A stretch of DNA of 64,000 nt, from contig JBNGDF010000008.1 in assembly GCA_049975265.1 (NCBI GenBank), positions 32,001 through 96,000 of the forward strand, written 5' to 3'. The translations under genes were made by a program, and so were the position numbers. Below the pieces are notes generated by a model that saw only the letters and a program-made list of their open reading frames with translations, had not been told where the DNA came from and did not search any database. Numbering within the stretch: the stretch's first letter is position 1; each line of letters opens with the position of its first letter. Source of the DNA: Fidelibacterota bacterium. GTDB taxonomy: Bacteria; Fidelibacterota; UBA2242. This document shows, one piece after another, positions 1 to 64,000 of this stretch.

Positions 1-1
1 T

Positions 2-1153
2 GCCAAGTCCCGGTTGGTTCCCGGCGGTGATGTCCGGATAACGATTAATGGGGATCCGGGGAAATCGCTGGAAGTGCCAATCGGCGGAAAACTACTGAAT
101 GTTTTGGCTGACAACGAAATCTATCTGGCATCCGCTTGCGGCGGTGGCGGTACCTGTGGCATGTGCAAGTGTGTCATCACCGCCGGGGGCGGACCGTTGC
201 TTCCCACTGAGGCGACCCATATCAACCGCCGGGAAGCCCGGGAAGGTGTCCGGCTGGCGTGCCAGGTAGCGGTAAAGGAGGATCTGCAGCTACAGCTTCC
301 GCCGGAAGTATTTGATGTCCGCAAATGGGAGTGCCGGGTAAAATCGAACCGGTGTGTGGCGACTTTTATCAAAGAGCTGGTTCTGGAATTACCGGAAGGT
401 GAAGAGGTCGATTTTCGGGCAGGCGGCTATGTTCAAATCGAGGCGCCGCCGCACAGAGTCAAATACGCTGATTTTGAGATTGAAGAGAAATTCCGCGAGG
501 ATTGGGACCGCTATAACTTATGGCGGTATGTATCGGAAACCGATGAGGAGGTCATGCGTGCCTATTCCATGGCAAATTATCCGGGTGAGAAGGGCATTAT
601 CATGCTGAATGTCCGGATTGCCACGCCGCCGCCGGACAAACCCGATACACCTCCCGGCAGGATGTCCTCGTATATTTTCAGTTTGAAACCCGGTGACAAG
701 GTGACTATTTCCGGTCCTTACGGAGAATTTTTTGCCAAAGAGACAGATAATGAGATGGTATTTATTGGCGGAGGTGCTGGGATGGCGCCCCTGCGGTCTC
801 ACATTTTTGATCAGTTGAAACGGCTGAAGAGCAGACGGACAATCTCTTTCTGGTACGGAGCCCGCAGTCTGCGGGAGGTGTTTTATGCAGAAGAATTCGA
901 TAAGCTGGCAAAGGAACATGACAATTTCAGCTGGTATCTGGCGCTTTCCCAACCGATGCCCGAAGATTACTGGAGAGGCAAATGCGGATTCATTCATCAG
1001 GTGCTGTTTGATTCTTACCTGAAAGACCATCCCGCACCTGAGGATTGCGAATACTATATCTGCGGACCACCGTTAATGAACGAGGCGGTCATTCACATGC
1101 TTGACAGTCTTGGTGTGGAGCCGGAAAACATCCTCTACGATGATTTCGGTTAA
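2..1153 (+). CDS. nqrF: Na+-translocating NADH:quinone reductase subunit F (5'-truncated by window edge)
   Basis: 2Fe-2S motif [14 protein letters not shown]...[31 protein letters not shown] and C-terminal DDFG; frame is open from base 2 (AKSRLVPGG), so the N-terminal TM helix lies upstream. Confidence 0.97.
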
Positions 1154-1171
1154 AGTGAAAAAGCGAGGTTT

Positions 1172-1633
1172 ATGATGAAATTAGCAGAGGATATTCTTAA
1201 TGAAAAAGATCGTCCGATGATCTCCGTGCAGCAGACTACCATCCTCGTGGATGCTTTGAAAACAATGGCGAAGAATGATATTGGTGCGATTGTAATTAAA
1301 AAAGGCAAGGAGGTTGTCGGCATTTTCACGGAGCGGGACCTGTTAAAACTGGCGGCGGGGCGCAAATTCGATCCCGATTCCACTATTATTAAGGATGTTA
1401 TGACAACCGATCTTTTCAGTGCTCCCTATAACGACCCGATTTATCTGCTGCTGGATAAGATTCTGGGTAAGCGAATTCGTCATATATTAATCGAAAAAGA
1501 AGGTCGGTTTATCGGCATCCTGTCGGCGGGTGATGTGACCAAAGCCTGCCTGAATGAGCGCACCCGCGAAATGGATTCGATCATCTGGGATTATTACGAA
1601 AACTGGCGCTGGAAGCCTAAGAAAAAGTCCTGA
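1172..1633 (+). CDS. CBS-domain pair protein
   Basis: GIFTERDL, KDVMTT, RIRH, GILSAGDV CBS motifs; GAGG RBS. Confidence 0.9.
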   Translation: MMKLAEDILNEKDRPMISVQQTTILVDALKTMAKNDIGAIVIKKGKEVVGIFTERDLLKLAAGRKFDPDSTIIKDVMTTDLFSAPYNDPIYLLLDKILGKRIRHILIEKEGRFIGILSAGDVTKACLNERTREMDSIIWDYYENWRWKPKKKS

Positions 1634-1635
1634 GT

Positions 1636-1809
1636 ATGGTGTTGAAAATTATCAGCCTTACGGTAGTTGTCATGCTGGTCTTCACGGCGGTAATGACGAT
1701 CGTTCTATTTGCAAAGAGGGATGGGCGACATTCCGGCTGTCATTACGACGGCGGGAGCTGTTCTGCTTGTAAAACCGGCAATACCGGCGACGATTGCAGG
1801 GTTTTGTAG
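1636..1809 (+). CDS. Small single-TM Cys-rich protein, NqrM-like (not in ORF track)
   Basis: Manual translation MVLKIISLTVVVMLVFTAVMTIVLFAKRDGRHSGCHYDGGSCSACKTGNTGDDCRVL (57 aa): hydrophobic N-terminal helix plus four Cys, downstream of nqrF. Confidence 0.65.
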   Translation: MVLKIISLTVVVMLVFTAVMTIVLFAKRDGRHSGCHYDGGSCSACKTGNTGDDCRVL

Positions 1810-2096
1810 CCAGTTCTGCATATTCTCTGAAGATCACACATTGCTCAGAGGATGGTCAGATTCCGGGAAAAATCAATCGCGGAAGCGGACTGCTTTCGGA
1901 AGAAGGCAGACAAATATGGTATATCGGAACTGAAATTCTTAAATTACCGGCGACCAATGGTGATTGATATATTGAATCAGAGAGATAACCGGGAAAATCC
2001 ATATATCCGCATTCCCTACGGAATGAACCGAATTTACACGATGAAGCGCATGCCTGTTCCCTGGAGCGATCTTCGTCCAAATGTGAGGAGTAACTG

Positions 2097-2894
2097 TTGA
2101 AAATCGTTGTACCCATCAAACAGGTTCCTGAGACCAGCAATGTCAAAATGGACCCCGCAACCGGTACCATGGTGCGTGAGGGAGTGGAATCGATCATTAA
2201 TCCGCTGGACCTGTATGCAATTGAAGAAGCTATTTTGTTAAAAGAGAAATATAACGCCGAGGTTATTGCCATTTCCATGGGACCGGCGAAAGCCGGCATG
2301 GCTCTGAAAGAGGCGATCGCCATGGGTTGTGATAACGGGATTTTGCTGAGTGACAAGGCATTCGCCGGTGCCGACACCTGGGCGACCTCCTATGTTCTCG
2401 CTCAGGCAATTAAAAAGATCGGTGATTTCGATCTGATTTTGTGCGGGGAGCGTGCCACTGACGGCGATACCGGACAGGTTGGTCCCGGCATTGCCGCCTG
2501 GCTGGATATTCCCTTCCACACCTACATCAGTGCGATCAAAGAGGTATACGCCGAATTTATGGTTATTGAGAGAATGGTGGAAACCGGATACGAAATCCTG
2601 GAGATTGATCGTCCCTGTTTACTGACGGTGGTCAAGGAGATTAACTATCCGCGTCTGCCCACACTGCGGGGCAAACAGAGAGCCCGGAAAATGCAGAGTG
2701 TAGTCTGGGGTCCCGCCGAGATTGAGGCAAGAGCGGAGTGTTTGGGACTGCAGGGTTCGCCGACCCGGGTTGTGAAAATATCCAAACCGCAGGTTACCCG
2801 GAATGGCAAAATCCTGCAACCGAAGGATGAGCAGCAGGTCGAGGAGGCGGTTGATCAGCTGCTGGCGTTTCTGGAAGAAAGAGAGATATTGTGA
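2097..2894 (+). CDS. etfB: Electron transfer flavoprotein beta subunit
   Basis: IKQVP, INPLD, GADTWATS, DGDTGQVGP, PRLPT, GLQGSPTRV; GAGGAG RBS before TTG. Confidence 0.95.
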   Translation: MKIVVPIKQVPETSNVKMDPATGTMVREGVESIINPLDLYAIEEAILLKEKYNAEVIAISMGPAKAGMALKEAIAMGCDNGILLSDKAFAGADTWATSYVLAQAIKKIGDFDLILCGERATDGDTGQVGPGIAAWLDIPFHTYISAIKEVYAEFMVIERMVETGYEILEIDRPCLLTVVKEINYPRLPTLRGKQRARKMQSVVWGPAEIEARAECLGLQGSPTRVVKISKPQVTRNGKILQPKDEQQVEEAVDQLLAFLEEREIL

Positions 2895-3931
2895 AAATAG
2901 CGGAGCTGGAAATGGCGTACGAGGGTGTTTGGGTTCTCGGAGAACAGGAGGAGGGGCGCATCAGACTGGTGTCTTACGAGCTGCTCAAACGGGGCCGTGA
3001 ACTTGCCGACAAACGACAGGTCGAATTGTGGGCGGTTGTTTTTGGTAAACGGATTGACAGACAGGATATAAAGGAGCTGTTCTATCGGGGTGCGGATAAG
3101 GTGCTTGTCGCCGAACACCCGGAATTGGAGCATTTTTTACCGGAACCATATACCAGCTGCCTGAACCACCTGATTCAAAAGTACAAGCCCGAAATTCTGA
3201 TCGCCAGCGCTACCACCACCGGTCGGACGGTGGCACCGGCGGTCGCCATCACCTGCAATACCGGTCTGACCGCCGATTGTACGGGACTGGATATTGAGCC
3301 AGAGACCGGCAATCTGATCCAGACCCGACCGGCTATCGGCGGGAATGTTCTGGCAACCATCAAGACACCCAATCACCGACCGCAGATGGCAACGGTCCGC
3401 CCGCATTCCAACAAACCGCTGGAGGCGGACCTCTCCCGCAACGGTGAGGTCATTTATGAAAAAATTGATAACGATCTGGTAAAAAGCCGGGTGCGACGGC
3501 GTGATTTCAGACCGATTGGGGAAGAAGGCAGCAATATTCAGGATGCTGAAATTGTGATCGCCGGCGGAAAGGGATTCAAGAAGGAAGAAAATTTTAATAT
3601 GGTATCCCAGCTGGCGGTTGCGTTCAAGGGGGCGATCGGAGCGACCCGTGACGCGGTGGATCTGGGGTGGGTAACCTACCCCCATCAGGTCGGTCTGAGT
3701 GGGAAAACGGTGAGTCCCAAGCTGTATATTGCCATCGGGATTTCCGGCTCCGTTCAACACCTGGCTGGGATAAAAACCGCCGAAAACATCATAGCGATCA
3801 ATAACGATCCCGATGCCCAGATATTTCAGGTGGCGGATTTCGGAATTGTCGCCGACCTGTTTGAGGTGCTGCCGGTTTTACAGGAGAGGATACATCAGCG
3901 AATTAAGAGCAAATGTAACATTCAAGACTGA
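2891..3931 (+). CDS. etfA: Electron transfer flavoprotein alpha subunit
   Basis: TGLTADCTGL, RPQMATVRP, QVGLSGKTVSPKLYIAIGISGSVQH; overlaps etfB stop. Confidence 0.95.
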   Translation: MKIAELEMAYEGVWVLGEQEEGRIRLVSYELLKRGRELADKRQVELWAVVFGKRIDRQDIKELFYRGADKVLVAEHPELEHFLPEPYTSCLNHLIQKYKPEILIASATTTGRTVAPAVAITCNTGLTADCTGLDIEPETGNLIQTRPAIGGNVLATIKTPNHRPQMATVRPHSNKPLEADLSRNGEVIYEKIDNDLVKSRVRRRDFRPIGEEGSNIQDAEIVIAGGKGFKKEENFNMVSQLAVAFKGAIGATRDAVDLGWVTYPHQVGLSGKTVSPKLYIAIGISGSVQHLAGIKTAENIIAINNDPDAQIFQVADFGIVADLFEVLPVLQERIHQRIKSKCNIQD

Positions 3932-3943
3932 CGCGGAGGATTA

Positions 3944-5371
3944 GTGTCAACTTATCAATATAGTGTCGTTACGCCTGAAATCATCGCCGAATTAGAAAAG
4001 ATTCTCGGTAAGAAGTGGGTGATTTCCGGGGATAAGGATAAACTCGAACCCTATTCCCATGATGAGGTCGCCGAGAAGAGCTATGCCCACATGCCGGAGG
4101 TGGTCATTAAACCGCGCACCGCTGCCGAAATTGCCGCCGTGATGAAACTGGCAAACCGGGCAAAAATTCCGGTCACACCACGGGGTGCCGGCAGCGGACT
4201 GTCGGGAGGAGCGGTGCCGCTTTATGGTGGCATTCTTGTGTCCTTTGAGCGGATGAATGAAATTCTGGAGATTGATCAAGACAATCTGGTCATTGTGGTG
4301 GAACCGGGTGTAGTGACCAACGATATTAACACCAAACTGCAGGATGATGGACTCTGGTTTGCCGGGTATCCGATGAGTGTGGAGAGCTGCTTCATCGGTG
4401 GCAATGTCGCCGAGGATGCCGGTGGCGGCAAGGCGGTCAAATACGGTGTCACCAGCCGCTATATTCTGGGGCTGGAGGTGGTCACGCCGGAGGGAGAGAT
4501 TCTGCATCTGGGCGGAAAAAACGTCAAGGATGTTGTCGGGTACAACCTTTTGAAGCTAATGATCGGCTCCGAAGGGACTCTGGGCATTTTTACCAAAATC
4601 ATTATTAAACTGATGCCGCTGCCCACTGAAGCCGTGGACCTGCTGGTGCTCTTTAAGGATATCGACAGCGCGATTCGAATGGTGCCGATTATTATGACTT
4701 TCGGCAGGATCATCCCCACCGCCGTTGAATTTATGGACAAATTGTCTTTCCAGACCTCTTGCAAATACCTTAATGAGCACATGCCCTACGAACAGGCTGG
4801 CGCCATGCTCCTGATTGAAGTGGATGGCAATCATATCGAACAGCTGGAAAAGGAGTATGAAACAATCGGCGAACTCTGTCTGGAGCATGGTGCGCTGGAG
4901 GTTTATGTCGCTGATAATCACACTACCCGGGAACGGGTCTGGAAAATCCGCCGCAATATCGCCGAAGCCTTCATGGTCTATTCACCCGTGCAGAGCCTTG
5001 AAGATATCGTTGTTCCGGTTGGAAATATTGCTAAAATCCTACCGGAAATTGAAAACATCGGCGAGAAATATGATGTACTAATTCCCTGCTATGGTCATGC
5101 CGGAGATGGCAATCTGCACGCAACTCCGGTGAAAAAACCGGAAATGACTATCGAAAAATGGAACCGCGTTTTACCGCAACTGCTGCTGGAAATCTATCAG
5201 CGGACCAGAGCCTATGGCGGAAAAATCAGCGGCGAGCATGGTATCGGGCATAAGCGCAAAAAGTACCTCGGTGAATCCCTGGAAGCGGTTGCCATTGATC
5301 TGATGAAAAGAATTAAAAAGTCCTTTGATCCAAACTACATTCTGAACCCGGGGAAAATTTTCGACCTGTAA
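3944..5371 (+). CDS. FAD-linked 2-hydroxyacid dehydrogenase (GlcD/LctD family, D-lactate/glycolate dehydrogenase-like)
   Basis: PRGAGSGLSGG, IGGNVA, GSEGTLG, GHAGDGNLH, SGEHGIG, LNPGK. Confidence 0.92.
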   Translation: MSTYQYSVVTPEIIAELEKILGKKWVISGDKDKLEPYSHDEVAEKSYAHMPEVVIKPRTAAEIAAVMKLANRAKIPVTPRGAGSGLSGGAVPLYGGILVSFERMNEILEIDQDNLVIVVEPGVVTNDINTKLQDDGLWFAGYPMSVESCFIGGNVAEDAGGGKAVKYGVTSRYILGLEVVTPEGEILHLGGKNVKDVVGYNLLKLMIGSEGTLGIFTKIIIKLMPLPTEAVDLLVLFKDIDSAIRMVPIIMTFGRIIPTAVEFMDKLSFQTSCKYLNEHMPYEQAGAMLLIEVDGNHIEQLEKEYETIGELCLEHGALEVYVADNHTTRERVWKIRRNIAEAFMVYSPVQSLEDIVVPVGNIAKILPEIENIGEKYDVLIPCYGHAGDGNLHATPVKKPEMTIEKWNRVLPQLLLEIYQRTRAYGGKISGEHGIGHKRKKYLGESLEAVAIDLMKRIKKSFDPNYILNPGKIFDL

Positions 5372-5430
5372 ATCTGATCTTAAAATGAACCAGCGGGATG
5401 CAACAGGGTACGGCTCTCGGATGCGCAGGG

Positions 5431-6384
5431 CTAATTGACCCGGTTGACGGGCGTACCGTCAAGAAATGCCCGGACATTCTGTACCACGGTTTTCATCAAG
5501 CGGGCTCGCGCTGCTCGGGTCGCCCAGGCGATATGGGGCGTGATGTAGCAGTTTTTTGCCGACAGCAGCGGATTGTCCGGTGCCGGCGGTTCGGTGGAGA
5601 GAACATCCAGCCCGGCGCCGGCGATATTTTCGCTGTTCAGTGCCTCAGCCAGGGCGGCTTCATCAATGAGCTGACCGCGGCTGGTGTTGATTAAAAAAGC
5701 CGTTGATTTCATTAACCTGAGCTGTTTTTTGCTGATCAATCCTTCCGTTTCCGGTGTCAGTGGACAGTGCAGTGTGATAATATCGCTTTCCCTGAACAGT
5801 CTATCGAGAGTGACGTTCCGATAGTCGGAATCAATCTGGTCCGGTGGATTGATATCGTAATAAATAATGTTCATACCGAAGGCTTGCCCCAGAGTGGCGA
5901 CCTGCCGCCCAATGCGACCAAAGCCGACAATGCCAAGCGTCTGGCTTTGCAATTCCACCAATGGAAATTTCCAATAGCAGAAATCCGGAGATTGAGACCA
6001 TTCTCCGTTTTTTACGGATAGTGAATGTCCTCCCACATGCTGACAGAGATTGAGAATATGGGCGAAAGCCATCTGAGCCACGGACAGCGTACTGTAAGCC
6101 GGCACATTTGTAACGACGATGTTTCGATCTGCGGCGGTCTGAATGTCAACTACGTTATAGCCGGTGGAACAGAGACCGATATATTTTAATTTCGGCAGCC
6201 GGTCAATTTCCGATTTGCCGATGACGACTTTATTGATAATGAGAATCTCGGCGGCATACGCTCGTGTGATAACTTCTGCCGGACTGGTGCGATCATACAT
6301 GACGCAATCCCCCAGTTTTTCCAGTTCAGCCCAGCTCAGATCGCCGGGATTGAGGGTATGACCATCGAGTACGACGATATGCAT
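5431..6384 (-). CDS. D-isomer-specific 2-hydroxyacid dehydrogenase (glycerate dehydrogenase/hydroxypyruvate reductase-like)
   Basis: LDGHTLNPGDL, GIVGFGRIG, LHCPLT, INTSRG, GLDVL, TPHIAW. Confidence 0.92.
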   Translation of the reverse strand: MHIVVLDGHTLNPGDLSWAELEKLGDCVMYDRTSPAEVITRAYAAEILIINKVVIGKSEIDRLPKLKYIGLCSTGYNVVDIQTAADRNIVVTNVPAYSTLSVAQMAFAHILNLCQHVGGHSLSVKNGEWSQSPDFCYWKFPLVELQSQTLGIVGFGRIGRQVATLGQAFGMNIIYYDINPPDQIDSDYRNVTLDRLFRESDIITLHCPLTPETEGLISKKQLRLMKSTAFLINTSRGQLIDEAALAEALNSENIAGAGLDVLSTEPPAPDNPLLSAKNCYITPHIAWATRAARARLMKTVVQNVRAFLDGTPVNRVN

Positions 6385-6410
6385 CGTTTTTCCTCCGTTT
6401 GGATGGTTTC

Positions 6411-6450
6411 TTATCAGGATTCAGGTAGTTGTCAACTATCCCGATCATGA
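6411..6450 (-). other. Intergenic stem-loop between corrinoid gene and 2-hydroxyacid dehydrogenase
   Basis: Core palindrome TAGTTG-T-CAACTA (6426-6438), extendable on the minus strand with G-U pairs; no clear U-tract. Confidence 0.4.
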
Positions 6451-6532
6451 ATGGCAAGGAGCTCTGAAAAAATTTACACTTTCCCGCGGGAATGCGAAAT
6501 CATTTTATTGTTGCTGATAATAATGTTGAGAT

Positions 6533-7162
6533 TTACGCCGATGCGCCGATAATATTTTCGACGATTTTGACAGCCTCGTTGGCATCGCGACCGTAGGCGT
6601 GGGCGCCGATGGAATCGGCGTATTTCTGAGTTACCGGGGCACCGCCGATAACGACCTTGACTTCGGGAGTATCTTTAAAATGTTTGACCACCTCTTCCAT
6701 ATAGGTCATGGTGGTGGTCAGCAGAGCACTGCACATGACGATTTTAACGCCGGCATTGACGGCTTCGGTATATTTATCAATGCTGCAATTGGTGCCCAGG
6801 TCGAGTACTTCGTAGCCGGCACCTTTCAGCATAATCGCCACCAGGTTTTTGCCGATGTCGTGCAGATCGCCCTTAACGGTACCCACGGCGATTTTTCCCC
6901 GGGGCTTGTGGTTGGATTGGGCTAACACCGGTTCGATAATGCTCAAACCAGCCTGCATTGCCCGGGCGGCGATCAGCATTTCGGGAACATAGACCTCGTT
7001 GCGGGAAAAGCGTTCTCCGATCTCGCGCATCGCCGGGATCATCGATTCGTCCAGCAGTTCGGTGACGTTCTGTTCCTGGTCGATGGCACTCTGCATGATG
7101 GTCTGAACGGTATTGCGATCGCCTTTTACAATTGCATTAAAAAGTTCTTCGTTGCGTGCCAT
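6533..7162 (-). CDS. Corrinoid (cobalamin-binding) protein, MtaC/MttC-like
   Basis: N-terminal cap domain (YVPEMLIAARAM), B12 motif GDLHDIGKNLV, SALLTTT, VIGGAP. Confidence 0.95.
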   Translation of the reverse strand: MARNEELFNAIVKGDRNTVQTIMQSAIDQEQNVTELLDESMIPAMREIGERFSRNEVYVPEMLIAARAMQAGLSIIEPVLAQSNHKPRGKIAVGTVKGDLHDIGKNLVAIMLKGAGYEVLDLGTNCSIDKYTEAVNAGVKIVMCSALLTTTMTYMEEVVKHFKDTPEVKVVIGGAPVTQKYADSIGAHAYGRDANEAVKIVENIIGASA

Positions 7163-7212
7163 AGGTTCTCCTGTTTTGTTGCTAAATTTAATGAAGTCTG
7201 GTCATTATCAAA

Positions 7213-8250
7213 CTATTTTCCGCCGGAAATACGATAATTCCGCCCCGCCTGCATAAAGGCTTCGATGTTTTTTTCCGGTGTGTTTTTCGGCAAATCGCAG
7301 CCGGTGCTGAGGATAAAATTTGGATACGAATCGACGGATTTCAGCAGCTCACTTACCTCCGCTGCCACTTCCACCGGTGAGCCGGTCAGGATCTTACCCA
7401 CGGGATTGAGATTGCCCATTACCAGCACATCTTTGGGTACCTTTGGCATAATTTTGGGTAAATCCATGCCGGAATCAGGTGAATCGAGACTCAGACCATT
7501 GACGCCGCTTTTCACCATGTTTCCGATCAGATGCATGGTGTTGCCGCAAACATGGTAAACCGAAACGACCCCTTTCCAGCGGCACAGATCAGCCAATTCT
7601 TTAACATAATTTCCGGAAAATTCCTGGAAATGGTCCGGACCCAGCATCGAGGCGCTGGGCTCCAGTACGCAGATGACCTCGGCGCCGTGATCCATGAGAA
7701 GCCGGGCGTAATCGTTGATGATTTTCATGCAATATTCGGTAAGGACATGCAGCCCTTTGGGTTCCAGGATAATGGACTGGGCGGCTTCCTGAGCACCGAG
7801 AATCAGAGCCGCCAGGGTATAGGGACCGGTGACATAGGCGCCTTTGAAAATGGTATCGTCACTGCTGTTCTGAAGAAGTTCTACGACTTTGGCATAGCCC
7901 AAAGCGCGGGTGTCGGCGGCGATGTCAATTTTCGGCAGCATGTCCACATGATCGAGATGGAAGGCGACATGCGGCACCGTAGCGGTATCGTCAATCGGGA
8001 AAAGGGTGTAGCGCCCGATGGCATTGGCTTCCACAGACAGGTCCATGAGTGGAAATATCATGTCAGGTCCGAAGCGATGGATCAGAGCCGCCAATGCCGA
8101 CTGATGGACCCGGTAATTTTGCTGACCCAGCTTGATCGTACTGTTGATCATTTTCAAACCGGGCATGCCCACCAGGGGAGCCACAAGTCGCTGTCGGTTT
8201 TCATAGGCACGCTGAACCCGTGACATCAGTTTTGAATTCTGCATGTTCAT
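7213..8250 (-). CDS. Uroporphyrinogen decarboxylase-fold methyltransferase (MtaA/CmuA family)
   Basis: DLSVEANAIG, GPYTLA, putative Zn ligands HVC and STGCDLP, MGNLNP; adjacent to corrinoid protein. Confidence 0.88.
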   Translation of the reverse strand: MNMQNSKLMSRVQRAYENRQRLVAPLVGMPGLKMINSTIKLGQQNYRVHQSALAALIHRFGPDMIFPLMDLSVEANAIGRYTLFPIDDTATVPHVAFHLDHVDMLPKIDIAADTRALGYAKVVELLQNSSDDTIFKGAYVTGPYTLAALILGAQEAAQSIILEPKGLHVLTEYCMKIINDYARLLMDHGAEVICVLEPSASMLGPDHFQEFSGNYVKELADLCRWKGVVSVYHVCGNTMHLIGNMVKSGVNGLSLDSPDSGMDLPKIMPKVPKDVLVMGNLNPVGKILTGSPVEVAAEVSELLKSVDSYPNFILSTGCDLPKNTPEKNIEAFMQAGRNYRISGGK

Positions 8251-8381
8251 CTTCCTGGTCCTTTGTCCCTGCTTCTGTTTTTAATGATCAAATAAAATCC
8301 TTTATATTTGCATATAAGATAAAGTCTGTTATCGTTAATAAATAGTTTTATTTTGTCAAAATATTGCTGTATATTATCATC

Positions 8382-9311
8382 ATGAATGCCATTGCGCTGA
8401 CCCAGAGTGGATTTATCTCTTTCCCGGCGGGCGCCAATATTACCTTTCATCGGCTTGCCTGGGAGTCGGGACGACGATCCTTCAGCATGAATGCCGGTCC
8501 CGATGTCCGCTATCATACGCTGGTCAGCGATGCGACAGCCCTGCACACCCACGAATTCGCCGAATTTTTTCTGATCATCAGCGGGAAGATCAGACACATT
8601 ATCAACGGTGAACATCAACCGCTGGATGCGGGCACTTTGGTGTTCATTCGACCGACGGACATTCACGGTTTTGAGCAGCGTGACGAAGCCGCTTGTGAAC
8701 TGGTCAATGTGGCGTTTAAACTGGAGTTCCTGCGCGACCTGAGCAATTATCTGGGCAATGATTTTTTCCTACGCCGCTATACGGGACCGGTGACGTCGCC
8801 GGTTTTTAAACTGTCTCTTGCCGAAACGGATACGCTGGCTACCCAATTGATTCGGATGAATCTGCTGCAAAGTACCGCCCAGGATGTTGCCCGTTTAAAA
8901 ATCAAGGTGCTGATCGCCGAGCTTTTCACCCGTTTTTTTCTGGATAATGAGTCCTCCGGCACCGGTCGTGATCACCCGGAGTGGTTCGAGCAGCTGATTG
9001 TGGAGATGGGAAAACAGGAAAATCTGTACGGCGGTCTGGTACGGATGAAGGCATTGGCGCCGTGCACTCAGGAACATTTGTGCAAGTGTTTTCGGAAATA
9101 CCTGGATAAAACCCCCACCCAGTTTATTAACGAGTTGCGGATCAAGCGAGCCGCCAAGCAGATTGTCGAGACCGAGGAAAAGATCCTTTCCATTGCCCTG
9201 GATCTGGGATTTGTCAGTCTCAGTCGTTTCCACAATCTGTTTAAAAAATATTACGGCATCCCGCCGGCAAGGTACCGTCTGATGAGTCGCCGGAATGATA
9301 TCCCGATTTGA
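8382..9311 (+). CDS. AraC-family transcriptional regulator with cupin sensor (ChbR-like)
   Basis: LHTHEFAEFFLI cupin, IRPTDIH, C-terminal double HTH (TPTQFINELRI, GFVSLSRFHNLFKKYYG); ATG 8382 preferred to TTG 8364. Confidence 0.93.
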   Translation: MNAIALTQSGFISFPAGANITFHRLAWESGRRSFSMNAGPDVRYHTLVSDATALHTHEFAEFFLIISGKIRHIINGEHQPLDAGTLVFIRPTDIHGFEQRDEAACELVNVAFKLEFLRDLSNYLGNDFFLRRYTGPVTSPVFKLSLAETDTLATQLIRMNLLQSTAQDVARLKIKVLIAELFTRFFLDNESSGTGRDHPEWFEQLIVEMGKQENLYGGLVRMKALAPCTQEHLCKCFRKYLDKTPTQFINELRIKRAAKQIVETEEKILSIALDLGFVSLSRFHNLFKKYYGIPPARYRLMSRRNDIPI

Positions 9312-9324
9312 GTGAAAAGAACGG

Positions 9325-9378
9325 TTGCAAAACCGGATTCGGGTTTGTAAATTTATATTTGTAAGATGTATGACAAAT
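9325..9378 (+). promoter_or_regulatory. sigma70-like promoter with downstream GntR-type operator
   Basis: TTGCAA(9325)-N17-TAAATT(9348), then inverted repeat ATTTGT-N10-ACAAAT (9357-9378) just before the FadR-family gene. Confidence 0.6.
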
Positions 9379-9395
9379 TTAAGCGGACCTAAGAG

Positions 9396-10142
9396 ATGAC
9401 AGCCCTCTTCCGGAAAATTGGCAACTCGCAAACCTTAAGTCAGGAAATCGTTGCGAAGATCGAGGCGGTTATCCGGCAAAAAAAGGTTCTCCCCGCTGAA
9501 AAATTGCCGACCGAGAAGGAGCTGTGCCACATGTTCGGGGTCAGCCGGACCGCCTTGCGGGAAGCGCTGCAGATGCTCAGTGCCCGGGGGCTGATCAGCA
9601 TTCGAAAGGGTAGCGGGATTTATGTCAACGACTATTCCTCAATGCATGTGATTGAGCCGATGAACCTCTTTCTTGAATTGAAGCTGGACCGTGATTATAT
9701 CCTGTATGTCATGGAGGTTCGCAAGATGTTCGAGCCGACGATCGCCCGGCTGGCGGCGCTTAACAGGAACGCCGATGATCTGCGCAAACTTGCCCTGAAT
9801 CTGCAGAAGCTGCAGCAGTCTCCGCCGGAGGATTATATCAAACAGGGACAGATTGATCGGGATTTTCATCTGATCATTGCCAATGCCTGCCGGAACCCGA
9901 TCATACCGCTCATGGTGACACCGATTTTTCAACTGATGCCGAAAATCCGTTCGCTGGTGTATGCCAATGTGACATCTGCCCAGGATGAAGCGATCGATTA
10001 TCATCAGAGAATTGCATTGAAAATCCGTGACCGGGACCCGGAAGGCGCCTATCAGGCGATGGTGGCGCATCTGCAACGCGCCGAAAGTCATTCGAAAGAG
10101 ATATTATCCGCAGCTGATTTAAAATTACAGGAGCTATCGTGA
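9396..10142 (+). CDS. GntR/FadR-family transcriptional regulator
   Basis: LPTEKELCHMFGVSRTALREAL wHTH, FCD domain (DRDFH, ACRN, YHQRI, MVAHL). Confidence 0.95.
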   Translation: MTALFRKIGNSQTLSQEIVAKIEAVIRQKKVLPAEKLPTEKELCHMFGVSRTALREALQMLSARGLISIRKGSGIYVNDYSSMHVIEPMNLFLELKLDRDYILYVMEVRKMFEPTIARLAALNRNADDLRKLALNLQKLQQSPPEDYIKQGQIDRDFHLIIANACRNPIIPLMVTPIFQLMPKIRSLVYANVTSAQDEAIDYHQRIALKIRDRDPEGAYQAMVAHLQRAESHSKEILSAADLKLQELS

Positions 10143-10789
10143 AACGGGCAATCATTCAGGAAACATTGGAACGGTCGGGTATCATGGCAGTGATTCGACT
10201 GAGGAATGCCGATAAGCTGACCGAGATAATCGACGCCCTGATCAACGGAGGAATTCGGGCGTTGGAAATCACCATGACGACACCGAATGCGGTTGAGATT
10301 ATCCGTGACACCAGTCAAAATCTCTCTGCGGATTTTATTATAGGGGCGGGAACGGTTCTCAACGCGGAAGCGGCGGAGGCGGTCATCCAGGCGGGTGCTC
10401 AGTTTGTGGTCAGCCCGGTATTCAAACCGGAAATCATCTCAGTGGCGCATAAGCATGACAAAGTCGCCATTCCCGGTGCCTTCAGTGCGACGGAAATCCT
10501 GGTTGCCTGGGAGAGCGGCGCCGATATGGTAAAGGTTTTCCCGGCGACCGTTCTAGGACCGCGCTATTTCAAGGATATACACGGACCTCTGCCGCAGGTA
10601 AAATTGACACCCACCGGCGGCGTATCGCTGAGCAATGCCGAAGAGTTTATCCGTTGCGGGGCGGTCTGTCTGGGGGTGGGCAGTGCCTTGCTGGATAAGG
10701 ATCTCATCTGGGGTCAGAATTGGGCGGCTTTGACGGAAAAAGCCCGTCAGTTCAGGGCGGCGGTAGAGAAAGGAAGAGCGCTAAAATGA
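10139..10789 (+). CDS. eda: KDPG/KHG aldolase
   Basis: EITMTTP, GAGTVL, FVVSP, KVFPA, PTGGV. Confidence 0.95.
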   Translation: MKRAIIQETLERSGIMAVIRLRNADKLTEIIDALINGGIRALEITMTTPNAVEIIRDTSQNLSADFIIGAGTVLNAEAAEAVIQAGAQFVVSPVFKPEIISVAHKHDKVAIPGAFSATEILVAWESGADMVKVFPATVLGPRYFKDIHGPLPQVKLTPTGGVSLSNAEEFIRCGAVCLGVGSALLDKDLIWGQNWAALTEKARQFRAAVEKGRALK

Positions 10790-10814
10790 ATTTATTGAAA
10801 TGGAGATGGTCCCA

Positions 10815-11840
10815 ATGATTCCCAGGATTGTAACCTTTGGAGAGATCATGCTGCGCCTGGCGCCTGATGATTATGAGCGGATCATCCAGACGAATCGGTT
10901 TCAGGCAACCTACGGCGGAGGTGAAGCCAATGTAGCGGTATCGCTGGCACAGCTGGGCGACGAGTGTTGGTTTGTGACCCGTCTGCCGGAGAATGCTCTC
11001 GGCGATGCGGCAATCCAGACGCTGTCTGGCTATGGTGTCCGGGTTGACCACATTATACGCGGCGGTCAGCGGATCGGTATCTACTTTCTGGAGCAGGGTG
11101 CCTCGCTGCGTCCGTCCAGGGTGATCTACGACCGCGCCGGATCGGCGATAACGGAAATCAAGACCGGGAGCCTGGAATGGTCAGCGATTTTTAAGGGGAA
11201 GGACTGGTTTCATATTACCGGAATCACGCCGGCGATTTCGAAGTCGGCAGCCGCCGTCAGTCTGGAGGCAGTCAGGACGGCGAAGCATGCCGGTCTGAGA
11301 GTCAGTTGTGACCTGAATTATCGCAGGAAGCTCTGGACCCGCGTTGAGGCGCAGGCAGTTATGGCGGAATTGGTTCGGTATACCGATCTGATCATTGCCA
11401 ATGAAGAGGATGCCGCTGACGTATTTGGAATCCGCGCCGGTGCCGGTGATGTAAAAGCGGGGAAGTTGGATAGTGCCCAGTATCGGGATGTTGCAGAACA
11501 GCTGGCGGCTTTGTCGGGTGCCGGAAAAGTCGCCATAACTCTGCGGGAAAGTCTCTCGGCGTCGGATAACAACTGGTCGGCGCTGCTGTTTGATGGTGAA
11601 AATTTTTATGAGAGTCGCAAATATGCGATTCACATAGTCGATCGGGTTGGCGGCGGCGATTCTTTTGGTGCCGGTCTGATTCACGGTCTGCTCAGGGGTT
11701 GGGAGATGCAGACCGCGCTGGAGTTTGCCGTTGCGGCATCCGCGCTGAAACAGACCATTCCCGGAGATATGAATCTGGTCAAAGAAGATGAAGTTATGGC
11801 TGTCGTGAAGGGTGATGTTTCGGGGCGGGTTCAGCGCTGA
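10815..11840 (+). CDS. kdgK: 2-keto-3-deoxygluconate kinase (PfkB family)
   Basis: FGEIMLRL, GGGEANVA, TGITPA, DLNYRRKLW, DRVGGGDSF; start chosen after GGAG RBS. Confidence 0.92.
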   Translation: MIPRIVTFGEIMLRLAPDDYERIIQTNRFQATYGGGEANVAVSLAQLGDECWFVTRLPENALGDAAIQTLSGYGVRVDHIIRGGQRIGIYFLEQGASLRPSRVIYDRAGSAITEIKTGSLEWSAIFKGKDWFHITGITPAISKSAAAVSLEAVRTAKHAGLRVSCDLNYRRKLWTRVEAQAVMAELVRYTDLIIANEEDAADVFGIRAGAGDVKAGKLDSAQYRDVAEQLAALSGAGKVAITLRESLSASDNNWSALLFDGENFYESRKYAIHIVDRVGGGDSFGAGLIHGLLRGWEMQTALEFAVAASALKQTIPGDMNLVKEDEVMAVVKGDVSGRVQR

Positions 11841-11903
11841 AATATCGCATCCGGCAGCTGTCGCCGGCTGAATGATTTTGGAAAACATGAAAAAGGAGTT
11901 GTT

Positions 11904-13151
11904 ATGAAATTGTCCAGGTATTCGATGGGTGTTGGGGACCGCTTTGGTCGGGAAGGGGTTGCCCAGTTAGCCGCGATGTTCAAAGCCAGTGAACAGGGTA
12001 TTCCGATAACACCTGTTTGGAATAAATCGTTTCGCGAACATCAGATCATTGGTAGTACACCGGCGGACACCCGTCGGGCGGCGGATGAAGCGGTGCGCTC
12101 TGCGGGATGGCAGGCGGCTTACTTTGTGGATGGCGACCATATCGATCTGAAAACGGTGGACGATTTTATGCAATCCAGCGATTTTTTTACCATGGATGTC
12201 GCCGACGAAATCGGCAAGCCGGTGGAAGATGCAAAATTGCGGGAGTATATGCAGTTTTGTGAGCGGTTTCACCGGTCGTTTGAAATTCCCGGGATTGCGG
12301 AGAAGCTCGACGTCAGCCCCGAGATGGTTCGTCAGATTGCGCAACAGTATCTGGCGGGTATTCTGGAGGCAGAAAAAATCTACCGGCATATCGCAGAACG
12401 GGTAAAGAAGCCCTTTGTGCTGGAGTTGTCCATCGATGAAACAGAGCAGCCGCAGCGTCCGGTGGAGCTTTTCTTTATTCTGGCGGGTGCCGCCTGGTGC
12501 CGTCTGCCGCTGGATACGATCGCGCCGAAGTTCAGCGGTCGTTTCAATAAGGGGGTCGATTATGTGGGTGATGCCGCCCGGTTTGCCCGGGAATTTGAGG
12601 AGGACATTCTGGTGGTCAAATTTGCCGTACAGGAATTTGGATTGCCGGCATCGTTGAAACTGAGCGTCCATTCCGGCAGCGATAAATTTACCCTTTATCC
12701 GATTATTCGGAAAATTTTGCATAAACAGAACGCCGGAGTTCACCTGAAGACGGCGGGTACCACCTGGCTCGAAGAGCTGATTGGTATCGCTGCCGCTGGT
12801 GGCGCCGGTCTGGATCTGGCGAAATCGATCTATTCCGATGCCTATGACCGCCAGGCGGAGCTGGTAAAACCCTATGCTCCGGTGCTGGATATTCACCCCA
12901 AACGTCTGCCCTCTCCGGCGGATGTCCGGACCTGGAGCAGTGCTGAATTCGTTGGTGCATTGCGGCATGTTCAGACGGAAAAACGGTATAATCCCGACTT
13001 TCGCCAGCTCCTGCACGTAGCATATAAAATTGCCGCCGAGCGGTGCACAGAATTCGACCGGGCGCTCCAGCATTATGTCGATTTTATCGCTCCCAACGTG
13101 ACCGAAAACCTCTTTGAACGCCATATCAAGCCGCTGTTTTTAGAGGAATAA
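11904..13151 (+). CDS. uxaE: Tagaturonate/fructuronate epimerase
   Basis: GVGDRFG, DGDHI, ELSIDET, GRFNKGVDY, SVHSGSDKF, HLKTAGTTWLE. Confidence 0.9.
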   Translation: MKLSRYSMGVGDRFGREGVAQLAAMFKASEQGIPITPVWNKSFREHQIIGSTPADTRRAADEAVRSAGWQAAYFVDGDHIDLKTVDDFMQSSDFFTMDVADEIGKPVEDAKLREYMQFCERFHRSFEIPGIAEKLDVSPEMVRQIAQQYLAGILEAEKIYRHIAERVKKPFVLELSIDETEQPQRPVELFFILAGAAWCRLPLDTIAPKFSGRFNKGVDYVGDAARFAREFEEDILVVKFAVQEFGLPASLKLSVHSGSDKFTLYPIIRKILHKQNAGVHLKTAGTTWLEELIGIAAAGGAGLDLAKSIYSDAYDRQAELVKPYAPVLDIHPKRLPSPADVRTWSSAEFVGALRHVQTEKRYNPDFRQLLHVAYKIAAERCTEFDRALQHYVDFIAPNVTENLFERHIKPLFLEE

Positions 13152-13169
13152 TTCCATTTAGCGGGTCCT

Positions 13170-16100
13170 ATGCGACGTTTCAATCAATTCAAGAAGATAA
13201 ACCAATTCCTTCTGTTTATTGGACTGGTGACGGGATTTCTGTATGCCGCCGTTCCGAAAATCAGTTTTGAGCATCTGACGATCAAAAACGGTCTTTCCGA
13301 CGGCAGAATAGACTGCATCACCCAGGACAGCTACGGCTTTCTGTGGTTTGGAACGCAGGATGGGTTGAATCGCTTTGACGGCTACAGTTTTACGGTTTTT
13401 GACCACGACATTTTTGATTCCACGTCGATATCTTCCAACTGGATTCGTTGCGTTGCCGAGGATCGTGAGGGTAATCTCTGGATTGGAACGGAGGGCGGCG
13501 GGTTAAACCGCTTCGATTACGAGATGGAGCAGTTTACCCGCTGGTTCAATCAACCGAACGATCCGGAAAGTCTGAATGATAACTTTGTCCGGGTCATTCT
13601 GGTGGACAGCTACGGCGATCTCTGGATCGGAACCAGGACCGGGCTGGTCCAATTTGATTACGAAAAGGGTCGCTTCGTCCCCTTCCACCATGAACCATAT
13701 AATGTCAACAGCCCGGCTTTCAATGAAAATATTACCGATTTGATTGAGGACAGTCACCGCAATCTCTGGATCGGTACGCAGGACGGCATTTACCATTACA
13801 ATCGTCAAAAGGGAACCGTCCGGCACTGGCGCTTTTCCAGTGAAGCAGACCGGATCAGTGCTATTTTCGAAGACAGCTACGGAGACGTCTGGGTTGGCAG
13901 CCGCTATACCGGCATCAAAGTCTTTGACCGGAAAACCCGTTCCTTTACTCTATTTCAAAACGAACCCGACGATGCTGCCAGCCTGAGCAGCAACGAGGTG
14001 AAGGATATTTTTGAAGACCGGGACAATAATCTCTGGATTGCGACGATTCAGGGCGGTCTGAATCTATACGATCGGAGTAGCGGCAAATTCCGGCATTTTA
14101 TCAATAATCCCGATGATCCTTCGAGTCTGAGCAGTAACAGTGTCCGCACCATCTACCAGGACCGTACCGGTGTGATGTGGTTCGGAATGGACGGGAGCGG
14201 CATCGACCACTATGTTAAAGACCGTCAAAAATTCCAACTCTACCATAACCGGATCGGGAATCCCTATAATCTCAGTAACAATACGATTTTATCCATTTAT
14301 GAGGACCGCGAAGGTCTTCTCTGGCTTGGAACCGAGGGTGGTGGCTTGAACCGCCTTGATCTCAAATCCAGCAGTTGTGTTCATTATCTGGCTGATAAGG
14401 ATGATCAGCGGAGTATCAGCAGTGATCAGGTCACCTGTATTTTTGAAGATGGCGACGGGCATTTCTGGATCGGGACAAAGGAGGGTTTGAACCGCTTTGA
14501 ACGGCGTCAAAATTCCTTTACCCGTCATTACAATACCAATACACCGATCACCTCCAATAATTTCATCAACATTATTCAGGAAGATGATCGCGGGCGGCTT
14601 ATTCTGGGCACCAATAATGGGATTGTCTGCTTTGACAAGTCCAGTGGCGAATTCGAGCACCTTGATTTTGATGAGAGCGGGGTTCTGAACAGTGAGGTTG
14701 TCCTGACGCTGCTAGTCGATAATGGGATTTTGTGGATCGGATATCTACGTTCCGGTCTGGTGGCTTACGATCTGCAGGAGAAGCGGTACACCCATTTTCG
14801 CTCTGACCCCGCCCGCTCGGACCGTCTGAGTAATAATTTTGTGCAGTATATTTACAGGGACAACAGGGGACATCTCTGGGTTGCCACCCGGAAAGGACTG
14901 AACTGCAAAATTCCGGGTTCCGATGGCTTCCGGCAGTACACCAAGGCGGAGGGTTTGCCCAGCAATGTGATCGTCGGCATTCTTGAAGACCGTAACGGCT
15001 GCCTCTGGCTCAGTACCACCAACGGGCTTTCGAAATTTGATCCGCGGCAGGAAACCTTCACGAATTACGATATTGATGATGGACTGCAGGGCAATCAGTT
15101 TTGGATCAACTCCTGCTTCAGGAGTCCTTCCGGTGAACTCTTTTTCGGGGGCAATAACGGTTTTAATTCCTTCTATCCCGAGCGGCTGGAGGCGCTGTCC
15201 AATCCTCTGGTACCGCCCATCTTCATTACCCGCATTGTGGTGCGGGAAAAGCCCTATCCCTACAGTGTGACATCAAATTTCAGCGAACGCCCGCCGGTTG
15301 AATTTGCCCATAACGAAAACCGGATTTCCTTTGAATTTGCAGCGCTCGACTTCACCCGCCCGGGGAAAAATCAGTATGCGTACCGGCTGGAAGGCTTTGA
15401 TGACAAGTGGATCAGCGCGGGAACCCGACGCTATGCAAATTATACGAATTTAAATCCCGGACGCTATGTTTTCCGCGTAAAAGGGAGCAATAATGACGGC
15501 GTCTGGAACGAGACGGGGACATCATTCAGCTTTATCATCAAAACGCCTTTCTGGAAAACCGGCTGGGCGATTCTGCTCTATGTAATCGGGTTAATCGGAA
15601 TTGTTTATGGAATCAATGTGTACACCCTGAATCTGGTACGTGCCCGGCATGATCTGAAAATCGAACGGATGGAGAAGGAACAGGTTCAGAAGTTGAACAA
15701 ATTCAAACTGCAATTTTTTACCGATGTAGCGCATGAACTCAAGGCTCCGTTGACCCTGATTCAGGCGCCGCTGGATGAGATTTTGCATTCGGGCAGAAAA
15801 AATCTACCCTATAAAAAAGAGTTGCAGTTAATGTATCGTAATGTAAAATACCTGACCCGGCTGGTCTATCAGTTGCTGACCTTTCGGCGGGCTGAGCAGA
15901 AACGCATGACTCTGAAGGCTTCGCAGGGTGACCTGATTCAGTTCGCCCGGGAGGTGTTCGAACTCTTTGCCGAAAGTGCCAGAAAGCACCATATCGATTA
16001 TCGCTTTGAGGCGCAGGTGTCACCGCTCAACGGCTGGTTCGATTGGGAAAAGCTGGAAGAGATACTCATCAACATCATCGATAACGCCTTCAAATATACG

Positions 16101-17291
16101 CCGGATAACGGGCGTATTTGTGTGAAAATCGCGCCGGACGACGACGCCCCGGACAGCTGGGTAGAGATCAGTGTCAAGGACAGTGGGGTCGGAATCAGTG
16201 CCAAAAATCTGGAACATCTTTTTGAACGGTTTTATTATGCCGGCAACGGACAACATACCAGCCGGCTCAGTTCCGGATTGGGTCTGGCGCTGACCAAACG
16301 GCTGGTGGAGCTGCATCACGGGAGGATCCTCGTTGAGAGTCAGGAGGGCTGCGGAAGCACCTTCCGGATACAATTGCCCGTGAGTCGTGAAAAGTTGAGC
16401 GATGATGAGATTATCACCGATATTTCGGAGACAGCTCATTTTCACCGGATTGTGGAAGCGGGCAGTGAGGATCCGGTGGTATCGGAAGATACGGTGGAAA
16501 AGACGGCGGACTCCAAAGACGTCGCCGAGCGACCGCTGGTGTTGCTCGTTGAAGATGACAGTGAGCTGCGGGCGTACCTGCGTAAATCGTTATCTCAGAA
16601 ATACCGTATCGCGGAAGCACGGGATGGCGCCAAGGGCTTTGAGAAGGCGAGAATGCTGGTGCCGAACATCATTATCAGCGATGTCATCATGCCGAATCTT
16701 GATGGGATTGAGATGTGCCGGCGGCTCAAAGATGAAATTACCACCAGCCATATTCCGATTATTCTGTTGACGGCGAAGGCGACCATCGAGGCAAAAATCC
16801 AGGGAATTGAAACCGGTGCTGACGATTATATTGAAAAACCTTTCCATTTCCGCTTTCTGAATGCCCGCATCAAGAATATTCTGAAATCCCGGGAGAAATT
16901 GCGGGAGCGCTACCGCAAGGAGCTGATTCTTGAGCCGGAAGAGGTCTCGGTGACCTCGACGGACGAAAAGCTGTTGATGAGTATCCGCAAACTCGTGGAA
17001 GCGCGCCTGGACGATCCGACTCTGGAGGTCGGACATCTTGCCGTTGAAACCGGTTTGAGCCGCACGAACCTGTTCATCAAGCTGAAAGCGCTGACCGGTT
17101 ATTCGCCCGGGGAGTTCATCAGAACCATCCGTCTGGAAAAAGCCGCCCAGTATCTGGAGAAGAGCGATATGACCGTCAGCGAGATCGCCTACGCCGTGGG
17201 ATTCAAATATCCCAAATATTTCAGTACCTGCTTCCATCAGTATTTCGGTCGGACACCTTCCGAATACCGGGAGCAGGTGGAAATTCGGTAA
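13170..17291 (+). CDS. Hybrid two-component system (beta-propeller sensor, YYY domain, His kinase, receiver, AraC HTH)
   Basis: Repeated D..G.LW.GT.GGL propeller blades, YTNLNPGRY, TM helix, H-box DVAHELKAPLTLI, NAFKYT, GLGL, SDVIMP receiver, GFKYPKYFSTCF HTH. Confidence 0.97.
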   Translation: MRRFNQFKKINQFLLFIGLVTGFLYAAVPKISFEHLTIKNGLSDGRIDCITQDSYGFLWFGTQDGLNRFDGYSFTVFDHDIFDSTSISSNWIRCVAEDREGNLWIGTEGGGLNRFDYEMEQFTRWFNQPNDPESLNDNFVRVILVDSYGDLWIGTRTGLVQFDYEKGRFVPFHHEPYNVNSPAFNENITDLIEDSHRNLWIGTQDGIYHYNRQKGTVRHWRFSSEADRISAIFEDSYGDVWVGSRYTGIKVFDRKTRSFTLFQNEPDDAASLSSNEVKDIFEDRDNNLWIATIQGGLNLYDRSSGKFRHFINNPDDPSSLSSNSVRTIYQDRTGVMWFGMDGSGIDHYVKDRQKFQLYHNRIGNPYNLSNNTILSIYEDREGLLWLGTEGGGLNRLDLKSSSCVHYLADKDDQRSISSDQVTCIFEDGDGHFWIGTKEGLNRFERRQNSFTRHYNTNTPITSNNFINIIQEDDRGRLILGTNNGIVCFDKSSGEFEHLDFDESGVLNSEVVLTLLVDNGILWIGYLRSGLVAYDLQEKRYTHFRSDPARSDRLSNNFVQYIYRDNRGHLWVATRKGLNCKIPGSDGFRQYTKAEGLPSNVIVGILEDRNGCLWLSTTNGLSKFDPRQETFTNYDIDDGLQGNQFWINSCFRSPSGELFFGGNNGFNSFYPERLEALSNPLVPPIFITRIVVREKPYPYSVTSNFSERPPVEFAHNENRISFEFAALDFTRPGKNQYAYRLEGFDDKWISAGTRRYANYTNLNPGRYVFRVKGSNNDGVWNETGTSFSFIIKTPFWKTGWAILLYVIGLIGIVYGINVYTLNLVRARHDLKIERMEKEQVQKLNKFKLQFFTDVAHELKAPLTLIQAPLDEILHSGRKNLPYKKELQLMYRNVKYLTRLVYQLLTFRRAEQKRMTLKASQGDLIQFAREVFELFAESARKHHIDYRFEAQVSPLNGWFDWEKLEEILINIIDNAFKYTPDNGRICVKIAPDDDAPDSWVEISVKDSGVGISAKNLEHLFERFYYAGNGQHTSRLSSGLGLALTKRLVELHHGRILVESQEGCGSTFRIQLPVSREKLSDDEIITDISETAHFHRIVEAGSEDPVVSEDTVEKTADSKDVAERPLVLLVEDDSELRAYLRKSLSQKYRIAEARDGAKGFEKARMLVPNIIISDVIMPNLDGIEMCRRLKDEITTSHIPIILLTAKATIEAKIQGIETGADDYIEKPFHFRFLNARIKNILKSREKLRERYRKELILEPEEVSVTSTDEKLLMSIRKLVEARLDDPTLEVGHLAVETGLSRTNLFIKLKALTGYSPGEFIRTIRLEKAAQYLEKSDMTVSEIAYAVGFKYPKYFSTCFHQYFGRTPSEYREQVEIR

Positions 17292-17315
17292 TCCGCATAA
17301 CATATATCAATCACA

Positions 17316-17378
17316 GAACATAATTGAACCATTTCTGAACGCAATCGGATTGACACGGGGGGGCGTTATCCGTATTTT
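17316..17378 (+). promoter_or_regulatory. sigma70 promoter with upstream phased GAAC direct repeats (candidate HTCS binding site)
   Basis: TTGACA(17350)-N17-TATTTT(17373); GAAC at 17316, 17326, 17337. Confidence 0.6.
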
Positions 17379-17421
17379 CAAACAGGATGTAAAGAAATAA
17401 AATAAGCGGAGGATTGTCGGT

Positions 17422-18792
17422 ATGAAAAAAATGTTACTATGTCTGAGTGTTCTTTTTGCGGCGGGTACGCTGCTGTATTCGCAGATATTTGTTCCACCCG
17501 GCGAGGGTACTCTCCATCAGGCTCTGGCTGATGCTGCCGACGGTGATGTTTTTCAGCTGGCGCCCGGTGAGACCTATACCGAAACCGGCTATACGGAGTT
17601 TGGCAATATTGTCGGGATGGATATCGCCATCGAAGTTGATGGCGACGGTTCGGAAAAGGCGGTTGTAAAGATGCAGACTGAGCGTGAGGGTGAAGAGACC
17701 ATTGCCTTTTTTAATGTTGGTGATCAAGCCTCACTGACCCTGCGGGGTGTCGAATTCGACGGCGCCTTAAACGATCTTCCCAATGCCAATTATCTGGTTA
17801 CCTTTACAATGGGAGAGGAGCCCACACCGATTCTGGTTAAAAAGATAACAGTTGAAAACTGCTATATCCACAATCTGGTGGACGATGTAATCGCCGCCGG
17901 TAACGGTGATATGAAGTATAATGTGGTCGTGGATTCCACGATCGTTGATAATGTCGTTATCACGAATACCTGCACCTCGATTTATTACAAATATGCCGGG
18001 GCAAATTTTATCTCCCTGACCAATTCGACCATCCACAACATCAACAGCTACGGTCTGCGGATCGCCGGTCCGGTGGAGAGCGGTCTGCCGGATAATACGC
18101 CCGTCGTCGTGATTGATCATACGACCTGGTATAAAATCGGGGTCGGCGACGATCAGCGCGAGACGATTCAGGGTGAGAAGGGACCTTTGCTGAATCCCTG
18201 GACGGTTTCGAATTCGATTTTTGTTGATCAGGTAAATAAAGACCGGACTTTTATTAATATTAAGGATAATCCCGGTCCTGGTGAAGAGAATGACTATCTG
18301 TCAACCATTGCCAGTATCTGTTTCTGGGATATCGGACAGGTGAATTTCAGGAGCCACACGGTGATGGATACATTGCGGATGGATCCGGGTTTTGCCGATC
18401 CTGATAACGGGGATTTTACCCTGCCGGCGCATTCACCACTCTTTTCTTTGGGGACGGATGGTGGTCCCATCGGTGATCCCCGCTGGTATATCGGGGTTTA
18501 TGCGATTGAAGATGATGTTCCGGTGGTCAGGTCTTTTGCATTGCATCAGAACTATCCGAATCCCTTTAATCCGGTGACGCAAATTTCCTTTGACTTGGCA
18601 AAATCGGGCTGGACAACGCTGGCGGTCTATGATTTGATGGGACGCGAGCTGGCGGTGATTGCCTCTGAAAACATGCGTCCCGGGAGTTATGAATACCGTT
18701 TTGATGCCAGCGGTTTGAGCTCGGGGGTCTATTTTTACCGGCTCAGTACCGCCGGTCAGACACTCACCAGGAAGATGATGTACCTTGAATAG
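17422..18792 (+). CDS. Secreted beta-helix (pectin lyase-like fold, DUF4957/DUF5123-like) protein with C-terminal sorting domain
   Basis: Signal peptide, beta-helix-like repeats, DPGFADPDNGDFTL...GPIGDPRW signature, CTD FALHQNYPNPFNP...SGVYFYRL...RKMMYLE. Confidence 0.8.
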   Translation: MKKMLLCLSVLFAAGTLLYSQIFVPPGEGTLHQALADAADGDVFQLAPGETYTETGYTEFGNIVGMDIAIEVDGDGSEKAVVKMQTEREGEETIAFFNVGDQASLTLRGVEFDGALNDLPNANYLVTFTMGEEPTPILVKKITVENCYIHNLVDDVIAAGNGDMKYNVVVDSTIVDNVVITNTCTSIYYKYAGANFISLTNSTIHNINSYGLRIAGPVESGLPDNTPVVVIDHTTWYKIGVGDDQRETIQGEKGPLLNPWTVSNSIFVDQVNKDRTFINIKDNPGPGEENDYLSTIASICFWDIGQVNFRSHTVMDTLRMDPGFADPDNGDFTLPAHSPLFSLGTDGGPIGDPRWYIGVYAIEDDVPVVRSFALHQNYPNPFNPVTQISFDLAKSGWTTLAVYDLMGRELAVIASENMRPGSYEYRFDASGLSSGVYFYRLSTAGQTLTRKMMYLE

Positions 18793-18836
18793 AATCATTC
18801 TTTCTCCTTTGGTTTCTCCTTTTCTGAAAGGTTTGG

Positions 18837-18869
18837 GCGTCCCGGCTAATGGTCTCATTGCCGGGACGC
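18837..18869 (+). other. Strong intergenic stem-loop (mRNA stabiliser or partial terminator)
   Basis: GCGTCCCGGC (18837-46) pairs with GCCGGGACGC (18860-69), inner AATG/CATT; no U-tract follows. Confidence 0.6.
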
Positions 18870-18937
18870 ACAGACCAATTCCCGAGGCGGGAAATAGCGG
18901 GCTGGCTGAATAATTTTATGAATGGATGTAAACGGAT

Positions 18938-20623
18938 TTGAGACTACGAAAATTTATTAAATACGGGCTGTTTTGCGGAGTGGGAATAAGTATGGTTGTG
19001 ATCGTTGACGGCAAACCGCTGGCGTTCCCGACAGCTGAGGGTGCCGGTCGTTATACCATCGGCGGCAGGGGCGGTGTTGTTTACGAGGTGACCAATCTGA
19101 ATGACAGCGGTCCGGGCAGTCTGCGGGAGGCGGTGGAAGCCTACGGCCCCCGTACCGTGGTGTTTCGGGTATCCGGGACAATCCAGTTGGAAAGTGAGCT
19201 GAAAATCGGCAATGCCTATATCACTATCGCCGGACAGACGGCGCCCGGAGACGGCATCTGTCTGCGGGACTATCCGGTCAGAATCGACGCTCATAATGTT
19301 ATTATCCGGTACATGCGCTTCCGGTTGGGTGATGAAACACCGGATGGTGGCGATCACGATGCTCTCTGGAGCCGTTACCGCTGGAATATCATCCTCGACC
19401 ACTGTTCTGCCAGCTGGAGCGTGGATGAGACTATGTCGATTTATGGGACCGACAGTCTGACGATTCAGTGGTGCCTGATTTCCGAAAGTCTTTACATGTC
19501 CCATCATGAAAAAGGTGCTCACGGTTACGGCGGCATCTGGGGCGGCAGGGATGTTAGTTTTCATCATAACCTTTTTGCCCACCATTCCAGCCGGACGCCC
19601 CGTTTTGCCGGTGGCGAGACGCCGGTTTGTGTCAATGTCGATTTCCGGAACAATGTGATTTATAACTGGGGTTTTAATAATATTTACGGCGGTGAAGGGG
19701 GCACCATCAATATTGTTGCCAATTACTACAAACCCGGACCTGCAACCAAGTCCAATGTCCATGACCGGATTTTCGATCCCACGGGAAGCGAGGGGCGGTA
19801 TTACATTGTTGATAACTATATGGACGGATATCCCGATATAACAGCGGACAATTGGAGCGGAGTCGATGGAAGTTATGCCTATGCACCGGAAATTAAATCG
19901 GATTCCGCATTTCCGGCGGTGGCGCTTGAATGGCAGCCGGCGGAAGAGGCTTACGAACTGGTACTGGACAATGCGGGTGCCACCTTTCCCGTACGGGACA
20001 CGGTGGACAAACGGGTCATTCGTGATGTTCGCAACGGTACAGCCACCTTTGATGGCTATTACTATGAGATCAAACAGGGTTTTAGCGATACAAGCGTAGT
20101 GCGGGGGATTATTGATTCTCAAAATGATGTCGGTGGTTGGCCCGCCCTGCAGAGCCTTGAAGCGCCTCTGGACAGCGATCATGACGGTATGCCTGATCTG
20201 TGGGAGGTGTCGCAGCTGCTCGATCCTGACGATCCGGAGGACCGCAATCGAACCGATGAAAAGGGGTATACCGCATTGGAAAATTATCTGAACAGCATCG
20301 TCGACGAGTATGTCAGCAGCATGGCGGCAGAAGCCGCCCTTCCGGCAGGATTTCAGGTGGGTCAAAATTATCCCAATCCCTTCAATCCGACGACAACGCT
20401 GCAGTTCTTCGTGCCCAAATCCGGGAACATGTCGATCATGGTTTACGATCTCGCCGGACAGCGAGTGAAAAATCTCTACACCGGATTCTGTCCAGGTGGC
20501 TATCATTCGGTTCGCTGGCAGGGAGATAATGACCGGGGTTATGCGGTTTCCAGCGGAGTCTATTTAGCTGTGTTCAGATTTAACAGAGTACAGGAAGTCA
20601 TCAAGATGCAGTTGATGCGTTAA
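18938..20623 (+). CDS. Pectate lyase, PL1 family, with C-terminal sorting domain
   Basis: AFPTAEGAG..GGRGG.VYEVTNLNDSGPGSLR, AGQTAPGDG, DHCSASWSVDE, RTPR, DSDHDGMPD; CTD QNYPNPFNP; start uncertain (TTG). Confidence 0.93.
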   Translation: MRLRKFIKYGLFCGVGISMVVIVDGKPLAFPTAEGAGRYTIGGRGGVVYEVTNLNDSGPGSLREAVEAYGPRTVVFRVSGTIQLESELKIGNAYITIAGQTAPGDGICLRDYPVRIDAHNVIIRYMRFRLGDETPDGGDHDALWSRYRWNIILDHCSASWSVDETMSIYGTDSLTIQWCLISESLYMSHHEKGAHGYGGIWGGRDVSFHHNLFAHHSSRTPRFAGGETPVCVNVDFRNNVIYNWGFNNIYGGEGGTINIVANYYKPGPATKSNVHDRIFDPTGSEGRYYIVDNYMDGYPDITADNWSGVDGSYAYAPEIKSDSAFPAVALEWQPAEEAYELVLDNAGATFPVRDTVDKRVIRDVRNGTATFDGYYYEIKQGFSDTSVVRGIIDSQNDVGGWPALQSLEAPLDSDHDGMPDLWEVSQLLDPDDPEDRNRTDEKGYTALENYLNSIVDEYVSSMAAEAALPAGFQVGQNYPNPFNPTTTLQFFVPKSGNMSIMVYDLAGQRVKNLYTGFCPGGYHSVRWQGDNDRGYAVSSGVYLAVFRFNRVQEVIKMQLMR

Positions 20624-20650
20624 TACAGCGGACGATATGAACGCAATGAG

Positions 20651-20666
20651 TTATATGACATATAAT
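20651..20666 (+). promoter_or_regulatory. Perfect 15-bp palindrome overlapping a TATAAT box upstream of the TonB receptor
   Basis: TTATATG-A-CATATAA (20651-20665); TATAAT at 20661-20666. Confidence 0.5.
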
Positions 20667-20696
20667 CAAAACAGTCAACGATTTTCAGGAGAGGCG

Positions 20697-23600
20697 ATGT
20701 TGCGTAGACAATATATGGCGGGTGGTATTCGCTATATTCTGATTGTGATGCTTTTGATGGGTTTTACAATGACCTTTGCCCAGACCCGCAGCCGGATCGG
20801 CGGCACCGTCCGCGATGCCAAAACGGGGAGACCGCTGGTCGGCGTCAATGTCATTGTGGAAGGTACGGAACTGGGTGCCGCCACTGATGAGAACGGACAA
20901 TACATTATTATCAATGTGCCGGTGGGAACCTACCGGGTTCGGGCGTCTATGATCGGATACGAGACTATGGTCATGAAAGAGGTGCTGGTTTCGGCGGAGC
21001 GGATGACGAAGCTGGATTTTCATCTGGTTCAAACCGTCATTGAGGGCAGTGTCGTCGAAGTGACGGCAACCCGCCACGTGCTGCACAAGGAGGTTTCCAG
21101 TACCCAGATGGTGGTTACGACGGAACAGATGCAGGATGCTTCAGGCATTCGGGAGATCAATGCTTTTTTGTCGAAAATGCCCGGTGTGTCCGAGGAGAAC
21201 GGCTATCTGACGATTCGCGGCGGCTCCGCCGATCAGACCGGCATGATGATGAACGGTATTTCCTATATGAACGCCGCCGCCGGCAATGCCGAAACCAGCA
21301 TCCCCATGAGTGCGATAGAGCAGGTTGCGTTGCTCTCGGGCGGTTATAATGCCGAGTACGGAAATTTTCGCTCCGGACTGATCAATGTTACCACGAAATC
21401 AGGGACGAAAGACAGTTATCACGGTACGGTATCCTATTCCCGGGACCAACCCCATATCCGGCGGTTCGGTGGTTCCTTTTATGATCAATCATGTCCGGCT
21501 GTGGCGCCCTATATTGATCCGGAACAGTGTATGGATATGTGGATCAAAGCCGCCAATAATTTTAATCTGAGCAATCCGAAATATCCGGCGAATGCCACCG
21601 ATTATTTCTATCTCGCCAACTGGATGCACATGACGATTCCCGATTATGAGGGGCTGGCAGCGCTTTCCGATTCCGTGAAAGAGGTGATTGGTTATTATGA
21701 ACTGACCGATGAGCAGAAAAAGGCGTTTAAAGAGCACCACATGAAGGAGGAGTATTCGGACTGGAATCTGGATGGCGGATTCGGGGGTCCGTTGCCTTTT
21801 GTCGGCAAAGCGCTGGGTGATGCGACCTTTTATATTTCCCATAATTCCAAGGAACGCCACTACATCCAGCCGGTCTCCCGGAAAAGCGATCTGCTCTCCA
21901 CGACACTCCTGACCCTGAAAATGCAGCCGCTGAACAACCTGACCCTGACTCTAAACGGTTTGTATAAGCACCAGATCGGAGTCAGTCCGATCCGACCGCC
22001 CTGGGGCGATTTCCCCGATGCCAGTCGGGAGGGTGGCTTTATGCCCCAGGACAACCTCAAATTTTTCACCCGTACCCAAAATCCTGACTATTTTTACGAC
22101 CCGCCTTTCTTTCCGAAAATCGAGCAGAAAACCCTGGTGGGCGGAATTACCATCAATCATATTTTGAACAAATCAACTTTTTGGGAATTGAGTCTGAATG
22201 GCTCACAGATTCGCGATTTTTCGGAAGTTGGCAATACCCGTGATTCCACGGTCATCACCCATTTCGGACCCTTTCCGGTGACCGAGATGCCCTACGGAAA
22301 ACTTCAGTATGGCAATAACCGGATAATCGGAATTTTCGGTGAGGACACCCTGAATTATAACTATCCCTCCTATGACGCGCTGCCTGGAGTCACCAACCGT
22401 CGTTTCCGGCGCAAGGAGGGGGACCTGTATACCAATGTCAAGCTACATCAATACCGGGCGAAATTCGACCTGAATTCCCAGATCGGAATGGTGCATTATC
22501 TGAAAGCGGGGCTGGAGTACAATCTGTTTATCCTCAATCATAATCTCTGGAATAAATGGAATGAGAATTATTATAACGTTTACGAATATAACTACTACAG
22601 AAAACCGAGTCAGACGGGACTATACTTTCAGGATCAGATCACCCTGGAGTCTATCGTAGCCAATCTGGGTGTTCGTTTTGATTATTACTATGGCGGCGGC
22701 GGTGAGTGGCCTACCGGTGATCCCTTTAACGAAGAGATGTTTCTGCCCCAGAAGGTCGCCGAAGATACCGTCCTCTTCCGATATCTGGAGGAGGGCAGAT
22801 CCTACATCTGGGACCTCTGGGAAGCCTATGACGATTCGGTGGATCCCGGTTTTCTGCAACCAATCAAAAATCACTTTACCATCAGTCCCCGGATTGGAAT
22901 CTCCTTTCCCATTACGGAGAATTCGAAATTCTATTTCAATTACGGACATTTTCGCTCCAATCCGCCCTACTATTCCATGTATCTCTATCGGTATCGGTAT
23001 GATAAAAACGGGCTCTACGATATGTCCAATCCCAATCTCGATCCGCCGCGGACGATTTCCTATGAGCTGGGCGTGATGTACAATTTCTGGAAAAGCTGGC
23101 TTCTGAAAATTTCAGGATATTCCAAGGATGTGACCGGACAGCACGGGGAGGTCACCTACAAGACCAATCGCTTGGATTATGATATGTGGGTGAACAATGA
23201 ATACGAAGACATTCAAGGGATGGAGATCAATCTTTCCAAAAGCGATAACAGCTGGCTGACGGGCTGGATAAATTTCAACTATATGCTGAAAAAAGAGGGG
23301 CTCACCGGCAAAGAGGAAATCACCGAAATCACCCTGGACAATTATGCCGAGGACCTGTATCAGGGACAGGAAAGCCGGGCGTTGCCGCAACCGAAACTGA
23401 ATGCCAACATCACCTTTCGCTCGCCGGAAAAGTGGGGCCCCGCCATCGGTCGCTTTTACCCGCTGGGCAGTCTCAGTCTGACACTGTTTGGTGAATGGGA
23501 AGCTGGCGACTATTTTACGGCAAATCCAACCGGCATACCGAACCTGAACAATAATATGCAATGGCCGGATTACTACATGGTTGATCTCAAAGCCGCCAAA

Positions 23601-23951
23601 AAGATCAGGTTCGGTAAGGTCACCTCCACGATTTTTGTCGATGTCAGCAACTTTTTCAATTTCAAGGTCAGCCTGATGCACAGGGGGTACTGTTTTGCCA
23701 AGGATTCCGGTGATGATTTTGAAGATTGGCAGGACTTTCTGAATTATATCAAGACTCTGCATCTGCCGGACTGGGCATCCTCGGAATATGACAATGTCCG
23801 CAACGAAGAGGCAGGGTACTATATCCCCGGTAATGATAAAATCGGTGAACTCCGGTCTGAGAAAAAACCGTATATAGATGATCCGAATTATAGCTGCTGG
23901 ATTTACGGACAGCCGCGGGATATCTGGGTCGGTATCCGGTTTGATTTTTAG
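20697..23951 (+). CDS. TonB-dependent receptor (non-SusC type) with N-terminal carboxypeptidase-regulatory-like domain
   Basis: AGGAGAGG RBS, signal peptide, GAATDENGQYIIINVPVGTY domain, plug TIRGG and SGGYNAEYG, barrel motifs SPRIGISFPI, SYELG, terminal PRDIWVGIRFDF. Confidence 0.93.
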   Translation: MLRRQYMAGGIRYILIVMLLMGFTMTFAQTRSRIGGTVRDAKTGRPLVGVNVIVEGTELGAATDENGQYIIINVPVGTYRVRASMIGYETMVMKEVLVSAERMTKLDFHLVQTVIEGSVVEVTATRHVLHKEVSSTQMVVTTEQMQDASGIREINAFLSKMPGVSEENGYLTIRGGSADQTGMMMNGISYMNAAAGNAETSIPMSAIEQVALLSGGYNAEYGNFRSGLINVTTKSGTKDSYHGTVSYSRDQPHIRRFGGSFYDQSCPAVAPYIDPEQCMDMWIKAANNFNLSNPKYPANATDYFYLANWMHMTIPDYEGLAALSDSVKEVIGYYELTDEQKKAFKEHHMKEEYSDWNLDGGFGGPLPFVGKALGDATFYISHNSKERHYIQPVSRKSDLLSTTLLTLKMQPLNNLTLTLNGLYKHQIGVSPIRPPWGDFPDASREGGFMPQDNLKFFTRTQNPDYFYDPPFFPKIEQKTLVGGITINHILNKSTFWELSLNGSQIRDFSEVGNTRDSTVITHFGPFPVTEMPYGKLQYGNNRIIGIFGEDTLNYNYPSYDALPGVTNRRFRRKEGDLYTNVKLHQYRAKFDLNSQIGMVHYLKAGLEYNLFILNHNLWNKWNENYYNVYEYNYYRKPSQTGLYFQDQITLESIVANLGVRFDYYYGGGGEWPTGDPFNEEMFLPQKVAEDTVLFRYLEEGRSYIWDLWEAYDDSVDPGFLQPIKNHFTISPRIGISFPITENSKFYFNYGHFRSNPPYYSMYLYRYRYDKNGLYDMSNPNLDPPRTISYELGVMYNFWKSWLLKISGYSKDVTGQHGEVTYKTNRLDYDMWVNNEYEDIQGMEINLSKSDNSWLTGWINFNYMLKKEGLTGKEEITEITLDNYAEDLYQGQESRALPQPKLNANITFRSPEKWGPAIGRFYPLGSLSLTLFGEWEAGDYFTANPTGIPNLNNNMQWPDYYMVDLKAAKKIRFGKVTSTIFVDVSNFFNFKVSLMHRGYCFAKDSGDDFEDWQDFLNYIKTLHLPDWASSEYDNVRNEEAGYYIPGNDKIGELRSEKKPYIDDPNYSCWIYGQPRDIWVGIRFDF

Positions 23952-23996
23952 CAAAGGAAAGAACATGACCGCCAATCATAAAGATATGGAGAGTTC

Positions 23997-26174
23997 ATGA
24001 AGGCTTTTGAAAAGAGTCGCAGATTAAAAGCGGGCGGAACGGCATTTTGGGTTGTAAGGCTGCTTCTCGTTGGAATGGTGTTCGCCCAGACGCAGCCGGA
24101 GCTGGAAACAGCCACCGTCCAGATGGGACGGGTCTGGGTCGGTGTCAAAGCCAATGGCGATAAAGGCAATTTCGAATTCCGCTACCCCTTTTTCCCCAAC
24201 GATTACGACGTACTCGGCGTGCGGGGTCAGCAACAGGATTTATGGGGCGGTGCAGGCTTCCGGCTGGTGACCACCAACTGGTGGGACCCGGTCTATCCCG
24301 ATTCGCTGCACAAAGTGGCTATTTTCGGACCGACGAACGAGTATATGCCTCAGGGAAAAGTCGTTGAAGGCGGCGAGCTGACCAATTATGCCCGCTTTGG
24401 GTATCCGGAGCAGTATGTTGATTTCGAACCGCTGTCTCTGCCGGAATTCAGTCCGACCGCTCCCGATATGCTGGGCGATTACAGTTACGATCAGGTGGTA
24501 GAGGTGACCTCGGAAAATATTCTCGGTGTGCAGCTCCGCCGCAAGCTGATGGCTTGGAGCCAGAGCCTGAATGATGATTACGTCATTCTCGATGTGGAAC
24601 TGACCAACGTCAGTGGCGATACGCTGCCCGATTTTTATATTAATGTGGAATCCAACGGGGAAAACACCTATCATTCCACTGGCTCCAATCCGACCCTGAG
24701 AGGAGAAGAGGCGATCCAGACATCCTATACCTGGCAGCACTATTACGGCGGTCGGGTCGGCGACAGCCTGCGGGTCTTTTATGAATACAGCGCTGACGAT
24801 CCCAACATTGTCGGCGATGATATGGGCAAACCGGCGATTAGCCAGAACGGGCGCCTGGTTTTTCCGAAATTTGTCTGGTATTCGATCCTGCACGCATCAG
24901 AACAGCCCTATACGAAACCGGAGGATGACGAAGATGATTTTCTGCAGCCAAAGGTGACCTACATCGGCAAAAGCAACCTGATTCCCTACAATGATGAGAG
25001 CGATGAATTCGGCAGTAAAAATTTCTGGGCGATTCGCGGCGCCTATTCAGAATTCTTACCCATGAGCGGTAATACCTGGCCGGGTACTTATCACGGGGTC
25101 AATAGCGACGAGTACAATTCGCCGGATTTTTCGGCTCTGGGCGCCGTTTCCAAAGATAATAATAATTCCAAGATGTATTCCAGCTTCGGTCCCTACACCT
25201 TTCTGCCGGGTCAGAAAATCCGGCTGGTGTTTGCCAGTGGCTATTCCGGTCTCAGTCTCGAAAAGGGCAAGGAGATCGGACGCAAGTGGCTGAACGGCAC
25301 TCTGGAAGATCCACCCAATCTACCGGATGATCATACCGGGTACCTCCCAGCCAATTTTGTTTTTCCCGCTGGCGCCACGGAAATGGACCGGCGCAAAGAC
25401 CGCTGGATCAGTACCGGAATTGATTCGGTCATGGCGAGCGCTTCCCGGGCGAAGTGGAATTTTGACCATGGCTATAAAATTCCCCTTTCACCGCCGCCGC
25501 CCAGCCGGATAGATATTACCGGTCTCGGAACGGGCGTAGAAATAAAGTGGGTAGATATAGAGGCGGAAGCCATGCCGAATTTTGCCGGCTATCGGATTTT
25601 GCGGCGGATATCCAACCTGGATTCGGTCTTTTATGATGTTGTCTACAATTCTGATTCCGATGATAAGGCGGCGGAACATCTTTTTGTTGACACTACGGTC
25701 GTTGTGGGCGCGCAGTATTACTACTATGTACAGGCAAAAGCCCGCGTTGCACCGGATGATCTGACCGCCCATGCTTCGACGCGCGGAAAGATCATGTACA
25801 GTAACCGGGTGCTGCATCCCAATCTGACGCCGGTGTTTCCGCCCTATTTCTCCCAGGACGACCTCAGCAAAATCCGGATTGTCCCGAATCCCTACAATAT
25901 CAACGATCCGCTCTTACGTGATGTCGGATGGACCGATCGCCGCGGCTTGATGTTTCTGAATCTGCCTCCGGAGGTGACTATCAAAATCTTCACTGAAAAC
26001 GGCGACTGGGTGCAGACGCTGGAACATTACAGCCCGCCCACTGTGCTCGCCGGCAATAAATTCTGGGATATGATCACCCGCAACCAGCAGGTGATTCACA
26101 GCGGGGTCTATATTGCGGTTTTTGAGACGCCGGACGGGCAGACATCCATGCAAAAATTTCTGGTAATCCGTTGA
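23997..26174 (+). CDS. Secreted hypothetical protein with Fn3-like region and variant C-terminal sorting domain
   Basis: SPI-type signal (VFA|Q, no lipobox), proline linker PLSPPPP, FAGYRILR...YYYYVQA, C-terminus IRIVPNPY...FLNLP...IKIFT..G...WD...SGVYI...KFLVIR. Confidence 0.85.
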   Translation: MKAFEKSRRLKAGGTAFWVVRLLLVGMVFAQTQPELETATVQMGRVWVGVKANGDKGNFEFRYPFFPNDYDVLGVRGQQQDLWGGAGFRLVTTNWWDPVYPDSLHKVAIFGPTNEYMPQGKVVEGGELTNYARFGYPEQYVDFEPLSLPEFSPTAPDMLGDYSYDQVVEVTSENILGVQLRRKLMAWSQSLNDDYVILDVELTNVSGDTLPDFYINVESNGENTYHSTGSNPTLRGEEAIQTSYTWQHYYGGRVGDSLRVFYEYSADDPNIVGDDMGKPAISQNGRLVFPKFVWYSILHASEQPYTKPEDDEDDFLQPKVTYIGKSNLIPYNDESDEFGSKNFWAIRGAYSEFLPMSGNTWPGTYHGVNSDEYNSPDFSALGAVSKDNNNSKMYSSFGPYTFLPGQKIRLVFASGYSGLSLEKGKEIGRKWLNGTLEDPPNLPDDHTGYLPANFVFPAGATEMDRRKDRWISTGIDSVMASASRAKWNFDHGYKIPLSPPPPSRIDITGLGTGVEIKWVDIEAEAMPNFAGYRILRRISNLDSVFYDVVYNSDSDDKAAEHLFVDTTVVVGAQYYYYVQAKARVAPDDLTAHASTRGKIMYSNRVLHPNLTPVFPPYFSQDDLSKIRIVPNPYNINDPLLRDVGWTDRRGLMFLNLPPEVTIKIFTENGDWVQTLEHYSPPTVLAGNKFWDMITRNQQVIHSGVYIAVFETPDGQTSMQKFLVIR

Positions 26175-26194
26175 TGTGCAAAGGAGAAGAATCA

Positions 26195-27211
26195 ATGCGA
26201 CTCAATAAAATGACCGGATATGTACTGATTTTACTCTTTGTGTCTTTTACGCTGACGGATGCCCAGGTGGGTCTGAAAAAGGTGGCGCAGAGCACTATGA
26301 ATTTTCAGCTGGTCAGCGTCTCGCCGCGTGCCAGCGCGCTGGGTGAAGCCTTCATTACCCTGGGCACCGGTGCCGAGAGTATCTTTTTCAATCCCGCCGG
26401 AATCGCCGAATCTGAAAATCGTCTGGATGTCAAACTGTACATGACCCACTGGATTGCGGATATTGATTACTTAGCCGGTGCGCTCAGCTGGAATCTGGGA
26501 ACTTACGGTACAGTGGGACTGAGCGCTCTGAGTGTGGATTACGGTACCATCTACGGGACGAGTCTGGTATCCGGTACTGAGATGGTACACTATCCGGCTG
26601 GCTACCGGGATTTGGGAACGGTCAGCAATGTCGGTGCCTATTCGGTGGGTGTCTCTTATGGAAAAGCCGTCAGCACGCAGTTTTTTATCGGCGGCAATGT
26701 TCGTCTGGCAGGTCAGAATCTCGGACAGAGCTATCTGGAATCCGGACGGAAGGACAATAACGCCACCAGACTGGTTTTCGACGCCGGCGTGAAATATTAT
26801 ACCGGTCTGCGCAGTTTTCGCTTTGGAATGGCGATCCGCAATTTTTCTTCCAATATCAAGCGGGAACGGATTTACGAGCAGCTGCCGCTGATCTTTATCA
26901 TGGGTGCCGCTATTGATCTGTTTGAAATGGTGTCACCGGGTGGGGAACGAAACAGCAACCTGACATTGGCGGTGGATTTTTTACATCCCAATAATTACTC
27001 CGAGCGGATGAATATCGGACTCGAATATCTGGCTTTCGGAAGGCTGGCATTAAGAGCCGGGTATCAGACCAACCAGGATGTGGCTTCCTGGTCGGCGGGC
27101 TTGGGGGTCAATGCCAACCTCGCCGGCAGGACGGTGGCGTTTGACTATTCCTATTCCAATTTTGATATCTTTGATGGGGTCAATCGCCTCTCAATCGGAT
27201 TTAATTTTTAA
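26195..27211 (+). CDS. PorV/PorQ-family outer-membrane beta-barrel
   Basis: PRASALGEAF...SIFFNPAGI N-terminal signature, amphipathic strands, LRAGY, FDYSY, terminal SIGFNF; AAGGAG RBS. Confidence 0.88.
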   Translation: MRLNKMTGYVLILLFVSFTLTDAQVGLKKVAQSTMNFQLVSVSPRASALGEAFITLGTGAESIFFNPAGIAESENRLDVKLYMTHWIADIDYLAGALSWNLGTYGTVGLSALSVDYGTIYGTSLVSGTEMVHYPAGYRDLGTVSNVGAYSVGVSYGKAVSTQFFIGGNVRLAGQNLGQSYLESGRKDNNATRLVFDAGVKYYTGLRSFRFGMAIRNFSSNIKRERIYEQLPLIFIMGAAIDLFEMVSPGGERNSNLTLAVDFLHPNNYSERMNIGLEYLAFGRLALRAGYQTNQDVASWSAGLGVNANLAGRTVAFDYSYSNFDIFDGVNRLSIGFNF

Positions 27212-27224
27212 CGAGCTGATTCTA

Positions 27225-28439
27225 ATGAAGCTTCAACATCGCATCACTATTTCAGCGCTAGCGGGTCTGATTCTGATTACCTGCGTGCAATTTTGCGGCG
27301 GACGGCTGCAGAGTGACTATCTGAGCTGGGCAACCCGCACAGCCGATTCCTTTATTGAGCGTGCGCCGGATTACAAAATTACCTACGAAGAAAATCGCGC
27401 CAAGCACAAATGGCATTACGAGCAGGGCTTGATGCTGAACGCACTGCACAGACTCTGGCATATGACAGGGGATCGGTGTTATTTTGACTTTATCCGGCAG
27501 AATATCGATCTGTATGTCCAGGAAGATGGCTCGATCCTGACCTATGATCAGGAGGATTTCAAGCTGGATGATATCGGTCCGGGAAGAACATTGCTGCGAC
27601 TCTACGAGGAGGTCGGTGACGAAAAGTATCACAAGGCGGCACAGCGGCTGCGTCGCCAGCTGGAGAGGCAACCACGCACGTCGGCGGGCGGTTTCTGGCA
27701 TAAGAAAATTTATTCCTGGCAGATGTGGCTGGATGGACTCTATATGGCGGCGCCCTTTTATGCGGAATATGAAAAAAGATTTGCCGCATCGCCGGATTAC
27801 GCCGATGTCGTTCGGCAATTCCGGCTGATCTATACACAAACCCGTGATCCTGAAACCGGTTTGCTGTATCACGGCTGGGATGAGAAGCGGCAGCAGATCT
27901 GGGCGAATCCACAGACCGGATTGTCATCGCATTTCTGGGGGCGTGGTCTCGGCTGGTATATGATGGCGCTGGTGGATGTACTGGAGATTTTACCGGCGGA
28001 GACAACCGGCAGGGAGAATCTGTTGAAGCAACTGAATGATCTTGCACAAGCCATATTAAAGGTGCGGGATCCGGAGTCAAAAGTCTGGTATCAGGTGCTG
28101 GACCAGGGGGATCGTGAGGGCAACTATCTGGAATCTTCCGCTTCGGCGATGTTCATTTATAGTTTTGCCAAAGGTGCGAATAAAGGCTACCTGCCGGCTG
28201 AGTATCGCAAAATTGCCAAAGAATCCTTTCGGGGCTTTATCGCTGAATTCGTCCATGTGAATGAGGACGGTTTGGTGGATGTGCGGCACGTCTGCTCCGG
28301 TGCCGGTTTGGGCGGTAAGCAGCAGCGCGACGGCAGCTTTGAATATTATATCAGCGAACCGCAGCGCACCAACGACTGCAAAGCCGTGGGTCCTTTTATT
28401 TTGGCGGCGCTGGAACTGACGAAAGGACGCGGGAAGTAG
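27225..28439 (+). CDS. Unsaturated rhamnogalacturonyl hydrolase, GH105 (YteR-like)
   Basis: WHYEQG, LDDI, GGFWHK..Y..QMWLDGLYM, HGWDE, WGRGLGW, ESSASAM; start moved to ATG 27225. Confidence 0.93.
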   Translation: MKLQHRITISALAGLILITCVQFCGGRLQSDYLSWATRTADSFIERAPDYKITYEENRAKHKWHYEQGLMLNALHRLWHMTGDRCYFDFIRQNIDLYVQEDGSILTYDQEDFKLDDIGPGRTLLRLYEEVGDEKYHKAAQRLRRQLERQPRTSAGGFWHKKIYSWQMWLDGLYMAAPFYAEYEKRFAASPDYADVVRQFRLIYTQTRDPETGLLYHGWDEKRQQIWANPQTGLSSHFWGRGLGWYMMALVDVLEILPAETTGRENLLKQLNDLAQAILKVRDPESKVWYQVLDQGDREGNYLESSASAMFIYSFAKGANKGYLPAEYRKIAKESFRGFIAEFVHVNEDGLVDVRHVCSGAGLGGKQQRDGSFEYYISEPQRTNDCKAVGPFILAALELTKGRGK

Positions 28440-28442
28440 TAG

Positions 28443-30044
28443 ATGAACCGGTACGGCTATATCGGGTACTTATTTCTCGGAGCGGTCATGCTGGTGATCG
28501 TGTTAAACTGTGCCAGAGAAACCACTACCTATAGCAATCCCATCATTCATGCCGATTATTCCGATCCGGATGTCATTCGTGTCGGGGACGATTTTTATAT
28601 GGTGTCATCCAGTTTCGCCCATACGCCGGGGTTACCGGTTCTGCAATCGAAGGATTTAGTGAACTGGAAAATTATCGGTCACGCAATAGAGAATTTGCCA
28701 CACAGAATTTACGAGAAACCGCAGCACGGGAAAGGCGTCTGGGCGCCGAGTATCCGGTACTATCAGGGCGAGTTCCGGATTTATTACGGTGATCCCGATT
28801 TCGGGATTTACATGGTTCGCGCTAAAAATCCCGCCGGTCCCTGGAAAAGACCGGTATTAATAAAAGCCGCCCAAGGGCGCATCGATCCCTGCCCCTTCTG
28901 GGATGATGACGGCAGCGGTTACCTGGTCCACGCCTGGGCGAAAAGCCGTTCCGGATTCAACAGCATTCTTACACTCTGCCGCCTGAATGAAGACGGGACC
29001 CGGATCACCGACGAGGGAACCACGATTTTCGATGGGCACACAAATCATCCGACCATCGAGGGACCGAAAATGTACAAACGGGATGGTTTTTACTATATCT
29101 TCGCCCCGGCGGGTGGTGTGAAGGAGGGCTGGCAGACGGTGCTGCGTTCGAAAAATATCTACGGTCCCTATGAGGATAAGATTGTTCTCGAGCAGGGCAG
29201 CACCAGGATCAACGGTCCGCATCAGGGTGCCTGGGTGCAGACCCAAGCCAGGGAATCGTGGTTTATCCATTTTCAGGATAAGGCTGCCTATGGACGGATT
29301 GTTCATCTGAATCCGGTGAAATGGGTTGCCGGCTGGCCGGTCATGGGAACAGATTTCGATGGCAACGGTATCGGCGAACCGGTGGCGGAATACAGGCTGC
29401 CATTGCCGGATGAAAAGGAAATCTTTGAAATTCAGACCGGTGATGAGTTTGAATCTGAGAACCTGGGACTGCAGTGGCAGTGGCAAGCCAATCATTCAGA
29501 TGAGTGGTATTCGCTTACCGACAAGCCGGGTTATCTGCGGCTGTATTCTGTTGAATTGCCGGAAGATAACGAAAATCTGTGGGATGTCGCAGCGATTCCG
29601 GCTCAGAAATTTCCGGCGGAAGAATTCGAAGTCACGACACGGTTGAGTCTCATGAGTGCCGGCGGAGACAGAGCCGGACTGGTGGTAATCGGATTGGATT
29701 ATGCTTGTCTCGCAATCTCCCGCAACGGCGCTGATTATTTTCTCACCTTTGCCGAATGTAAAAACGCAGACGCCGGGACAGCCGAAGTGGTTGTCGAGAG
29801 GATTCCGGTGCAGAATGCGGAGATTTTTCTCGGCGTTGCCGTTCGGAAAGGGGGACGCTGTTCCTTCAAATACAGCGAAGACGGTGCCCGATTCCATTCC
29901 ATCGGGCGGGAATTCCAGGCGCGCAAGGGTAAATGGGTTGGCGCTAAAGTCGGGTTGTTTTGTGCCCGCCAGGGTAACAAAAGCGGCGGCTATGTGGATA
30001 TTGATTTTTTCAGAATCGACCCTGGAGATCAGGGAAATGTATAA
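28443..30044 (+). CDS. Glycoside hydrolase family 43 with C-terminal beta-sandwich, probable lipoprotein
   Basis: DYSDPDVIRVG, WAPSI, IDPCPFWDDDG, IEGPK, PHQG; lipobox-like VLNC. Confidence 0.93.
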   Translation: MNRYGYIGYLFLGAVMLVIVLNCARETTTYSNPIIHADYSDPDVIRVGDDFYMVSSSFAHTPGLPVLQSKDLVNWKIIGHAIENLPHRIYEKPQHGKGVWAPSIRYYQGEFRIYYGDPDFGIYMVRAKNPAGPWKRPVLIKAAQGRIDPCPFWDDDGSGYLVHAWAKSRSGFNSILTLCRLNEDGTRITDEGTTIFDGHTNHPTIEGPKMYKRDGFYYIFAPAGGVKEGWQTVLRSKNIYGPYEDKIVLEQGSTRINGPHQGAWVQTQARESWFIHFQDKAAYGRIVHLNPVKWVAGWPVMGTDFDGNGIGEPVAEYRLPLPDEKEIFEIQTGDEFESENLGLQWQWQANHSDEWYSLTDKPGYLRLYSVELPEDNENLWDVAAIPAQKFPAEEFEVTTRLSLMSAGGDRAGLVVIGLDYACLAISRNGADYFLTFAECKNADAGTAEVVVERIPVQNAEIFLGVAVRKGGRCSFKYSEDGARFHSIGREFQARKGKWVGAKVGLFCARQGNKSGGYVDIDFFRIDPGDQGNV

Positions 30045-30092
30045 AGCAGGAGCCATGCTGTTTCTTGGCAGAATAAAAAAAAGGAGGGAAAG

Positions 30093-30146
30093 ATGAAGGA
30101 AAGAGTTATCGGAATGAATATTTTACAAAAGAGGAGGTTAAGATGA
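30093..30146 (+). CDS. 17-aa leader ORF (MKERVIGMNILQKRRLR) coupled to the repeat-protein gene
   Basis: Strong AAGGAGG RBS before ATG 30093; its TGA overlaps the ATG at 30143 (ATGA). Confidence 0.35.
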   Translation: MKERVIGMNILQKRRLR

Positions 30147-33100
30147 AGAAAAGTGCGATTTTTGGCGTAATCTGCATCGTATTCGCCTTGCTGGCTTTTA
30201 TACCTTTGAAAGCCCAGTGGCAGGTATACGATGGCAGTGTATTGCCGGCTGAGACCGGCAGCAGCGGCACTCTGGATATATCGAGTGTCAGCGATGACTC
30301 ACCCGGTCTTGACATGGTACAGGAAATTATTGATGATCCCGATATTCCGGGTAACAAAATTTTCAAGTACCTGCAGCCCAACGGCAAGACGAATTTCCGG
30401 CATTACTTTAGTGACACATATGCGGACTCGGCTTTTACGATTGTCGCCAGAGTAAAGGGAGATACGGCTTCGGTATTTGATCGTGCCTTTGATTTTGAAT
30501 GGCGCAACGGCAATGCCGGTACCCGGGATAAACTGCTGCTCTGGACCCAGGATAATCTGCTGGAGTTGGATAATAACGGTGCCAAGATTGATCCGGGAGT
30601 CAGTATTTCCGATTGGCATACTTATCGGATTACCGTGTTTGGAGATACGGCGACGATCTTCATTGATGAGAATCCGGTGCCGGTTCACAAAGCCGGTACG
30701 AGCAACTCCACTTCGGACAAATATTTCAAGATGGGCGACGGTTCCGGCGATGCCATCGGTGGCTATATGGACTGGTGTGCGCTGGATACTTCTGGGGCTT
30801 ATGCACCCGGTGAGGGTACACCTATTCCGGCGGAACTGTATGTTGATGGTACCCCGATCCCACCTTCTTGGAAGGTATACGACGGAAGTGTGCTACCAGG
30901 CGAAACAACCGGTGAGGGCGATAATCTGGATATATCGAGTGTCAGCGATGACTCACCCGGTCTTGACATGGTACAGGAAATTATTGATGATCCCGATATT
31001 CCGGGTAACAAAATTTTCAAGTACCTGCAGCCCAACGGCAAGACGAATTTCCGGCATTACTTTAGTGACACATATGCGGACTCGGCTTTTACGATTGTCG
31101 CCAGAGTAAAGGGAGATACGGCTTCGGTATTTGATCGTGCCTTTGATTTTGAATGGCGCAACGGCAATGCCGGTACCCGGGATAAACTGCTGCTCTGGAC
31201 CCAGGATAATCTGCTGGAGTTGGATAATAACGGTGCCAAGATTGATCCGGGAGTCAGTATTTCCGATTGGCATACTTATCGGATTACCGTGTTTGGAGAT
31301 ACGGCGACGATCTTCATTGATGAGAATCCGGTGCCGGTTCACAAAGCCGGTACGAGCAACTCCACTTCGGACAAATATTTCAAGATGGGCGACGGTTCCA
31401 GTGATGCCATTGGTGGCTATATGGATTGGTGTATCCTCGATGTGACCGGTGCTTATGCGCCCGGCGAAGGCGCGCCGATTCCGGCGTATCTCTACGTTGA
31501 TGGCGGACCGCCGCCGGCAAAATGGCTGGTCTATGATGCCGGTGTATTGCCCACTGAGACCGCAGATGCCGGTGGTGACACGCTGGATATATCGGATATC
31601 AGCGATGATTATCCGGGAACCGGCATGGTGGCGGAGATTATTAACGATCCGGATATTAGCGGGAACAAGTTATTCAAGTACCTGCAGCCGGATGGCAGAC
31701 TGACTTTCCGCCACTATTTTGATGAAAGTTATGAAGATTCGAACTTCACCATTGTAACCCGGATTAAGGGTGAAAACGATGCCGCTTATGACCGCGCCTT
31801 TGATATCCGCTGGGACAACGCCAATGCCGGCACCCGCGATGAATTGCGTATCTGGCCGGCGGACAGTACTCTGGAGCTGGAAAAAGCGGATGTTTCCATT
31901 AAACTGGACGTGGATTTTTATGTCTGGCACACTTTCCGAATAGTGGTCAATGGTGATCTTGCCGAAGTCTATCTGGATGAAAATCCGGAGCCGGTTATCA
32001 GCGGAATTACAACGGCTACCACCTCCAGTCAGTATCTGAAGATTGGGGACGGTTCCAGTGATGCCATTGGCGGTTATATGGATTGGTTAATTCTCGATGT
32101 TTCCGGCGCTTATGGTCCGGATCAGGGATTACCCATACCCGAAGGACTGTTTGTGGATCATAGTCCGGAACCCTACGTTCCCAAATGGCTGGTCTATGAT
32201 GCCGGCATCCTGCCGTCGGAAACAGCCGATTGCGGCGGCGATACGCTGGACCTCTCCAGTGTCAGTGACGATTCACCGGGAACCGGTCTCGTGGAAGAGA
32301 TTATTGATGATCCGGACATTACCGGAAATAAGCTGCTGAAGTACCTGCATCCCGATGGTAGAAAGATGTATCGTCACTATATGGATGAGGTAAATGCGGC
32401 AGAATCGATTACCCTGATGGCGCGGGTGAAAGGGGAACGCGATGCGACCTATGATCGCGCCTTTGACCTGCAGTGGCGCAATGCCAAAGCCAATGCCCGG
32501 GATGAACTGCGCATCTGGCCGGCAGACAGTACGCTGGAGCTGGAAAAAGCCGGTGTGGAAGTGAAAGTAGATATGGACCTCTATGAATGGCATACCTATC
32601 GGATTGCCGTTTATGGTGATTCGGCGGTGGTCTTCGTTGATGAATACGAAGAGCCCTATCTTACGGGTGTCAGCAGCGAAGCCACATCGGATCTGTATAT
32701 CAAGATTGGAGACGGTTCCAGCGACGCTGTTGGCGGATATCTGGATTGGTGTATTCTTGATATCTCCGGCGCCTTCGAGCCGGGTGAAGGATTGGCGATT
32801 CCGGCGGAGTTGTACGTAGATGAATTCGAATTCATTGCCCAGCCCGGCTGGAGAATCTATGACGGCAGTGTTCTGCCGACAGAAACCAGCGGTGGAGGTG
32901 ACAGTCTGGATATTTCCAATCTGAGTGAAGATTCGCCTGGCACAGATATGGTGGAGGTGATCGTTGATGATCCGGATATCTCCGGCAATAAGCTGTTCCA
33001 GTACGAGCAGCCCGGTCAATATGGTGAAAAACGGATGTACCGGTCGTACTTCAATGAATACTGGAAAGGGACCGAGTTTACGCTGATTTTCAGAACCAGG

Positions 33101-33784
33101 GCACTGGACGGTTACGATCAGAACTTCACCTTCCAGTGGCGACTGGACAATGCCAACGCCCGTGAAGACCTGCGATTCTATCCGCCCATTGGACGGTTAC
33201 TACTGGAAAAAGCAGATGTGGAGATCTTCCCGGAATTCAGTTTTCTGGATTGGCACACCTATCGGGTTGCCGTATATGGCGATTCAACAGCCGTGTATCT
33301 CGATGAAGACCCGGTACCGATCATGACCGGCAAAACCAGCGACGGAACGTCGGATCACTATTTCAAATTTGGTGATCGCGGCTCCGGTACGGTTGGCGGG
33401 TTACTCGATTGGATGATAATGGATATCTCCGGTGCCTATGCACCTGGTGAAGGGGTCCCGATTCCGGAAGGACTCTACGTGGATGTTCCGGACGCAGTTG
33501 AAGATGTTGCGGTTCTGCCCAAAGCCTTCAAACTGTCCCAGAACTATCCGAATCCCTTCAATCCAACTACGGTCATTCAGTATGAAGTACCGCGTCAGAG
33601 CAAAGTCGTCATCAAACTCTACGATATGCTTGGCAAAGAGGTGCTGACGATGGTGAACAAAGAACAGCCGGCGGGTCGGTATTCTCTGACACTCGACGCC
33701 AATCGTTTAGCCAGCGGTATCTACTTCTACAACATGCAGGCTGACAACTTCATTCAGACAAAGAAAATGGTCTTACTGAAGTAA
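30143..33784 (+). CDS. Large acidic secreted protein with five tandem ~218-aa beta-rich repeats and C-terminal sorting domain
   Basis: Signal peptide; units begin W.[VI]YD..[VI]LP.ET at 30218, 30869, 31523, 32186, 32849; conserved DPDI.GNK, WHT[YF]R, GD.....GG..DW; CTD QNYPNPFNP...KKMVLLK. Confidence 0.92.
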   Translation: MKKSAIFGVICIVFALLAFIPLKAQWQVYDGSVLPAETGSSGTLDISSVSDDSPGLDMVQEIIDDPDIPGNKIFKYLQPNGKTNFRHYFSDTYADSAFTIVARVKGDTASVFDRAFDFEWRNGNAGTRDKLLLWTQDNLLELDNNGAKIDPGVSISDWHTYRITVFGDTATIFIDENPVPVHKAGTSNSTSDKYFKMGDGSGDAIGGYMDWCALDTSGAYAPGEGTPIPAELYVDGTPIPPSWKVYDGSVLPGETTGEGDNLDISSVSDDSPGLDMVQEIIDDPDIPGNKIFKYLQPNGKTNFRHYFSDTYADSAFTIVARVKGDTASVFDRAFDFEWRNGNAGTRDKLLLWTQDNLLELDNNGAKIDPGVSISDWHTYRITVFGDTATIFIDENPVPVHKAGTSNSTSDKYFKMGDGSSDAIGGYMDWCILDVTGAYAPGEGAPIPAYLYVDGGPPPAKWLVYDAGVLPTETADAGGDTLDISDISDDYPGTGMVAEIINDPDISGNKLFKYLQPDGRLTFRHYFDESYEDSNFTIVTRIKGENDAAYDRAFDIRWDNANAGTRDELRIWPADSTLELEKADVSIKLDVDFYVWHTFRIVVNGDLAEVYLDENPEPVISGITTATTSSQYLKIGDGSSDAIGGYMDWLILDVSGAYGPDQGLPIPEGLFVDHSPEPYVPKWLVYDAGILPSETADCGGDTLDLSSVSDDSPGTGLVEEIIDDPDITGNKLLKYLHPDGRKMYRHYMDEVNAAESITLMARVKGERDATYDRAFDLQWRNAKANARDELRIWPADSTLELEKAGVEVKVDMDLYEWHTYRIAVYGDSAVVFVDEYEEPYLTGVSSEATSDLYIKIGDGSSDAVGGYLDWCILDISGAFEPGEGLAIPAELYVDEFEFIAQPGWRIYDGSVLPTETSGGGDSLDISNLSEDSPGTDMVEVIVDDPDISGNKLFQYEQPGQYGEKRMYRSYFNEYWKGTEFTLIFRTRALDGYDQNFTFQWRLDNANAREDLRFYPPIGRLLLEKADVEIFPEFSFLDWHTYRVAVYGDSTAVYLDEDPVPIMTGKTSDGTSDHYFKFGDRGSGTVGGLLDWMIMDISGAYAPGEGVPIPEGLYVDVPDAVEDVAVLPKAFKLSQNYPNPFNPTTVIQYEVPRQSKVVIKLYDMLGKEVLTMVNKEQPAGRYSLTLDANRLASGIYFYNMQADNFIQTKKMVLLK
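30271..31399 (+). repeat. Identical 475-bp direct repeat (30271-30745 and 30925-31399, period 654 bp) inside the repeat-protein gene
   Basis: Sequences match by eye; identical shadow ORFs at 30299/30953 and 30403/31057 (offset 654). Confidence 0.92.
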
Positions 33785-33842
33785 TGCTGAACAACGGAAT
33801 CCAGTGGTATTGATAAAGGTGAACAATACGGTGACTCAATTT

Positions 33843-35846
33843 ATGTCCAGGCGCCGGTGTAATATGAATACGGTTTTCGCGGTGGTATTACTGATTCTGT
33901 CCAATGCTGCTTTGCCAGCCCAGGATCTGAAAACGTATCAGGCGGAAAACGCCATTTTCTACCATGCGAAAATCGAAACAGAACATGCCGGTTTCTCCGG
34001 AAACGGCTATGTCAATTTTGACAATGAAACCGGCAGCTACATCGAGTTCACCGTTTTTATGGCAGACACGGATACTCAAACGGTCTATATCCGGTACGCC
34101 AACGGTGCCGTCAGTGCACGCCCGATGGAGATTGCTATTGATTCCGTCGGATTGGCTGAGATGCCGGATTTCAATCCCACCGGCGCCTGGACAAATTGGG
34201 CTCTGGATTCCGTTAGACTGACTTTGGTTGCGGGGACGAACAGAATACGCTTTACCAGCGCCTCCGGTGACGGCGGTCCAAACATCGATCGGATCGATGT
34301 AACCGGCACACCGGGGGTGGTGCTTTACAGCCTGGATCTCAACGTTATCGGTTCCGGCAGCGTTGAGATCGCGCCCCCGGATACCATTTTCCCCGAGGGA
34401 ATGCAAGTTGAAATATTCGCCCGCCCGGATTCCGGCTGGAGTTTCCGGGAATGGCGGGGCGATACCAGCAGCACAGATAATCCCTTTGATTTCATAATGA
34501 ATTCCAACCTGCGGATCACCGCACTGTTTATTGCGGATTTCGACACCGCTTATCAATGCGAGGAAAGTCCGGTCGGTTTTGCCGCGGTAGATACGCTGGG
34601 TCAAAACGGGACCTATGGCGGAGCCAGGGGCGATACCGTTGTCGTGACAACCGGGGCGGAGCTGTTTCAGATTCTCGATTCCCGGCGGGATGCACGGTTT
34701 GACCAGAATCATCCGCCGCTGGTGATTATGGTGCGGGGTAAATTGACCTGGACCGAAAAAGCGATGATGGATTTCAAGGAAAATTACGATGTTTCCCTTA
34801 TCGGCGAGGGATCGGATGCCCAGATTGAAGGTTTCGGTCTGAATCTGTTCCGCAGCCACAATATCGTTATCCGCAATATTGAGTTTCGCAATGCACCCGA
34901 CGACTGCATCAACATTACCGATCCGTTGTCACATCATATCTGGATTGATCACTGCACCTTTTCCGATTCACCGGATAACGATCCCGGTGGCGATCGCCAC
35001 GACGGCTTGCTGGATATCAAACACGGCGCCAGCTATATTACCGTATCCTGGTGTCATTTTTACAATCACCGCAAATCGAACCTGATCGGGCACTCGGAAA
35101 ATAACGGCGACGAAGATATCGGCAGATTGAAAATTACCTATCACCACAACTGGTGGGAAAATACCGTGTCCCGGAATCCGCGTACCCGTTTCGGTGAAAT
35201 CCATGTTTTCAATAATTTTTATGACAATTCTGCCAATATTATGTCATATGGTGTCGGGGTGACCTGCTATGCTCATGTATTGGTGGAGGCGAATTATTTT
35301 GAGAGCGTGCCGATTCCCGTACTGATTTCCCAGGTCAATGACGACTACGGAACGCTCAGCGGTAATCCCGCCGGATATGCCATGGCGGTTGCCAATTATG
35401 CGGTGGACTCGGGACCTATCGTTGAGTATCTCGGGAATTATGATTTCGATCCCGGAGGTTATTACGACTATCAGCCCGATGATCCGACGCTGCTGCCGGT
35501 CTTGATACCGGCGCTGGCTGGCAGCGGTAAACTGGATGCGCAAATACCGGTGGCAACCATTGGCAATCCGGGTCGGCAGGCAGAACATTTTACCCTGTCG
35601 CAGAATTATCCCAATCCCTTTAACCCGGTGACCCAAGTCGAATATATGTTGCCGAAAGACGATTTTGTAAATTTGACGGTCTACAATTTAACCGGTCAGG
35701 TTGTTCAATGTCTGGTTGCCGAAGCCCAATCAGCCGGCTCCTATATGGTGCCCTTTGATGCCTCGGAGATGCCCAGCGGGATGTATCTCTACCGGCTGCA
35801 GGTGGGCAATCAGGTGAAAACCCGTAAAATGATGTTGTTGAAATGA
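33843..35846 (+). CDS. Pectate lyase PL1 with N-terminal CBM35-like module, InlB B-repeat-like linker and C-terminal sorting domain
   Basis: YQAENA..HAGFSGNGYVNF..RYANG..PNID (CBM6/35); GWSFREWRGD (B-repeat); NIVIRNIEF, IWIDH, DGLLD, RNPRTRFG (PL1); QNYPNPFNP; start uncertain (33804-33864). Confidence 0.92.
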   Translation: MSRRRCNMNTVFAVVLLILSNAALPAQDLKTYQAENAIFYHAKIETEHAGFSGNGYVNFDNETGSYIEFTVFMADTDTQTVYIRYANGAVSARPMEIAIDSVGLAEMPDFNPTGAWTNWALDSVRLTLVAGTNRIRFTSASGDGGPNIDRIDVTGTPGVVLYSLDLNVIGSGSVEIAPPDTIFPEGMQVEIFARPDSGWSFREWRGDTSSTDNPFDFIMNSNLRITALFIADFDTAYQCEESPVGFAAVDTLGQNGTYGGARGDTVVVTTGAELFQILDSRRDARFDQNHPPLVIMVRGKLTWTEKAMMDFKENYDVSLIGEGSDAQIEGFGLNLFRSHNIVIRNIEFRNAPDDCINITDPLSHHIWIDHCTFSDSPDNDPGGDRHDGLLDIKHGASYITVSWCHFYNHRKSNLIGHSENNGDEDIGRLKITYHHNWWENTVSRNPRTRFGEIHVFNNFYDNSANIMSYGVGVTCYAHVLVEANYFESVPIPVLISQVNDDYGTLSGNPAGYAMAVANYAVDSGPIVEYLGNYDFDPGGYYDYQPDDPTLLPVLIPALAGSGKLDAQIPVATIGNPGRQAEHFTLSQNYPNPFNPVTQVEYMLPKDDFVNLTVYNLTGQVVQCLVAEAQSAGSYMVPFDASEMPSGMYLYRLQVGNQVKTRKMMLLK

Positions 35847-37111
35847 GAAAAAAATTTCGGCAGATCGGATTGAATAGCGTTTTAGCAGGCATCTTACTGC
35901 TGCTGAATACAGTACCGCTTATCGCCCGCTGTACGGCGGATATTTGGGTTGATCAAAACGGTCAGGGAGATTTCGAAACAGTAACGGAAGCCATTCAATC
36001 ACTGCCCGTTTTTAATTATGAGCGAACAACAATCTTTCTTAAGAAAGGCGTCTACACCGAAAAGATCAGGATTGACTGTGATTACATTACCTTGAGTGGC
36101 GAGAGCCGGGCGGAGACGATCATTCGCTATGCGCAATTGCGTTTGGATTGGGAGAAAGATAAAGACGCCATCGGGCCGGCGGTGGTCAATATCCATGCTG
36201 ATGATGTGATCTTAGAAAATGTTACCATCGAAAATACGCAGCCGGAGATCGGACCCCATGCCTTTGTGATATACGGCACCGGTACGCGGACAATCATTCA
36301 GCATTGTAATGTCCACAGCCGCGGAGGTGATACCATTGCCCTCTGGAATTATAAAGAGGGAAAATACTATCTAGCGGATTGCAGCATCAGCGGCGCAGTG
36401 GATTTTGTCTGTCCCAGAGGCTGGTGCTTTATGTGCGATTGTCAACTGTATGAACATAAACCGACCGCCGCGCTCTGGCATGCCGGGGGCTACTGCCGCG
36501 ATCAGAAATTTGTCATTGTGAATTCGAAATTTGACGGTGTTTCGGGTTTCAAACTGGGGCGGCATCATTACGAAGCCCAGTTTTATCTGGTGAACTGTCA
36601 ATTCTCAGAAGCGCTGAGCGATGTGCCGATCTATTATGTTTTCTATCCGGATGCACCGGAACGCAACCGACCTTTTAATTGGGGTGCCCGCTACCATTTT
36701 TATAATTGCCAACGGCAAGGTGGTGATTATGACTGGTTTGCGGATAATTTACAGGAAGCCGACGGTTCGCCCGAAGCCGCCGATCTGACTGCTGCCTGGA
36801 CATTCGCCGGAGACTGGGACCCGGAATCGCCGGCGGGTCCGGTGGTCCGGAATTATACGATCCAGGGAAATCGGGTAATCTTTCAATTTAGTGAAATTGT
36901 CAGCGTCAGCGGCTGTCCGAAATTACACACAGCGACCGGAATATCGCTTATTTACCATTCCGGTGGCGGATCGGATACAATACGTTTCGACAGTGCTACG
37001 CCGCTTAAAAGAGAAGATTTGAAAGCGCCGTTACAGATAAGTAATGGTCAATTGACCGGCACGGTGGCGGCGGTGAAACCGCGTCCGGTGGATTTCAGAT
37101 TGAAGATTTAA
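35843..37111 (+). CDS. Pectin methylesterase, CE8, with C-terminal extension
   Basis: GDFETVTEAI, KKGVYTEKI, GGDTI, GAVDFVCPRG, LGRHH. Confidence 0.9.
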   Translation: MRKKFRQIGLNSVLAGILLLLNTVPLIARCTADIWVDQNGQGDFETVTEAIQSLPVFNYERTTIFLKKGVYTEKIRIDCDYITLSGESRAETIIRYAQLRLDWEKDKDAIGPAVVNIHADDVILENVTIENTQPEIGPHAFVIYGTGTRTIIQHCNVHSRGGDTIALWNYKEGKYYLADCSISGAVDFVCPRGWCFMCDCQLYEHKPTAALWHAGGYCRDQKFVIVNSKFDGVSGFKLGRHHYEAQFYLVNCQFSEALSDVPIYYVFYPDAPERNRPFNWGARYHFYNCQRQGGDYDWFADNLQEADGSPEAADLTAAWTFAGDWDPESPAGPVVRNYTIQGNRVIFQFSEIVSVSGCPKLHTATGISLIYHSGGGSDTIRFDSATPLKREDLKAPLQISNGQLTGTVAAVKPRPVDFRLKI

Positions 37112-37124
37112 ACAGAGAGAGCCA

Positions 37125-38294
37125 GTGATTCAGCGCGTTTTTAAAATACTTAATATGGTGAGCCGGACAATCGTTCTGCCGCTGGTCGCTCTTCTTATGT
37201 TTGTCCCGAATGAGCCGCTGAATTCCCAGAATTATGAGTACCGGACAACAGAACAGACCACTCAGTCGGAATTGTGGGCAGACCTTCTGGCGCATGAAGC
37301 GGATTGGTATGCTTCACCGGAAGCGATCCGGATTGCCGAAAATGTATTGCTATATCAACGCAGCTCCGGTGGCTGGCCGAAAAATATTGACTATACCGAG
37401 CTCCTCAGTGCTGTCCAGAAAAAGGAGCTGCGGGACTATACCGACGAACCGCTGGCGACGATTGACAATGGTGCCACCTATACCCAGATGCGTTATCTGG
37501 CGAAAGTCTACGCTCCGACGAAGGATAAGCGCTACTGTCTGGCGTTTTTAAAAGGTCTGGATTATCTGTTGAAGGCGCAGTATGAAAACGGTGGCTGGCC
37601 GCAGTATTATCCGCTGCGTAAGGGGTACTATTCCCACATCACTTACAACGATGATGCGATGGTTGGCGTCATGCGTCTGCTGCGGGATATTGCCGCCGGG
37701 CGGAGTGAGTACCGGTTTGTCGATGAAAAGCGGCGTTCGATGGCGCAAAAAGCGGTTGCCAAAGGCATTGAATGTATTCTCAAGACCCAGGTGGTTGTCA
37801 ACGGAGAATTGACTGCCTGGTGCGCTCAACATGATGTCGCGACGCTGAAACCGGCGCGGGGACGGGCGTACGAGCTGCCCTCACTAAGCGGAAAAGAGAC
37901 CGTCGGAATTATCCGTTTCCTGATGGGAATCGAGAATCCGTCGCAGCAAGTCATTGAGGCTGTCGAAAGCGCCGTTGATTGGTTACAGATGGTGAAAATT
38001 GAAGGAATCCGGCGAAAAATCGTGCCGAATCACCGGAGTCCCACCGGATATGACAAGGTGGTGGTGCCGGACCCGGGTGCGCCGCCGATCTGGGCGCGGT
38101 TTTACCAGATTGGGACAAACCGACCCTTTTTCAGTGATCGCGACGGCAAGATGTACTTTCATCTGGCGGACATATCGCTGGAAAGACGAGTCAAGTACGG
38201 CTGGCTGGGTTACTGGCCGCAGGAGCTTCTGGAAAACGATTATCCCCGCTGGAACGCCCGTTATGTAGCCGGGAAACACATGCCGGAACAATAA
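37125..38294 (+). CDS. pelA: Pectate lyase, PL10 family
   Basis: GGWPKN, TIDNGAT, GGWPQYYP, ITYNDDAM, WCAQH, RAYELPSL, WARFY. Confidence 0.94.
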   Translation: MIQRVFKILNMVSRTIVLPLVALLMFVPNEPLNSQNYEYRTTEQTTQSELWADLLAHEADWYASPEAIRIAENVLLYQRSSGGWPKNIDYTELLSAVQKKELRDYTDEPLATIDNGATYTQMRYLAKVYAPTKDKRYCLAFLKGLDYLLKAQYENGGWPQYYPLRKGYYSHITYNDDAMVGVMRLLRDIAAGRSEYRFVDEKRRSMAQKAVAKGIECILKTQVVVNGELTAWCAQHDVATLKPARGRAYELPSLSGKETVGIIRFLMGIENPSQQVIEAVESAVDWLQMVKIEGIRRKIVPNHRSPTGYDKVVVPDPGAPPIWARFYQIGTNRPFFSDRDGKMYFHLADISLERRVKYGWLGYWPQELLENDYPRWNARYVAGKHMPEQ

Positions 38295-38362
38295 TAGTAA
38301 ATGAGCAGGCTGATTGCGGGAGTGTGTGAGAAAATTGAGATGTGAACGATAGGAGACATGTG

Positions 38363-39973
38363 ATGAAAGAGAGAGTAATTCAAAAAGGAATCCGGATGAC
38401 ATTGGCAGGAATTCTGGTTCTGTTACTTCAGGCATGCAGCAGTTCGACTCCGCCCTATTTCAATGTGTGCGACTTCGGAGCGATAGCCGACGGAGTAACG
38501 AAAAATACCGAAGCGATTAAAAGAGCCATCGACGCTACCGCCGCCGCGGGAGGCGGAACGGTCCACTTTCCAGCGGGAACCTATCTGACGGGTCCGATTC
38601 ACCTCAAGAGCAATGTCACAATTCATGTCGACGCCGGCGCCGTACTGAAGTTCAGTAAAGATTTCGATGATTATTTACCAATGGTGATTTCACGCTGGGA
38701 AGGTACTACCGGAATGAATTTTTCGCCTCTGTTTTACGGGTACCAACTCGAGAATGTCACCATCGAGGGACGCGGATTGCTGGACGGACAGGGAGAAGTC
38801 TGGTGGGAGTTCTATGGAAATCTGAGAAAGGAGTACAAAGAGTATGGAGAGGTACGAACCCACTCCAGGTGGCAAGAAATGCACCGGGAAGCGAACAAAA
38901 ATACTCTCCAACCCGATACCTGGATGTGGGATAACAATAATTTTCTGCGCCCGCCCTTTATTCAGTTTTATGATTGTAAAAATGTCCAGATCAAAGATGT
39001 TACCATCATCAATTCACCATTCTGGACCGTGAATCCGGAACTCTGCGATAATGTGACGATTACCGGAATTACCATCAAAAATCCGGCGGATTCCTATAAT
39101 ACCGACGGAATCAATCCCGGCTCCTGTACCAATGTTCATATTTCCAATTGTCATATCTCCGTGGGTGATGATTGTATTACCCTCAAATCGGGGCGTGATG
39201 AGGACGGTCACCGGATTGGACGTCCGGCGGAAAATATTACCATTACCAATTGCACCATGCTGAACGGACATGGCGGGGTGGTGATCGGCAGTGAGATGTC
39301 AGCCGATGTGCGTAAGGTGACGATTTCGAACTGCATATTTGACGGAACCGACCGGGGTATCCGGATCAAGTCGATGCGGGGACGCGGTGGTATCGTCGAG
39401 GAAATCCGGGTTTCCAACATCGTCATGAAAAATATTCAGCTGGAGGCAATTAAAATGAATATGGAGTATCAGAAAACCGAGCCCGAACCGGTCTCCGAGC
39501 GAACGCCCCGTTTTCGGAATATCCATATCAGCAATGTCACCGCCAGCCAGACCAGACAAGCCGCCAATCTGCTGGGACTGGATGAAATGTCCATTCAGGA
39601 TGTAACCTTTACAAATATTAATATGGACGCCCGCAGGGGATTTGAATTCAGGAATGTCGATGATATCGAATTTCACCATGTCACGATCAACGCCGAAACC
39701 GGACCGGCTTTTATGGGATCAGACGTGAACAATCTGGAAATGAACGGTGTGAAGACACAATATCTGAAAAACGGAGCGCCGGTGGTTCATCTGGAAAATG
39801 TCCGCAATGCCTATATTCACGGCGCCAATCCATTGCCGGGTACCGAAAAATATCTGTCGGTCAATGGAGATAAATCCAATAATATTGTTGTCACCGGCAA
39901 TAATTTTCAGCATGTTAAAAATCCGGTTGTGTTGGGAAATGGGGTTCCGTCTCAGGCGGTTATTCAGAAATAG
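38363..39973 (+). CDS. Polygalacturonase, GH28, probable lipoprotein
   Basis: NTDG, GDDCI, GHGG, RIKS catalytic motifs; lipobox LQAC; AGGAG RBS. Confidence 0.95.
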   Translation: MKERVIQKGIRMTLAGILVLLLQACSSSTPPYFNVCDFGAIADGVTKNTEAIKRAIDATAAAGGGTVHFPAGTYLTGPIHLKSNVTIHVDAGAVLKFSKDFDDYLPMVISRWEGTTGMNFSPLFYGYQLENVTIEGRGLLDGQGEVWWEFYGNLRKEYKEYGEVRTHSRWQEMHREANKNTLQPDTWMWDNNNFLRPPFIQFYDCKNVQIKDVTIINSPFWTVNPELCDNVTITGITIKNPADSYNTDGINPGSCTNVHISNCHISVGDDCITLKSGRDEDGHRIGRPAENITITNCTMLNGHGGVVIGSEMSADVRKVTISNCIFDGTDRGIRIKSMRGRGGIVEEIRVSNIVMKNIQLEAIKMNMEYQKTEPEPVSERTPRFRNIHISNVTASQTRQAANLLGLDEMSIQDVTFTNINMDARRGFEFRNVDDIEFHHVTINAETGPAFMGSDVNNLEMNGVKTQYLKNGAPVVHLENVRNAYIHGANPLPGTEKYLSVNGDKSNNIVVTGNNFQHVKNPVVLGNGVPSQAVIQK

Positions 39974-40063
39974 GGATGACAGAGCCGCACCGTAACTCCT
40001 TCGGTTGACCTGTTTGCGACGTACTGATTCACAAAAAAAGTGCTGTGAGACGATGAAAAGTGA

Positions 40064-40105
40064 TTGCATCTGCCCGGGCGTTTTTGTAAACTTGGTATAC
40101 CAGGT
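40064..40105 (+). promoter_or_regulatory. sigma70-like promoter followed by UxuR/ExuR-like GntR operator
   Basis: TTGCAT(40064)-N17-TAAACT(40087); perfect palindrome TGGTATACCA at 40093-40102. Confidence 0.65.
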
Positions 40106-40148
40106 ATGCTTGGCAAGTTAACATGTGAAATCACACTTTAGAAAAACC

Positions 40149-41261
40149 ATGATTGATCTGAACAATCCGGAACCACTCTACCGACAAGTTGCTGCCGATA
40201 TCCGCACCAGAATTATCTCCGGCGAACTGGTTGCCGGCGACCGGATCGGATCGCAGCAGGAGCTGACCAAAATCTATAACGTCAGTCCTATTACCGTCAA
40301 AAAGGCGGTGGCGGAGCTGATTCGCGAGGGCGTCCTTTTCAGCCGCGTCGGCAAGGGCATCTATGTGGCGGCTCCCCGGAAACGGGTGGATTTTTCCAAA
40401 ACCCAGACCATCGGTTTTGTGCTCAGAGATTTGAACAGCCCGTTCTTTTCGCGAATTCTGACGAGTGTGGAGCGGACGGTTTCGGATAACCGCTACAATC
40501 TTCTTTTGGCGAACTCCACCGATCGTTCCGACATCGAGGACGAGCAGCTGCGGCACTTTCTGAATCTGGGGGTCAGCGGAATCATCATCGCCTCCATGAG
40601 TCACCACTATTCTGCCACGCCGCTGATCCGCCAGCTTAGCCATGATAACTATCCGGTGGTGGTGGTCTCATACATTGACGATGAGGACATCTGTTTTATC
40701 GGTACGGATCATGAGACCGGCGGCTACATTGCCACGGAACATCTGATCCAGTGTGGCTACCGGCGCATCGGTTATATCAACGGCGAGCCGGGCAACCGGG
40801 TAGGGGAACTGCGCTTCGAGGGGTATCGGAAAGCGCTTGCCGACCATGGATTGAATTATCAACCGGAGGATATTTACCGTTTGCAGCATTGCGGCGAGGC
40901 ATACGATTATCAATCGGGGTATGAGATCGGTGAACAGTATTTGCGACAGATGAGCCGGGCGGAAGCGCTTTTTGTTTACAATGATTTGGCGGCGCTGGGA
41001 TTTCAGAGAGCCGTGCTGGATGCCGGACGGAAGGTTCCCGAAGATGTGGCAATCGTCGGCTTTGACGATATCAAGCGGGGTGTCACGGCACCGGTCCCGC
41101 TGACAACCATTCACCAGCCTACCGATGAGATCGGGCTACTGGCGGTGAAGACGTTACTTGCCAAAATCAATAATCAGCCGGTCAGAATGCGTCAGATTCT
41201 GAAACCCACGCTGGTGATCAGAGAATCCTGTGGTATGCAGAAGAGAAATAAATCAGGATAA
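40149..41261 (+). CDS. GntR-HTH/LacI-effector-domain chimeric regulator (AraR-type)
   Basis: PLYRQV..VSPITVKKAVAEL..GKGIYV wHTH fused to periplasmic-binding-protein-like domain (NDLAALG, VGFDDI, PLTTIHQP). Confidence 0.93.
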   Translation: MIDLNNPEPLYRQVAADIRTRIISGELVAGDRIGSQQELTKIYNVSPITVKKAVAELIREGVLFSRVGKGIYVAAPRKRVDFSKTQTIGFVLRDLNSPFFSRILTSVERTVSDNRYNLLLANSTDRSDIEDEQLRHFLNLGVSGIIIASMSHHYSATPLIRQLSHDNYPVVVVSYIDDEDICFIGTDHETGGYIATEHLIQCGYRRIGYINGEPGNRVGELRFEGYRKALADHGLNYQPEDIYRLQHCGEAYDYQSGYEIGEQYLRQMSRAEALFVYNDLAALGFQRAVLDAGRKVPEDVAIVGFDDIKRGVTAPVPLTTIHQPTDEIGLLAVKTLLAKINNQPVRMRQILKPTLVIRESCGMQKRNKSG

Positions 41262-41279
41262 AATTTGGAGGGTGATGCG

Positions 41280-42482
41280 ATGTATAAACATGGTCTGGTT
41301 TCAATCCTTATCGTTGGATTATTTGCCTGCAGCCCGACACAGAAAATGGTCACGGTACGGATAAAGAACACAACGAATCTGCAGCGTCAGGATGCGCTGG
41401 TTGCCATTGATCTCGAAAAATTATCTCAACCGGGATTAACGGATAAACCGGTTGTCGTTGAAGCCGGGCATGAAGATATCCCGGTGCAAGAATTTGGGAA
41501 TGAATTGTATCTGGTGGTCGATTTGGAGCCGATGGAGGAGAAGTCACTGACACTCCGGGTGGTCAGGGATGTTCCTCACTATCCGCAGCGTGCGCACGCC
41601 GAACTGTCCCGTAAAACCGGTGGTCGTTTCGAGGGAAGTCTCTACGTCGGCGGCACTTTCGAGAAGGTGACCGACGAAGTTATTCCGCCGGAACACGCGA
41701 TTCACGATAACTATTATCGCTATGAAGGACCGGGCTGGGAGTCCGACCGGGTCGGCTATCGCTATTATCTGGATGAGCGCAACCGGATTGACATTTTCGG
41801 AAAGAGAGTGACCCGGATAGTGCTGCCCGAGGTAGGTCTGGACGGGCTGGATTCCTATCATGAACTCTCGGAGTGGGGCGCCGATATCTTTAAAGTAGGT
41901 GAATCGCTGGGAATCGGTTCGGTGGGCACTTTTATTGATGGTAAGGTTTGCCAGGTCAATCAGACCGACAGTACGCGGGTCCGGATTGTTACCGACGGTC
42001 CCGTTTGGGCGGAGGTTCAGACCGATTATTACGGATGGCAGCTGGATCAACACAAGCTCCATCTGGAATCTCATTTGGCAATTCACGCCGGAACCCGGCT
42101 GACCCGGCACAAACTCTGCATTCATAACGGTTTGGAAAATCTCGTCACCGGTTTGGTCAAAACGGAGGGTTGTTCTTACATCGAAGGAGTACTGCACGAC
42201 AATTCCTCCGGCTGGAACTACATTGCGCTGTGGGGCAGGCAGAGCCTGATGGGAGACAATCTGGGCACGGCAATTTTTTATCGGGAAGCGGATTTAATCG
42301 AGATTACCGAAGATGAGCTCAATTATCTGGTCGTCCTGAAACCGACAGACAGTCGTCTGACGTACTATTTTGCCGCTGCCTGGGAAGCCGAGCCCAACGG
42401 AATCAAAAGCGAAGGGGAATTTACCGATTATCTGGGGCAAACAGTCATGGAATTGAACAACCCCGTTAAGGTGATGTATTAA
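41280..42482 (+). CDS. DUF4861-like lipoprotein (pectin locus associated)
   Basis: Lipobox LFAC; EGPGWESDRVGYR.Y, IDIFGK, YH...WG.DIFKVG.SLGIG. Confidence 0.8.
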   Translation: MYKHGLVSILIVGLFACSPTQKMVTVRIKNTTNLQRQDALVAIDLEKLSQPGLTDKPVVVEAGHEDIPVQEFGNELYLVVDLEPMEEKSLTLRVVRDVPHYPQRAHAELSRKTGGRFEGSLYVGGTFEKVTDEVIPPEHAIHDNYYRYEGPGWESDRVGYRYYLDERNRIDIFGKRVTRIVLPEVGLDGLDSYHELSEWGADIFKVGESLGIGSVGTFIDGKVCQVNQTDSTRVRIVTDGPVWAEVQTDYYGWQLDQHKLHLESHLAIHAGTRLTRHKLCIHNGLENLVTGLVKTEGCSYIEGVLHDNSSGWNYIALWGRQSLMGDNLGTAIFYREADLIEITEDELNYLVVLKPTDSRLTYYFAAAWEAEPNGIKSEGEFTDYLGQTVMELNNPVKVMY

Positions 42483-42495
42483 TAAAGGAGTTGCA

Positions 42496-43326
42496 ATGAA
42501 GGTACGATATTTAGCAGACCCGCAACGTTTTCCCCGCATGACGACAAAGGAGCTGCGGGAGACCTTTCTGGTGGAGAATCTTTTTCAAGCAGGCAAACTG
42601 GAAATGCTCTACAGCGACACAGAGCGGGCAGTAGTGGCGGGTGTCGTTCCCACTGTTGAACCGCTGGAGCTGCCCGGAGGGAAAGAGCTGGCGAGTGATT
42701 ATTTTGCACAGCGCCGGGAAGCAGGGGTAATCAATATCGGCGCAACGGGAACGGTGACGGTTGACGGTGAATCATATCATTTGTCAAAGCTCGATTGTCT
42801 CTACATCGGTCGCGGTGCGAAGCAGATACACTTTATGAGTGACGACTCGAAAAATCCGGCGGAATTTTACCTGCTCAGTTATCCGGCGCACCGCGATTAT
42901 CCGACGAAACTGATTCACAAAGCGGAAGCGAATCAGGTGGCGCTGGGAGGGCTGAAAACATCGAATGAGCGGATTATCTATCAATACATTCGCCCCGGCG
43001 TGGCGGAGAGCTGTCAACTGGTGATGGGTTTGACATTGCTTGCTGAGGGCAGTGTCTGGAATACCTTCCCGCCGCATACCCATGCCCGACGGACTGAGAT
43101 TTACCTCTATTTTGGTCTCGGTGCGGATGAGCGTGTCTTTCACATGATGGGTTTGCCGTCAGAGACACGGCATCTGGTGATGAGAAACAGGGAGGCGGTG
43201 CTGTCACCCAGCTGGTCAATTCACGCCGGCGCCGGTTCCGGCAATTACGGTTTTATCTGGGGCATGGGGGGTGAAAATCAGGAGTTTGACGATATGGATC
43301 ATGTCAACATTGACGAAATCCGATAG
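42496..43326 (+). CDS. kduI: 5-dehydro-4-deoxy-D-glucuronate isomerase
   Basis: RREAGVINIG, SCQLVMGLT, WNTFPPHTHARRTE, SPSWSIHAG, MGGENQEFDDMD. Confidence 0.96.
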   Translation: MKVRYLADPQRFPRMTTKELRETFLVENLFQAGKLEMLYSDTERAVVAGVVPTVEPLELPGGKELASDYFAQRREAGVINIGATGTVTVDGESYHLSKLDCLYIGRGAKQIHFMSDDSKNPAEFYLLSYPAHRDYPTKLIHKAEANQVALGGLKTSNERIIYQYIRPGVAESCQLVMGLTLLAEGSVWNTFPPHTHARRTEIYLYFGLGADERVFHMMGLPSETRHLVMRNREAVLSPSWSIHAGAGSGNYGFIWGMGGENQEFDDMDHVNIDEIR

Positions 43327-43344
43327 CAGTGGAGACGGGAATTT

Positions 43345-44340
43345 ATGATCATTGAAGAACGTGCCTATGCCCGCGCCGGATTACTGGGTAATCCCTCGGA
43401 CGGCTATTTCGGGAAGACCATCTCCGTAATTGTCCGCAATTTCGGGGCGCATATCCAGCTCTGGGAGTCGCCGTCGCTCTGCATCCAGGCAGCCGTCAGT
43501 GAAGCGCCGCGGTACCGGAACCTGAACGAGCTGTTGGAGCAGACGACCGCCTTAGGCTACTATGGTGGCGAGCGCCTGATCAAGGCGGCGATTGTCACCT
43601 TTGCCGAATATTGCCGGGAGCAGGACATTGCCCTGGAGAATAAAAATTTCACCCTGCAGTTTCATTCCAGTATCCCGCGGCAGGTAGGACTGGCTGGCTC
43701 CAGTGCTATTGTGACGGCGACCATGAAGGCGCTGCTGCGCTTTTTCAATGTCCGTATTCCGAAAGCCTTTCTGCCGACGCTTATACTGCGGGCGGAGACG
43801 GAGCAGCTGGGCATTAATGCCGGGCTGCAGGACCGGGTGGTTCAGGTCTACGAAGGCTGCGTCTATATGGATTTTAACCGGGAGCAGATGAAAAAAAAAC
43901 AGCATGGCATCTATCAGAAAATCGATGTCGAAAAACTGCCCAGGCTGTACATCGCTTACAAGACCCGTCTAAGCAAAGTATCCGGAAAGGTACTGAATAT
44001 CATCCGACTTAAGTATGAACAGAAAGACCCGGCGGTTCTGAGGGCTCTGGATGAGATCGCCGGTCTGGCGGAAGCCGGTCGTGCGGCGCTTGAATCGGGT
44101 CGGACGGAGGAGCTCTTTGAGCTGCTGAACCGGAATTTCGATCTGCGGCGTTCGATTATGCCGATCAATGCATCCAATCTGGAACTGGTGGAGACGGCAC
44201 GGGCATGTGGTGCTTCGGCAAAATTCGCCGGTTCCGGCGGATCCATTATTGGAACGTACAGGGATGACGCCATGCTGAACCGGCTGATTTTGGGGCTGAA
44301 GCGAATTGATGCGCGGGTCATTAAACCGTTTATTCTATAG
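43345..44340 (+). CDS. GHMP kinase resembling plant glucuronokinase
   Basis: ARAGLLGNPSDGYFGKTIS, GYYGG, IPRQVGLAGSSA, AGLQDRVVQVYEG, KFAGSGG. Confidence 0.88.
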   Translation: MIIEERAYARAGLLGNPSDGYFGKTISVIVRNFGAHIQLWESPSLCIQAAVSEAPRYRNLNELLEQTTALGYYGGERLIKAAIVTFAEYCREQDIALENKNFTLQFHSSIPRQVGLAGSSAIVTATMKALLRFFNVRIPKAFLPTLILRAETEQLGINAGLQDRVVQVYEGCVYMDFNREQMKKKQHGIYQKIDVEKLPRLYIAYKTRLSKVSGKVLNIIRLKYEQKDPAVLRALDEIAGLAEAGRAALESGRTEELFELLNRNFDLRRSIMPINASNLELVETARACGASAKFAGSGGSIIGTYRDDAMLNRLILGLKRIDARVIKPFIL

Positions 44341-44352
44341 GAGAAGATAAAC

Positions 44353-45234
44353 ATGGTTCGGAAAGCAGTTATACCGGCGGCGGGATTGGGCACCCGGTTT
44401 TTACCGGTCACCAAAGCGCAACCCAAGGAGATGTTGCCGATCATTGATACACCGACGATCCAGTATGTGGTTCAGGAGGCGATAGATGCCGGCATTGAGG
44501 ATATTCTGATTATTTCAGGAAAAGGAAAACGGGCGATTGAGGATCATTTTGATCGCAGCCCGGAGCTGGAATTATTGTTAAATCAGAAGGGCAAGACGGA
44601 GCAATTTTACGAGGTCAGTCGTCTGGGTGAAATGGCGAATATTCACTTCATCCGGCAGAAGGAGCTGAAGGGGCTCGGCGATGCCATCTCCTATGCCCGT
44701 CAGCACACCGGTGATGAACCCTTTGTAGTGATGCTGGGCGACACGATTATCGATTCGGTTATTCCCGTTACCCAGCAGCTGATTGATGTCTACAACCAGT
44801 TTTGTCAAAGTGTGATTGCCGTGGAGGAGGTGGCGCCGGAAAAGGTTGGTCGTTACGGAATTATCGCCGGTAAGGCAATTGACGAGCGCACCTATCAGCT
44901 GACCGGCATTGTGGAGAAGCCGAAGCCCGCCGACAGCCCTTCTAATCTGGCGGTAGCGGGGCGCTACATTCTGACGCCGGAGGTGTATTCGATTCTGGAT
45001 GACCTGCCACCCGGTGTCAATGATGAGATTCAGCTCACCGATGCCTTGCAAATTCTGTTGAAACGGGAGAACATCTACGCTTATCGCTTTGAGGGACGGC
45101 GCCATGATATCGGCAACAAGCTGGATTATCTGAAAACCACGGTGGAATACGCCTTGAAACGGGCGGAATTCGACGAACCATTTATGGAATTTTTAAAAGC
45201 AGTCGTAGCCAGGGAGAAAAATGATGAATCCTGA
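44353..45234 (+). CDS. galU: UTP-glucose-1-phosphate uridylyltransferase family
   Basis: KAVIPAAGLGTRFLPVTKAQPKEMLP, GLGDA, VEKP, EIQLTDA. Confidence 0.94.
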   Translation: MVRKAVIPAAGLGTRFLPVTKAQPKEMLPIIDTPTIQYVVQEAIDAGIEDILIISGKGKRAIEDHFDRSPELELLLNQKGKTEQFYEVSRLGEMANIHFIRQKELKGLGDAISYARQHTGDEPFVVMLGDTIIDSVIPVTQQLIDVYNQFCQSVIAVEEVAPEKVGRYGIIAGKAIDERTYQLTGIVEKPKPADSPSNLAVAGRYILTPEVYSILDDLPPGVNDEIQLTDALQILLKRENIYAYRFEGRRHDIGNKLDYLKTTVEYALKRAEFDEPFMEFLKAVVAREKNDES

Positions 45235-46624
45235 TCGTTTTTTTGATGCCGATGAAAATGTTCGCAAAATTGCACGTGAGTTGTATGCCGAGGTGAGAGA
45301 CCTGCCGCTGATCAGCCCGCACGGTCATGTGGACCCGAAACTGTTTGCCGGGAATCAACCCTTTCCGGACCCGGCAGAGCTCTTTATTATCCCCGATCAT
45401 TATATCTTCCGAATGCTCTATTCGCAAGGTATTGCGCTGGAGTCACTGGGGATTCCGCGACGGGATGGATCGGTGGACGAGACCGACCGGCGCAAGGTCT
45501 GGCGGATTTTTGCGGAAAATTATTATCTCTTTGCCGGAACCCCCAGCGGCATCTGGCTGAATCATGAACTGCGTGAGCTGTTTGGTATTCAGGAAAAGCT
45601 CAACGGTACGAATGCCGATGACATATTCGATCGGATTCAGGCGAAATTAGCGACGCCGGAGTATCTGCCCCGGGCGCTGTACGACCGCTTCAATCTGGAG
45701 GTGCTGACTACCACGGACAATCCCTGGGATTCGCTGAGTTATCACCGGCAGATCAAAGATTCCGATTGGGACGGAGAAATCGTACCCTGTTTCCGACCGG
45801 ACGGCGTGACCGATATCAGTCGGGAGGACTGGCAGGCTAATATCGAGAAACTATCCAAAGCCAGCGGAATCTGGATTACCAGTTACCGGCAGCTGATCCG
45901 GGCGCTGGAGGATCGGCGCGCCTTTTTCAAGTCTATGGGGGCGGTCTCCACGGATCACGGTGTTAAGGAGGCACTGACGCTGCGCCTTTCCGATGAAGAA
46001 GCCGACCGCATTTTTCAGAAGGCGCTGAAGGGAAATGTTTCTGTCGACGATGCGCGGATCTTTACAGCGCATATGCTGATGGAGATGGCGCGGATGAGCT
46101 GCGATGACGGATTGATCATGCATCTGCATGCCGGGGCATTGCGCAATCACAACGAACGGATTTTTAAGAAATTCGGTCCCGATAAGGGCGCCGACATACC
46201 GATCGCTTCGGAATTTACGGTGAATCTGAAACCGTTACTGAATGCTTACGGCAGTGAACGTAATTTTCACCTGATTCTCTTTACTCTTGATGAATCCACC
46301 TATTCCCGGGAACTGGCGCCGCTGGCGGGGCATTATCCGGCGCTGCGACTGGGTCCAGCCTGGTGGTTTCACGACAGCGTTCAGGGGATGATTCGATTTC
46401 GGGAACGGACACTGGAGACCGCCGGCGTCTACAATATGATCGGATTTATTGATGATACCCGGGCGTTTCCCTCCATTCCTGCCCGTCACGATCTGGCGCG
46501 CCGTATCGACAGTAACTATCTGGCGGGTCTGGTGGCGAAGCATATTATCGATATGGCGGATGCCCAAAAAATGAATTATGCCCTGGCATACGGACTCTCC
46601 AGGGAAATGTATCGTAAACAATGA
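45221..46624 (+). CDS. uxaC: Uronate isomerase
   Basis: ISPHGHVD, PDHYIFRMLYSQG, STDHG, RELAPLAGHYP, WWFHDS, DDTRAF.SIPARHD. Confidence 0.96.
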   Translation: MMNPDRFFDADENVRKIARELYAEVRDLPLISPHGHVDPKLFAGNQPFPDPAELFIIPDHYIFRMLYSQGIALESLGIPRRDGSVDETDRRKVWRIFAENYYLFAGTPSGIWLNHELRELFGIQEKLNGTNADDIFDRIQAKLATPEYLPRALYDRFNLEVLTTTDNPWDSLSYHRQIKDSDWDGEIVPCFRPDGVTDISREDWQANIEKLSKASGIWITSYRQLIRALEDRRAFFKSMGAVSTDHGVKEALTLRLSDEEADRIFQKALKGNVSVDDARIFTAHMLMEMARMSCDDGLIMHLHAGALRNHNERIFKKFGPDKGADIPIASEFTVNLKPLLNAYGSERNFHLILFTLDESTYSRELAPLAGHYPALRLGPAWWFHDSVQGMIRFRERTLETAGVYNMIGFIDDTRAFPSIPARHDLARRIDSNYLAGLVAKHIIDMADAQKMNYALAYGLSREMYRKQ

Positions 46625-46652
46625 ACCAGAGCGACGATGGAATGAGTAATCT

Positions 46653-47651
46653 ATGAAAAAGTATTTTTTACCTGGCTTTGTTCTTGGGTTGATGCTGATC
46701 CTGCTGCCTGCCTGCAGCCGGGACAGCCGCACAAAGGTAATCAAACTCGGACATGCGCTGAATGCCGATCATCCGGTCCATAAGGCAATGGTCTTCATGG
46801 CTGACCGGGTAAAAGAGAAATCCGACGGTCGGTTGCGCATTGATATCTATCCCAGTCAGCAATTGGGTACCGAGCGGGAGCTGGTGGAGCTGTTGCAAAT
46901 CGGCAGCCTGGGAATTACCAAGGTCTCGTCGGGTGTTATTGAGGGCTTTGTGCCGGTTCACAAAGTATTCGGTTTGCCCTATCTGTTTCGGGATGAAGAG
47001 CACCGCTTTTGCGTGCTGGAGGGTGAAGTCGGAAAGCAGATTTTACTGAGCAGTGAGCAGTACTGGCTGCGGGGGCTCTGCTATTATGACGCCGGCAGCC
47101 GCAGTTTTTATTCCAAAGACAAACCGATATTAACACCTGCTGATTTAGCCGGTTTGAAGGTGCGTACCATGAACAGCCCCACGGCGGTGGCGATGATCCA
47201 GCAGATGGGCGGCTCGGCGACACCGATCGCCTGGGGCGAGCTGTACACGGCATTGCAGCAGGGGGTCGTGGATGCAGCGGAGAACAATCCCCCTTCCTAT
47301 CACCTGTCGCGGCATTACGAAGTATGCAAACATTACTCTCTGGATGAACATACCTCCGTACCGGATGTGCTGCTGATCAGTACAATTATCTGGAACGACC
47401 TGACGCCGCAGGAGCAGCAGTGGCTGCAGGAGGCGGCGGATGAATCGGCACAGTATCAGAAGCAGCTCTGGAAGGAGGCTTGTGAATTTGCCCTTCAGGA
47501 GGTTCAGAAAAGTGGGGTAAAAGTCTACTATCCCGACAAGAGAGCATTTGCCGAAAAGGTAGCGCCTATTTATGAACGTTACCGTGATCAGCCGGAGCTC
47601 TATGAATTAATTCAAAAAATAAGGACGGAGAGTGATGGGAAACCGAATTAA
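46653..47651 (+). CDS. dctP: TRAP transporter substrate-binding lipoprotein
   Basis: Lipobox LPAC, QLGTERE, GLKVRTM, ELYTALQQGVVDAAENN. Confidence 0.94.
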   Translation: MKKYFLPGFVLGLMLILLPACSRDSRTKVIKLGHALNADHPVHKAMVFMADRVKEKSDGRLRIDIYPSQQLGTERELVELLQIGSLGITKVSSGVIEGFVPVHKVFGLPYLFRDEEHRFCVLEGEVGKQILLSSEQYWLRGLCYYDAGSRSFYSKDKPILTPADLAGLKVRTMNSPTAVAMIQQMGGSATPIAWGELYTALQQGVVDAAENNPPSYHLSRHYEVCKHYSLDEHTSVPDVLLISTIIWNDLTPQEQQWLQEAADESAQYQKQLWKEACEFALQEVQKSGVKVYYPDKRAFAEKVAPIYERYRDQPELYELIQKIRTESDGKPN

Positions 47652-48153
47652 AATATTTGTTGACCGCTGGTTAAGCCGGATTTTGATCGGTTTGATGGCG
47701 TTCAGCGTGTTGAATGTCCTCTGGCAGGTGTTGACGCGGTTTATCCTGAAGCATCCCAGCTCCTATACGGAAGAGCTGGCGCGGTTTTTACTGATCTGGG
47801 TCGGTATGCTTGGCGCCGCTTGGGCGTCCGGTCAGAAAATGCACCTGGCGATTGATTATTTTACCCTGAAGATGAAACCCGATCTGCAAAGGTTTGTTGG
47901 GCTTTTTATTCAGGTTGTGGTATTTCTGTTTGCTTTATTTGTAATGGTAATCGGCGGGCTGCGCCTAGTGACCATTACGCTCGCTCTCAATCAGACCTCG
48001 GCGGCACTGCAGATCAAACTGGGATATGTCTATGCGGTCGTACCGATCAGCGGGGTACTCATCATGTTTTACGCCGTGATGCTCTTCAGCGACTATTTGC
48101 GCGGCGGTGTCCAGGCTATAGCAGGAGCGGAGGGTAATGATGGCAGCAATTGA
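47635..48153 (+). CDS. dctQ: TRAP transporter small permease
   Basis: QVLTRF, YTEELAR, HLAID, 4 TM helices. Confidence 0.92.
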   Translation: MGNRIKIFVDRWLSRILIGLMAFSVLNVLWQVLTRFILKHPSSYTEELARFLLIWVGMLGAAWASGQKMHLAIDYFTLKMKPDLQRFVGLFIQVVVFLFALFVMVIGGLRLVTITLALNQTSAALQIKLGYVYAVVPISGVLIMFYAVMLFSDYLRGGVQAIAGAEGNDGSN

Positions 48154-49438
48154 CATTTTGGTACTGGCGGGTGTATTTGTTTTTCTCCTTGTTATCGGCA
48201 CACCAATTTCCTTCAGCATCGGTGTCGCCACGATCTGCACCATGCTGCTGAGCATTCATTCGCTGCCGGCGCTGACCACGGTGGCTCAGCGCATGGCGAC
48301 GGGACTGGACAGTTTTGCGCTGCTGGCGATTCCCTTCTTTGTCCTGTCGGGGCAATTGATGAATCACGGGGGCATTGCCCGGCGTCTGATCAATTTTGCC
48401 AAGGTCCTGGTGGGGCGTCTGCCGGGAGGTCTGGCTTTTGTGAACATCATTGCGGCGATGTTTTTCGGAGCAATTTCCGGTTCGGCGGCGGCAGCGGCGG
48501 CGGCGATCGGCGGTTTTATGGTTCCGATGATGAAAAAAGAGGGCTATGATGAAAATTTCAGTGCGGCGGTGAATATCACCAGCTCTACCACGGGGCTGAT
48601 CATTCCTCCCAGTAATATCCTGATCGTTTACTCACTGGCAAGCGGCGGTGTATCCATTGCGGCTCTCTTCGTTGCGGGGTATCTGCCCGGAATATTGGTG
48701 GGGCTGACGCTGATGGTAGTAGCCGGGTTGATTTCCAAAAAACGCAATTACCCGACGGTGCCCAGGATCGGATTGCTGCAGGCGGTGAAATATTTTCTCG
48801 CTGCAATTCCGAGTCTGCTGTTGATTGTGATTGTCATCGGCGGAATTATCGCCGGATTCTTTACAGCCACCGAGGCCTCGGCGATTGCCGTGCTTTATAC
48901 CTTTGTGCTGTCGGTCCTGATTTATAAGGAGGTGAAGTGGAAACAGATACCGTCAATTTTGCTCTCTACGGTGGGGACGACGGCGATTGTGATGTTGCTG
49001 ATCGGTACCTCCATGAGCATGTCCTGGATTATGTCTTACGAAAATATTCCCCAGAATATCAGCGCGGCGCTGATTGCATTGACCGACAGTAAAATTATTA
49101 TTTTATTGATTATCAATTTGATTCTTCTGCTGGTGGGAACCTTTATGGATATGACGCCGGCGGTGCTGATTTTTACGCCGATATTCCTGCCGGTGGTTAC
49201 ACAGCTGGGCATTCATCCGATCCATTTCGGCATTATGATGGTGCTGAATCTCTGTGTGGGGCTCTGTACCCCGCCGGTGGGATCGGTGCTGTTTATCGGC
49301 TGCGGGATTGCCAATTGCCGGATCGACAAGGTGATTCGACCGCTTCTGCCGCTCTTTCTGGCGATGTTTATTGCGCTGATGTTGATCACCTATATACCGG
49401 AGATCACGATGCTGATACCGCGGGCGTTGGGATATTAA
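48137..49438 (+). CDS. dctM: TRAP transporter large permease
   Basis: LLAIPFF, FGAISGSA, IIPPS, TATEA, HFGI, TPPVG. Confidence 0.95.
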   Translation: MMAAIDILVLAGVFVFLLVIGTPISFSIGVATICTMLLSIHSLPALTTVAQRMATGLDSFALLAIPFFVLSGQLMNHGGIARRLINFAKVLVGRLPGGLAFVNIIAAMFFGAISGSAAAAAAAIGGFMVPMMKKEGYDENFSAAVNITSSTTGLIIPPSNILIVYSLASGGVSIAALFVAGYLPGILVGLTLMVVAGLISKKRNYPTVPRIGLLQAVKYFLAAIPSLLLIVIVIGGIIAGFFTATEASAIAVLYTFVLSVLIYKEVKWKQIPSILLSTVGTTAIVMLLIGTSMSMSWIMSYENIPQNISAALIALTDSKIIILLIINLILLLVGTFMDMTPAVLIFTPIFLPVVTQLGIHPIHFGIMMVLNLCVGLCTPPVGSVLFIGCGIANCRIDKVIRPLLPLFLAMFIALMLITYIPEITMLIPRALGY

Positions 49439-49473
49439 TATGAGTTAAAAATCAAATTAAACGAGGAGTTGGA

Positions 49474-50292
49474 ATGAGTCAGAAAATTACTGAAAGATAT
49501 AATTTTCAAAATAAATGTGCCGTCGTCACCGGCGGTGCGGGGGTGCTGGGCTCCGGTTTTACAAAGGCGCTGCTGGATTGCGGCGCCAATGTGGCGATTC
49601 TGGATTTGAATGCGGATAAAAGCGACGGCTATGGCGAATACGGTGATCGCTTTTTGCCGCTCAAAACCAACGTTCTAGAGAAGGACTCGGTCCAGGCGGC
49701 GGTCAATGATGTAGTGAAGCATTTTGGAGCGGTGGATTTGCTGGTTAATGCGGCGGGCGGCAATCATCCCGATGCCAGCAGCAGCGCTGAGGTTCCTTTT
49801 TTTGATCTGCCTGCCGAGGCGTTAAAGTTCGTGACCGATCTGAACCTGCTGGGTACGATTTTGCCGAGCCAGGTGGTAGGGAAACTCATGGCAGAGCATC
49901 AGCAGGGAGTAATTCTGAACGTTTCTTCCATGAGCGCTTTTCGTCCATTGACCCGGGTGGTCGGCTATTCGGCGGCGAAAGCGGCGGTGAGCAATTTTAC
50001 CCAGTGGCTGGCGGTCTATATGGCGCAGGAGTACTCGCCGAATATCCGGGTGAATGCCCTTGCCCCGGGCTTTTTCCTGACTAAACAGAATGAGTTTTTG
50101 CTGGTTGATAAAGAGACCGGGAAATTGACCGGGCGGGGTCAAAAGATCATTGATCATACACCGATGAGGCGATTCGGGAATCCGGAGGACCTGCTGGGGG
50201 CGCTGCTCTGGCTGTTGTCTGAGGATTCGCAGTTCGTGACCGGAATCGTGCTGCCGATTGACGGCGGTTTTTCCGCATATTGTGGTGTTTAA
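49474..50292 (+). CDS. uxuB: SDR-family D-mannonate oxidoreductase (fructuronate reductase)-like
   Basis: TGGAGVLG, NAAGGNHP, RPLTRVVGYSAAK, APGFFLTKQN, DGGFSAY; substrate inferred from subfamily motifs and context. Confidence 0.8.
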   Translation: MSQKITERYNFQNKCAVVTGGAGVLGSGFTKALLDCGANVAILDLNADKSDGYGEYGDRFLPLKTNVLEKDSVQAAVNDVVKHFGAVDLLVNAAGGNHPDASSSAEVPFFDLPAEALKFVTDLNLLGTILPSQVVGKLMAEHQQGVILNVSSMSAFRPLTRVVGYSAAKAAVSNFTQWLAVYMAQEYSPNIRVNALAPGFFLTKQNEFLLVDKETGKLTGRGQKIIDHTPMRRFGNPEDLLGALLWLLSEDSQFVTGIVLPIDGGFSAYCGV

Positions 50293-50306
50293 CGGAGTAA
50301 AGGAGG

Positions 50307-51770
50307 ATGGATACCGTGAAGCAGTGTCATATTGGTTTAATCGGACTGGCGGTCATGGGTGAAAACCTGGTGCTCAATATGGAGCGTAACGGCTTTTCCG
50401 TAGCGGTTTTCAACCGGACCGTGAGCAAAGTCGATAGATTTTTGGCAGACCGGGCGAAAGGCAGGAATATCGTCGGGTGCCACAGCATTGAGGAGCTGGT
50501 GGCGAATCTCGAACGTCCCCGGGAAATTATGCTGCTGGTGAAAGCCGGCAAACCGGTGGATGATTTTATTGAAAAGTTGCTGCCGCACCTGGAAAAAGGC
50601 GACATCATTATCGACGGCGGCAACAGTTACTTCTCCGATACGATTCGGCGAACAAAATATGTAGAGAGCAAGGGCTTGCTGTACATCGGGACCGGTGTTT
50701 CCGGTGGTGAAGAGGGTGCCTTAAACGGACCTTCCATTATGCCGGGCGGGTCGCCGGCTGCCTGGTCGCATGTGAAGCCGATTTTCCAGAAAATCGCGGC
50801 GAAAGTAGCCGACGGATCACCCTGCTGCGAATGGGTCGGCGACAATGGCGCCGGGCATTTTGTGAAAATGGTGCATAACGGGATTGAATATGGTGATATG
50901 CAAATGATCAGCGAATCTTACTGGATCATGAAAAATGCCCTCGGTTTGACCTATGATGAGATGCAGGCGATTTTCGAAAAGTGGAACCAGGGAGAACTGA
51001 ACAGTTACCTGATTGAGATCACAGCTGCGATCATGGGCAAAAAGGACCCGGAGACTGGTAAACCGATGCTGGAAGTCATTATGGATCGAGCCGGTCAGAA
51101 GGGCACCGGACGCTGGACCAGCCTGGAGGCGTTGAATCTGGGCGTACCGGCTCCGACGGTGGTGGAGGCGGTGCTGGCGCGGGCGATGAGCGCCATAAAG
51201 GAAGAGCGCGTTGCCGCGGCTCAGGTATTGAGCGGACCACGGATGAAATTTAGTGCTGAAAAGAACGCATTTATCGAGAAGATTCGGCGGGCGCTGTATG
51301 CCTCGAAAATCTGCTCCTATGCGCAGGGATATCAGCTGATGAGAGCGGCGGCTGAGGAGTACAAATGGGACCTGAAGTATGGTGAAATCGCTCTGATGTG
51401 GCGGGGCGGCTGCATTATCCGGGCGCAGTTTCTGGGGCGCATCAAGGAGGCTTATGATAAGAATCCTGGCTTGCAGAATCTGTTGCTGGATGATTATTTC
51501 AAAGCCGCCATCGATGAAAACCAGGCTGCCTGGCGGGAGGTCATTGCCCAGGCGGTAGCGCTGGGTATTCCGGTACCGGCGTTCAGCAGTGCGCTGGCGT
51601 ATTATGACGGTTACCGCAGCGAACGACTTCCGGCAAATCTCCTGCAGGCACAGCGCGACTATTTTGGTGCTCATACGTATGAGCGGGTGGACAAGCCGCG
51701 GGGTGAATTTTTTCACACCGACTGGACCGGTCACGGCGGCAAGACCGCATCGACAACCTATAACGTGTAA
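50307..51770 (+). CDS. gndA: 6-phosphogluconate dehydrogenase (decarboxylating, NADP)
   Basis: [50 protein letters not shown]. Confidence 0.97.
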
Positions 51771-51786
51771 CACTACAGGAGGAATA

Positions 51787-52554
51787 ATGTCCGGAATACT
51801 GGATAAATTTCGGCTGGACGGTAAGGTGGCGATCGTCACCGGCGCCAGCCGCGGACTGGGGCAGGGAATCGCCATCGGTCTGGCGGAGGCGGGCGCCGAT
51901 CTTGCGCTGGTGGATATCCTGGAAATGGAAAATACAAAAAAAGCCATCGAAGAAACCGGCAGAGACGCCGTTTCAATTCACGCCGATCTGTCTTCCATTG
52001 ACAGTGTAAAATCCATCGTGGAAAAAACGGTGGCGGAATTTGGGAAAATTGATATTCTGGTGAACAATGCTGGCATCATCCGACGGGCGCCGCTGGTGGA
52101 GTTTACCGAAAAGGATTGGGATGATGTCATTAACATTAATCAGAAAACCCTGTTTTTCCTGAGTCAGGCGGTGGCAAGGGTGATGATTGCAAAGGGCAAC
52201 GGCGGGAAAATCATCAATACCGCCTCGATGCTCTCCTTTCAGGGCGGCATTCGGGTCCCCTCTTATACCGCTTCAAAAAGCGCCGTCATGGGATTGACCC
52301 GCCTGATGGCGAACGAGCTGGCGCCCTACGGAATCAATGTGAATGCCATTGCCCCCGGCTATATGGCGACGGACAATACGGCGCCGCTACGTGCCGATGC
52401 GACGCGCAGCCGGGAAATTCTCAGTCGTATTCCGGCGGGACGCTGGGGTACCCCGGAAGACCTGCAGGGTGTGGCGGTTTTTCTGGCGTCAGCCGCTTCG
52501 GACTACATGCAGGGCTATACCGTGGCGGTTGACGGAGGCTGGTTGGCGAGGTAG
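51787..52554 (+). CDS. kduD: 2-dehydro-3-deoxy-D-gluconate 5-dehydrogenase
   Basis: ASMLSFQGGIRVPSYTASKS, NAIAPGYMATDNT, VDGGWLAR; AGGAGG RBS before ATG 51787. Confidence 0.95.
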   Translation: MSGILDKFRLDGKVAIVTGASRGLGQGIAIGLAEAGADLALVDILEMENTKKAIEETGRDAVSIHADLSSIDSVKSIVEKTVAEFGKIDILVNNAGIIRRAPLVEFTEKDWDDVININQKTLFFLSQAVARVMIAKGNGGKIINTASMLSFQGGIRVPSYTASKSAVMGLTRLMANELAPYGINVNAIAPGYMATDNTAPLRADATRSREILSRIPAGRWGTPEDLQGVAVFLASAASDYMQGYTVAVDGGWLAR

Positions 52555-52557
52555 GAG

Positions 52558-53778
52558 ATGTTGAACATACAGACAGTGCGTTCTATCATTACGAAAGCCT
52601 TCAATGACTGGCAGATTTACGGCAGGCGGGTGCTTTTTATTATTCCCGATAATTCCCGCACCGCACCAATTGATTGGATTTTCCGGATTATTTACGAGCA
52701 ATTGAGAGAACGCGCCGCGACGATTGACTTCCTGATTGCGTTGGGAACCCATCCGCCGCTAAGAGAGGAGCAGATTTACAAACGGGTTGGCATAACCCGG
52801 GAAGAGCGGCACCGGGATTTTTCCAAAGCCCGATTTTTTAACCACCACTGGAAAGATCCGCAGCAGCTGATGACGATCGGGATACTTGCCGCGGAAGATG
52901 TGGAAACACTCTCTGAAGGACGGCTGTCAGACTCCGTGCCGGTCACCATCAACCGTCTGATTCAGCATTACGAAATGCTGGTGGTGATTGGTCCGGTTTT
53001 TCCCCATGAGGTGGTGGGCTTTTCGGGTGGGAATAAATACTTTTTCCCGGGTATTTCCGGTCCCGAAATCATTGATCTGTTTCATTGGCTGGGGGCGCTG
53101 ATTACTAACCAGAAAATCATCGGTATCAAGCATACGCCGGTGCGGGCGGTGGTGGATGCTGCCGCACAGTTGATCCCGGCGGAACGCCGCTGTTTTGCTT
53201 TAGTAATGAAGCAGGACGGTCTCAGCGGAATGTTCGCCGGTACACCCGAGGAAGCCTGGTCCCGGGCGGCGGACCTGTCGGCGCAGGAGAATATTGTGTA
53301 TGTGGATGCTCCGTTTCAAACGGTTCTGTCCCGGGCACCGGAGATGTACGAGGACCTTTGGACCGGCGGGAAGTGCATGTACAAACTGGAACCGGTGGTG
53401 GCTGACGGCGGTGAATTGATCATCTATGCACCGCATATTCGCGAAGTATCGGTCACACATGGTGAGATTATCCGGCAGGTGGGCTATCATGTCCGGGATT
53501 TTTTTACCGGGCAGTGGGAAAAATACCGCCGCTTTTCCGGTGGTATCCTGGCGCACTGTACCCATGTCAAGGGTGCGGGTGAATATGTAGATGGCGTTGA
53601 AAAACCGCGGATCAAGGTAACCCTCGCTACAGGAATTTCGAAACAAATCTGTCACACCATCAATCTCGGATACTGCGATCCGCAATCAATCCGGATAGCG
53701 GATTTTCAGAATCGGGAGAAAGACGGGATTTTGTATGTGCCGAAAGCGGGGGAAAGGCTGTATCGATTAATAAAATGA
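52558..53778 (+). CDS. LarA-family (nickel-pincer-dependent) hydroxyacid racemase/epimerase
   Basis: PDNSRT, IALGTH, FPHEVVGFSGGNKYFFPG, LFHW correspond to the LarA D..R, His, His/Lys and His motifs. Confidence 0.85.
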   Translation: MLNIQTVRSIITKAFNDWQIYGRRVLFIIPDNSRTAPIDWIFRIIYEQLRERAATIDFLIALGTHPPLREEQIYKRVGITREERHRDFSKARFFNHHWKDPQQLMTIGILAAEDVETLSEGRLSDSVPVTINRLIQHYEMLVVIGPVFPHEVVGFSGGNKYFFPGISGPEIIDLFHWLGALITNQKIIGIKHTPVRAVVDAAAQLIPAERRCFALVMKQDGLSGMFAGTPEEAWSRAADLSAQENIVYVDAPFQTVLSRAPEMYEDLWTGGKCMYKLEPVVADGGELIIYAPHIREVSVTHGEIIRQVGYHVRDFFTGQWEKYRRFSGGILAHCTHVKGAGEYVDGVEKPRIKVTLATGISKQICHTINLGYCDPQSIRIADFQNREKDGILYVPKAGERLYRLIK

Positions 53779-53806
53779 ATATGAAAATAATAAACCGGAG
53801 ATAACG

Positions 53807-54886
53807 ATGAGTATTACACTTCGAAATGAATGTAGATGGTCACTGATCGTGCCGACCAGTATGGGCGTGCGGATTACACCGGTGGACCAGCAACCGGTCC
53901 AATCGGGCAATCTTTTTATAATGCAGGCGACGAGTGCTGAATCCAACGTCGCGAGCATCTCATCCTATCTGGGCTTGCCGGTGAAGGTTCTAACCGCGTT
54001 TGTGGCGGGGAGCCCGATTGCGAAATTTATCAAGAGTAATCTGAGAAGTCGCATGATGGAGTTTGAAGGACCGGATGTTCCGCAGGGCGGACCCTGGGGA
54101 TTCCGTCACCAATTCAATATCGCCGACAGCGGGTGCGGCTCCCGCGGACCCCGGGTACACAACGACCGCGCCGGGGAAGTCGGCAGGACGCTGAATGCGA
54201 AGGATTTCGATCTGGAAAGGATTTTTGCAAAAGAAGGTGCCCAAATTATTCATCTGTCCGGCTTGATCGCTGCTCTATCGCCGGAAACCGGGCAATTCTG
54301 TCTCGAATTGGCAAGAATGGCGAAAAAACATGACTGCCGGATCAGTTTCGATCTGAATTACCGCGCTTCGTTCTGGAAAAATCGTGAAAGTGATCTTGGG
54401 GAAATTTTCAGTGAAATTGCCGGAATTTCCGATATTTTAGTTGGCAATGAAGAGGATTTTCAACTCTGTCTGGGCATTGCCGGTCCGGAAGCGGGTGGCA
54501 AAGACCTGGCGGGGAAAATTGACGGCTTCAAAGAGATGATCGGGCGGGTTAAAAAAACCTATACCAATGCGACCGTCTTTGCCACGACATTGCGTGAAGT
54601 GGTGGATGCCAACCATCATCTTTGGGGTGCCATTATGCTGGAAGGCGATAACTGGCATGTCGTTGAACCGCGACCGATTACTGTGCTGGACCGGATTGGC
54701 GGTGGCGACGGTTTTGTTGGCGGACTATTATACGGAATTCTGAAAGGCTGGGCACCGGAGAAGTGGATGCAGTTTGGATGGGCAACCGGCGTACTGGCGA
54801 CGACGATGCTGACCGACTACACCCAGCCGGCTGACGAAGAACAGGTCTGGAGTATCTGGGAAGGTAATGCCCGTGTGAAACGGTGA
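53807..54886 (+). CDS. Second PfkB-family sugar-acid kinase (KdgK-like, divergent)
   Basis: SFDLNYRASFW, GNEEDFQ, DRIGGGDGF; atypical N-terminus PTSMGVR/TSAESNVA. Confidence 0.88.
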   Translation: MSITLRNECRWSLIVPTSMGVRITPVDQQPVQSGNLFIMQATSAESNVASISSYLGLPVKVLTAFVAGSPIAKFIKSNLRSRMMEFEGPDVPQGGPWGFRHQFNIADSGCGSRGPRVHNDRAGEVGRTLNAKDFDLERIFAKEGAQIIHLSGLIAALSPETGQFCLELARMAKKHDCRISFDLNYRASFWKNRESDLGEIFSEIAGISDILVGNEEDFQLCLGIAGPEAGGKDLAGKIDGFKEMIGRVKKTYTNATVFATTLREVVDANHHLWGAIMLEGDNWHVVEPRPITVLDRIGGGDGFVGGLLYGILKGWAPEKWMQFGWATGVLATTMLTDYTQPADEEQVWSIWEGNARVKR

Positions 54887-54937
54887 GAATCGGGGCGGAG
54901 ATACCGGTCCGGGCAGAGCCGTTGGAAACAGGGGGTA

Positions 54938-55058
54938 TCAGTATTGATAATGCGTCCACATCCGGATAATTTTAACGATTCTTTCCTTTTCGTCACGCCT
55001 GACTTTATTTTTTAACGTCTTTTTGCGCCTGTCTGGTGTAAACCGGTTTCCAATTCAC
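54938..55058 (-). pseudogene. yoeB: Txe/YoeB-family toxin remnant
   Basis: GTG start overlapping antitoxin stop, MNWKPVYTRQAQKDVKK then TAA (55007-55005); C-terminal DEKERIVKIIRMWTHYQY in another frame; only 121 bp remain. Confidence 0.8.
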
Positions 55059-55297
55059 CAATCGAGTTCCTCGCTGCATTCACTGACCGATGTTCCAAAG
55101 TCTTTTTCAATTGACTCCCGCATACCGGGAATCGAAATCAGATAGAGTGTCTCCTGCACAGCCCGCCAATCGTCTTCGGAAGTGAGAGTAGCATTATTCT
55201 TATTTCCGGTGATCCGGATCGGTTCGTGAGCCTCGGAAGTTTCGTTGATTAACCTGTACAGGTTTTTACGGGCGTTGGTTGCGTTGGTTGTCTTTAT
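55055..55297 (-). pseudogene. yefM: Phd/YefM-family antitoxin, start codon degraded to ATA
   Basis: Manual translation (I)KTTNATNARKNLYRLINETSEAHEPIRITGNKNNATLTSEDDWRAVQETLYLISIPGMRESIEKDFGTSVSECSEELDW; no in-frame ATG/GTG/TTG back to the upstream stop. Confidence 0.82.
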
Positions 55298-55392
55298 AAA
55301 TACCCCATGAATTTTTCGATCATGGTGGTGGTACGGAATGGATACCCGGAATGAGATTCAAAGGGTGATAGAGCCGGAGTTCAGCGCGGGGG

Positions 55393-56043
55393 TTATTTTT
55401 GGATAACCAGAATTCTGGAGCCGGTTTTCTGCAAAGCCTCCTGACGCAAGCCGGCTTCAATCGCCATGGTGTATTGAGCCTGCAAATCTGCGAGGCTTTG
55501 GGTACCCTTGCTTTGCTGATCGAGTATACCGTCGGCATTTTGATCAATCGCCACAGCAACTACCGGATTTTGTTTTGCATATCGACGACGGACCTTGAAT
55601 TCATTAAAAGGCAGGGCGTTTTCCGGGCGAAAGCTCTTGATCTCCAACAGAAAGCCCTGACTTTCGACGATAAAACGGTGGTTTTGCGGATTGCGTTCCT
55701 GAATCCTGTTTTTCCGGCTTAGATCATTGATCCCATGTTCATAAATTTGCTGAATTTCATGAAGATTACCTTTTCCGACAGTAATCCGGTCCAACACACC
55801 GTCCTGGTCGTAGTCCACCGCCAGAAAATCCTCAGCAATCAGTTCATTACTGGAGAGGTTATCATCCGCGGAATCGATGGATCGAATCCTGTACACTTCA
55901 TTGTTGAGTTCGAATTGATATTGATAAATCCGGAAAGTGGGAGTCTCACTGGCACAGCCCGACAGGAGTAGTAACACCAGTATCAAGCCGGGTCGGACGG
56001 TCTGAGTCGAATGATACCGGGTGATGTTCGTCTTAAATGTCAT
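55393..56043 (-). CDS. Hypothetical lipoprotein with two DxDxDG-like motifs
   Basis: GGAGG RBS before ATG 56043, lipobox LSGC, motifs AVDYDQDGVLD and AIDQNADGILD. Confidence 0.75.
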   Translation of the reverse strand: MTFKTNITRYHSTQTVRPGLILVLLLLSGCASETPTFRIYQYQFELNNEVYRIRSIDSADDNLSSNELIAEDFLAVDYDQDGVLDRITVGKGNLHEIQQIYEHGINDLSRKNRIQERNPQNHRFIVESQGFLLEIKSFRPENALPFNEFKVRRRYAKQNPVVAVAIDQNADGILDQQSKGTQSLADLQAQYTMAIEAGLRQEALQKTGSRILVIQK

Positions 56044-56182
56044 AAAACCCTCCACATATACATGGATAATATATGAAACGCCGATGACATGGTAAATAGC
56101 GCCGGCGGAACTGAAATCAGGCTTGAGGGTACCACTGTCAATCGGGCTTCCGGAATTTGGTAGCTTGTACCGATGGCGGGTC

Positions 56183-57274
56183 TTATAGGCGTTTTGTAGA
56201 ATTTTTATGGAAAAAATGGATGTGCTCAGGATCGACGAAGAGATCGATCTGATCGTTGCAGGCGGTATCGGGCAGATACTCTTTAGTGACACAAATCAGA
56301 CTTTGAGGGCCGAGTTTCAGATATAGAATCGATTCGCTTCCTAATGGTTCTACCAGTTCCAGATTCGCCCGGATTCTGAAATCACCTTTCGAGTTGCGCC
56401 GGATACTGAAATCCTCCGGGCGGATACCCAATACGACCTCGTAACCGGACTGGTTTTGCAACCGGTCTGCGACCCGCTGGGGAATCGGCAGGGTGATGTT
56501 GGTATCACCGGAGTGGAGTTGCTTGTCGCTGGTGACGGTTGCGGCAATAAAGTTCATCGCCGGACTACCGATAAAACCGGCGACAAAAAGATCAGCAGGC
56601 TCCTTATAGATGTTAATAGGTGTGTCCAGCTGGTGAATGACACCCGTTTTCATCACTGCAATCCGACTGCCCATGGTCATGGCTTCGACCTGATCATGGG
56701 TGACATAGATCATGGTGGTTGCCAGACGTTGATGCAGCTTTTTGATCTCAGTCCGCATCTGAACCCGCAACTTGGCATCGAGATTGGAAAGCGGTTCGTC
56801 AAAGAGAAAAACCTTTGGTTTGCGAACAATGGCACGACCGAGGGCGACCCGTTGGCGCTGACCCCCGGAGAGCTGTTTCGGTTTGCGGTCCAGCAATTCG
56901 GTTATTTCCAGAATATCGGCGGCTTCCCGGACTCGCCCTTGTATATCCTTTTTGGGATATTTGCGCAGTTTGAGCCCGAACGCCATGTTGTCAAAAACGG
57001 TCATATGTGGATAAAGAGCATAGTTCTGAAAGACCATGGCGATGTCCCGGTCTTTAGGAGGAATGTTATTGACCAATTTGCCGGCGATATAGATTTCACC
57101 GGCGGTCACTTCTTCCAGCCCGGCAATCATGCGCAGGGTTGTGGATTTTCCGCAACCCGAAGGTCCTACCAGTACGAGGAACTCCCCATCCTGAACATTC
57201 AGAAACAGGTTGTCAATCACCGGTTTGTTGGTACCAAATTGCTTTCTGATGTTTTTGAGTTCGATCGCTGACAT
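56183..57274 (-). CDS. Sugar ABC transporter ATP-binding protein (MalK/MsiK/UgpC family)
   Basis: GPSGCGKS, FQNYALYPH, LSGGQRQR, FDEPLSNLD, TOBE-like C-terminus. Confidence 0.96.
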   Translation of the reverse strand: MSAIELKNIRKQFGTNKPVIDNLFLNVQDGEFLVLVGPSGCGKSTTLRMIAGLEEVTAGEIYIAGKLVNNIPPKDRDIAMVFQNYALYPHMTVFDNMAFGLKLRKYPKKDIQGRVREAADILEITELLDRKPKQLSGGQRQRVALGRAIVRKPKVFLFDEPLSNLDAKLRVQMRTEIKKLHQRLATTMIYVTHDQVEAMTMGSRIAVMKTGVIHQLDTPINIYKEPADLFVAGFIGSPAMNFIAATVTSDKQLHSGDTNITLPIPQRVADRLQNQSGYEVVLGIRPEDFSIRRNSKGDFRIRANLELVEPLGSESILYLKLGPQSLICVTKEYLPDTACNDQIDLFVDPEHIHFFHKNSTKRL

Positions 57275-57284
57275 TTTTTTCTCG

Positions 57285-58427
57285 CTATGATTTGGGATTA
57301 AAAAGTGTTTTCGGGATTTGAGTCAGTCTGCAGAGCAGGTCAATTTCACCAGAGGCTACGATGAAATGGTCAGCCGTCGCCAACACTCCTGTCGTGAATA
57401 CAACGTTATCAATGTACGCCTGGTTTTGATATCCGCGGGTCAATTCCGGATTGGCTTGCAGAATAGGATGGTTATCATTGAGATAAAGGATGTTTTTGGG
57501 ATTGTCGGATTGAGCGATGGCGTAGAAGGTCCGATAGCAACCGATGGGACCGCATTTATCGACCCCGTGAAACAGAATCAACCAGCCATCCGGGGTTTTA
57601 ATCGGAGGCGCCCCGCCACCGAGTTTCAGGGACATCAGTGATCCGTTGCGGGCTCTAATGAATGGCTGATCGGTCGGCTTCCAATGAAGCAGGTCCGGTG
57701 ATTCGGCAAGATTGATCGAAGTGCCTGGCAGATAGAGGGAGTTAGCGGCAGCGGTAAAATAGAGTTCTCCCAGTGGACGGGTCAGAGCGTAGTATTTGCC
57801 GTTGATTTTTTCCGGAAAAAGGATCATGTCTTTATTCTGGTGATCCATGATGATTCCCAGCAGCCGGTAATCCAGACCGTTTTCAGAAACATATAACGTG
57901 GTGGAATGCCTTTCCGAGCTGACGGAACAGCAGGTCAGGTAGTAGCGATCACCAATTTTGGTAATCCGCGGGTCTTCGATTCCGTATTCCTGGTAACTGG
58001 CTTGCGGTTCGATAATTTTATCGTAGTGGATGGTAATGATCTTATGTCCATCGTGACTGAGCTCCACCGGCAGCAGCCAAGAGAAAGAGGTCAGACCGTA
58101 GACTTTCAGGTGGTCGTATTCAAGGAATCGGAATTTACGGGGATCGGTGGTATCGAGCTGATATGCCGGATGATCTTCAACAATGTATTTCTCTCCCGGT
58201 GACCAGCGGATATAGTAGAATTTGCCCTTTTTGATGGGTTCTTTGAGGGATTCGGCCACCCGCACCATGAGGAGCAGATTGCCGTTCGCGAGCCGGCACA
58301 GACCCGGATTGAAGGTACCAAGGATGTAGGTATTGAATCCGGTGGCGTTCCGAATCAGATAGTGGTGGGGGTCAATATTTTGCGGAGCGAAGGCGATATT
58401 ATCGTTTAAGTAGTTCATTTTATTCAT
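57285..58427 (-). CDS. Glycoside hydrolase family 130-like (mannoside phosphorylase/mannosidase)
   Basis: FNPG, GIEDPRIT, NKDMILFPEKINGKYYALTRP, SPDLLHW, GGGAPPIKTPDGWLILFHG, NVVF. Confidence 0.87.
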   Translation of the reverse strand: MNKMNYLNDNIAFAPQNIDPHHYLIRNATGFNTYILGTFNPGLCRLANGNLLLMVRVAESLKEPIKKGKFYYIRWSPGEKYIVEDHPAYQLDTTDPRKFRFLEYDHLKVYGLTSFSWLLPVELSHDGHKIITIHYDKIIEPQASYQEYGIEDPRITKIGDRYYLTCCSVSSERHSTTLYVSENGLDYRLLGIIMDHQNKDMILFPEKINGKYYALTRPLGELYFTAAANSLYLPGTSINLAESPDLLHWKPTDQPFIRARNGSLMSLKLGGGAPPIKTPDGWLILFHGVDKCGPIGCYRTFYAIAQSDNPKNILYLNDNHPILQANPELTRGYQNQAYIDNVVFTTGVLATADHFIVASGEIDLLCRLTQIPKTLFNPKS

Positions 58428-58494
58428 GTTACAAAGACCTGTTTTGGAGTTGGTAAGTTAGGAAATAATAGCGAGTAAACCAGAATAAAAAAGC

Positions 58495-58535
58495 TTGACA
58501 AAGAACCAATGATAAAATATATTAAAACGTTTCGA
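58495..58535 (+). promoter_or_regulatory. sigma70 promoter with adjacent LacI-type operator
   Basis: TTGACA(58495)-N17-TATATT(58518); CG-centred palindrome AAACGTTT at 58525-58532. Confidence 0.72.
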
Positions 58536-58553
58536 TAAAACAAATGAGAATTT

Positions 58554-59573
58554 GTGGCTGCTACGATTAAAGATATTGCAAAGAAAGCCGGCGTATCCAT
58601 CTCGACTGTGTCACTGGTGCTGAACCAGAAAGGGTATGTCGCCCCGGAAACGCGGAAAAAGGTTCAAAATGTCATCAATGAGCTGAATTATCGCCCCCTG
58701 CACTCTGCCCGAAAACTGGCGACTCAGATGACCGGCAACCTGGGTTTTATTCTTTGGGAAGGTCACTTTTCCGAAGTGGAAATGTTTTATAGCCAGGTAT
58801 TCTTGGGAATGGAATATGCAGCGCGCAAGCATGACCACTATATTCTTTTGACGACGGTAACAGAAGATTTTGATCCGAAGGAGAATCTGCCACGCTTTCT
58901 TCAATATAAAGACGTAGATGGGGTCGCTCTGGCAGGCAGAGTCCCGGAACCGCTGATCCGGTATCTGGATCATCAGCGGATTCCCTTTGTGCTGGTCGAT
59001 TATGAAATTCCCGGTGAAAACCACAATTGCATTAAAATCGATAATTACAACGGCACTTTCCGAGCGGTGGAATATTTAATCAAGTCGGGACGTGAACATA
59101 TCGCTTTTGTGGGTGGGACATTTTTTCATCCATCCATTAAGGAGCGCTATCGCGGTTACTGTGAGGCTCTGGAAAAACATGGTTTGAACGCAGACAGATC
59201 GGCTCAACTCAGTTATTGTGCCAATGTGGAAACCTCCCGTGCCATTGGCGAGAAAGGAGCCATGCAGTTGCTGGCGGAGCATCCGGAAATTGACGCGATT
59301 GTTTGCTGTAACGACACAACCGCGTTGGGGGTCATAAGCGGTGTTCAAAGGATGAAGAAAAGAATACCGGACGATGTCGCCGTATTTGGATTTGATGATA
59401 TTCCCACGGCGGAGTTCAATTCCCCTAAACTGTCCACGGTGCGGGTACCAAAACTGGAAATCGGCAAAGAGGCTTATAAACTCTTGTATGAGCTGGTGTA
59501 TCATCCCCGTATGGCTCCGCAATCGCGCATTATATCCGTTGAATTAGTGCCTAGAGAGAGTACGAGTAGCTAA
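58554..59573 (+). CDS. LacI-family transcriptional regulator
   Basis: TIKDIAKKAGVSISTVSLVLN, NDTTALG, FGFDDI, LSTV. Confidence 0.96.
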   Translation: MAATIKDIAKKAGVSISTVSLVLNQKGYVAPETRKKVQNVINELNYRPLHSARKLATQMTGNLGFILWEGHFSEVEMFYSQVFLGMEYAARKHDHYILLTTVTEDFDPKENLPRFLQYKDVDGVALAGRVPEPLIRYLDHQRIPFVLVDYEIPGENHNCIKIDNYNGTFRAVEYLIKSGREHIAFVGGTFFHPSIKERYRGYCEALEKHGLNADRSAQLSYCANVETSRAIGEKGAMQLLAEHPEIDAIVCCNDTTALGVISGVQRMKKRIPDDVAVFGFDDIPTAEFNSPKLSTVRVPKLEIGKEAYKLLYELVYHPRMAPQSRIISVELVPRESTSS

Positions 59574-59585
59574 AGACAGGCGAAT

Positions 59586-61541
59586 ATGATATTCAATCAA
59601 GATCATAATAAAAAACAATTTTTATTGGGGGTCAATTACTGGCCGGCTTCATCGGCGCTGAATATGTGGACGGAATGGAATCCTGACGAAATCCGGGTTG
59701 ATATCCGGCAAATGAGGGATTTGGGTATGAACTCCTGCCGTCTTTTTCTTTTCATGCCGGCATTTATGGATAATCCACAGGGAGTCAATCCCCTGATGAT
59801 GGAGCGGCTGCATCTTTTCCTGCAGGAATGTGAATCCCAAAAACTACAGACCCTGCCGACCTTCATTGTCGGGCACATGTCCGGGGAAGACTGGGATGTC
59901 GAGTGGTGCCGGGGAAAAAATTTCATTACCGATTCTGACGTGGTTGAGATTACGAAGTTATATATCCATTCGGTTGTAAAAGCGATTAAGTCGCATACTT
60001 GTATTGCAGGCTGGCTGCTGTCCAATGAGCTGCCGAATTTTATCGGCAGACAGAATCCCGGGGATGTGGAGCACTGGGTGCGGGAGATATGCGCCACTAT
60101 CCGAGCCGAGGACCAGGACCGTCCGGTCAGTGTCGGAGATGGTGCCTGGTCGCCGGAAATAATCGGTGAACAATCCGGTTTTATTCTTCGCAAGTTAAAT
60201 CAATACCAGGATTTTGTGGGATTACACTATTATCCCCGGGGAATGAACCCCTGGCAGCATGCCTACACTACTGCTTTTCGATTGCGTCTGGCGCGGGAAT
60301 GGGGACGACCGGTTATTGTCGAAGAGTTTGGAACTTCCACGACATTATGTTCTGAGCAAAACCAAGCCTGCTACTACCGCGAAGTTTTTTACAGTGCGCT
60401 GATGAATGGAGCGGAGGGTGTCTTAAGCTGGTGTCTGAACGATTTTGATTTTGAGAATAAACGTCCCTATTCGCATCATAGCTATGAAGAACATTTCGGG
60501 ATTGTGAGAACCGATAAATCCCGAAAACCTGCCGCTTTGGAATATGCACCTTTTGCGCAGGCAGTGCAGGAAATCGCGGAGGGGAGATACCAAAAAATCG
60601 AGCGTCCGGCAGGTCTGCTGATTCCTGCGAATTATTATTATGAATATCCCTATCAATTTCAACCGGAATTCAGAGAGTGGTACAGCCTCTACCTTGAGAC
60701 CTTTTCACTTTTAAAGCGTGGTAACATTGATGTAAAAATGGTTTATGAACCAGCCCAGGAATTGGAAAATGAAGGACGCTATTCCCATCCTCTGTCGCTG
60801 GATTCCGGAGAAATTCCCGTGCTGTTTGCGCCCCGGATGAAGGTGATGTCGAAACCGCTGCGGAGACAATTGGAGAAGTATGTTTATGACGGTGGTACAC
60901 TCTACTTCAGCTTTGCCAATGACAGCTGGGTATCGGACTGGCATCAACTGGCCGGGATTGAGATGGACTGCAAATTTGGCGTACCCGATTTTCCGGAGGG
61001 TGATTCTGTAACGATTCAGGTAAAAGATAGTTGGGGCGAGTTTCAGCAGGGGGAGAAATTCAGCATCCCACTGGCGAAGTCCAGCCCGGAATTTTCTTGC
61101 TGTCCGGTCATTACAAACCGGGCAGAAACAGTTATGTACGACGAGGCTTCTTCTCCTTTTCTGACAAAGCATTCCATCGGGAAGGGGACAGTCTATTTCT
61201 GTGCCTTTCCCGTGGAAATGCTGGCGCTGAAGGCTCCGCTGGGTAACTGGCAATATACCCTCAGCCGGATTTATCGGTCAATTTTTCAGAATGCGGGTAA
61301 GCCGGTTCTTTTTGAGATCAGTGGCGACGGGCTGGAGATGGGCATCTGGGCAAGGGACGATGGTTTTCTGGTTTATATATTCAATCATAGCTGGGAGCGG
61401 CAGAAAGGAACGTTAACAGTCAGGCTTTCGGACTGGGATATTCATCAGGCGTCCCTTTCTTATCGTCAGCTGAAAAGCCGTGTAATTGAATTTGCGCTGG
61501 ATCGGAAGAGTGTTTGTCATTTCACAATTATGAAACATTAA
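59586..61541 (+). CDS. Clan GH-A glycoside hydrolase (GH5-like, probable beta-mannosidase/mannanase) with C-terminal accessory domains, no signal peptide
   Basis: GVNYWP, acid/base SNE, HYY, nucleophile EEFG, WC..DF, FGIVR; specificity inferred from the neighbouring GH130. Confidence 0.8.
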   Translation: MIFNQDHNKKQFLLGVNYWPASSALNMWTEWNPDEIRVDIRQMRDLGMNSCRLFLFMPAFMDNPQGVNPLMMERLHLFLQECESQKLQTLPTFIVGHMSGEDWDVEWCRGKNFITDSDVVEITKLYIHSVVKAIKSHTCIAGWLLSNELPNFIGRQNPGDVEHWVREICATIRAEDQDRPVSVGDGAWSPEIIGEQSGFILRKLNQYQDFVGLHYYPRGMNPWQHAYTTAFRLRLAREWGRPVIVEEFGTSTTLCSEQNQACYYREVFYSALMNGAEGVLSWCLNDFDFENKRPYSHHSYEEHFGIVRTDKSRKPAALEYAPFAQAVQEIAEGRYQKIERPAGLLIPANYYYEYPYQFQPEFREWYSLYLETFSLLKRGNIDVKMVYEPAQELENEGRYSHPLSLDSGEIPVLFAPRMKVMSKPLRRQLEKYVYDGGTLYFSFANDSWVSDWHQLAGIEMDCKFGVPDFPEGDSVTIQVKDSWGEFQQGEKFSIPLAKSSPEFSCCPVITNRAETVMYDEASSPFLTKHSIGKGTVYFCAFPVEMLALKAPLGNWQYTLSRIYRSIFQNAGKPVLFEISGDGLEMGIWARDDGFLVYIFNHSWERQKGTLTVRLSDWDIHQASLSYRQLKSRVIEFALDRKSVCHFTIMKH

Positions 61542-61574
61542 ACGTGTTGTAGGAAAACACACAAAGGAGGAAAG

Positions 61575-64000
61575 ATGAAAAAAGTAACAGTGTTAATGGC
61601 GATGATTACCTTCGTTTTGTGCGGGACTGGTCTCGCGGGAAACATCATTGGTAATCCGGGTTTTGAGGACATCTCGCCGTCGTTCTGGGAGCCGTTGAAC
61701 GGGACTTTCGGGACGGAGTTGGGAGTCGGGACAGATACCGCCGTAAATGTGAACAGCGGCTTTCGTTCATTTATGATTACGAAGAGTGCTGCGTCGACTG
61801 ACATTGTCGGCTGGAAGTCCTGGGATAATGCCAATCTGTACTGGAACAATGCTGGTTCGGGGACATTTTCGATCAATGCCGCCATCAAGACGGTGGGTGT
61901 CAATACCAATCCGGCGGATGCGGATGCTCAGATCGGTGTTCTGTTTGAATTCCTGAATGCGTCCGGGACTGAACTGGCGTCGGCGACCCTGCTGGCGGAT
62001 CAGACTGTCGCCGACAAGGACTGGGAATCGCTGAGTGATGTGGTCATGTTGAGTGAAGCGCCGGAGCAGGTGTATGTGACGCTTTATATGGGCAAGAATG
62101 CCACGGGAACGGTCTATTTTGACAATGTTGATTGCAACACGGCGGACAGTTGGACCATGGGTGTATTCAACGGTGGTGCTGAGGATGTCGCCGGGTGGAT
62201 GGACTGGTATGGTGGTAACGGTAATTACACGTATGTGACGGACGAAGAGGCTCACAGCGGTGATTATTCGGTAGTGCTGTATCAGGATGATGATACCACC
62301 ACGAGTCAGAGTGAGTTGGTTTACTACTCACAGCCCTATCCGATTGAAGCGGGCGCATGGTACAAGATCGGTGTCTGGGTGAAGACCGAAGATGTCAATA
62401 CCACCGGCATGGGTGAATTTATCTATGCAACCGGTGATTATCATGATGGTGGGATCAACCTCTGCTTTTTCACGCACGGAGGCAATATTGAGACTGAATG
62501 GAGTGCCCAGGGTGATCGTTTCATCTATATCGATCAGCGGGACAGCACGACAGACTGGACTCACTATGAAGCCGTTCACAAAGCCAAAGACGATGCCACC
62601 GGTATTTCGGTACGGGCTCGCTTCAACAATTGGGTGACCGGGACTGCCTGGTTTGATGATTTCAGTGTTGAAAAGATCGTCGTTGATAGTGATAATGTTA
62701 TTGGTAATCCGGGTTTTGAGGACATCTCGCCGTCGTTCTGGGAGCCGTTGAACGGGACTTTCGGGACGGAGTTGGGAGTCGGGACAGATACCGCCGTAAA
62801 TGTGAACAGCGGCTTTCGTTCATTTATGATTACGAAGAGTGCTGCGTCGACTGACATTGTCGGCTGGAAGTCCTGGGATAATGCCAATCTGTACTGGAAC
62901 AATGCTGGTTCGGGGACATTTTCGATCAATGCCGCCATCAAGACGGTGGGTGTCAATACCAATCCGGCGGATGCGGATGCTCAGATCGGTGTTCTGTTTG
63001 AATTCCTGAATGCGTCCGGGACTGAACTGGCGTCGGCGACCCTGCTGGCGGATCAGACTGTCGCCGACAAGGACTGGGAATCGCTGAGTGATGTGGTCAT
63101 GTTGAGTGAAGCGCCGGAGCAGGTGTATGTGACGCTTTATATGGGCAAGAATGCCACGGGAACGGTCTATTTTGACAATGTTGATTGCAACACGGCGGAC
63201 AGTTGGACCATGGGTGTATTCAACGGTGGTGCTGAGGATGTCGCCGGGTGGATGGACTGGTATGGTGGTAACGGTAATTACACGTATGTGACGGACGAAG
63301 AGGCTCACAGCGGTGATTATTCGGTAGTGCTGTATCAGGATGATGATACCACCACGAGTCAGAGTGAGTTGGTTTACTACTCACAGCCCTATCCGATTGA
63401 AGCGGGCGCATGGTACAAGATCGGTGTCTGGGTGAAGACCGAAGATGTCAATACCACCGGCATGGGTGAATTTATCTATGCAACCGGTGATTATCATGAT
63501 GGTGGGATCAACCTCTGCTTTTTCACGCACGGAGGCAATATTGAGACTGAATGGAGTGCCCAGGGTGATCGTTTCATCTATATCGATCAGCGGGACAGCA
63601 CGACAGACTGGACTCACTATGAAGCCGTTCACAAAGCCAAAGACGATGCCACCGGTATTTCGGTACGGGCTCGCTTCAACAATTGGGTGACCGGGACTGC
63701 CTGGTTTGATGATTTCAGCGTTGTCAAAATGGCTGTGGCTCCTTCCGCCATTGAGCCGGAGAACCGTCAGACGGCTAAGCTACCCGAAAAGTTTGCCCTG
63801 AAGCAAAACTATCCGAATCCCTTCAATCCGGAGACGACGATTGAGTATGGTTTACCGAAACAGAGCCACGTGACATTGACGATTTACAATGTTCTCGGGC
63901 AGCAGGTCAGAATCCTGACCAATACGGTTCAGCATGCGGGCAATTATTCTATTGTCTGGGATGCAAAAAATGATCGTGGCGAGATGGTTCCGACCGGAAT
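61575..64000 (+). CDS. Secreted protein with duplicated CBM4/9-like module pairs and C-terminal sorting domain (3'-truncated; absent from ORF track)
   Basis: AAGGAGG RBS, MKKVTVLMAMITFVLCGTGLA signal, GNPGFE...VYFDNV and FNGGAE...AWFDDFSV modules present twice, then FALKQNYPNPFNPETTIEY...; frame open to window end. Confidence 0.9.
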   Translation, partial: MKKVTVLMAMITFVLCGTGLAGNIIGNPGFEDISPSFWEPLNGTFGTELGVGTDTAVNVNSGFRSFMITKSAASTDIVGWKSWDNANLYWNNAGSGTFSINAAIKTVGVNTNPADADAQIGVLFEFLNASGTELASATLLADQTVADKDWESLSDVVMLSEAPEQVYVTLYMGKNATGTVYFDNVDCNTADSWTMGVFNGGAEDVAGWMDWYGGNGNYTYVTDEEAHSGDYSVVLYQDDDTTTSQSELVYYSQPYPIEAGAWYKIGVWVKTEDVNTTGMGEFIYATGDYHDGGINLCFFTHGGNIETEWSAQGDRFIYIDQRDSTTDWTHYEAVHKAKDDATGISVRARFNNWVTGTAWFDDFSVEKIVVDSDNVIGNPGFEDISPSFWEPLNGTFGTELGVGTDTAVNVNSGFRSFMITKSAASTDIVGWKSWDNANLYWNNAGSGTFSINAAIKTVGVNTNPADADAQIGVLFEFLNASGTELASATLLADQTVADKDWESLSDVVMLSEAPEQVYVTLYMGKNATGTVYFDNVDCNTADSWTMGVFNGGAEDVAGWMDWYGGNGNYTYVTDEEAHSGDYSVVLYQDDDTTTSQSELVYYSQPYPIEAGAWYKIGVWVKTEDVNTTGMGEFIYATGDYHDGGINLCFFTHGGNIETEWSAQGDRFIYIDQRDSTTDWTHYEAVHKAKDDATGISVRARFNNWVTGTAWFDDFSVVKMAVAPSAIEPENRQTAKLPEKFALKQNYPNPFNPETTIEYGLPKQSHVTLTIYNVLGQQVRILTNTVQHAGNYSIVWDAKNDRGEMVPTG
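61647..63718 (+). repeat. Identical 1019-bp direct repeat (61647-62665 and 62700-63718, period 1053 bp = 351 codons)
   Basis: Sequences match by eye; identical shadow ORFs at 61767/62820, 62167/63220, 62328/63381, 62392/63445. Confidence 0.93.

Follow-up and report, generated by a model that had tools for sequence, protein, structure and literature searches.

A glucuronokinase-family kinase and a co-inherited GalU-family uridylyltransferase as a predicted salvage route to UDP-glucuronate in bacteria

The textbook source of UDP-glucuronate in bacteria is UDP-glucose dehydrogenase. Among the described systems closest to the one reported here, the Arabidopsis glucuronokinase GlcAK (At3g01640, EC 2.7.1.43) is, according to Pieslinger 2010, specific for glucuronate (GlcA) and rejects galacturonate (PMC2823444). 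The zebrafish enzyme DrGKUP (glucuronokinase / putative uridyl pyrophosphorylase) was reported to phosphorylate GlcA only, rejecting the other sugars tested, galacturonate included, and its pyrophosphorylase domain gave only trace product (Gangl 2014, PMC3938481). In bacteria, ScGalK/ScGPUT of Solitalea canadensis has been described for the salvage of xylose and Fkp of Bacteroides for that of fucose (PMC11267548). Homologues of the plant kinase in Solibacter, Dyadobacter and Verrucomicrobium were listed by Pieslinger 2010 (PMC2823444) and, together with the names carried in databases, mean that there is nothing new in a bacterial homologue of glucuronokinase as such; the first-pass annotation of the DNA analysed here, which took the kinase motifs to be characteristic of the eukaryotic enzyme, did not mention these homologues, published as early as 2010. 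Our literature search, in which subscription journals were thinly covered, found no assay of a bacterial glucuronokinase and no description of its pairing with GalU.

Here, we report the analysis of a kinase-galU gene pair in a stretch of 64,000 nucleotides (hereafter the window) from a Fidelibacterota bacterium (assembly GCA_049975265.1, contig JBNGDF010000008.1). It is proposed that the kinase makes glucuronate-1-phosphate and that the GalU-family enzyme joins this product to UTP, giving UDP-glucuronate directly from the free sugar acid, a reading that we consider fairly probable. Such a salvage route, with a product possibly destined for surface glycans and a GalU putatively adapted to uronate-1-phosphates, had already been put forward in the first pass, and it is the best reading of a kinase of this family that is co-inherited with a GalU whose pocket region is altered.

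The kinase and its gene neighbourhood

The kinase is, as judged from its sequence, a member of the glucuronokinase family (EC 2.7.1.43). The four motifs by which it was originally recognised are all present in its open reading frame, namely GNPSDGYFGKTIS at residues 15-27, GYYGGERL at residues 71-78, the ATP-binding motif IPRQVGLAGSSA at residues 110-121 and AGLQDRVVQVYEG at residues 159-171, and the Pfam GHMP_kinases_N model (PF00288) matches with an E value of 7e-13. The kinase domain of zebrafish DrGKUP (P0248) is 42% identical to the window kinase over 316 aa (E 9e-84) and shares 77 of the 105 positions that are nearly invariant among 120 close homologues of the latter. A quick tree was built from 60 proteins, with long outgroup branches and without the genome's own galactokinase; in it, the window kinase, its bacterial homologues and the eukaryotic glucuronokinases split from five outgroups with an SH-aLRT support of 87. 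The family is widespread: all 8000 scored candidates pass an E value of 0.001, several of the best 120 homologues carry the JGI name glucuronokinase, the nearest ESM Atlas cluster is a mix of bacteria and Streptophyta, and a locus of Candidatus Neomarinimicrobiota encodes a kinase 94% identical to that of the window.

The predicted structure of the kinase (pLDDT 83.9) matches the GHMP fold. The nearest solved GHMP structures by fold are 13-21% identical to it, the sequence matches of solved GHMP kinases have E values of 1e-10 or weaker (1e-7 to 1e-10 for HddA/mevalonate kinase), and no solved structure of the glucuronokinase family was found in either the sequence or the fold comparison. Against the NCBIfam models for HddA/mevalonate kinase, the window kinase scores 39 bits (cut-off 600) and 56 bits (cut-off 163), and it is far below cut-off for the galactokinase (25 bits) and Fkp (20 bits) models. 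Its identification as HddA, mevalonate kinase or galactokinase was rejected, the scores lying under every family cut-off; a separate galactokinase gene is found beside galT, with GalT and GalE also present in the genome. The zebrafish identity, the tree and the weak sequence matches to solved GHMP kinases bear out the first-pass annotation, which had placed the enzyme among the glucuronokinases and would have been contradicted by a grouping with mevalonate kinase or HddA.

The pair is embedded in a pectin and hexuronate locus (Table 1), in which every gene from 30143 to 54886 lies on the plus strand. The galU reading frame begins 12 bases past the kinase stop and that of uxaC overlaps the galU stop by 14 bases (11 when uxaC is started at its second ATG); both the gap and the overlap were found as previously described. 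A promoter scan gave 22 against a shuffled background of 15.1 (sd 3.8) and a terminator scan 20 against 16.2 (sd 4.4); both being near background, co-transcription is argued from gene spacing only. In the TRAP transporter set, dctP was identified by profile scan, and dctQ and dctM were named by size and position. The LarA-family protein, possibly a mannonate/gluconate epimerase, scores 188 bits against NF052594, under the cut-off of 500, and reaches no other family cut-off either. Neither UxuA nor UxaA was found in the genome, and the combination of UxaE, a UxuB-type reductase, LarA, PfkB and gnd without them suggests a Thermotoga-type mannonate route, in which mannonate is converted to gluconate and then to 6-phosphogluconate (PMC7583248). 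The pectin locus also encodes a large secreted protein, whose only match is a weak one to 3-keto-disaccharide hydrolase.

Table 1. Features of the window discussed in the text (positions in the 64,000-nucleotide window).
Feature	Position	Strand	Remarks
KDPG aldolase	10139-10786		precedes UxaE
KdgK-like kinase	10800-11837		precedes UxaE
UxaE tagaturonate-fructuronate epimerase	11904..13151	+	30 kb upstream of the pair, same window
1213-aa secreted protein	30143-33784	+	tandem ~210-residue domains and Por-secretion tail
Pectate lyase, pectinesterase, pectic acid lyase, GH28	33804..39973	+	pectin-degrading enzymes
GntR/LacI-type regulator and DUF4861 protein	40125..42482	+	head of the kinase-galU-uxaC run
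kduI	42496..43326	+	NF002091 411 bits; ends 18 bases upstream of the kinase
Glucuronokinase-family GHMP kinase, predicted D-glucuronate 1-kinase	43345..44340	+	331 aa
GalU-family uridylyltransferase, kinase-linked clade	44353..45234	+	293 aa; sole GalU of the genome
uxaC uronate isomerase	45221..46624	+	NF002794 544 bits, cut-off 387
TRAP transporter dctP and two membrane subunits	46653..49438	+	likely uronate uptake
D-mannonate oxidoreductase, UxuB-type SDR	49474..50292	+	NF006132 346 bits, cut-off 281
gnd, KduD-like SDR, LarA-family protein, PfkB sugar-acid kinase	50307..54886	+	

Co-inheritance of kinase and GalU genes

The distribution of the two genes was followed in genomes that are related to one another and incomplete; among these, the kinase and GalU occur in the identical 11 of 151 genomes of the window's own phylum, the remaining 140 having neither. 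Within Bacteroidota, 161 genomes from the order of G151 gave 18 with the kinase, and these are also the 18 with a GalU over the cut-off; the two genes lie far apart in 4 of the 18, and one small genome without the kinase has an ordinary-type GalU slightly below the cut-off. In Spirochaetota, the phylum of G152, kinase and GalU coincide in 2 of 151 genomes, and G384 has a kinase-linked GalU in addition to a native one. In the phylum of G154, the kinase is present in 58 of 133 genomes and GalU in 29, and all 29 GalUs over the cut-off occur in kinase genomes. The other 29 of the 58 kinase genomes gave no GalU at E 1e-62, which indicates that the kinase can persist without this GalU; in the 20 GalU-less kinase loci taken from them, no nucleotidyltransferase lies next to the kinase and most have mutY. 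The GalU-less glucuronokinase-like clade (L344-L363; G487, G526-G552) is mostly found beside mutY, often with a carbamoyltransferase. A fish-type transferase, considered as a possible substitute for GalU, occurs in 27 of these 29 GalU-less kinase genomes, but also in 16 genomes without the kinase, and its neighbour in the two loci inspected is a gene for a ROK-like kinase.

Of 52 genome loci examined for linkage, 51 have galU directly after the kinase, the contig of the 52nd stopping ~110 bases past the kinase, and this adjacency is therefore not due to chance. Further loci with room for a second gene show galU less than 400 bases after the kinase in 73 of 74 cases and at 500 bases in the 74th. 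Both sets of loci, however, were taken from the closest matches, with many kin or duplicates among them, and overstate the adjacency rule. Seven GalU-kinase fusion proteins were also found, with a GalU-like domain 33-36% identical to the window GalU; in animal-type proteins, the kinase is fused to another transferase family. Other domain combinations occur in eukaryotes, where the glucuronokinase domain of P0205 is joined to a PF01704 pyrophosphorylase and that of P0185, from Blastocystis, to the purine-synthesis GARS domain. Cultured carriers of the pair are represented by Spirosoma, Nibrella and Rufibacter loci. A mobilizable plasmid of Rufibacter tibetensis carries a copy (L255:9001-10939), the sole plasmid match among 72,556 records.

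The hexuronate catabolic operon in which the first-pass annotation placed the pair is borne out for the window locus; as a general rule it fails, as hexuronate genes lie near only 11 of the 45 longer kinase-galU loci. It could be thought that the substrate is a different sugar acid, or that the pair serves a recycling or repair loop (for example on glucuronate from the cell's own polymers), without a link to pectin. Most loci lie outside catabolic operons, the plasmid copy is set among unrelated genes, a similar GalU accompanies a sister family of kinases, and recycling has been proposed for the plant enzyme by Pieslinger 2010 (PMC2823444), all of which would agree with such a role. On the other hand, none of the 11 genomes of the phylum with the pair lacks UxaC, although only 34 of its 151 genomes encode this enzyme, and the pair is found among hexuronate genes both there and in a Calditrichia locus. 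This alternative, whose chemistry would be the same as that of the proposed salvage route if the sugar is glucuronate, is considered quite improbable.

The GalU-family enzyme and its sugar pocket

A single GalU was found among the 8 nucleotidyltransferases of the genome (95.3% complete), and the second, housekeeping galU that was looked for, the window gene having been taken for a paralogue, did not turn up. As the sole genomic copy, with a score of 371 bits against the TIGR01099 GalU model, over the UDP-glucose pyrophosphorylase equivalog cut-off of 326.8, and with all catalytic and UTP-binding residues kept (G11, R15, K25, E26, Q102, G107, D130, G169, E188, K189 and E225; numbering from published GalU work), the enzyme might be an ordinary UDP-glucose pyrophosphorylase carried along with the kinase in a cassette, the fate of glucuronate-1-phosphate lying elsewhere. 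The 29 genomes that hold the kinase without GalU would be in line with this explanation, which we nevertheless judge unlikely. A GalU-family gene is missing from the 140 relatives, 111 of which have a Ugd-like gene, so that the window GalU is probably not a housekeeping enzyme and looks like an accessory partner of the kinase. In addition, G384 retains its linked copy beside the native GalU, kinase-GalU fusions exist, and the two genes co-occur even when unlinked. According to Gangl 2014 (PMC3938481), no other pathway using GlcA-1-phosphate was known.

In the window's phylum, UDP-glucose probably comes from a non-GalU enzyme, and two RmlA-long-type proteins would be the candidate makers in the window genome. 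The candidates there are the RmlA-long protein beside rimO (L084) and the transferase beside HPr kinase (L086). A Ugd-like gene is present in 7 of the 11 pair-bearing genomes and in the window genome, where it scores 550 bits, below the TuaD cut-off of 700. The pair as a replacement for Ugd was ruled out on these grounds, and with a Ugd-like gene in the genome, the pair would be a side route, not needed for UDP-glucuronate.

At position 131, where the Asp of P. aeruginosa GalU helps to hold glucose and is nearly essential (PMC11005391), the window GalU has a Thr; it also has A202, and V222 in place of the Lys that is usual in its clade. Among 151 kinase-linked GalUs, position 131 is Thr in 147, Cys in 3 and Ser in 1, with no Asp, and it is Cys in all seven fusions, compared with Asp in 36 of 39 GalUs of a small comparison set (8 of 10 named GalUs and 28 of 29 from one phylum, that of the spirochaetes, with archaeal GalUs not represented). 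All 151 kinase-linked GalUs and all 7 fusions have A202, as against 1 of 39 in the comparison set, the exception being a spirochaete GalU that sits beside a sister-family GHMP kinase. Position 202 adjoins the residue whose backbone binds glucose (V214 in Klebsiella, V201 in the window enzyme), and position 222, three residues before the cleft-edge Glu, is Lys or Arg in 144 of the 151 kinase-linked GalUs and Arg or His in the fusions. The loss of an acid and the gain of a base close to the sugar would be well matched to a substrate with a carboxylate, and the absence of the Asp might make room for this group at C6.

The cassette explanation finds some support in the window copy, which is without the Lys222 of its clade, and in Klebsiella GalU, whose V138, at the same position as 131, is dispensable (PMC11796359). 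E. coli GalU, too, has a Val at position 131, as in the Klebsiella enzyme active on glucose-1-phosphate; the loss of the Asp is therefore proof neither of a new substrate nor of an exit from the GalU family, and the window GalU probably keeps some activity on glucose-1-phosphate. Conversely, the T131/A202 pattern recurs in kinase-linked GalUs that are only 33-41% identical to the window GalU, which speaks against an ordinary enzyme, and in the sets searched it occurs only with the kinase. In a tree built from 57 of 198 sequences, the kinase-linked GalUs form a distinct clade (SH-aLRT 93), and the kinase-linked, fused and sister-linked GalUs lie on one side of one branch (support 68). A convergent origin of the residue pattern was set aside in view of this shared branch, and an analogy with RmlA W224H was dropped, the one paper found giving only a wider sugar tolerance for that mutation. 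Together, the distribution of the genes and the residue patterns support the view that GalU is a dedicated, co-inherited partner of the kinase with an altered sugar-pocket region.

A sister GHMP family, recognised by the motif GNP[ST]DMYGG and sharing ~28% identity with the window kinase, has a GalU partner as well. In two sister-linked loci (L392:7380-9244 of G431 and L393:8588-10496 of G517), the GalU combines S131 and A202 with a basic residue around position 222; one of these loci has a GH2 gene as a neighbour, and its counterpart has genes of the uxaC-like, LarA and HAD types. The pattern-bearing spirochaete GalU and one from the phylum of G154 both adjoin a kinase of this family, to which 2947 of 7997 candidates match, some of them named from Chloroflexota. 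The family is a candidate kinase for another uronate. A different GHMP kinase is fused to a C-terminal nucleotidyltransferase in L267:1229-3148 and L268:1333-3261, and genes carried by Nostoc plasmids share 60-62% identity with its kinase part.

Predicted route and comparison with known systems

In the proposed salvage route, the kinase would phosphorylate D-glucuronate with ATP at C1, and the GalU-type enzyme would convert the resulting glucuronate-1-phosphate with UTP into UDP-glucuronate, beside the usual dehydrogenase route. Glucuronate may be supplied by TRAP uptake or from the galacturonate of pectin. UxaC, a reversible enzyme, isomerises galacturonate to tagaturonate and glucuronate to fructuronate, with UxaE linking both products, and galacturonate could thus be turned into glucuronate through UxaC, UxaE and then UxaC again, if the latter works backwards from fructuronate. 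Given UxaC and UxaE, the pectin setting needs no galacturonate kinase, and the idea that galacturonate has no catabolic route here, and hence needs a kinase, was ruled out by the presence of UxaE in the window.

The pair might instead activate galacturonate, alone or with glucuronate, to UDP-galacturonate, and a UDP-uronate 4-epimerase would then connect both pools. Such a function would fit the pectin locus, the 28 of 105 conserved kinase positions at which the fish enzyme differs, and an SDR encoded elsewhere in the genome (G000:C4:11004-12026), a candidate UDP-glucuronate 4-epimerase that resembles 5u4q and 6zl6, the latter a UDP-glucuronate 4-epimerase. The same candidate could, in the salvage route from glucuronate, turn the product of the pair into UDP-galacturonate. 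Hexuronate genes, however, surround the pair in a minority of the longer loci, as described above, and UxaC and UxaE already provide a route for galacturonate. Direct use of galacturonate, which had been entertained at first, is unlikely because the zebrafish and Arabidopsis enzymes, both characterised members of the family, reject it, and activation of galacturonate by the pair is regarded as very doubtful. A tentative extension of the glucuronate route, to which we give somewhat less than an even chance, is that this GalU lineage is a dedicated UDP-uronate pyrophosphorylase for two GHMP families, which here would complete a path from pectin to UDP-glucuronate free of any NAD-dependent oxidation, running through galacturonate, tagaturonate, fructuronate, glucuronate, glucuronate-1-phosphate and UDP-glucuronate.

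If true, this path would stand as the first case of uronate salvage in bacteria, and a gene would be supplied for glucuronate-1-phosphate uridylyltransferase activity (EC 2.7.7.44). A second route to UDP-glucuronate would change the reading of dehydrogenase mutants and of uronate-fed cells, the groups affected being Bacteroidota and several uncultured phyla, and the 'GalU' annotation would have to be corrected across the whole clade. The pair would also be a small, all-bacterial set of enzymes for obtaining UDP-glucuronate from cheap glucuronate. Already known are the kinase homologues, the glucuronokinase names in databases, and the kinase and transferase pairs for fucose and xylose.

Compared with these and the other known systems, the window pair resembles ScGalK/ScGPUT and Fkp in combining a bacterial GHMP sugar-1-kinase with a nucleotidyltransferase that leads from a free sugar to a nucleotide sugar, whereas both of these belong to other kinase subfamilies and act on other sugars; unlike the bifunctional chain of Fkp, the window pair consists of two reading frames, with fused relatives elsewhere. 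HddA, a heptose-7-phosphate kinase, and mevalonate kinase share only the GHMP fold with the window kinase. The window GalU is like the GalUs of TIGR01099 in exceeding the family cut-off and keeping the catalytic residues, and unlike them in having T131 and A202. As in DrGKUP, the kinase is coupled to a nucleotidyltransferase, but DrGKUP is one fused protein where the window has two genes, and its transferase domain is of a different family, with no tblastn match in the window genome at E 1e-4. With Arabidopsis GlcAK and UDP-sugar pyrophosphorylase, the pair shares the kinase family (the sequence aligned being the zebrafish one only) and the same predicted two-step route. Plants use a broad eukaryote-type pyrophosphorylase as the second enzyme, whereas the window has a member of the GalU family; a PF01704 search of the window genome gave no match, the control of the same search also being blank. 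The pair would work in the manner of the plant salvage arm and of the ScGalK/ScGPUT and Fkp pairs, a GalU-family enzyme taking the second step.

Follow-up and report, generated by a model that had tools for sequence, protein, structure and literature searches.

Introduction

A cluster of five genes in the window (the whole stretch of 64,000 nucleotides analysed here) raises the question of how an uncultured Fidelibacterota bacterium may dispose of the D-mannonate formed from hexuronates without a dehydratase, and from where the LarA-family enzyme proposed to act on it would obtain its nickel-pincer cofactor (NPN). The genome holding the window, which is 95.3% complete and contains N gaps, was examined alongside its relatives, in a set of 61 genomes and, for the family, of 30 genomes. 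Since kin are not independent, genome counts across relatives are given as plain counts. Genomes with a LarA homologue and without larB, larC and larE (lar-less genomes) are all metagenome- or single-cell-type assemblies, and the kin among them are dependent samples. Order-level searches covered the same genomes, and their result (epimerase in 21/35 genomes, larC in 2/35) is hence not independent of the relatives set. The context of the epimerase was read from 80 non-duplicate loci, many of them on short contigs.

Results

A hexuronate cluster without a dehydratase

The genes uxuB, gnd, kduD, the LarA homologue and a PfkB kinase form one tight run on the plus strand (Table 1), with intergenic gaps of 14, 16, 3 and 28 bases and a purine-rich ribosome-binding site before each gene. 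The kduD gene lies between gnd and the LarA homologue, and its start was taken from the printed sequence as the ATG at 51787, which has a ribosome-binding site; gnd at 50307 is the only copy found in the genome (single blastp match). A promoter and terminator scan returned 22 and 20 sites, compared with 13.8 and 15.4 in shuffles, and gave no clear operon boundary. These observations bear out the original prediction, which had described gnd, the LarA homologue and a second PfkB kinase as co-oriented and tightly spaced, and had named uxaC, uxaE and an uxuB-type SDR in the window, all three of which are recognized by profile matches.

Table 1. Genes of the cluster and of associated hexuronate functions in the window.
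Feature	Coordinates	Strand	Evidence
uxaE (tagaturonate epimerase; at 11904), eda and kdgK (canonical KdgK at 10800); KDG branch and galacturonate entry	10139..13151	+	TIGR01182, 206 bits; NF041633 (kinase part), 534 bits; Pfam UxaE, 176 bits
kduI	42496..43326	+	NF002091, 411 bits
uxaC, uronate isomerase	45221..46624	+	NF002794, 544 bits (cut-off 387)
TRAP transporter dctPQM, likely uronate uptake	46653..49438	+	adjoins cluster in 14-16/70 loci
uxuB-type SDR, fructuronate reductase / D-mannonate oxidoreductase, predicted D-mannonate maker	49474..50292	+	NF006132, 346 bits (cut-off 281)
gnd, decarboxylating NADP-dependent 6-phosphogluconate dehydrogenase	50307..51770	+	TIGR00873, 773 bits (cut-off 427)
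kduD, 2-dehydro-3-deoxy-D-gluconate 5-dehydrogenase, unsaturated-uronate branch	51787..52554	+	TIGR01832, 404 bits (cut-off 339)
LarA homologue, group 19 (GntE1-like), predicted mannonate/gluconate 2-epimerase	52558..53778	+	Pfam Lar_N PF09861, 81 bits; PDB 4NAR, E 4.5e-63
KdgK-clade PfkB kinase, candidate gluconate (or mannonate) kinase	53807..54886	+	best PDB match 2AFB, E 9e-31

The lack of uxuA, uxaA and uxaB, originally stated for a 45-kb locus, could be widened to the genome, where searches at 95.3% completeness gave no match to UxuA, to UxaA/GD_AH or to the UxaB/mannitol dehydrogenase family. The enolase-superfamily matches of the genome are a dipeptide-epimerase-like protein and two others that, by eye, we take to be enolase and an IspG-like protein, and the single IlvD/Edd family match is a true IlvD. 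No candidate mannonate dehydratase was found among the UxuA, UxaA, enolase-superfamily and IlvD/Edd matches, and the genome thus shows neither the mannonate nor the altronate dehydratase that the canonical UxuA or UxaB/UxaA Ashwell route requires.

With these genes, UxaC, UxaE and UxuB would turn pectin-derived hexuronates into D-mannonate, the LarA homologue would invert C2 to give D-gluconate, as suggested by the assayed enzymes of groups 19 and 20, and the 53807 kinase would phosphorylate gluconate, the substrate indicated by its context, to 6-phosphogluconate for Gnd; lyase-derived unsaturated uronate would run separately via KduI, KduD, KdgK and Eda. By established stoichiometry, no net redox change accompanies the route down to ribulose 5-phosphate and CO2. 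Gene neighbourhoods and genome counts strongly support this scheme: gnd was present in 56/80 and uxuB in 39/80 epimerase-anchored loci, and among the 61 genomes, 24 of the 26 with uxuB carried a group-18 or group-19 epimerase and 5 carried uxuA. The four genomes with both uxuA and an epimerase have two uxuB copies each, one adjoining uxuA, and in G011, G014 and G019 the other copy adjoins the epimerase. Against the scheme, uxuB is present without either exit in G027 (91% complete). In six relatives, a group-18 enzyme takes the same cluster slot. Thermotoga maritima has uxuA, as a control search showed, in addition to GntE; uxuA and GntE are therefore not mutually exclusive.

The LarA homologue is assigned to group 19

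A predicted model built from a 55-row alignment (pLDDT 95, compared with 41 for the single-sequence fold) displays the two-domain LarA fold, with 4NAR, 9EIA, 2YJG and 5HUQ as top Foldseek matches; the best match in both sequence and fold is 4NAR, the GntE2 of T. maritima (TM 0.90). The family motifs are intact, as first read from the sequence: the catalytic D72, H108, H174 and K298 (L. plantarum numbering) correspond to D31, H96, H150 and K272, and the NPN-binding R75, K184 and H200 to R34, K160 and H176. The other key residues match the group-19 rows of Dataset S2 of PMC7583248, read by eye, and comprise a loop with E151 and V152, W268 in helix 11, and A332, H333, C334, T335 and H336 in helix 14, C334 standing where S is usual. 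The E-V loop, the W and the A-H pair constitute the published GntE signature (PMC7583248). Further, the protein is 42% identical to a Corynebacterium homologue, and GntE1/LarAH19 of Corynebacterium glutamicum shares with it the pattern D-R-H-H-E-V-K-H...W-T-x-K...A-H-x-T-H and an uronate-linked context. Placement among LarA homologues, proposed earlier as a check, thus leads to group 19 by signature rows and family match; judged from its sequence, the protein is a GntE1-like hexonate epimerase and not a lactate racemase. A second group-19 LarA homologue is encoded in the same genome, on contig C4.

The neighbourhood resembles that of group 18, the putative hexonate epimerases of NF052594, whose neighbours are SDR, gnd, ribokinase family, uxaC and kduI genes; gnd with a PfkB kinase is listed there for group 18 (Table S1, PMC7583248). 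However, membership in group 18 was rejected, as the protein scores 188 bits against a cut-off of 500 (true members, 658-670) and its identity is as low as about 30%.

The alternative first offered for this gene, a lactate racemase that acts for the Etf-linked dehydrogenase at 2-5 kb, would fit the etfB-etfA-glcD-like set of the window, which is a typical group-1 neighbour. This reading was not borne out and we regard it as extremely improbable, since the NF033504 LarA profile gives 72 bits against a cut-off of 460, E-V and A-H stand instead of the F-F and W-T/E/Q pocket, and etfA/etfB occur in 0/80 epimerase loci.

Mannonate/gluconate 2-epimerase activity has been shown only for GntE1, GntE2, LarAH15 and LarAH10, and GntE1, the only assayed group-19 enzyme, has a KM of 120 mM for mannonate, which its authors doubted to be the native substrate (PMC7583248). 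This high KM would favour a reversed order, in which the kinase forms 6-phosphomannonate and the group-19 enzyme converts it to 6-phosphogluconate, the cofactor question being unchanged. Both activities were measured in extracts of Lactobacillus suebicus, whose mannonate kinase / 6-phosphomannonate 2-epimerase route likewise leads through UxaC, UxaE and UxuB to Gnd without a dehydratase, although there phosphorylation comes first, the kinases are GntK-like and the route is known from extract activities (Valk 2020, PMC6978723); speculatively, the H-S-T-H of group 19, compared with H-V-I-N of group 20, could suit a phosphate. Nevertheless, in some members of the family a group-18 enzyme fills the slot of the group-19 enzyme, and an oomycete GntE is effective on free mannonate, with a KM of 9.4 mM (PMC7583248). 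An oomycete row falls in group 18 in Dataset S2 of that study, to which group LarAH15 would presumably belong, and we consider the reversed order improbable.

A PfkB kinase in place of GntK

The 53807 kinase was predicted to be divergent, and shares 29% identity with the KdgK at 10800. It carries T-S-A-E-S-N in the aligned substrate motif, versus the G-G-A-E-x-N of KdgK, and is not placed beside eda. Among 80 kinase-anchored loci, a LarA homologue was found in 33 (31 of these group 18), gnd in 25 and uxuB in 29, with eda in 6 and uxuA in 1; two loci carry kdgK-eda and a 53807-type kinase side by side. Its place in the KdgK clade speaks against a role in the route, as do the 47/80 loci that lack a LarA homologue at a distance of up to 5 kb. 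Next to the epimerase, 32 loci have a PfkB kinase and 20 a PPi-PFK-like protein, the latter nearly always accompanied by a HAD protein; no locus has both PfkB and the PPi-PFK-like protein. No GntK was found in the genome: its FGGY kinases are GlpK, XylB and a ribulokinase, and the only SKI match is a 553-aa frame reading as shikimate kinase. The PfkB kinase would thus fill the slot of the missing FGGY- or shikimate-kinase-type GntK, and its context makes it a candidate gluconate (or mannonate) kinase.

Genes for cofactor synthesis were not found

The search for larB, larC and larE, called for earlier, found none of them in the genome (95.3% complete), where profiles built from relatives' LarB, LarC and LarE recovered only PurE and a weak PP-loop match; the cofactor source expected for the LarA superfamily, LarB, LarE and LarC of the same cell, is therefore not seen here. 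Conversely, larB, larE and larC are frequent neighbours of group 19 (33/33/19%; PMC7583248), and control searches found larB and larC in C. glutamicum and larBCE in T. maritima.

An assembly gap might be invoked, as the genome has N gaps and larBCE often form one operon, seen in several positive genomes, which one gap could remove entirely. We find this very improbable, given that the three genes occur in 0/30 family genomes, that all three are missing in 23/27 sampled genomes with a LarA homologue, where incompleteness would account for 2.4, and in 12/16 at a completeness of at least 90%, and that the single-record genomes G088 and G100 (the latter with N runs) also lack them. Among further LarA-homologue carriers, 17/50 were without all three. 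No deletion scar could be placed, the larBCE neighbours of six positive genomes being scattered over the contigs of the genome with no syntenic site among the matches listed.

A second alternative is that the epimerase is inactive or has another role in lar-less cells, with mannonate either not leaving or leaving through a dehydratase that escaped recognition; that no cofactor source was found in the genome would speak for this. The reading frame is intact, though, K160, H176, H96, H150 and K272 are kept in 34/34 lar-less rows, and dN/dS is 0.07-0.12 in six lar-less pairs versus 0.15 in one lar-positive pair, with synonymous distances saturated; these values suggest that the gene is under purifying selection in lar-less genomes. 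Together with the strict pairing with uxuB and gnd and the lack of a candidate dehydratase, they make an inactive epimerase quite improbable. The original prediction had named absence of larBCE combined with an inactive enzyme as its refutation; the absence was found, whereas the enzyme is apparently not dead.

We therefore propose, on the ground that larB, larC and larE were not found in the genome, that the epimerase would be loaded with NPN, or a late precursor, from other microbes, a source reached by elimination. The genome handles nickel, as it encodes a [NiFe]-hydrogenase large subunit, and apo-enzymes acquire the cofactor in vitro when free NPN is supplied at about 1 uM (PMC7583248). 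NPN is phosphorylated and has been described as labile in holo-proteins, which would make sharing harder.

The same route could also run on an epimerase independent of outside NPN, through synthesis other than by LarB/C/E or with a simpler pyridinium nucleotide (NaMN, NMN). In favour of this, no neighbour gene family present in at least 4/70 loci tracks the lar-less state, and so no uptake system emerged; lar-less genomes retain at least three LarA subfamilies (19, 18 and malate-racemase-like); and dependence on neighbours would be risky in the 17/61 genomes where the epimerase is the only visible mannonate exit and larBCE are missing. Against it, all assayed LarA homologues needed NPN (PMC7583248), the profiles of relatives' LarB, LarC and LarE gave only the PurE and weak PP-loop matches described above, no alignment column tells lar-less and lar-positive proteins apart (28/34 versus 10/34 at best, away from the active-site positions), and on a quick tree the label switches 8 times or more. 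These switches and the lack of a separating column are better explained by synthesis genes lost or gained repeatedly than by an altered enzyme, and we hold outside-independent loading to be unlikely. Re-phosphorylation of an imported pincer nucleoside by the adjacent kinase or HAD protein was also considered and rejected, both being equally common in lar-positive and lar-less loci (16/15 and 11/13).

Discussion

The route from mannonate through gluconate to 6-phosphogluconate probably operates in this bacterium, as judged from sequence. It is not new: it was proposed for Thermotoga in 2012 (Rodionova, as cited in PMC6978723 and PMC7583248), and the epimerase GntE was demonstrated in 2020 (Desguin, PMC7583248). 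The UxaE-fructuronate reductase-GntE2-GntK-Gnd branch of T. maritima is alike in predicted chemistry and fold, and the uronate isomerase, tagaturonate epimerase, fructuronate reductase, GntE homologue and Gnd of that route are present in the window. Conversely, the epimerase belongs to group 19 here and group 20 there, with about 30% identity, the kinase is of the PfkB family instead of the FGGY type (COG1070), and T. maritima has the uxuA that was not found here. Thus, family, active-site signature and neighbourhood uphold the dehydratase-free route originally predicted, with a PfkB-family gluconate kinase as a candidate addition, while for the cell's own synthesis of NPN, which the prediction assumed, no larB, larC or larE was found in this genome or its family.

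If the route operates, the chances that NPN is taken up are about even; route and outside-loaded epimerase together are our best explanation, held tentatively. Slightly more doubtful is the general view that NPN is a shared, vitamin-like cofactor, whole families having dropped larBCE while keeping NPN enzymes of several subfamilies under purifying selection, depending on one of these as the sole mannonate exit and importing the cofactor from neighbours. An NPN synthesis yet to be discovered, or a LarA fold working with a nickel-free cofactor, seems unlikely. Genomes with larBCE and without larA have been discussed (PMC11796402, PMC13524815); in the literature searched, no mention of LarA occurring without larBCE came up, and the Desguin 2014 survey and its supplement may list larA-only genomes.

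The sugar route represents a further example of known biology, and the cofactor gap is the part that specialists would not expect. If the enzymes are active, either NPN passes between species like B12, or a second synthesis or a replacement exists, and either reading, if true, would change how LarA genes are interpreted in metagenomes.

Gene cluster and identity of the predicted epimerase

The genome under study (G000; 2.86 Mb, 66 contigs, completeness 95.3%) encodes a transketolase and, in the window, which spans positions 32001-96000 of contig C8, a run of genes extending from uxaC to a PfkB kinase, with further sugar-acid and pectin genes upstream (see table). The original prediction had described gnd, the LarA homologue and the kinase as tightly spaced and co-oriented, and the LarA motifs as intact; both observations were confirmed, as the genes of the run are separated by 3-35 bases or overlap slightly, and the protein has the full set of catalytic and nickel-pincer (NPN) cofactor-binding residues.

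Features of the window and related genes elsewhere
Feature	Location	Strand	Setting
Corrinoid protein, MtaA/CmuA-like methyltransferase	6533-8250	-	close to pectin locus
eda-kdgK-uxaE	10139-13151		upstream of main run
TonB-dependent receptor, unannotated 725-aa protein, PorV-family protein	20637-27211		among secreted pectinases bearing T9SS-type C-terminal domains
Pectate lyases, GH28, GH88, pectinesterase; kduI			upstream of main run
GHMP kinase, GalU-like nucleotidyltransferase	43345-45234		immediately upstream of uxaC
Main run: uxaC, TRAP transporter, uxuB-type SDR, gnd, kduD, LarA homologue, PfkB kinase	45221-54886	+
LarA homologue (predicted epimerase)	52558-53778	+	main run
PfkB kinase	53807-54886	+	main run
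Second LarA homologue	G000:C4:75731-76987 (L001:1444-2691)		no sugar genes nearby
Partial LarC (profile positions 3-229)	G062:C1:2996852-2997535		adjoins full larB and larE
Partial LarC (profile positions 3-229)	G064:C24:19648-20331		adjoins full larB and larE

The closest solved structure to the LarA homologue is the Thermotoga maritima gluconate epimerase GntE2 (PDB 4NAR; E 4.5e-63, versus 1e-6 for lactate racemases), and its predicted structure (55-row alignment, pLDDT 95) matches 4NAR with a TM-score of 0.90. The protein lies under every NCBIfam LarA cut-off, its best score being 188 of the 500 required for group 18; its signature fits group 19, as judged against 13 group-19 rows from Dataset S2 of PMC7583248, and it shares 42% identity with a Corynebacterium homologue. 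It also has the pocket residues E, V, A and H, which are those of gluconate epimerases in PMC11770544. The group-19 enzyme assayed in PMC7583248 is a mannonate epimerase whose KM is high, at 120 mM.

Same-family clusters at L151-L156 (G011, G029, G020, G022, G016 and G024, respectively) carry a group-18 epimerase instead. A second intact group-19 homologue of G000, 57% identical, has as neighbours a KaiC-like ATPase, a class I aldolase-like protein, a peptide deformylase, along with P-loop/metal-handling genes (some names assigned by eye); a LarA paralogue of G057 likewise lies near a KaiC-like gene. Elsewhere in the window, the GHMP kinase/GalU-like pair, which co-occurs in four further loci, possibly serves glucuronokinase/UDP-sugar salvage, the TonB-dependent receptor region is a polysaccharide-utilisation locus outside Bacteroidota, and the corrinoid/methyltransferase pair might, speculatively, handle methyl groups released by the pectinesterase.

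A predicted epimerase in the place of UxuA

The absence of uxuA, uxaA and uxaB, originally reported for the locus, extends to the whole G000 genome, in which none of the three families had a match; control searches were positive in 5, 5 and 7 of 14 reference genomes, respectively. Enolase-superfamily and IlvD/Edd matches in G000 were rejected as sugar-acid dehydratases. Among 61 genomes of the phylum, the uxuB family was present in 26 (25 above cut-off) and a group-18 or group-19 epimerase in 25, the two together in 24, and uxuA in 8, five of which belong to the 26 uxuB genomes. Four genomes (G011, G014, G019 and G047) carry uxuB in duplicate: one copy adjoins uxuA, and the other adjoins the epimerase or, in G047, lies about 10 kb from it. 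UxuA was also unmatched in 42 of 50 further carriers of the epimerase (from 66 GTDB loci, after removal of 6 duplicates and of 10 others, most of them short or redundant). From this distribution, we therefore conclude that the epimerase occupies the place of UxuA.

Hexuronate would be isomerised and reduced to mannonate, which would be epimerised to gluconate; phosphorylation and decarboxylation by Gnd would then yield ribulose 5-phosphate. This route probably holds. Of the 80 epimerase-anchored loci (20 from relatives and 66 from GTDB contigs, minus 6 duplicates; hand tally), 56 contain gnd and 39 uxuB (>45% identity), and none contains etfA or etfB.

The proposed kinase step

A PfkB kinase adjoins the epimerase in 32 of these 80 loci. 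In 20 others, including L059, L060, L062, L067, L091, L092, L098, L110, L113 and L119, the neighbour is a PPi-PFK-like protein scoring above the NF010675 cut-off; the two never occur together beside the epimerase, and 28 loci have neither. The PPi-PFK-like protein, accompanied by a HAD-like protein in 19 of its 20 loci, is a candidate PPi-dependent sugar-acid kinase. Conversely, of 593 metagenome loci anchored on the kinase, the 80 best include 33 with a LarA homologue (group 18 in 31 of them), 29 with uxuB, 25 with gnd, 6 with eda and one with uxuA; 19 of the 36 loci of at least 8 kb within this set have a LarA homologue. Since the kinase accompanies two epimerase groups only 30% alike, these data point to PfkB as the kinase step of the same route. 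The window kinase has T-S where KdgK has G-G, and GntK was not found in G000. A reversed order of the two steps, through 6-phosphomannonate as in PMC6978723, seems unlikely.

The cluster often includes a PdxB-like 2-hydroxyacid dehydrogenase (L087, L091, L092, L093, L100, L106, L107, L112 and L121), present in 13 of the best 80 of 593 kinase loci and, in the epimerase-anchored set, in nine loci of genomes with larB, larC and larE and none of genomes lacking these NPN synthesis genes (lar-less).

A predicted NPN enzyme in lar-less genomes

The original prediction implied host-made NPN. In G000, LarC was unmatched, LarE had no match above cut-off, and the sole AIRC/LarB match was PurE. Custom profiles built from the LarB, LarC and LarE of four or five relatives, run on 52,556 frames of at least 30 residues, gave PurE, at 34 bits, and a PP-loop protein, at 30 bits, as their best matches. 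In the phylum sample, the three genes co-occur in the same four of 61 genomes (G030, G037, G047 and G057), and are found in none of the 30 genomes of the window's family. All three are missing from 23 of the 27 genomes with any LarA homologue, versus 2.4 expected from incompleteness, and from 12 of 16 at ≥90% completeness; 17 of the 61 genomes, including G000, combine uxuB and the epimerase with neither uxuA nor larBCE. Among the 50 further carriers, larC is missing from 17, none of which has larB or larE either and two of which are single-record genomes; positive checks recovered both larB and larE in 5 of 5. The partial LarC matches in G062 and G064 represent a split or shortened larC.

The LarA homologues of lar-less genomes belong to groups 19 and 18 or are malate-racemase-like. 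The latter (L157, L159 and L160 in G008, G031 and G025; L158 and L162 in G032 and G034) stand next to a pair of malate-dehydrogenase-like genes or are flanked by ackA-like and pta-like genes.

Residues K160, H176, H96, H150 and K272 are conserved in all 34 lar-less and all 34 lar-positive epimerase rows, and D31 and R34 in 33 of 34 of each set, the two exceptions being frames without the N-terminus (rows aligned over at least 340 residues and with a larC test). The dN/dS of six lar-less pairs was 0.07-0.12 (one further pair was saturated and several were not computed), close to the 0.04-0.13 of cluster neighbours and not above the 0.15 of one lar-positive pair.

The most likely source of the cofactor is uptake from other microbes, for which B12-like cofactor sharing is a precedent. 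Uptake is favoured because the protein shows no sign of an altered pocket, because larB, larC and larE are lost or gained together, with at least 8 such changes on a quick tree, and because apo-enzymes load free NPN in vitro (PMC7583248). Against uptake count the lability of NPN and the failure to find, among the neighbourhood genes, a transporter tracking the lar-less state. The main rival is that NPN arises from an unrecognised synthesis, or that a simpler pyridinium cofactor is used instead.

We found no statement in the literature searched on LarA homologues in genomes without larBCE, but the survey of Desguin (2014) could contain one. The feature is real and the route from mannonate through gluconate to Gnd was already known; what is new is the PfkB kinase in this route and, mainly, an NPN enzyme kept under selection in a lineage without recognisable NPN synthesis.
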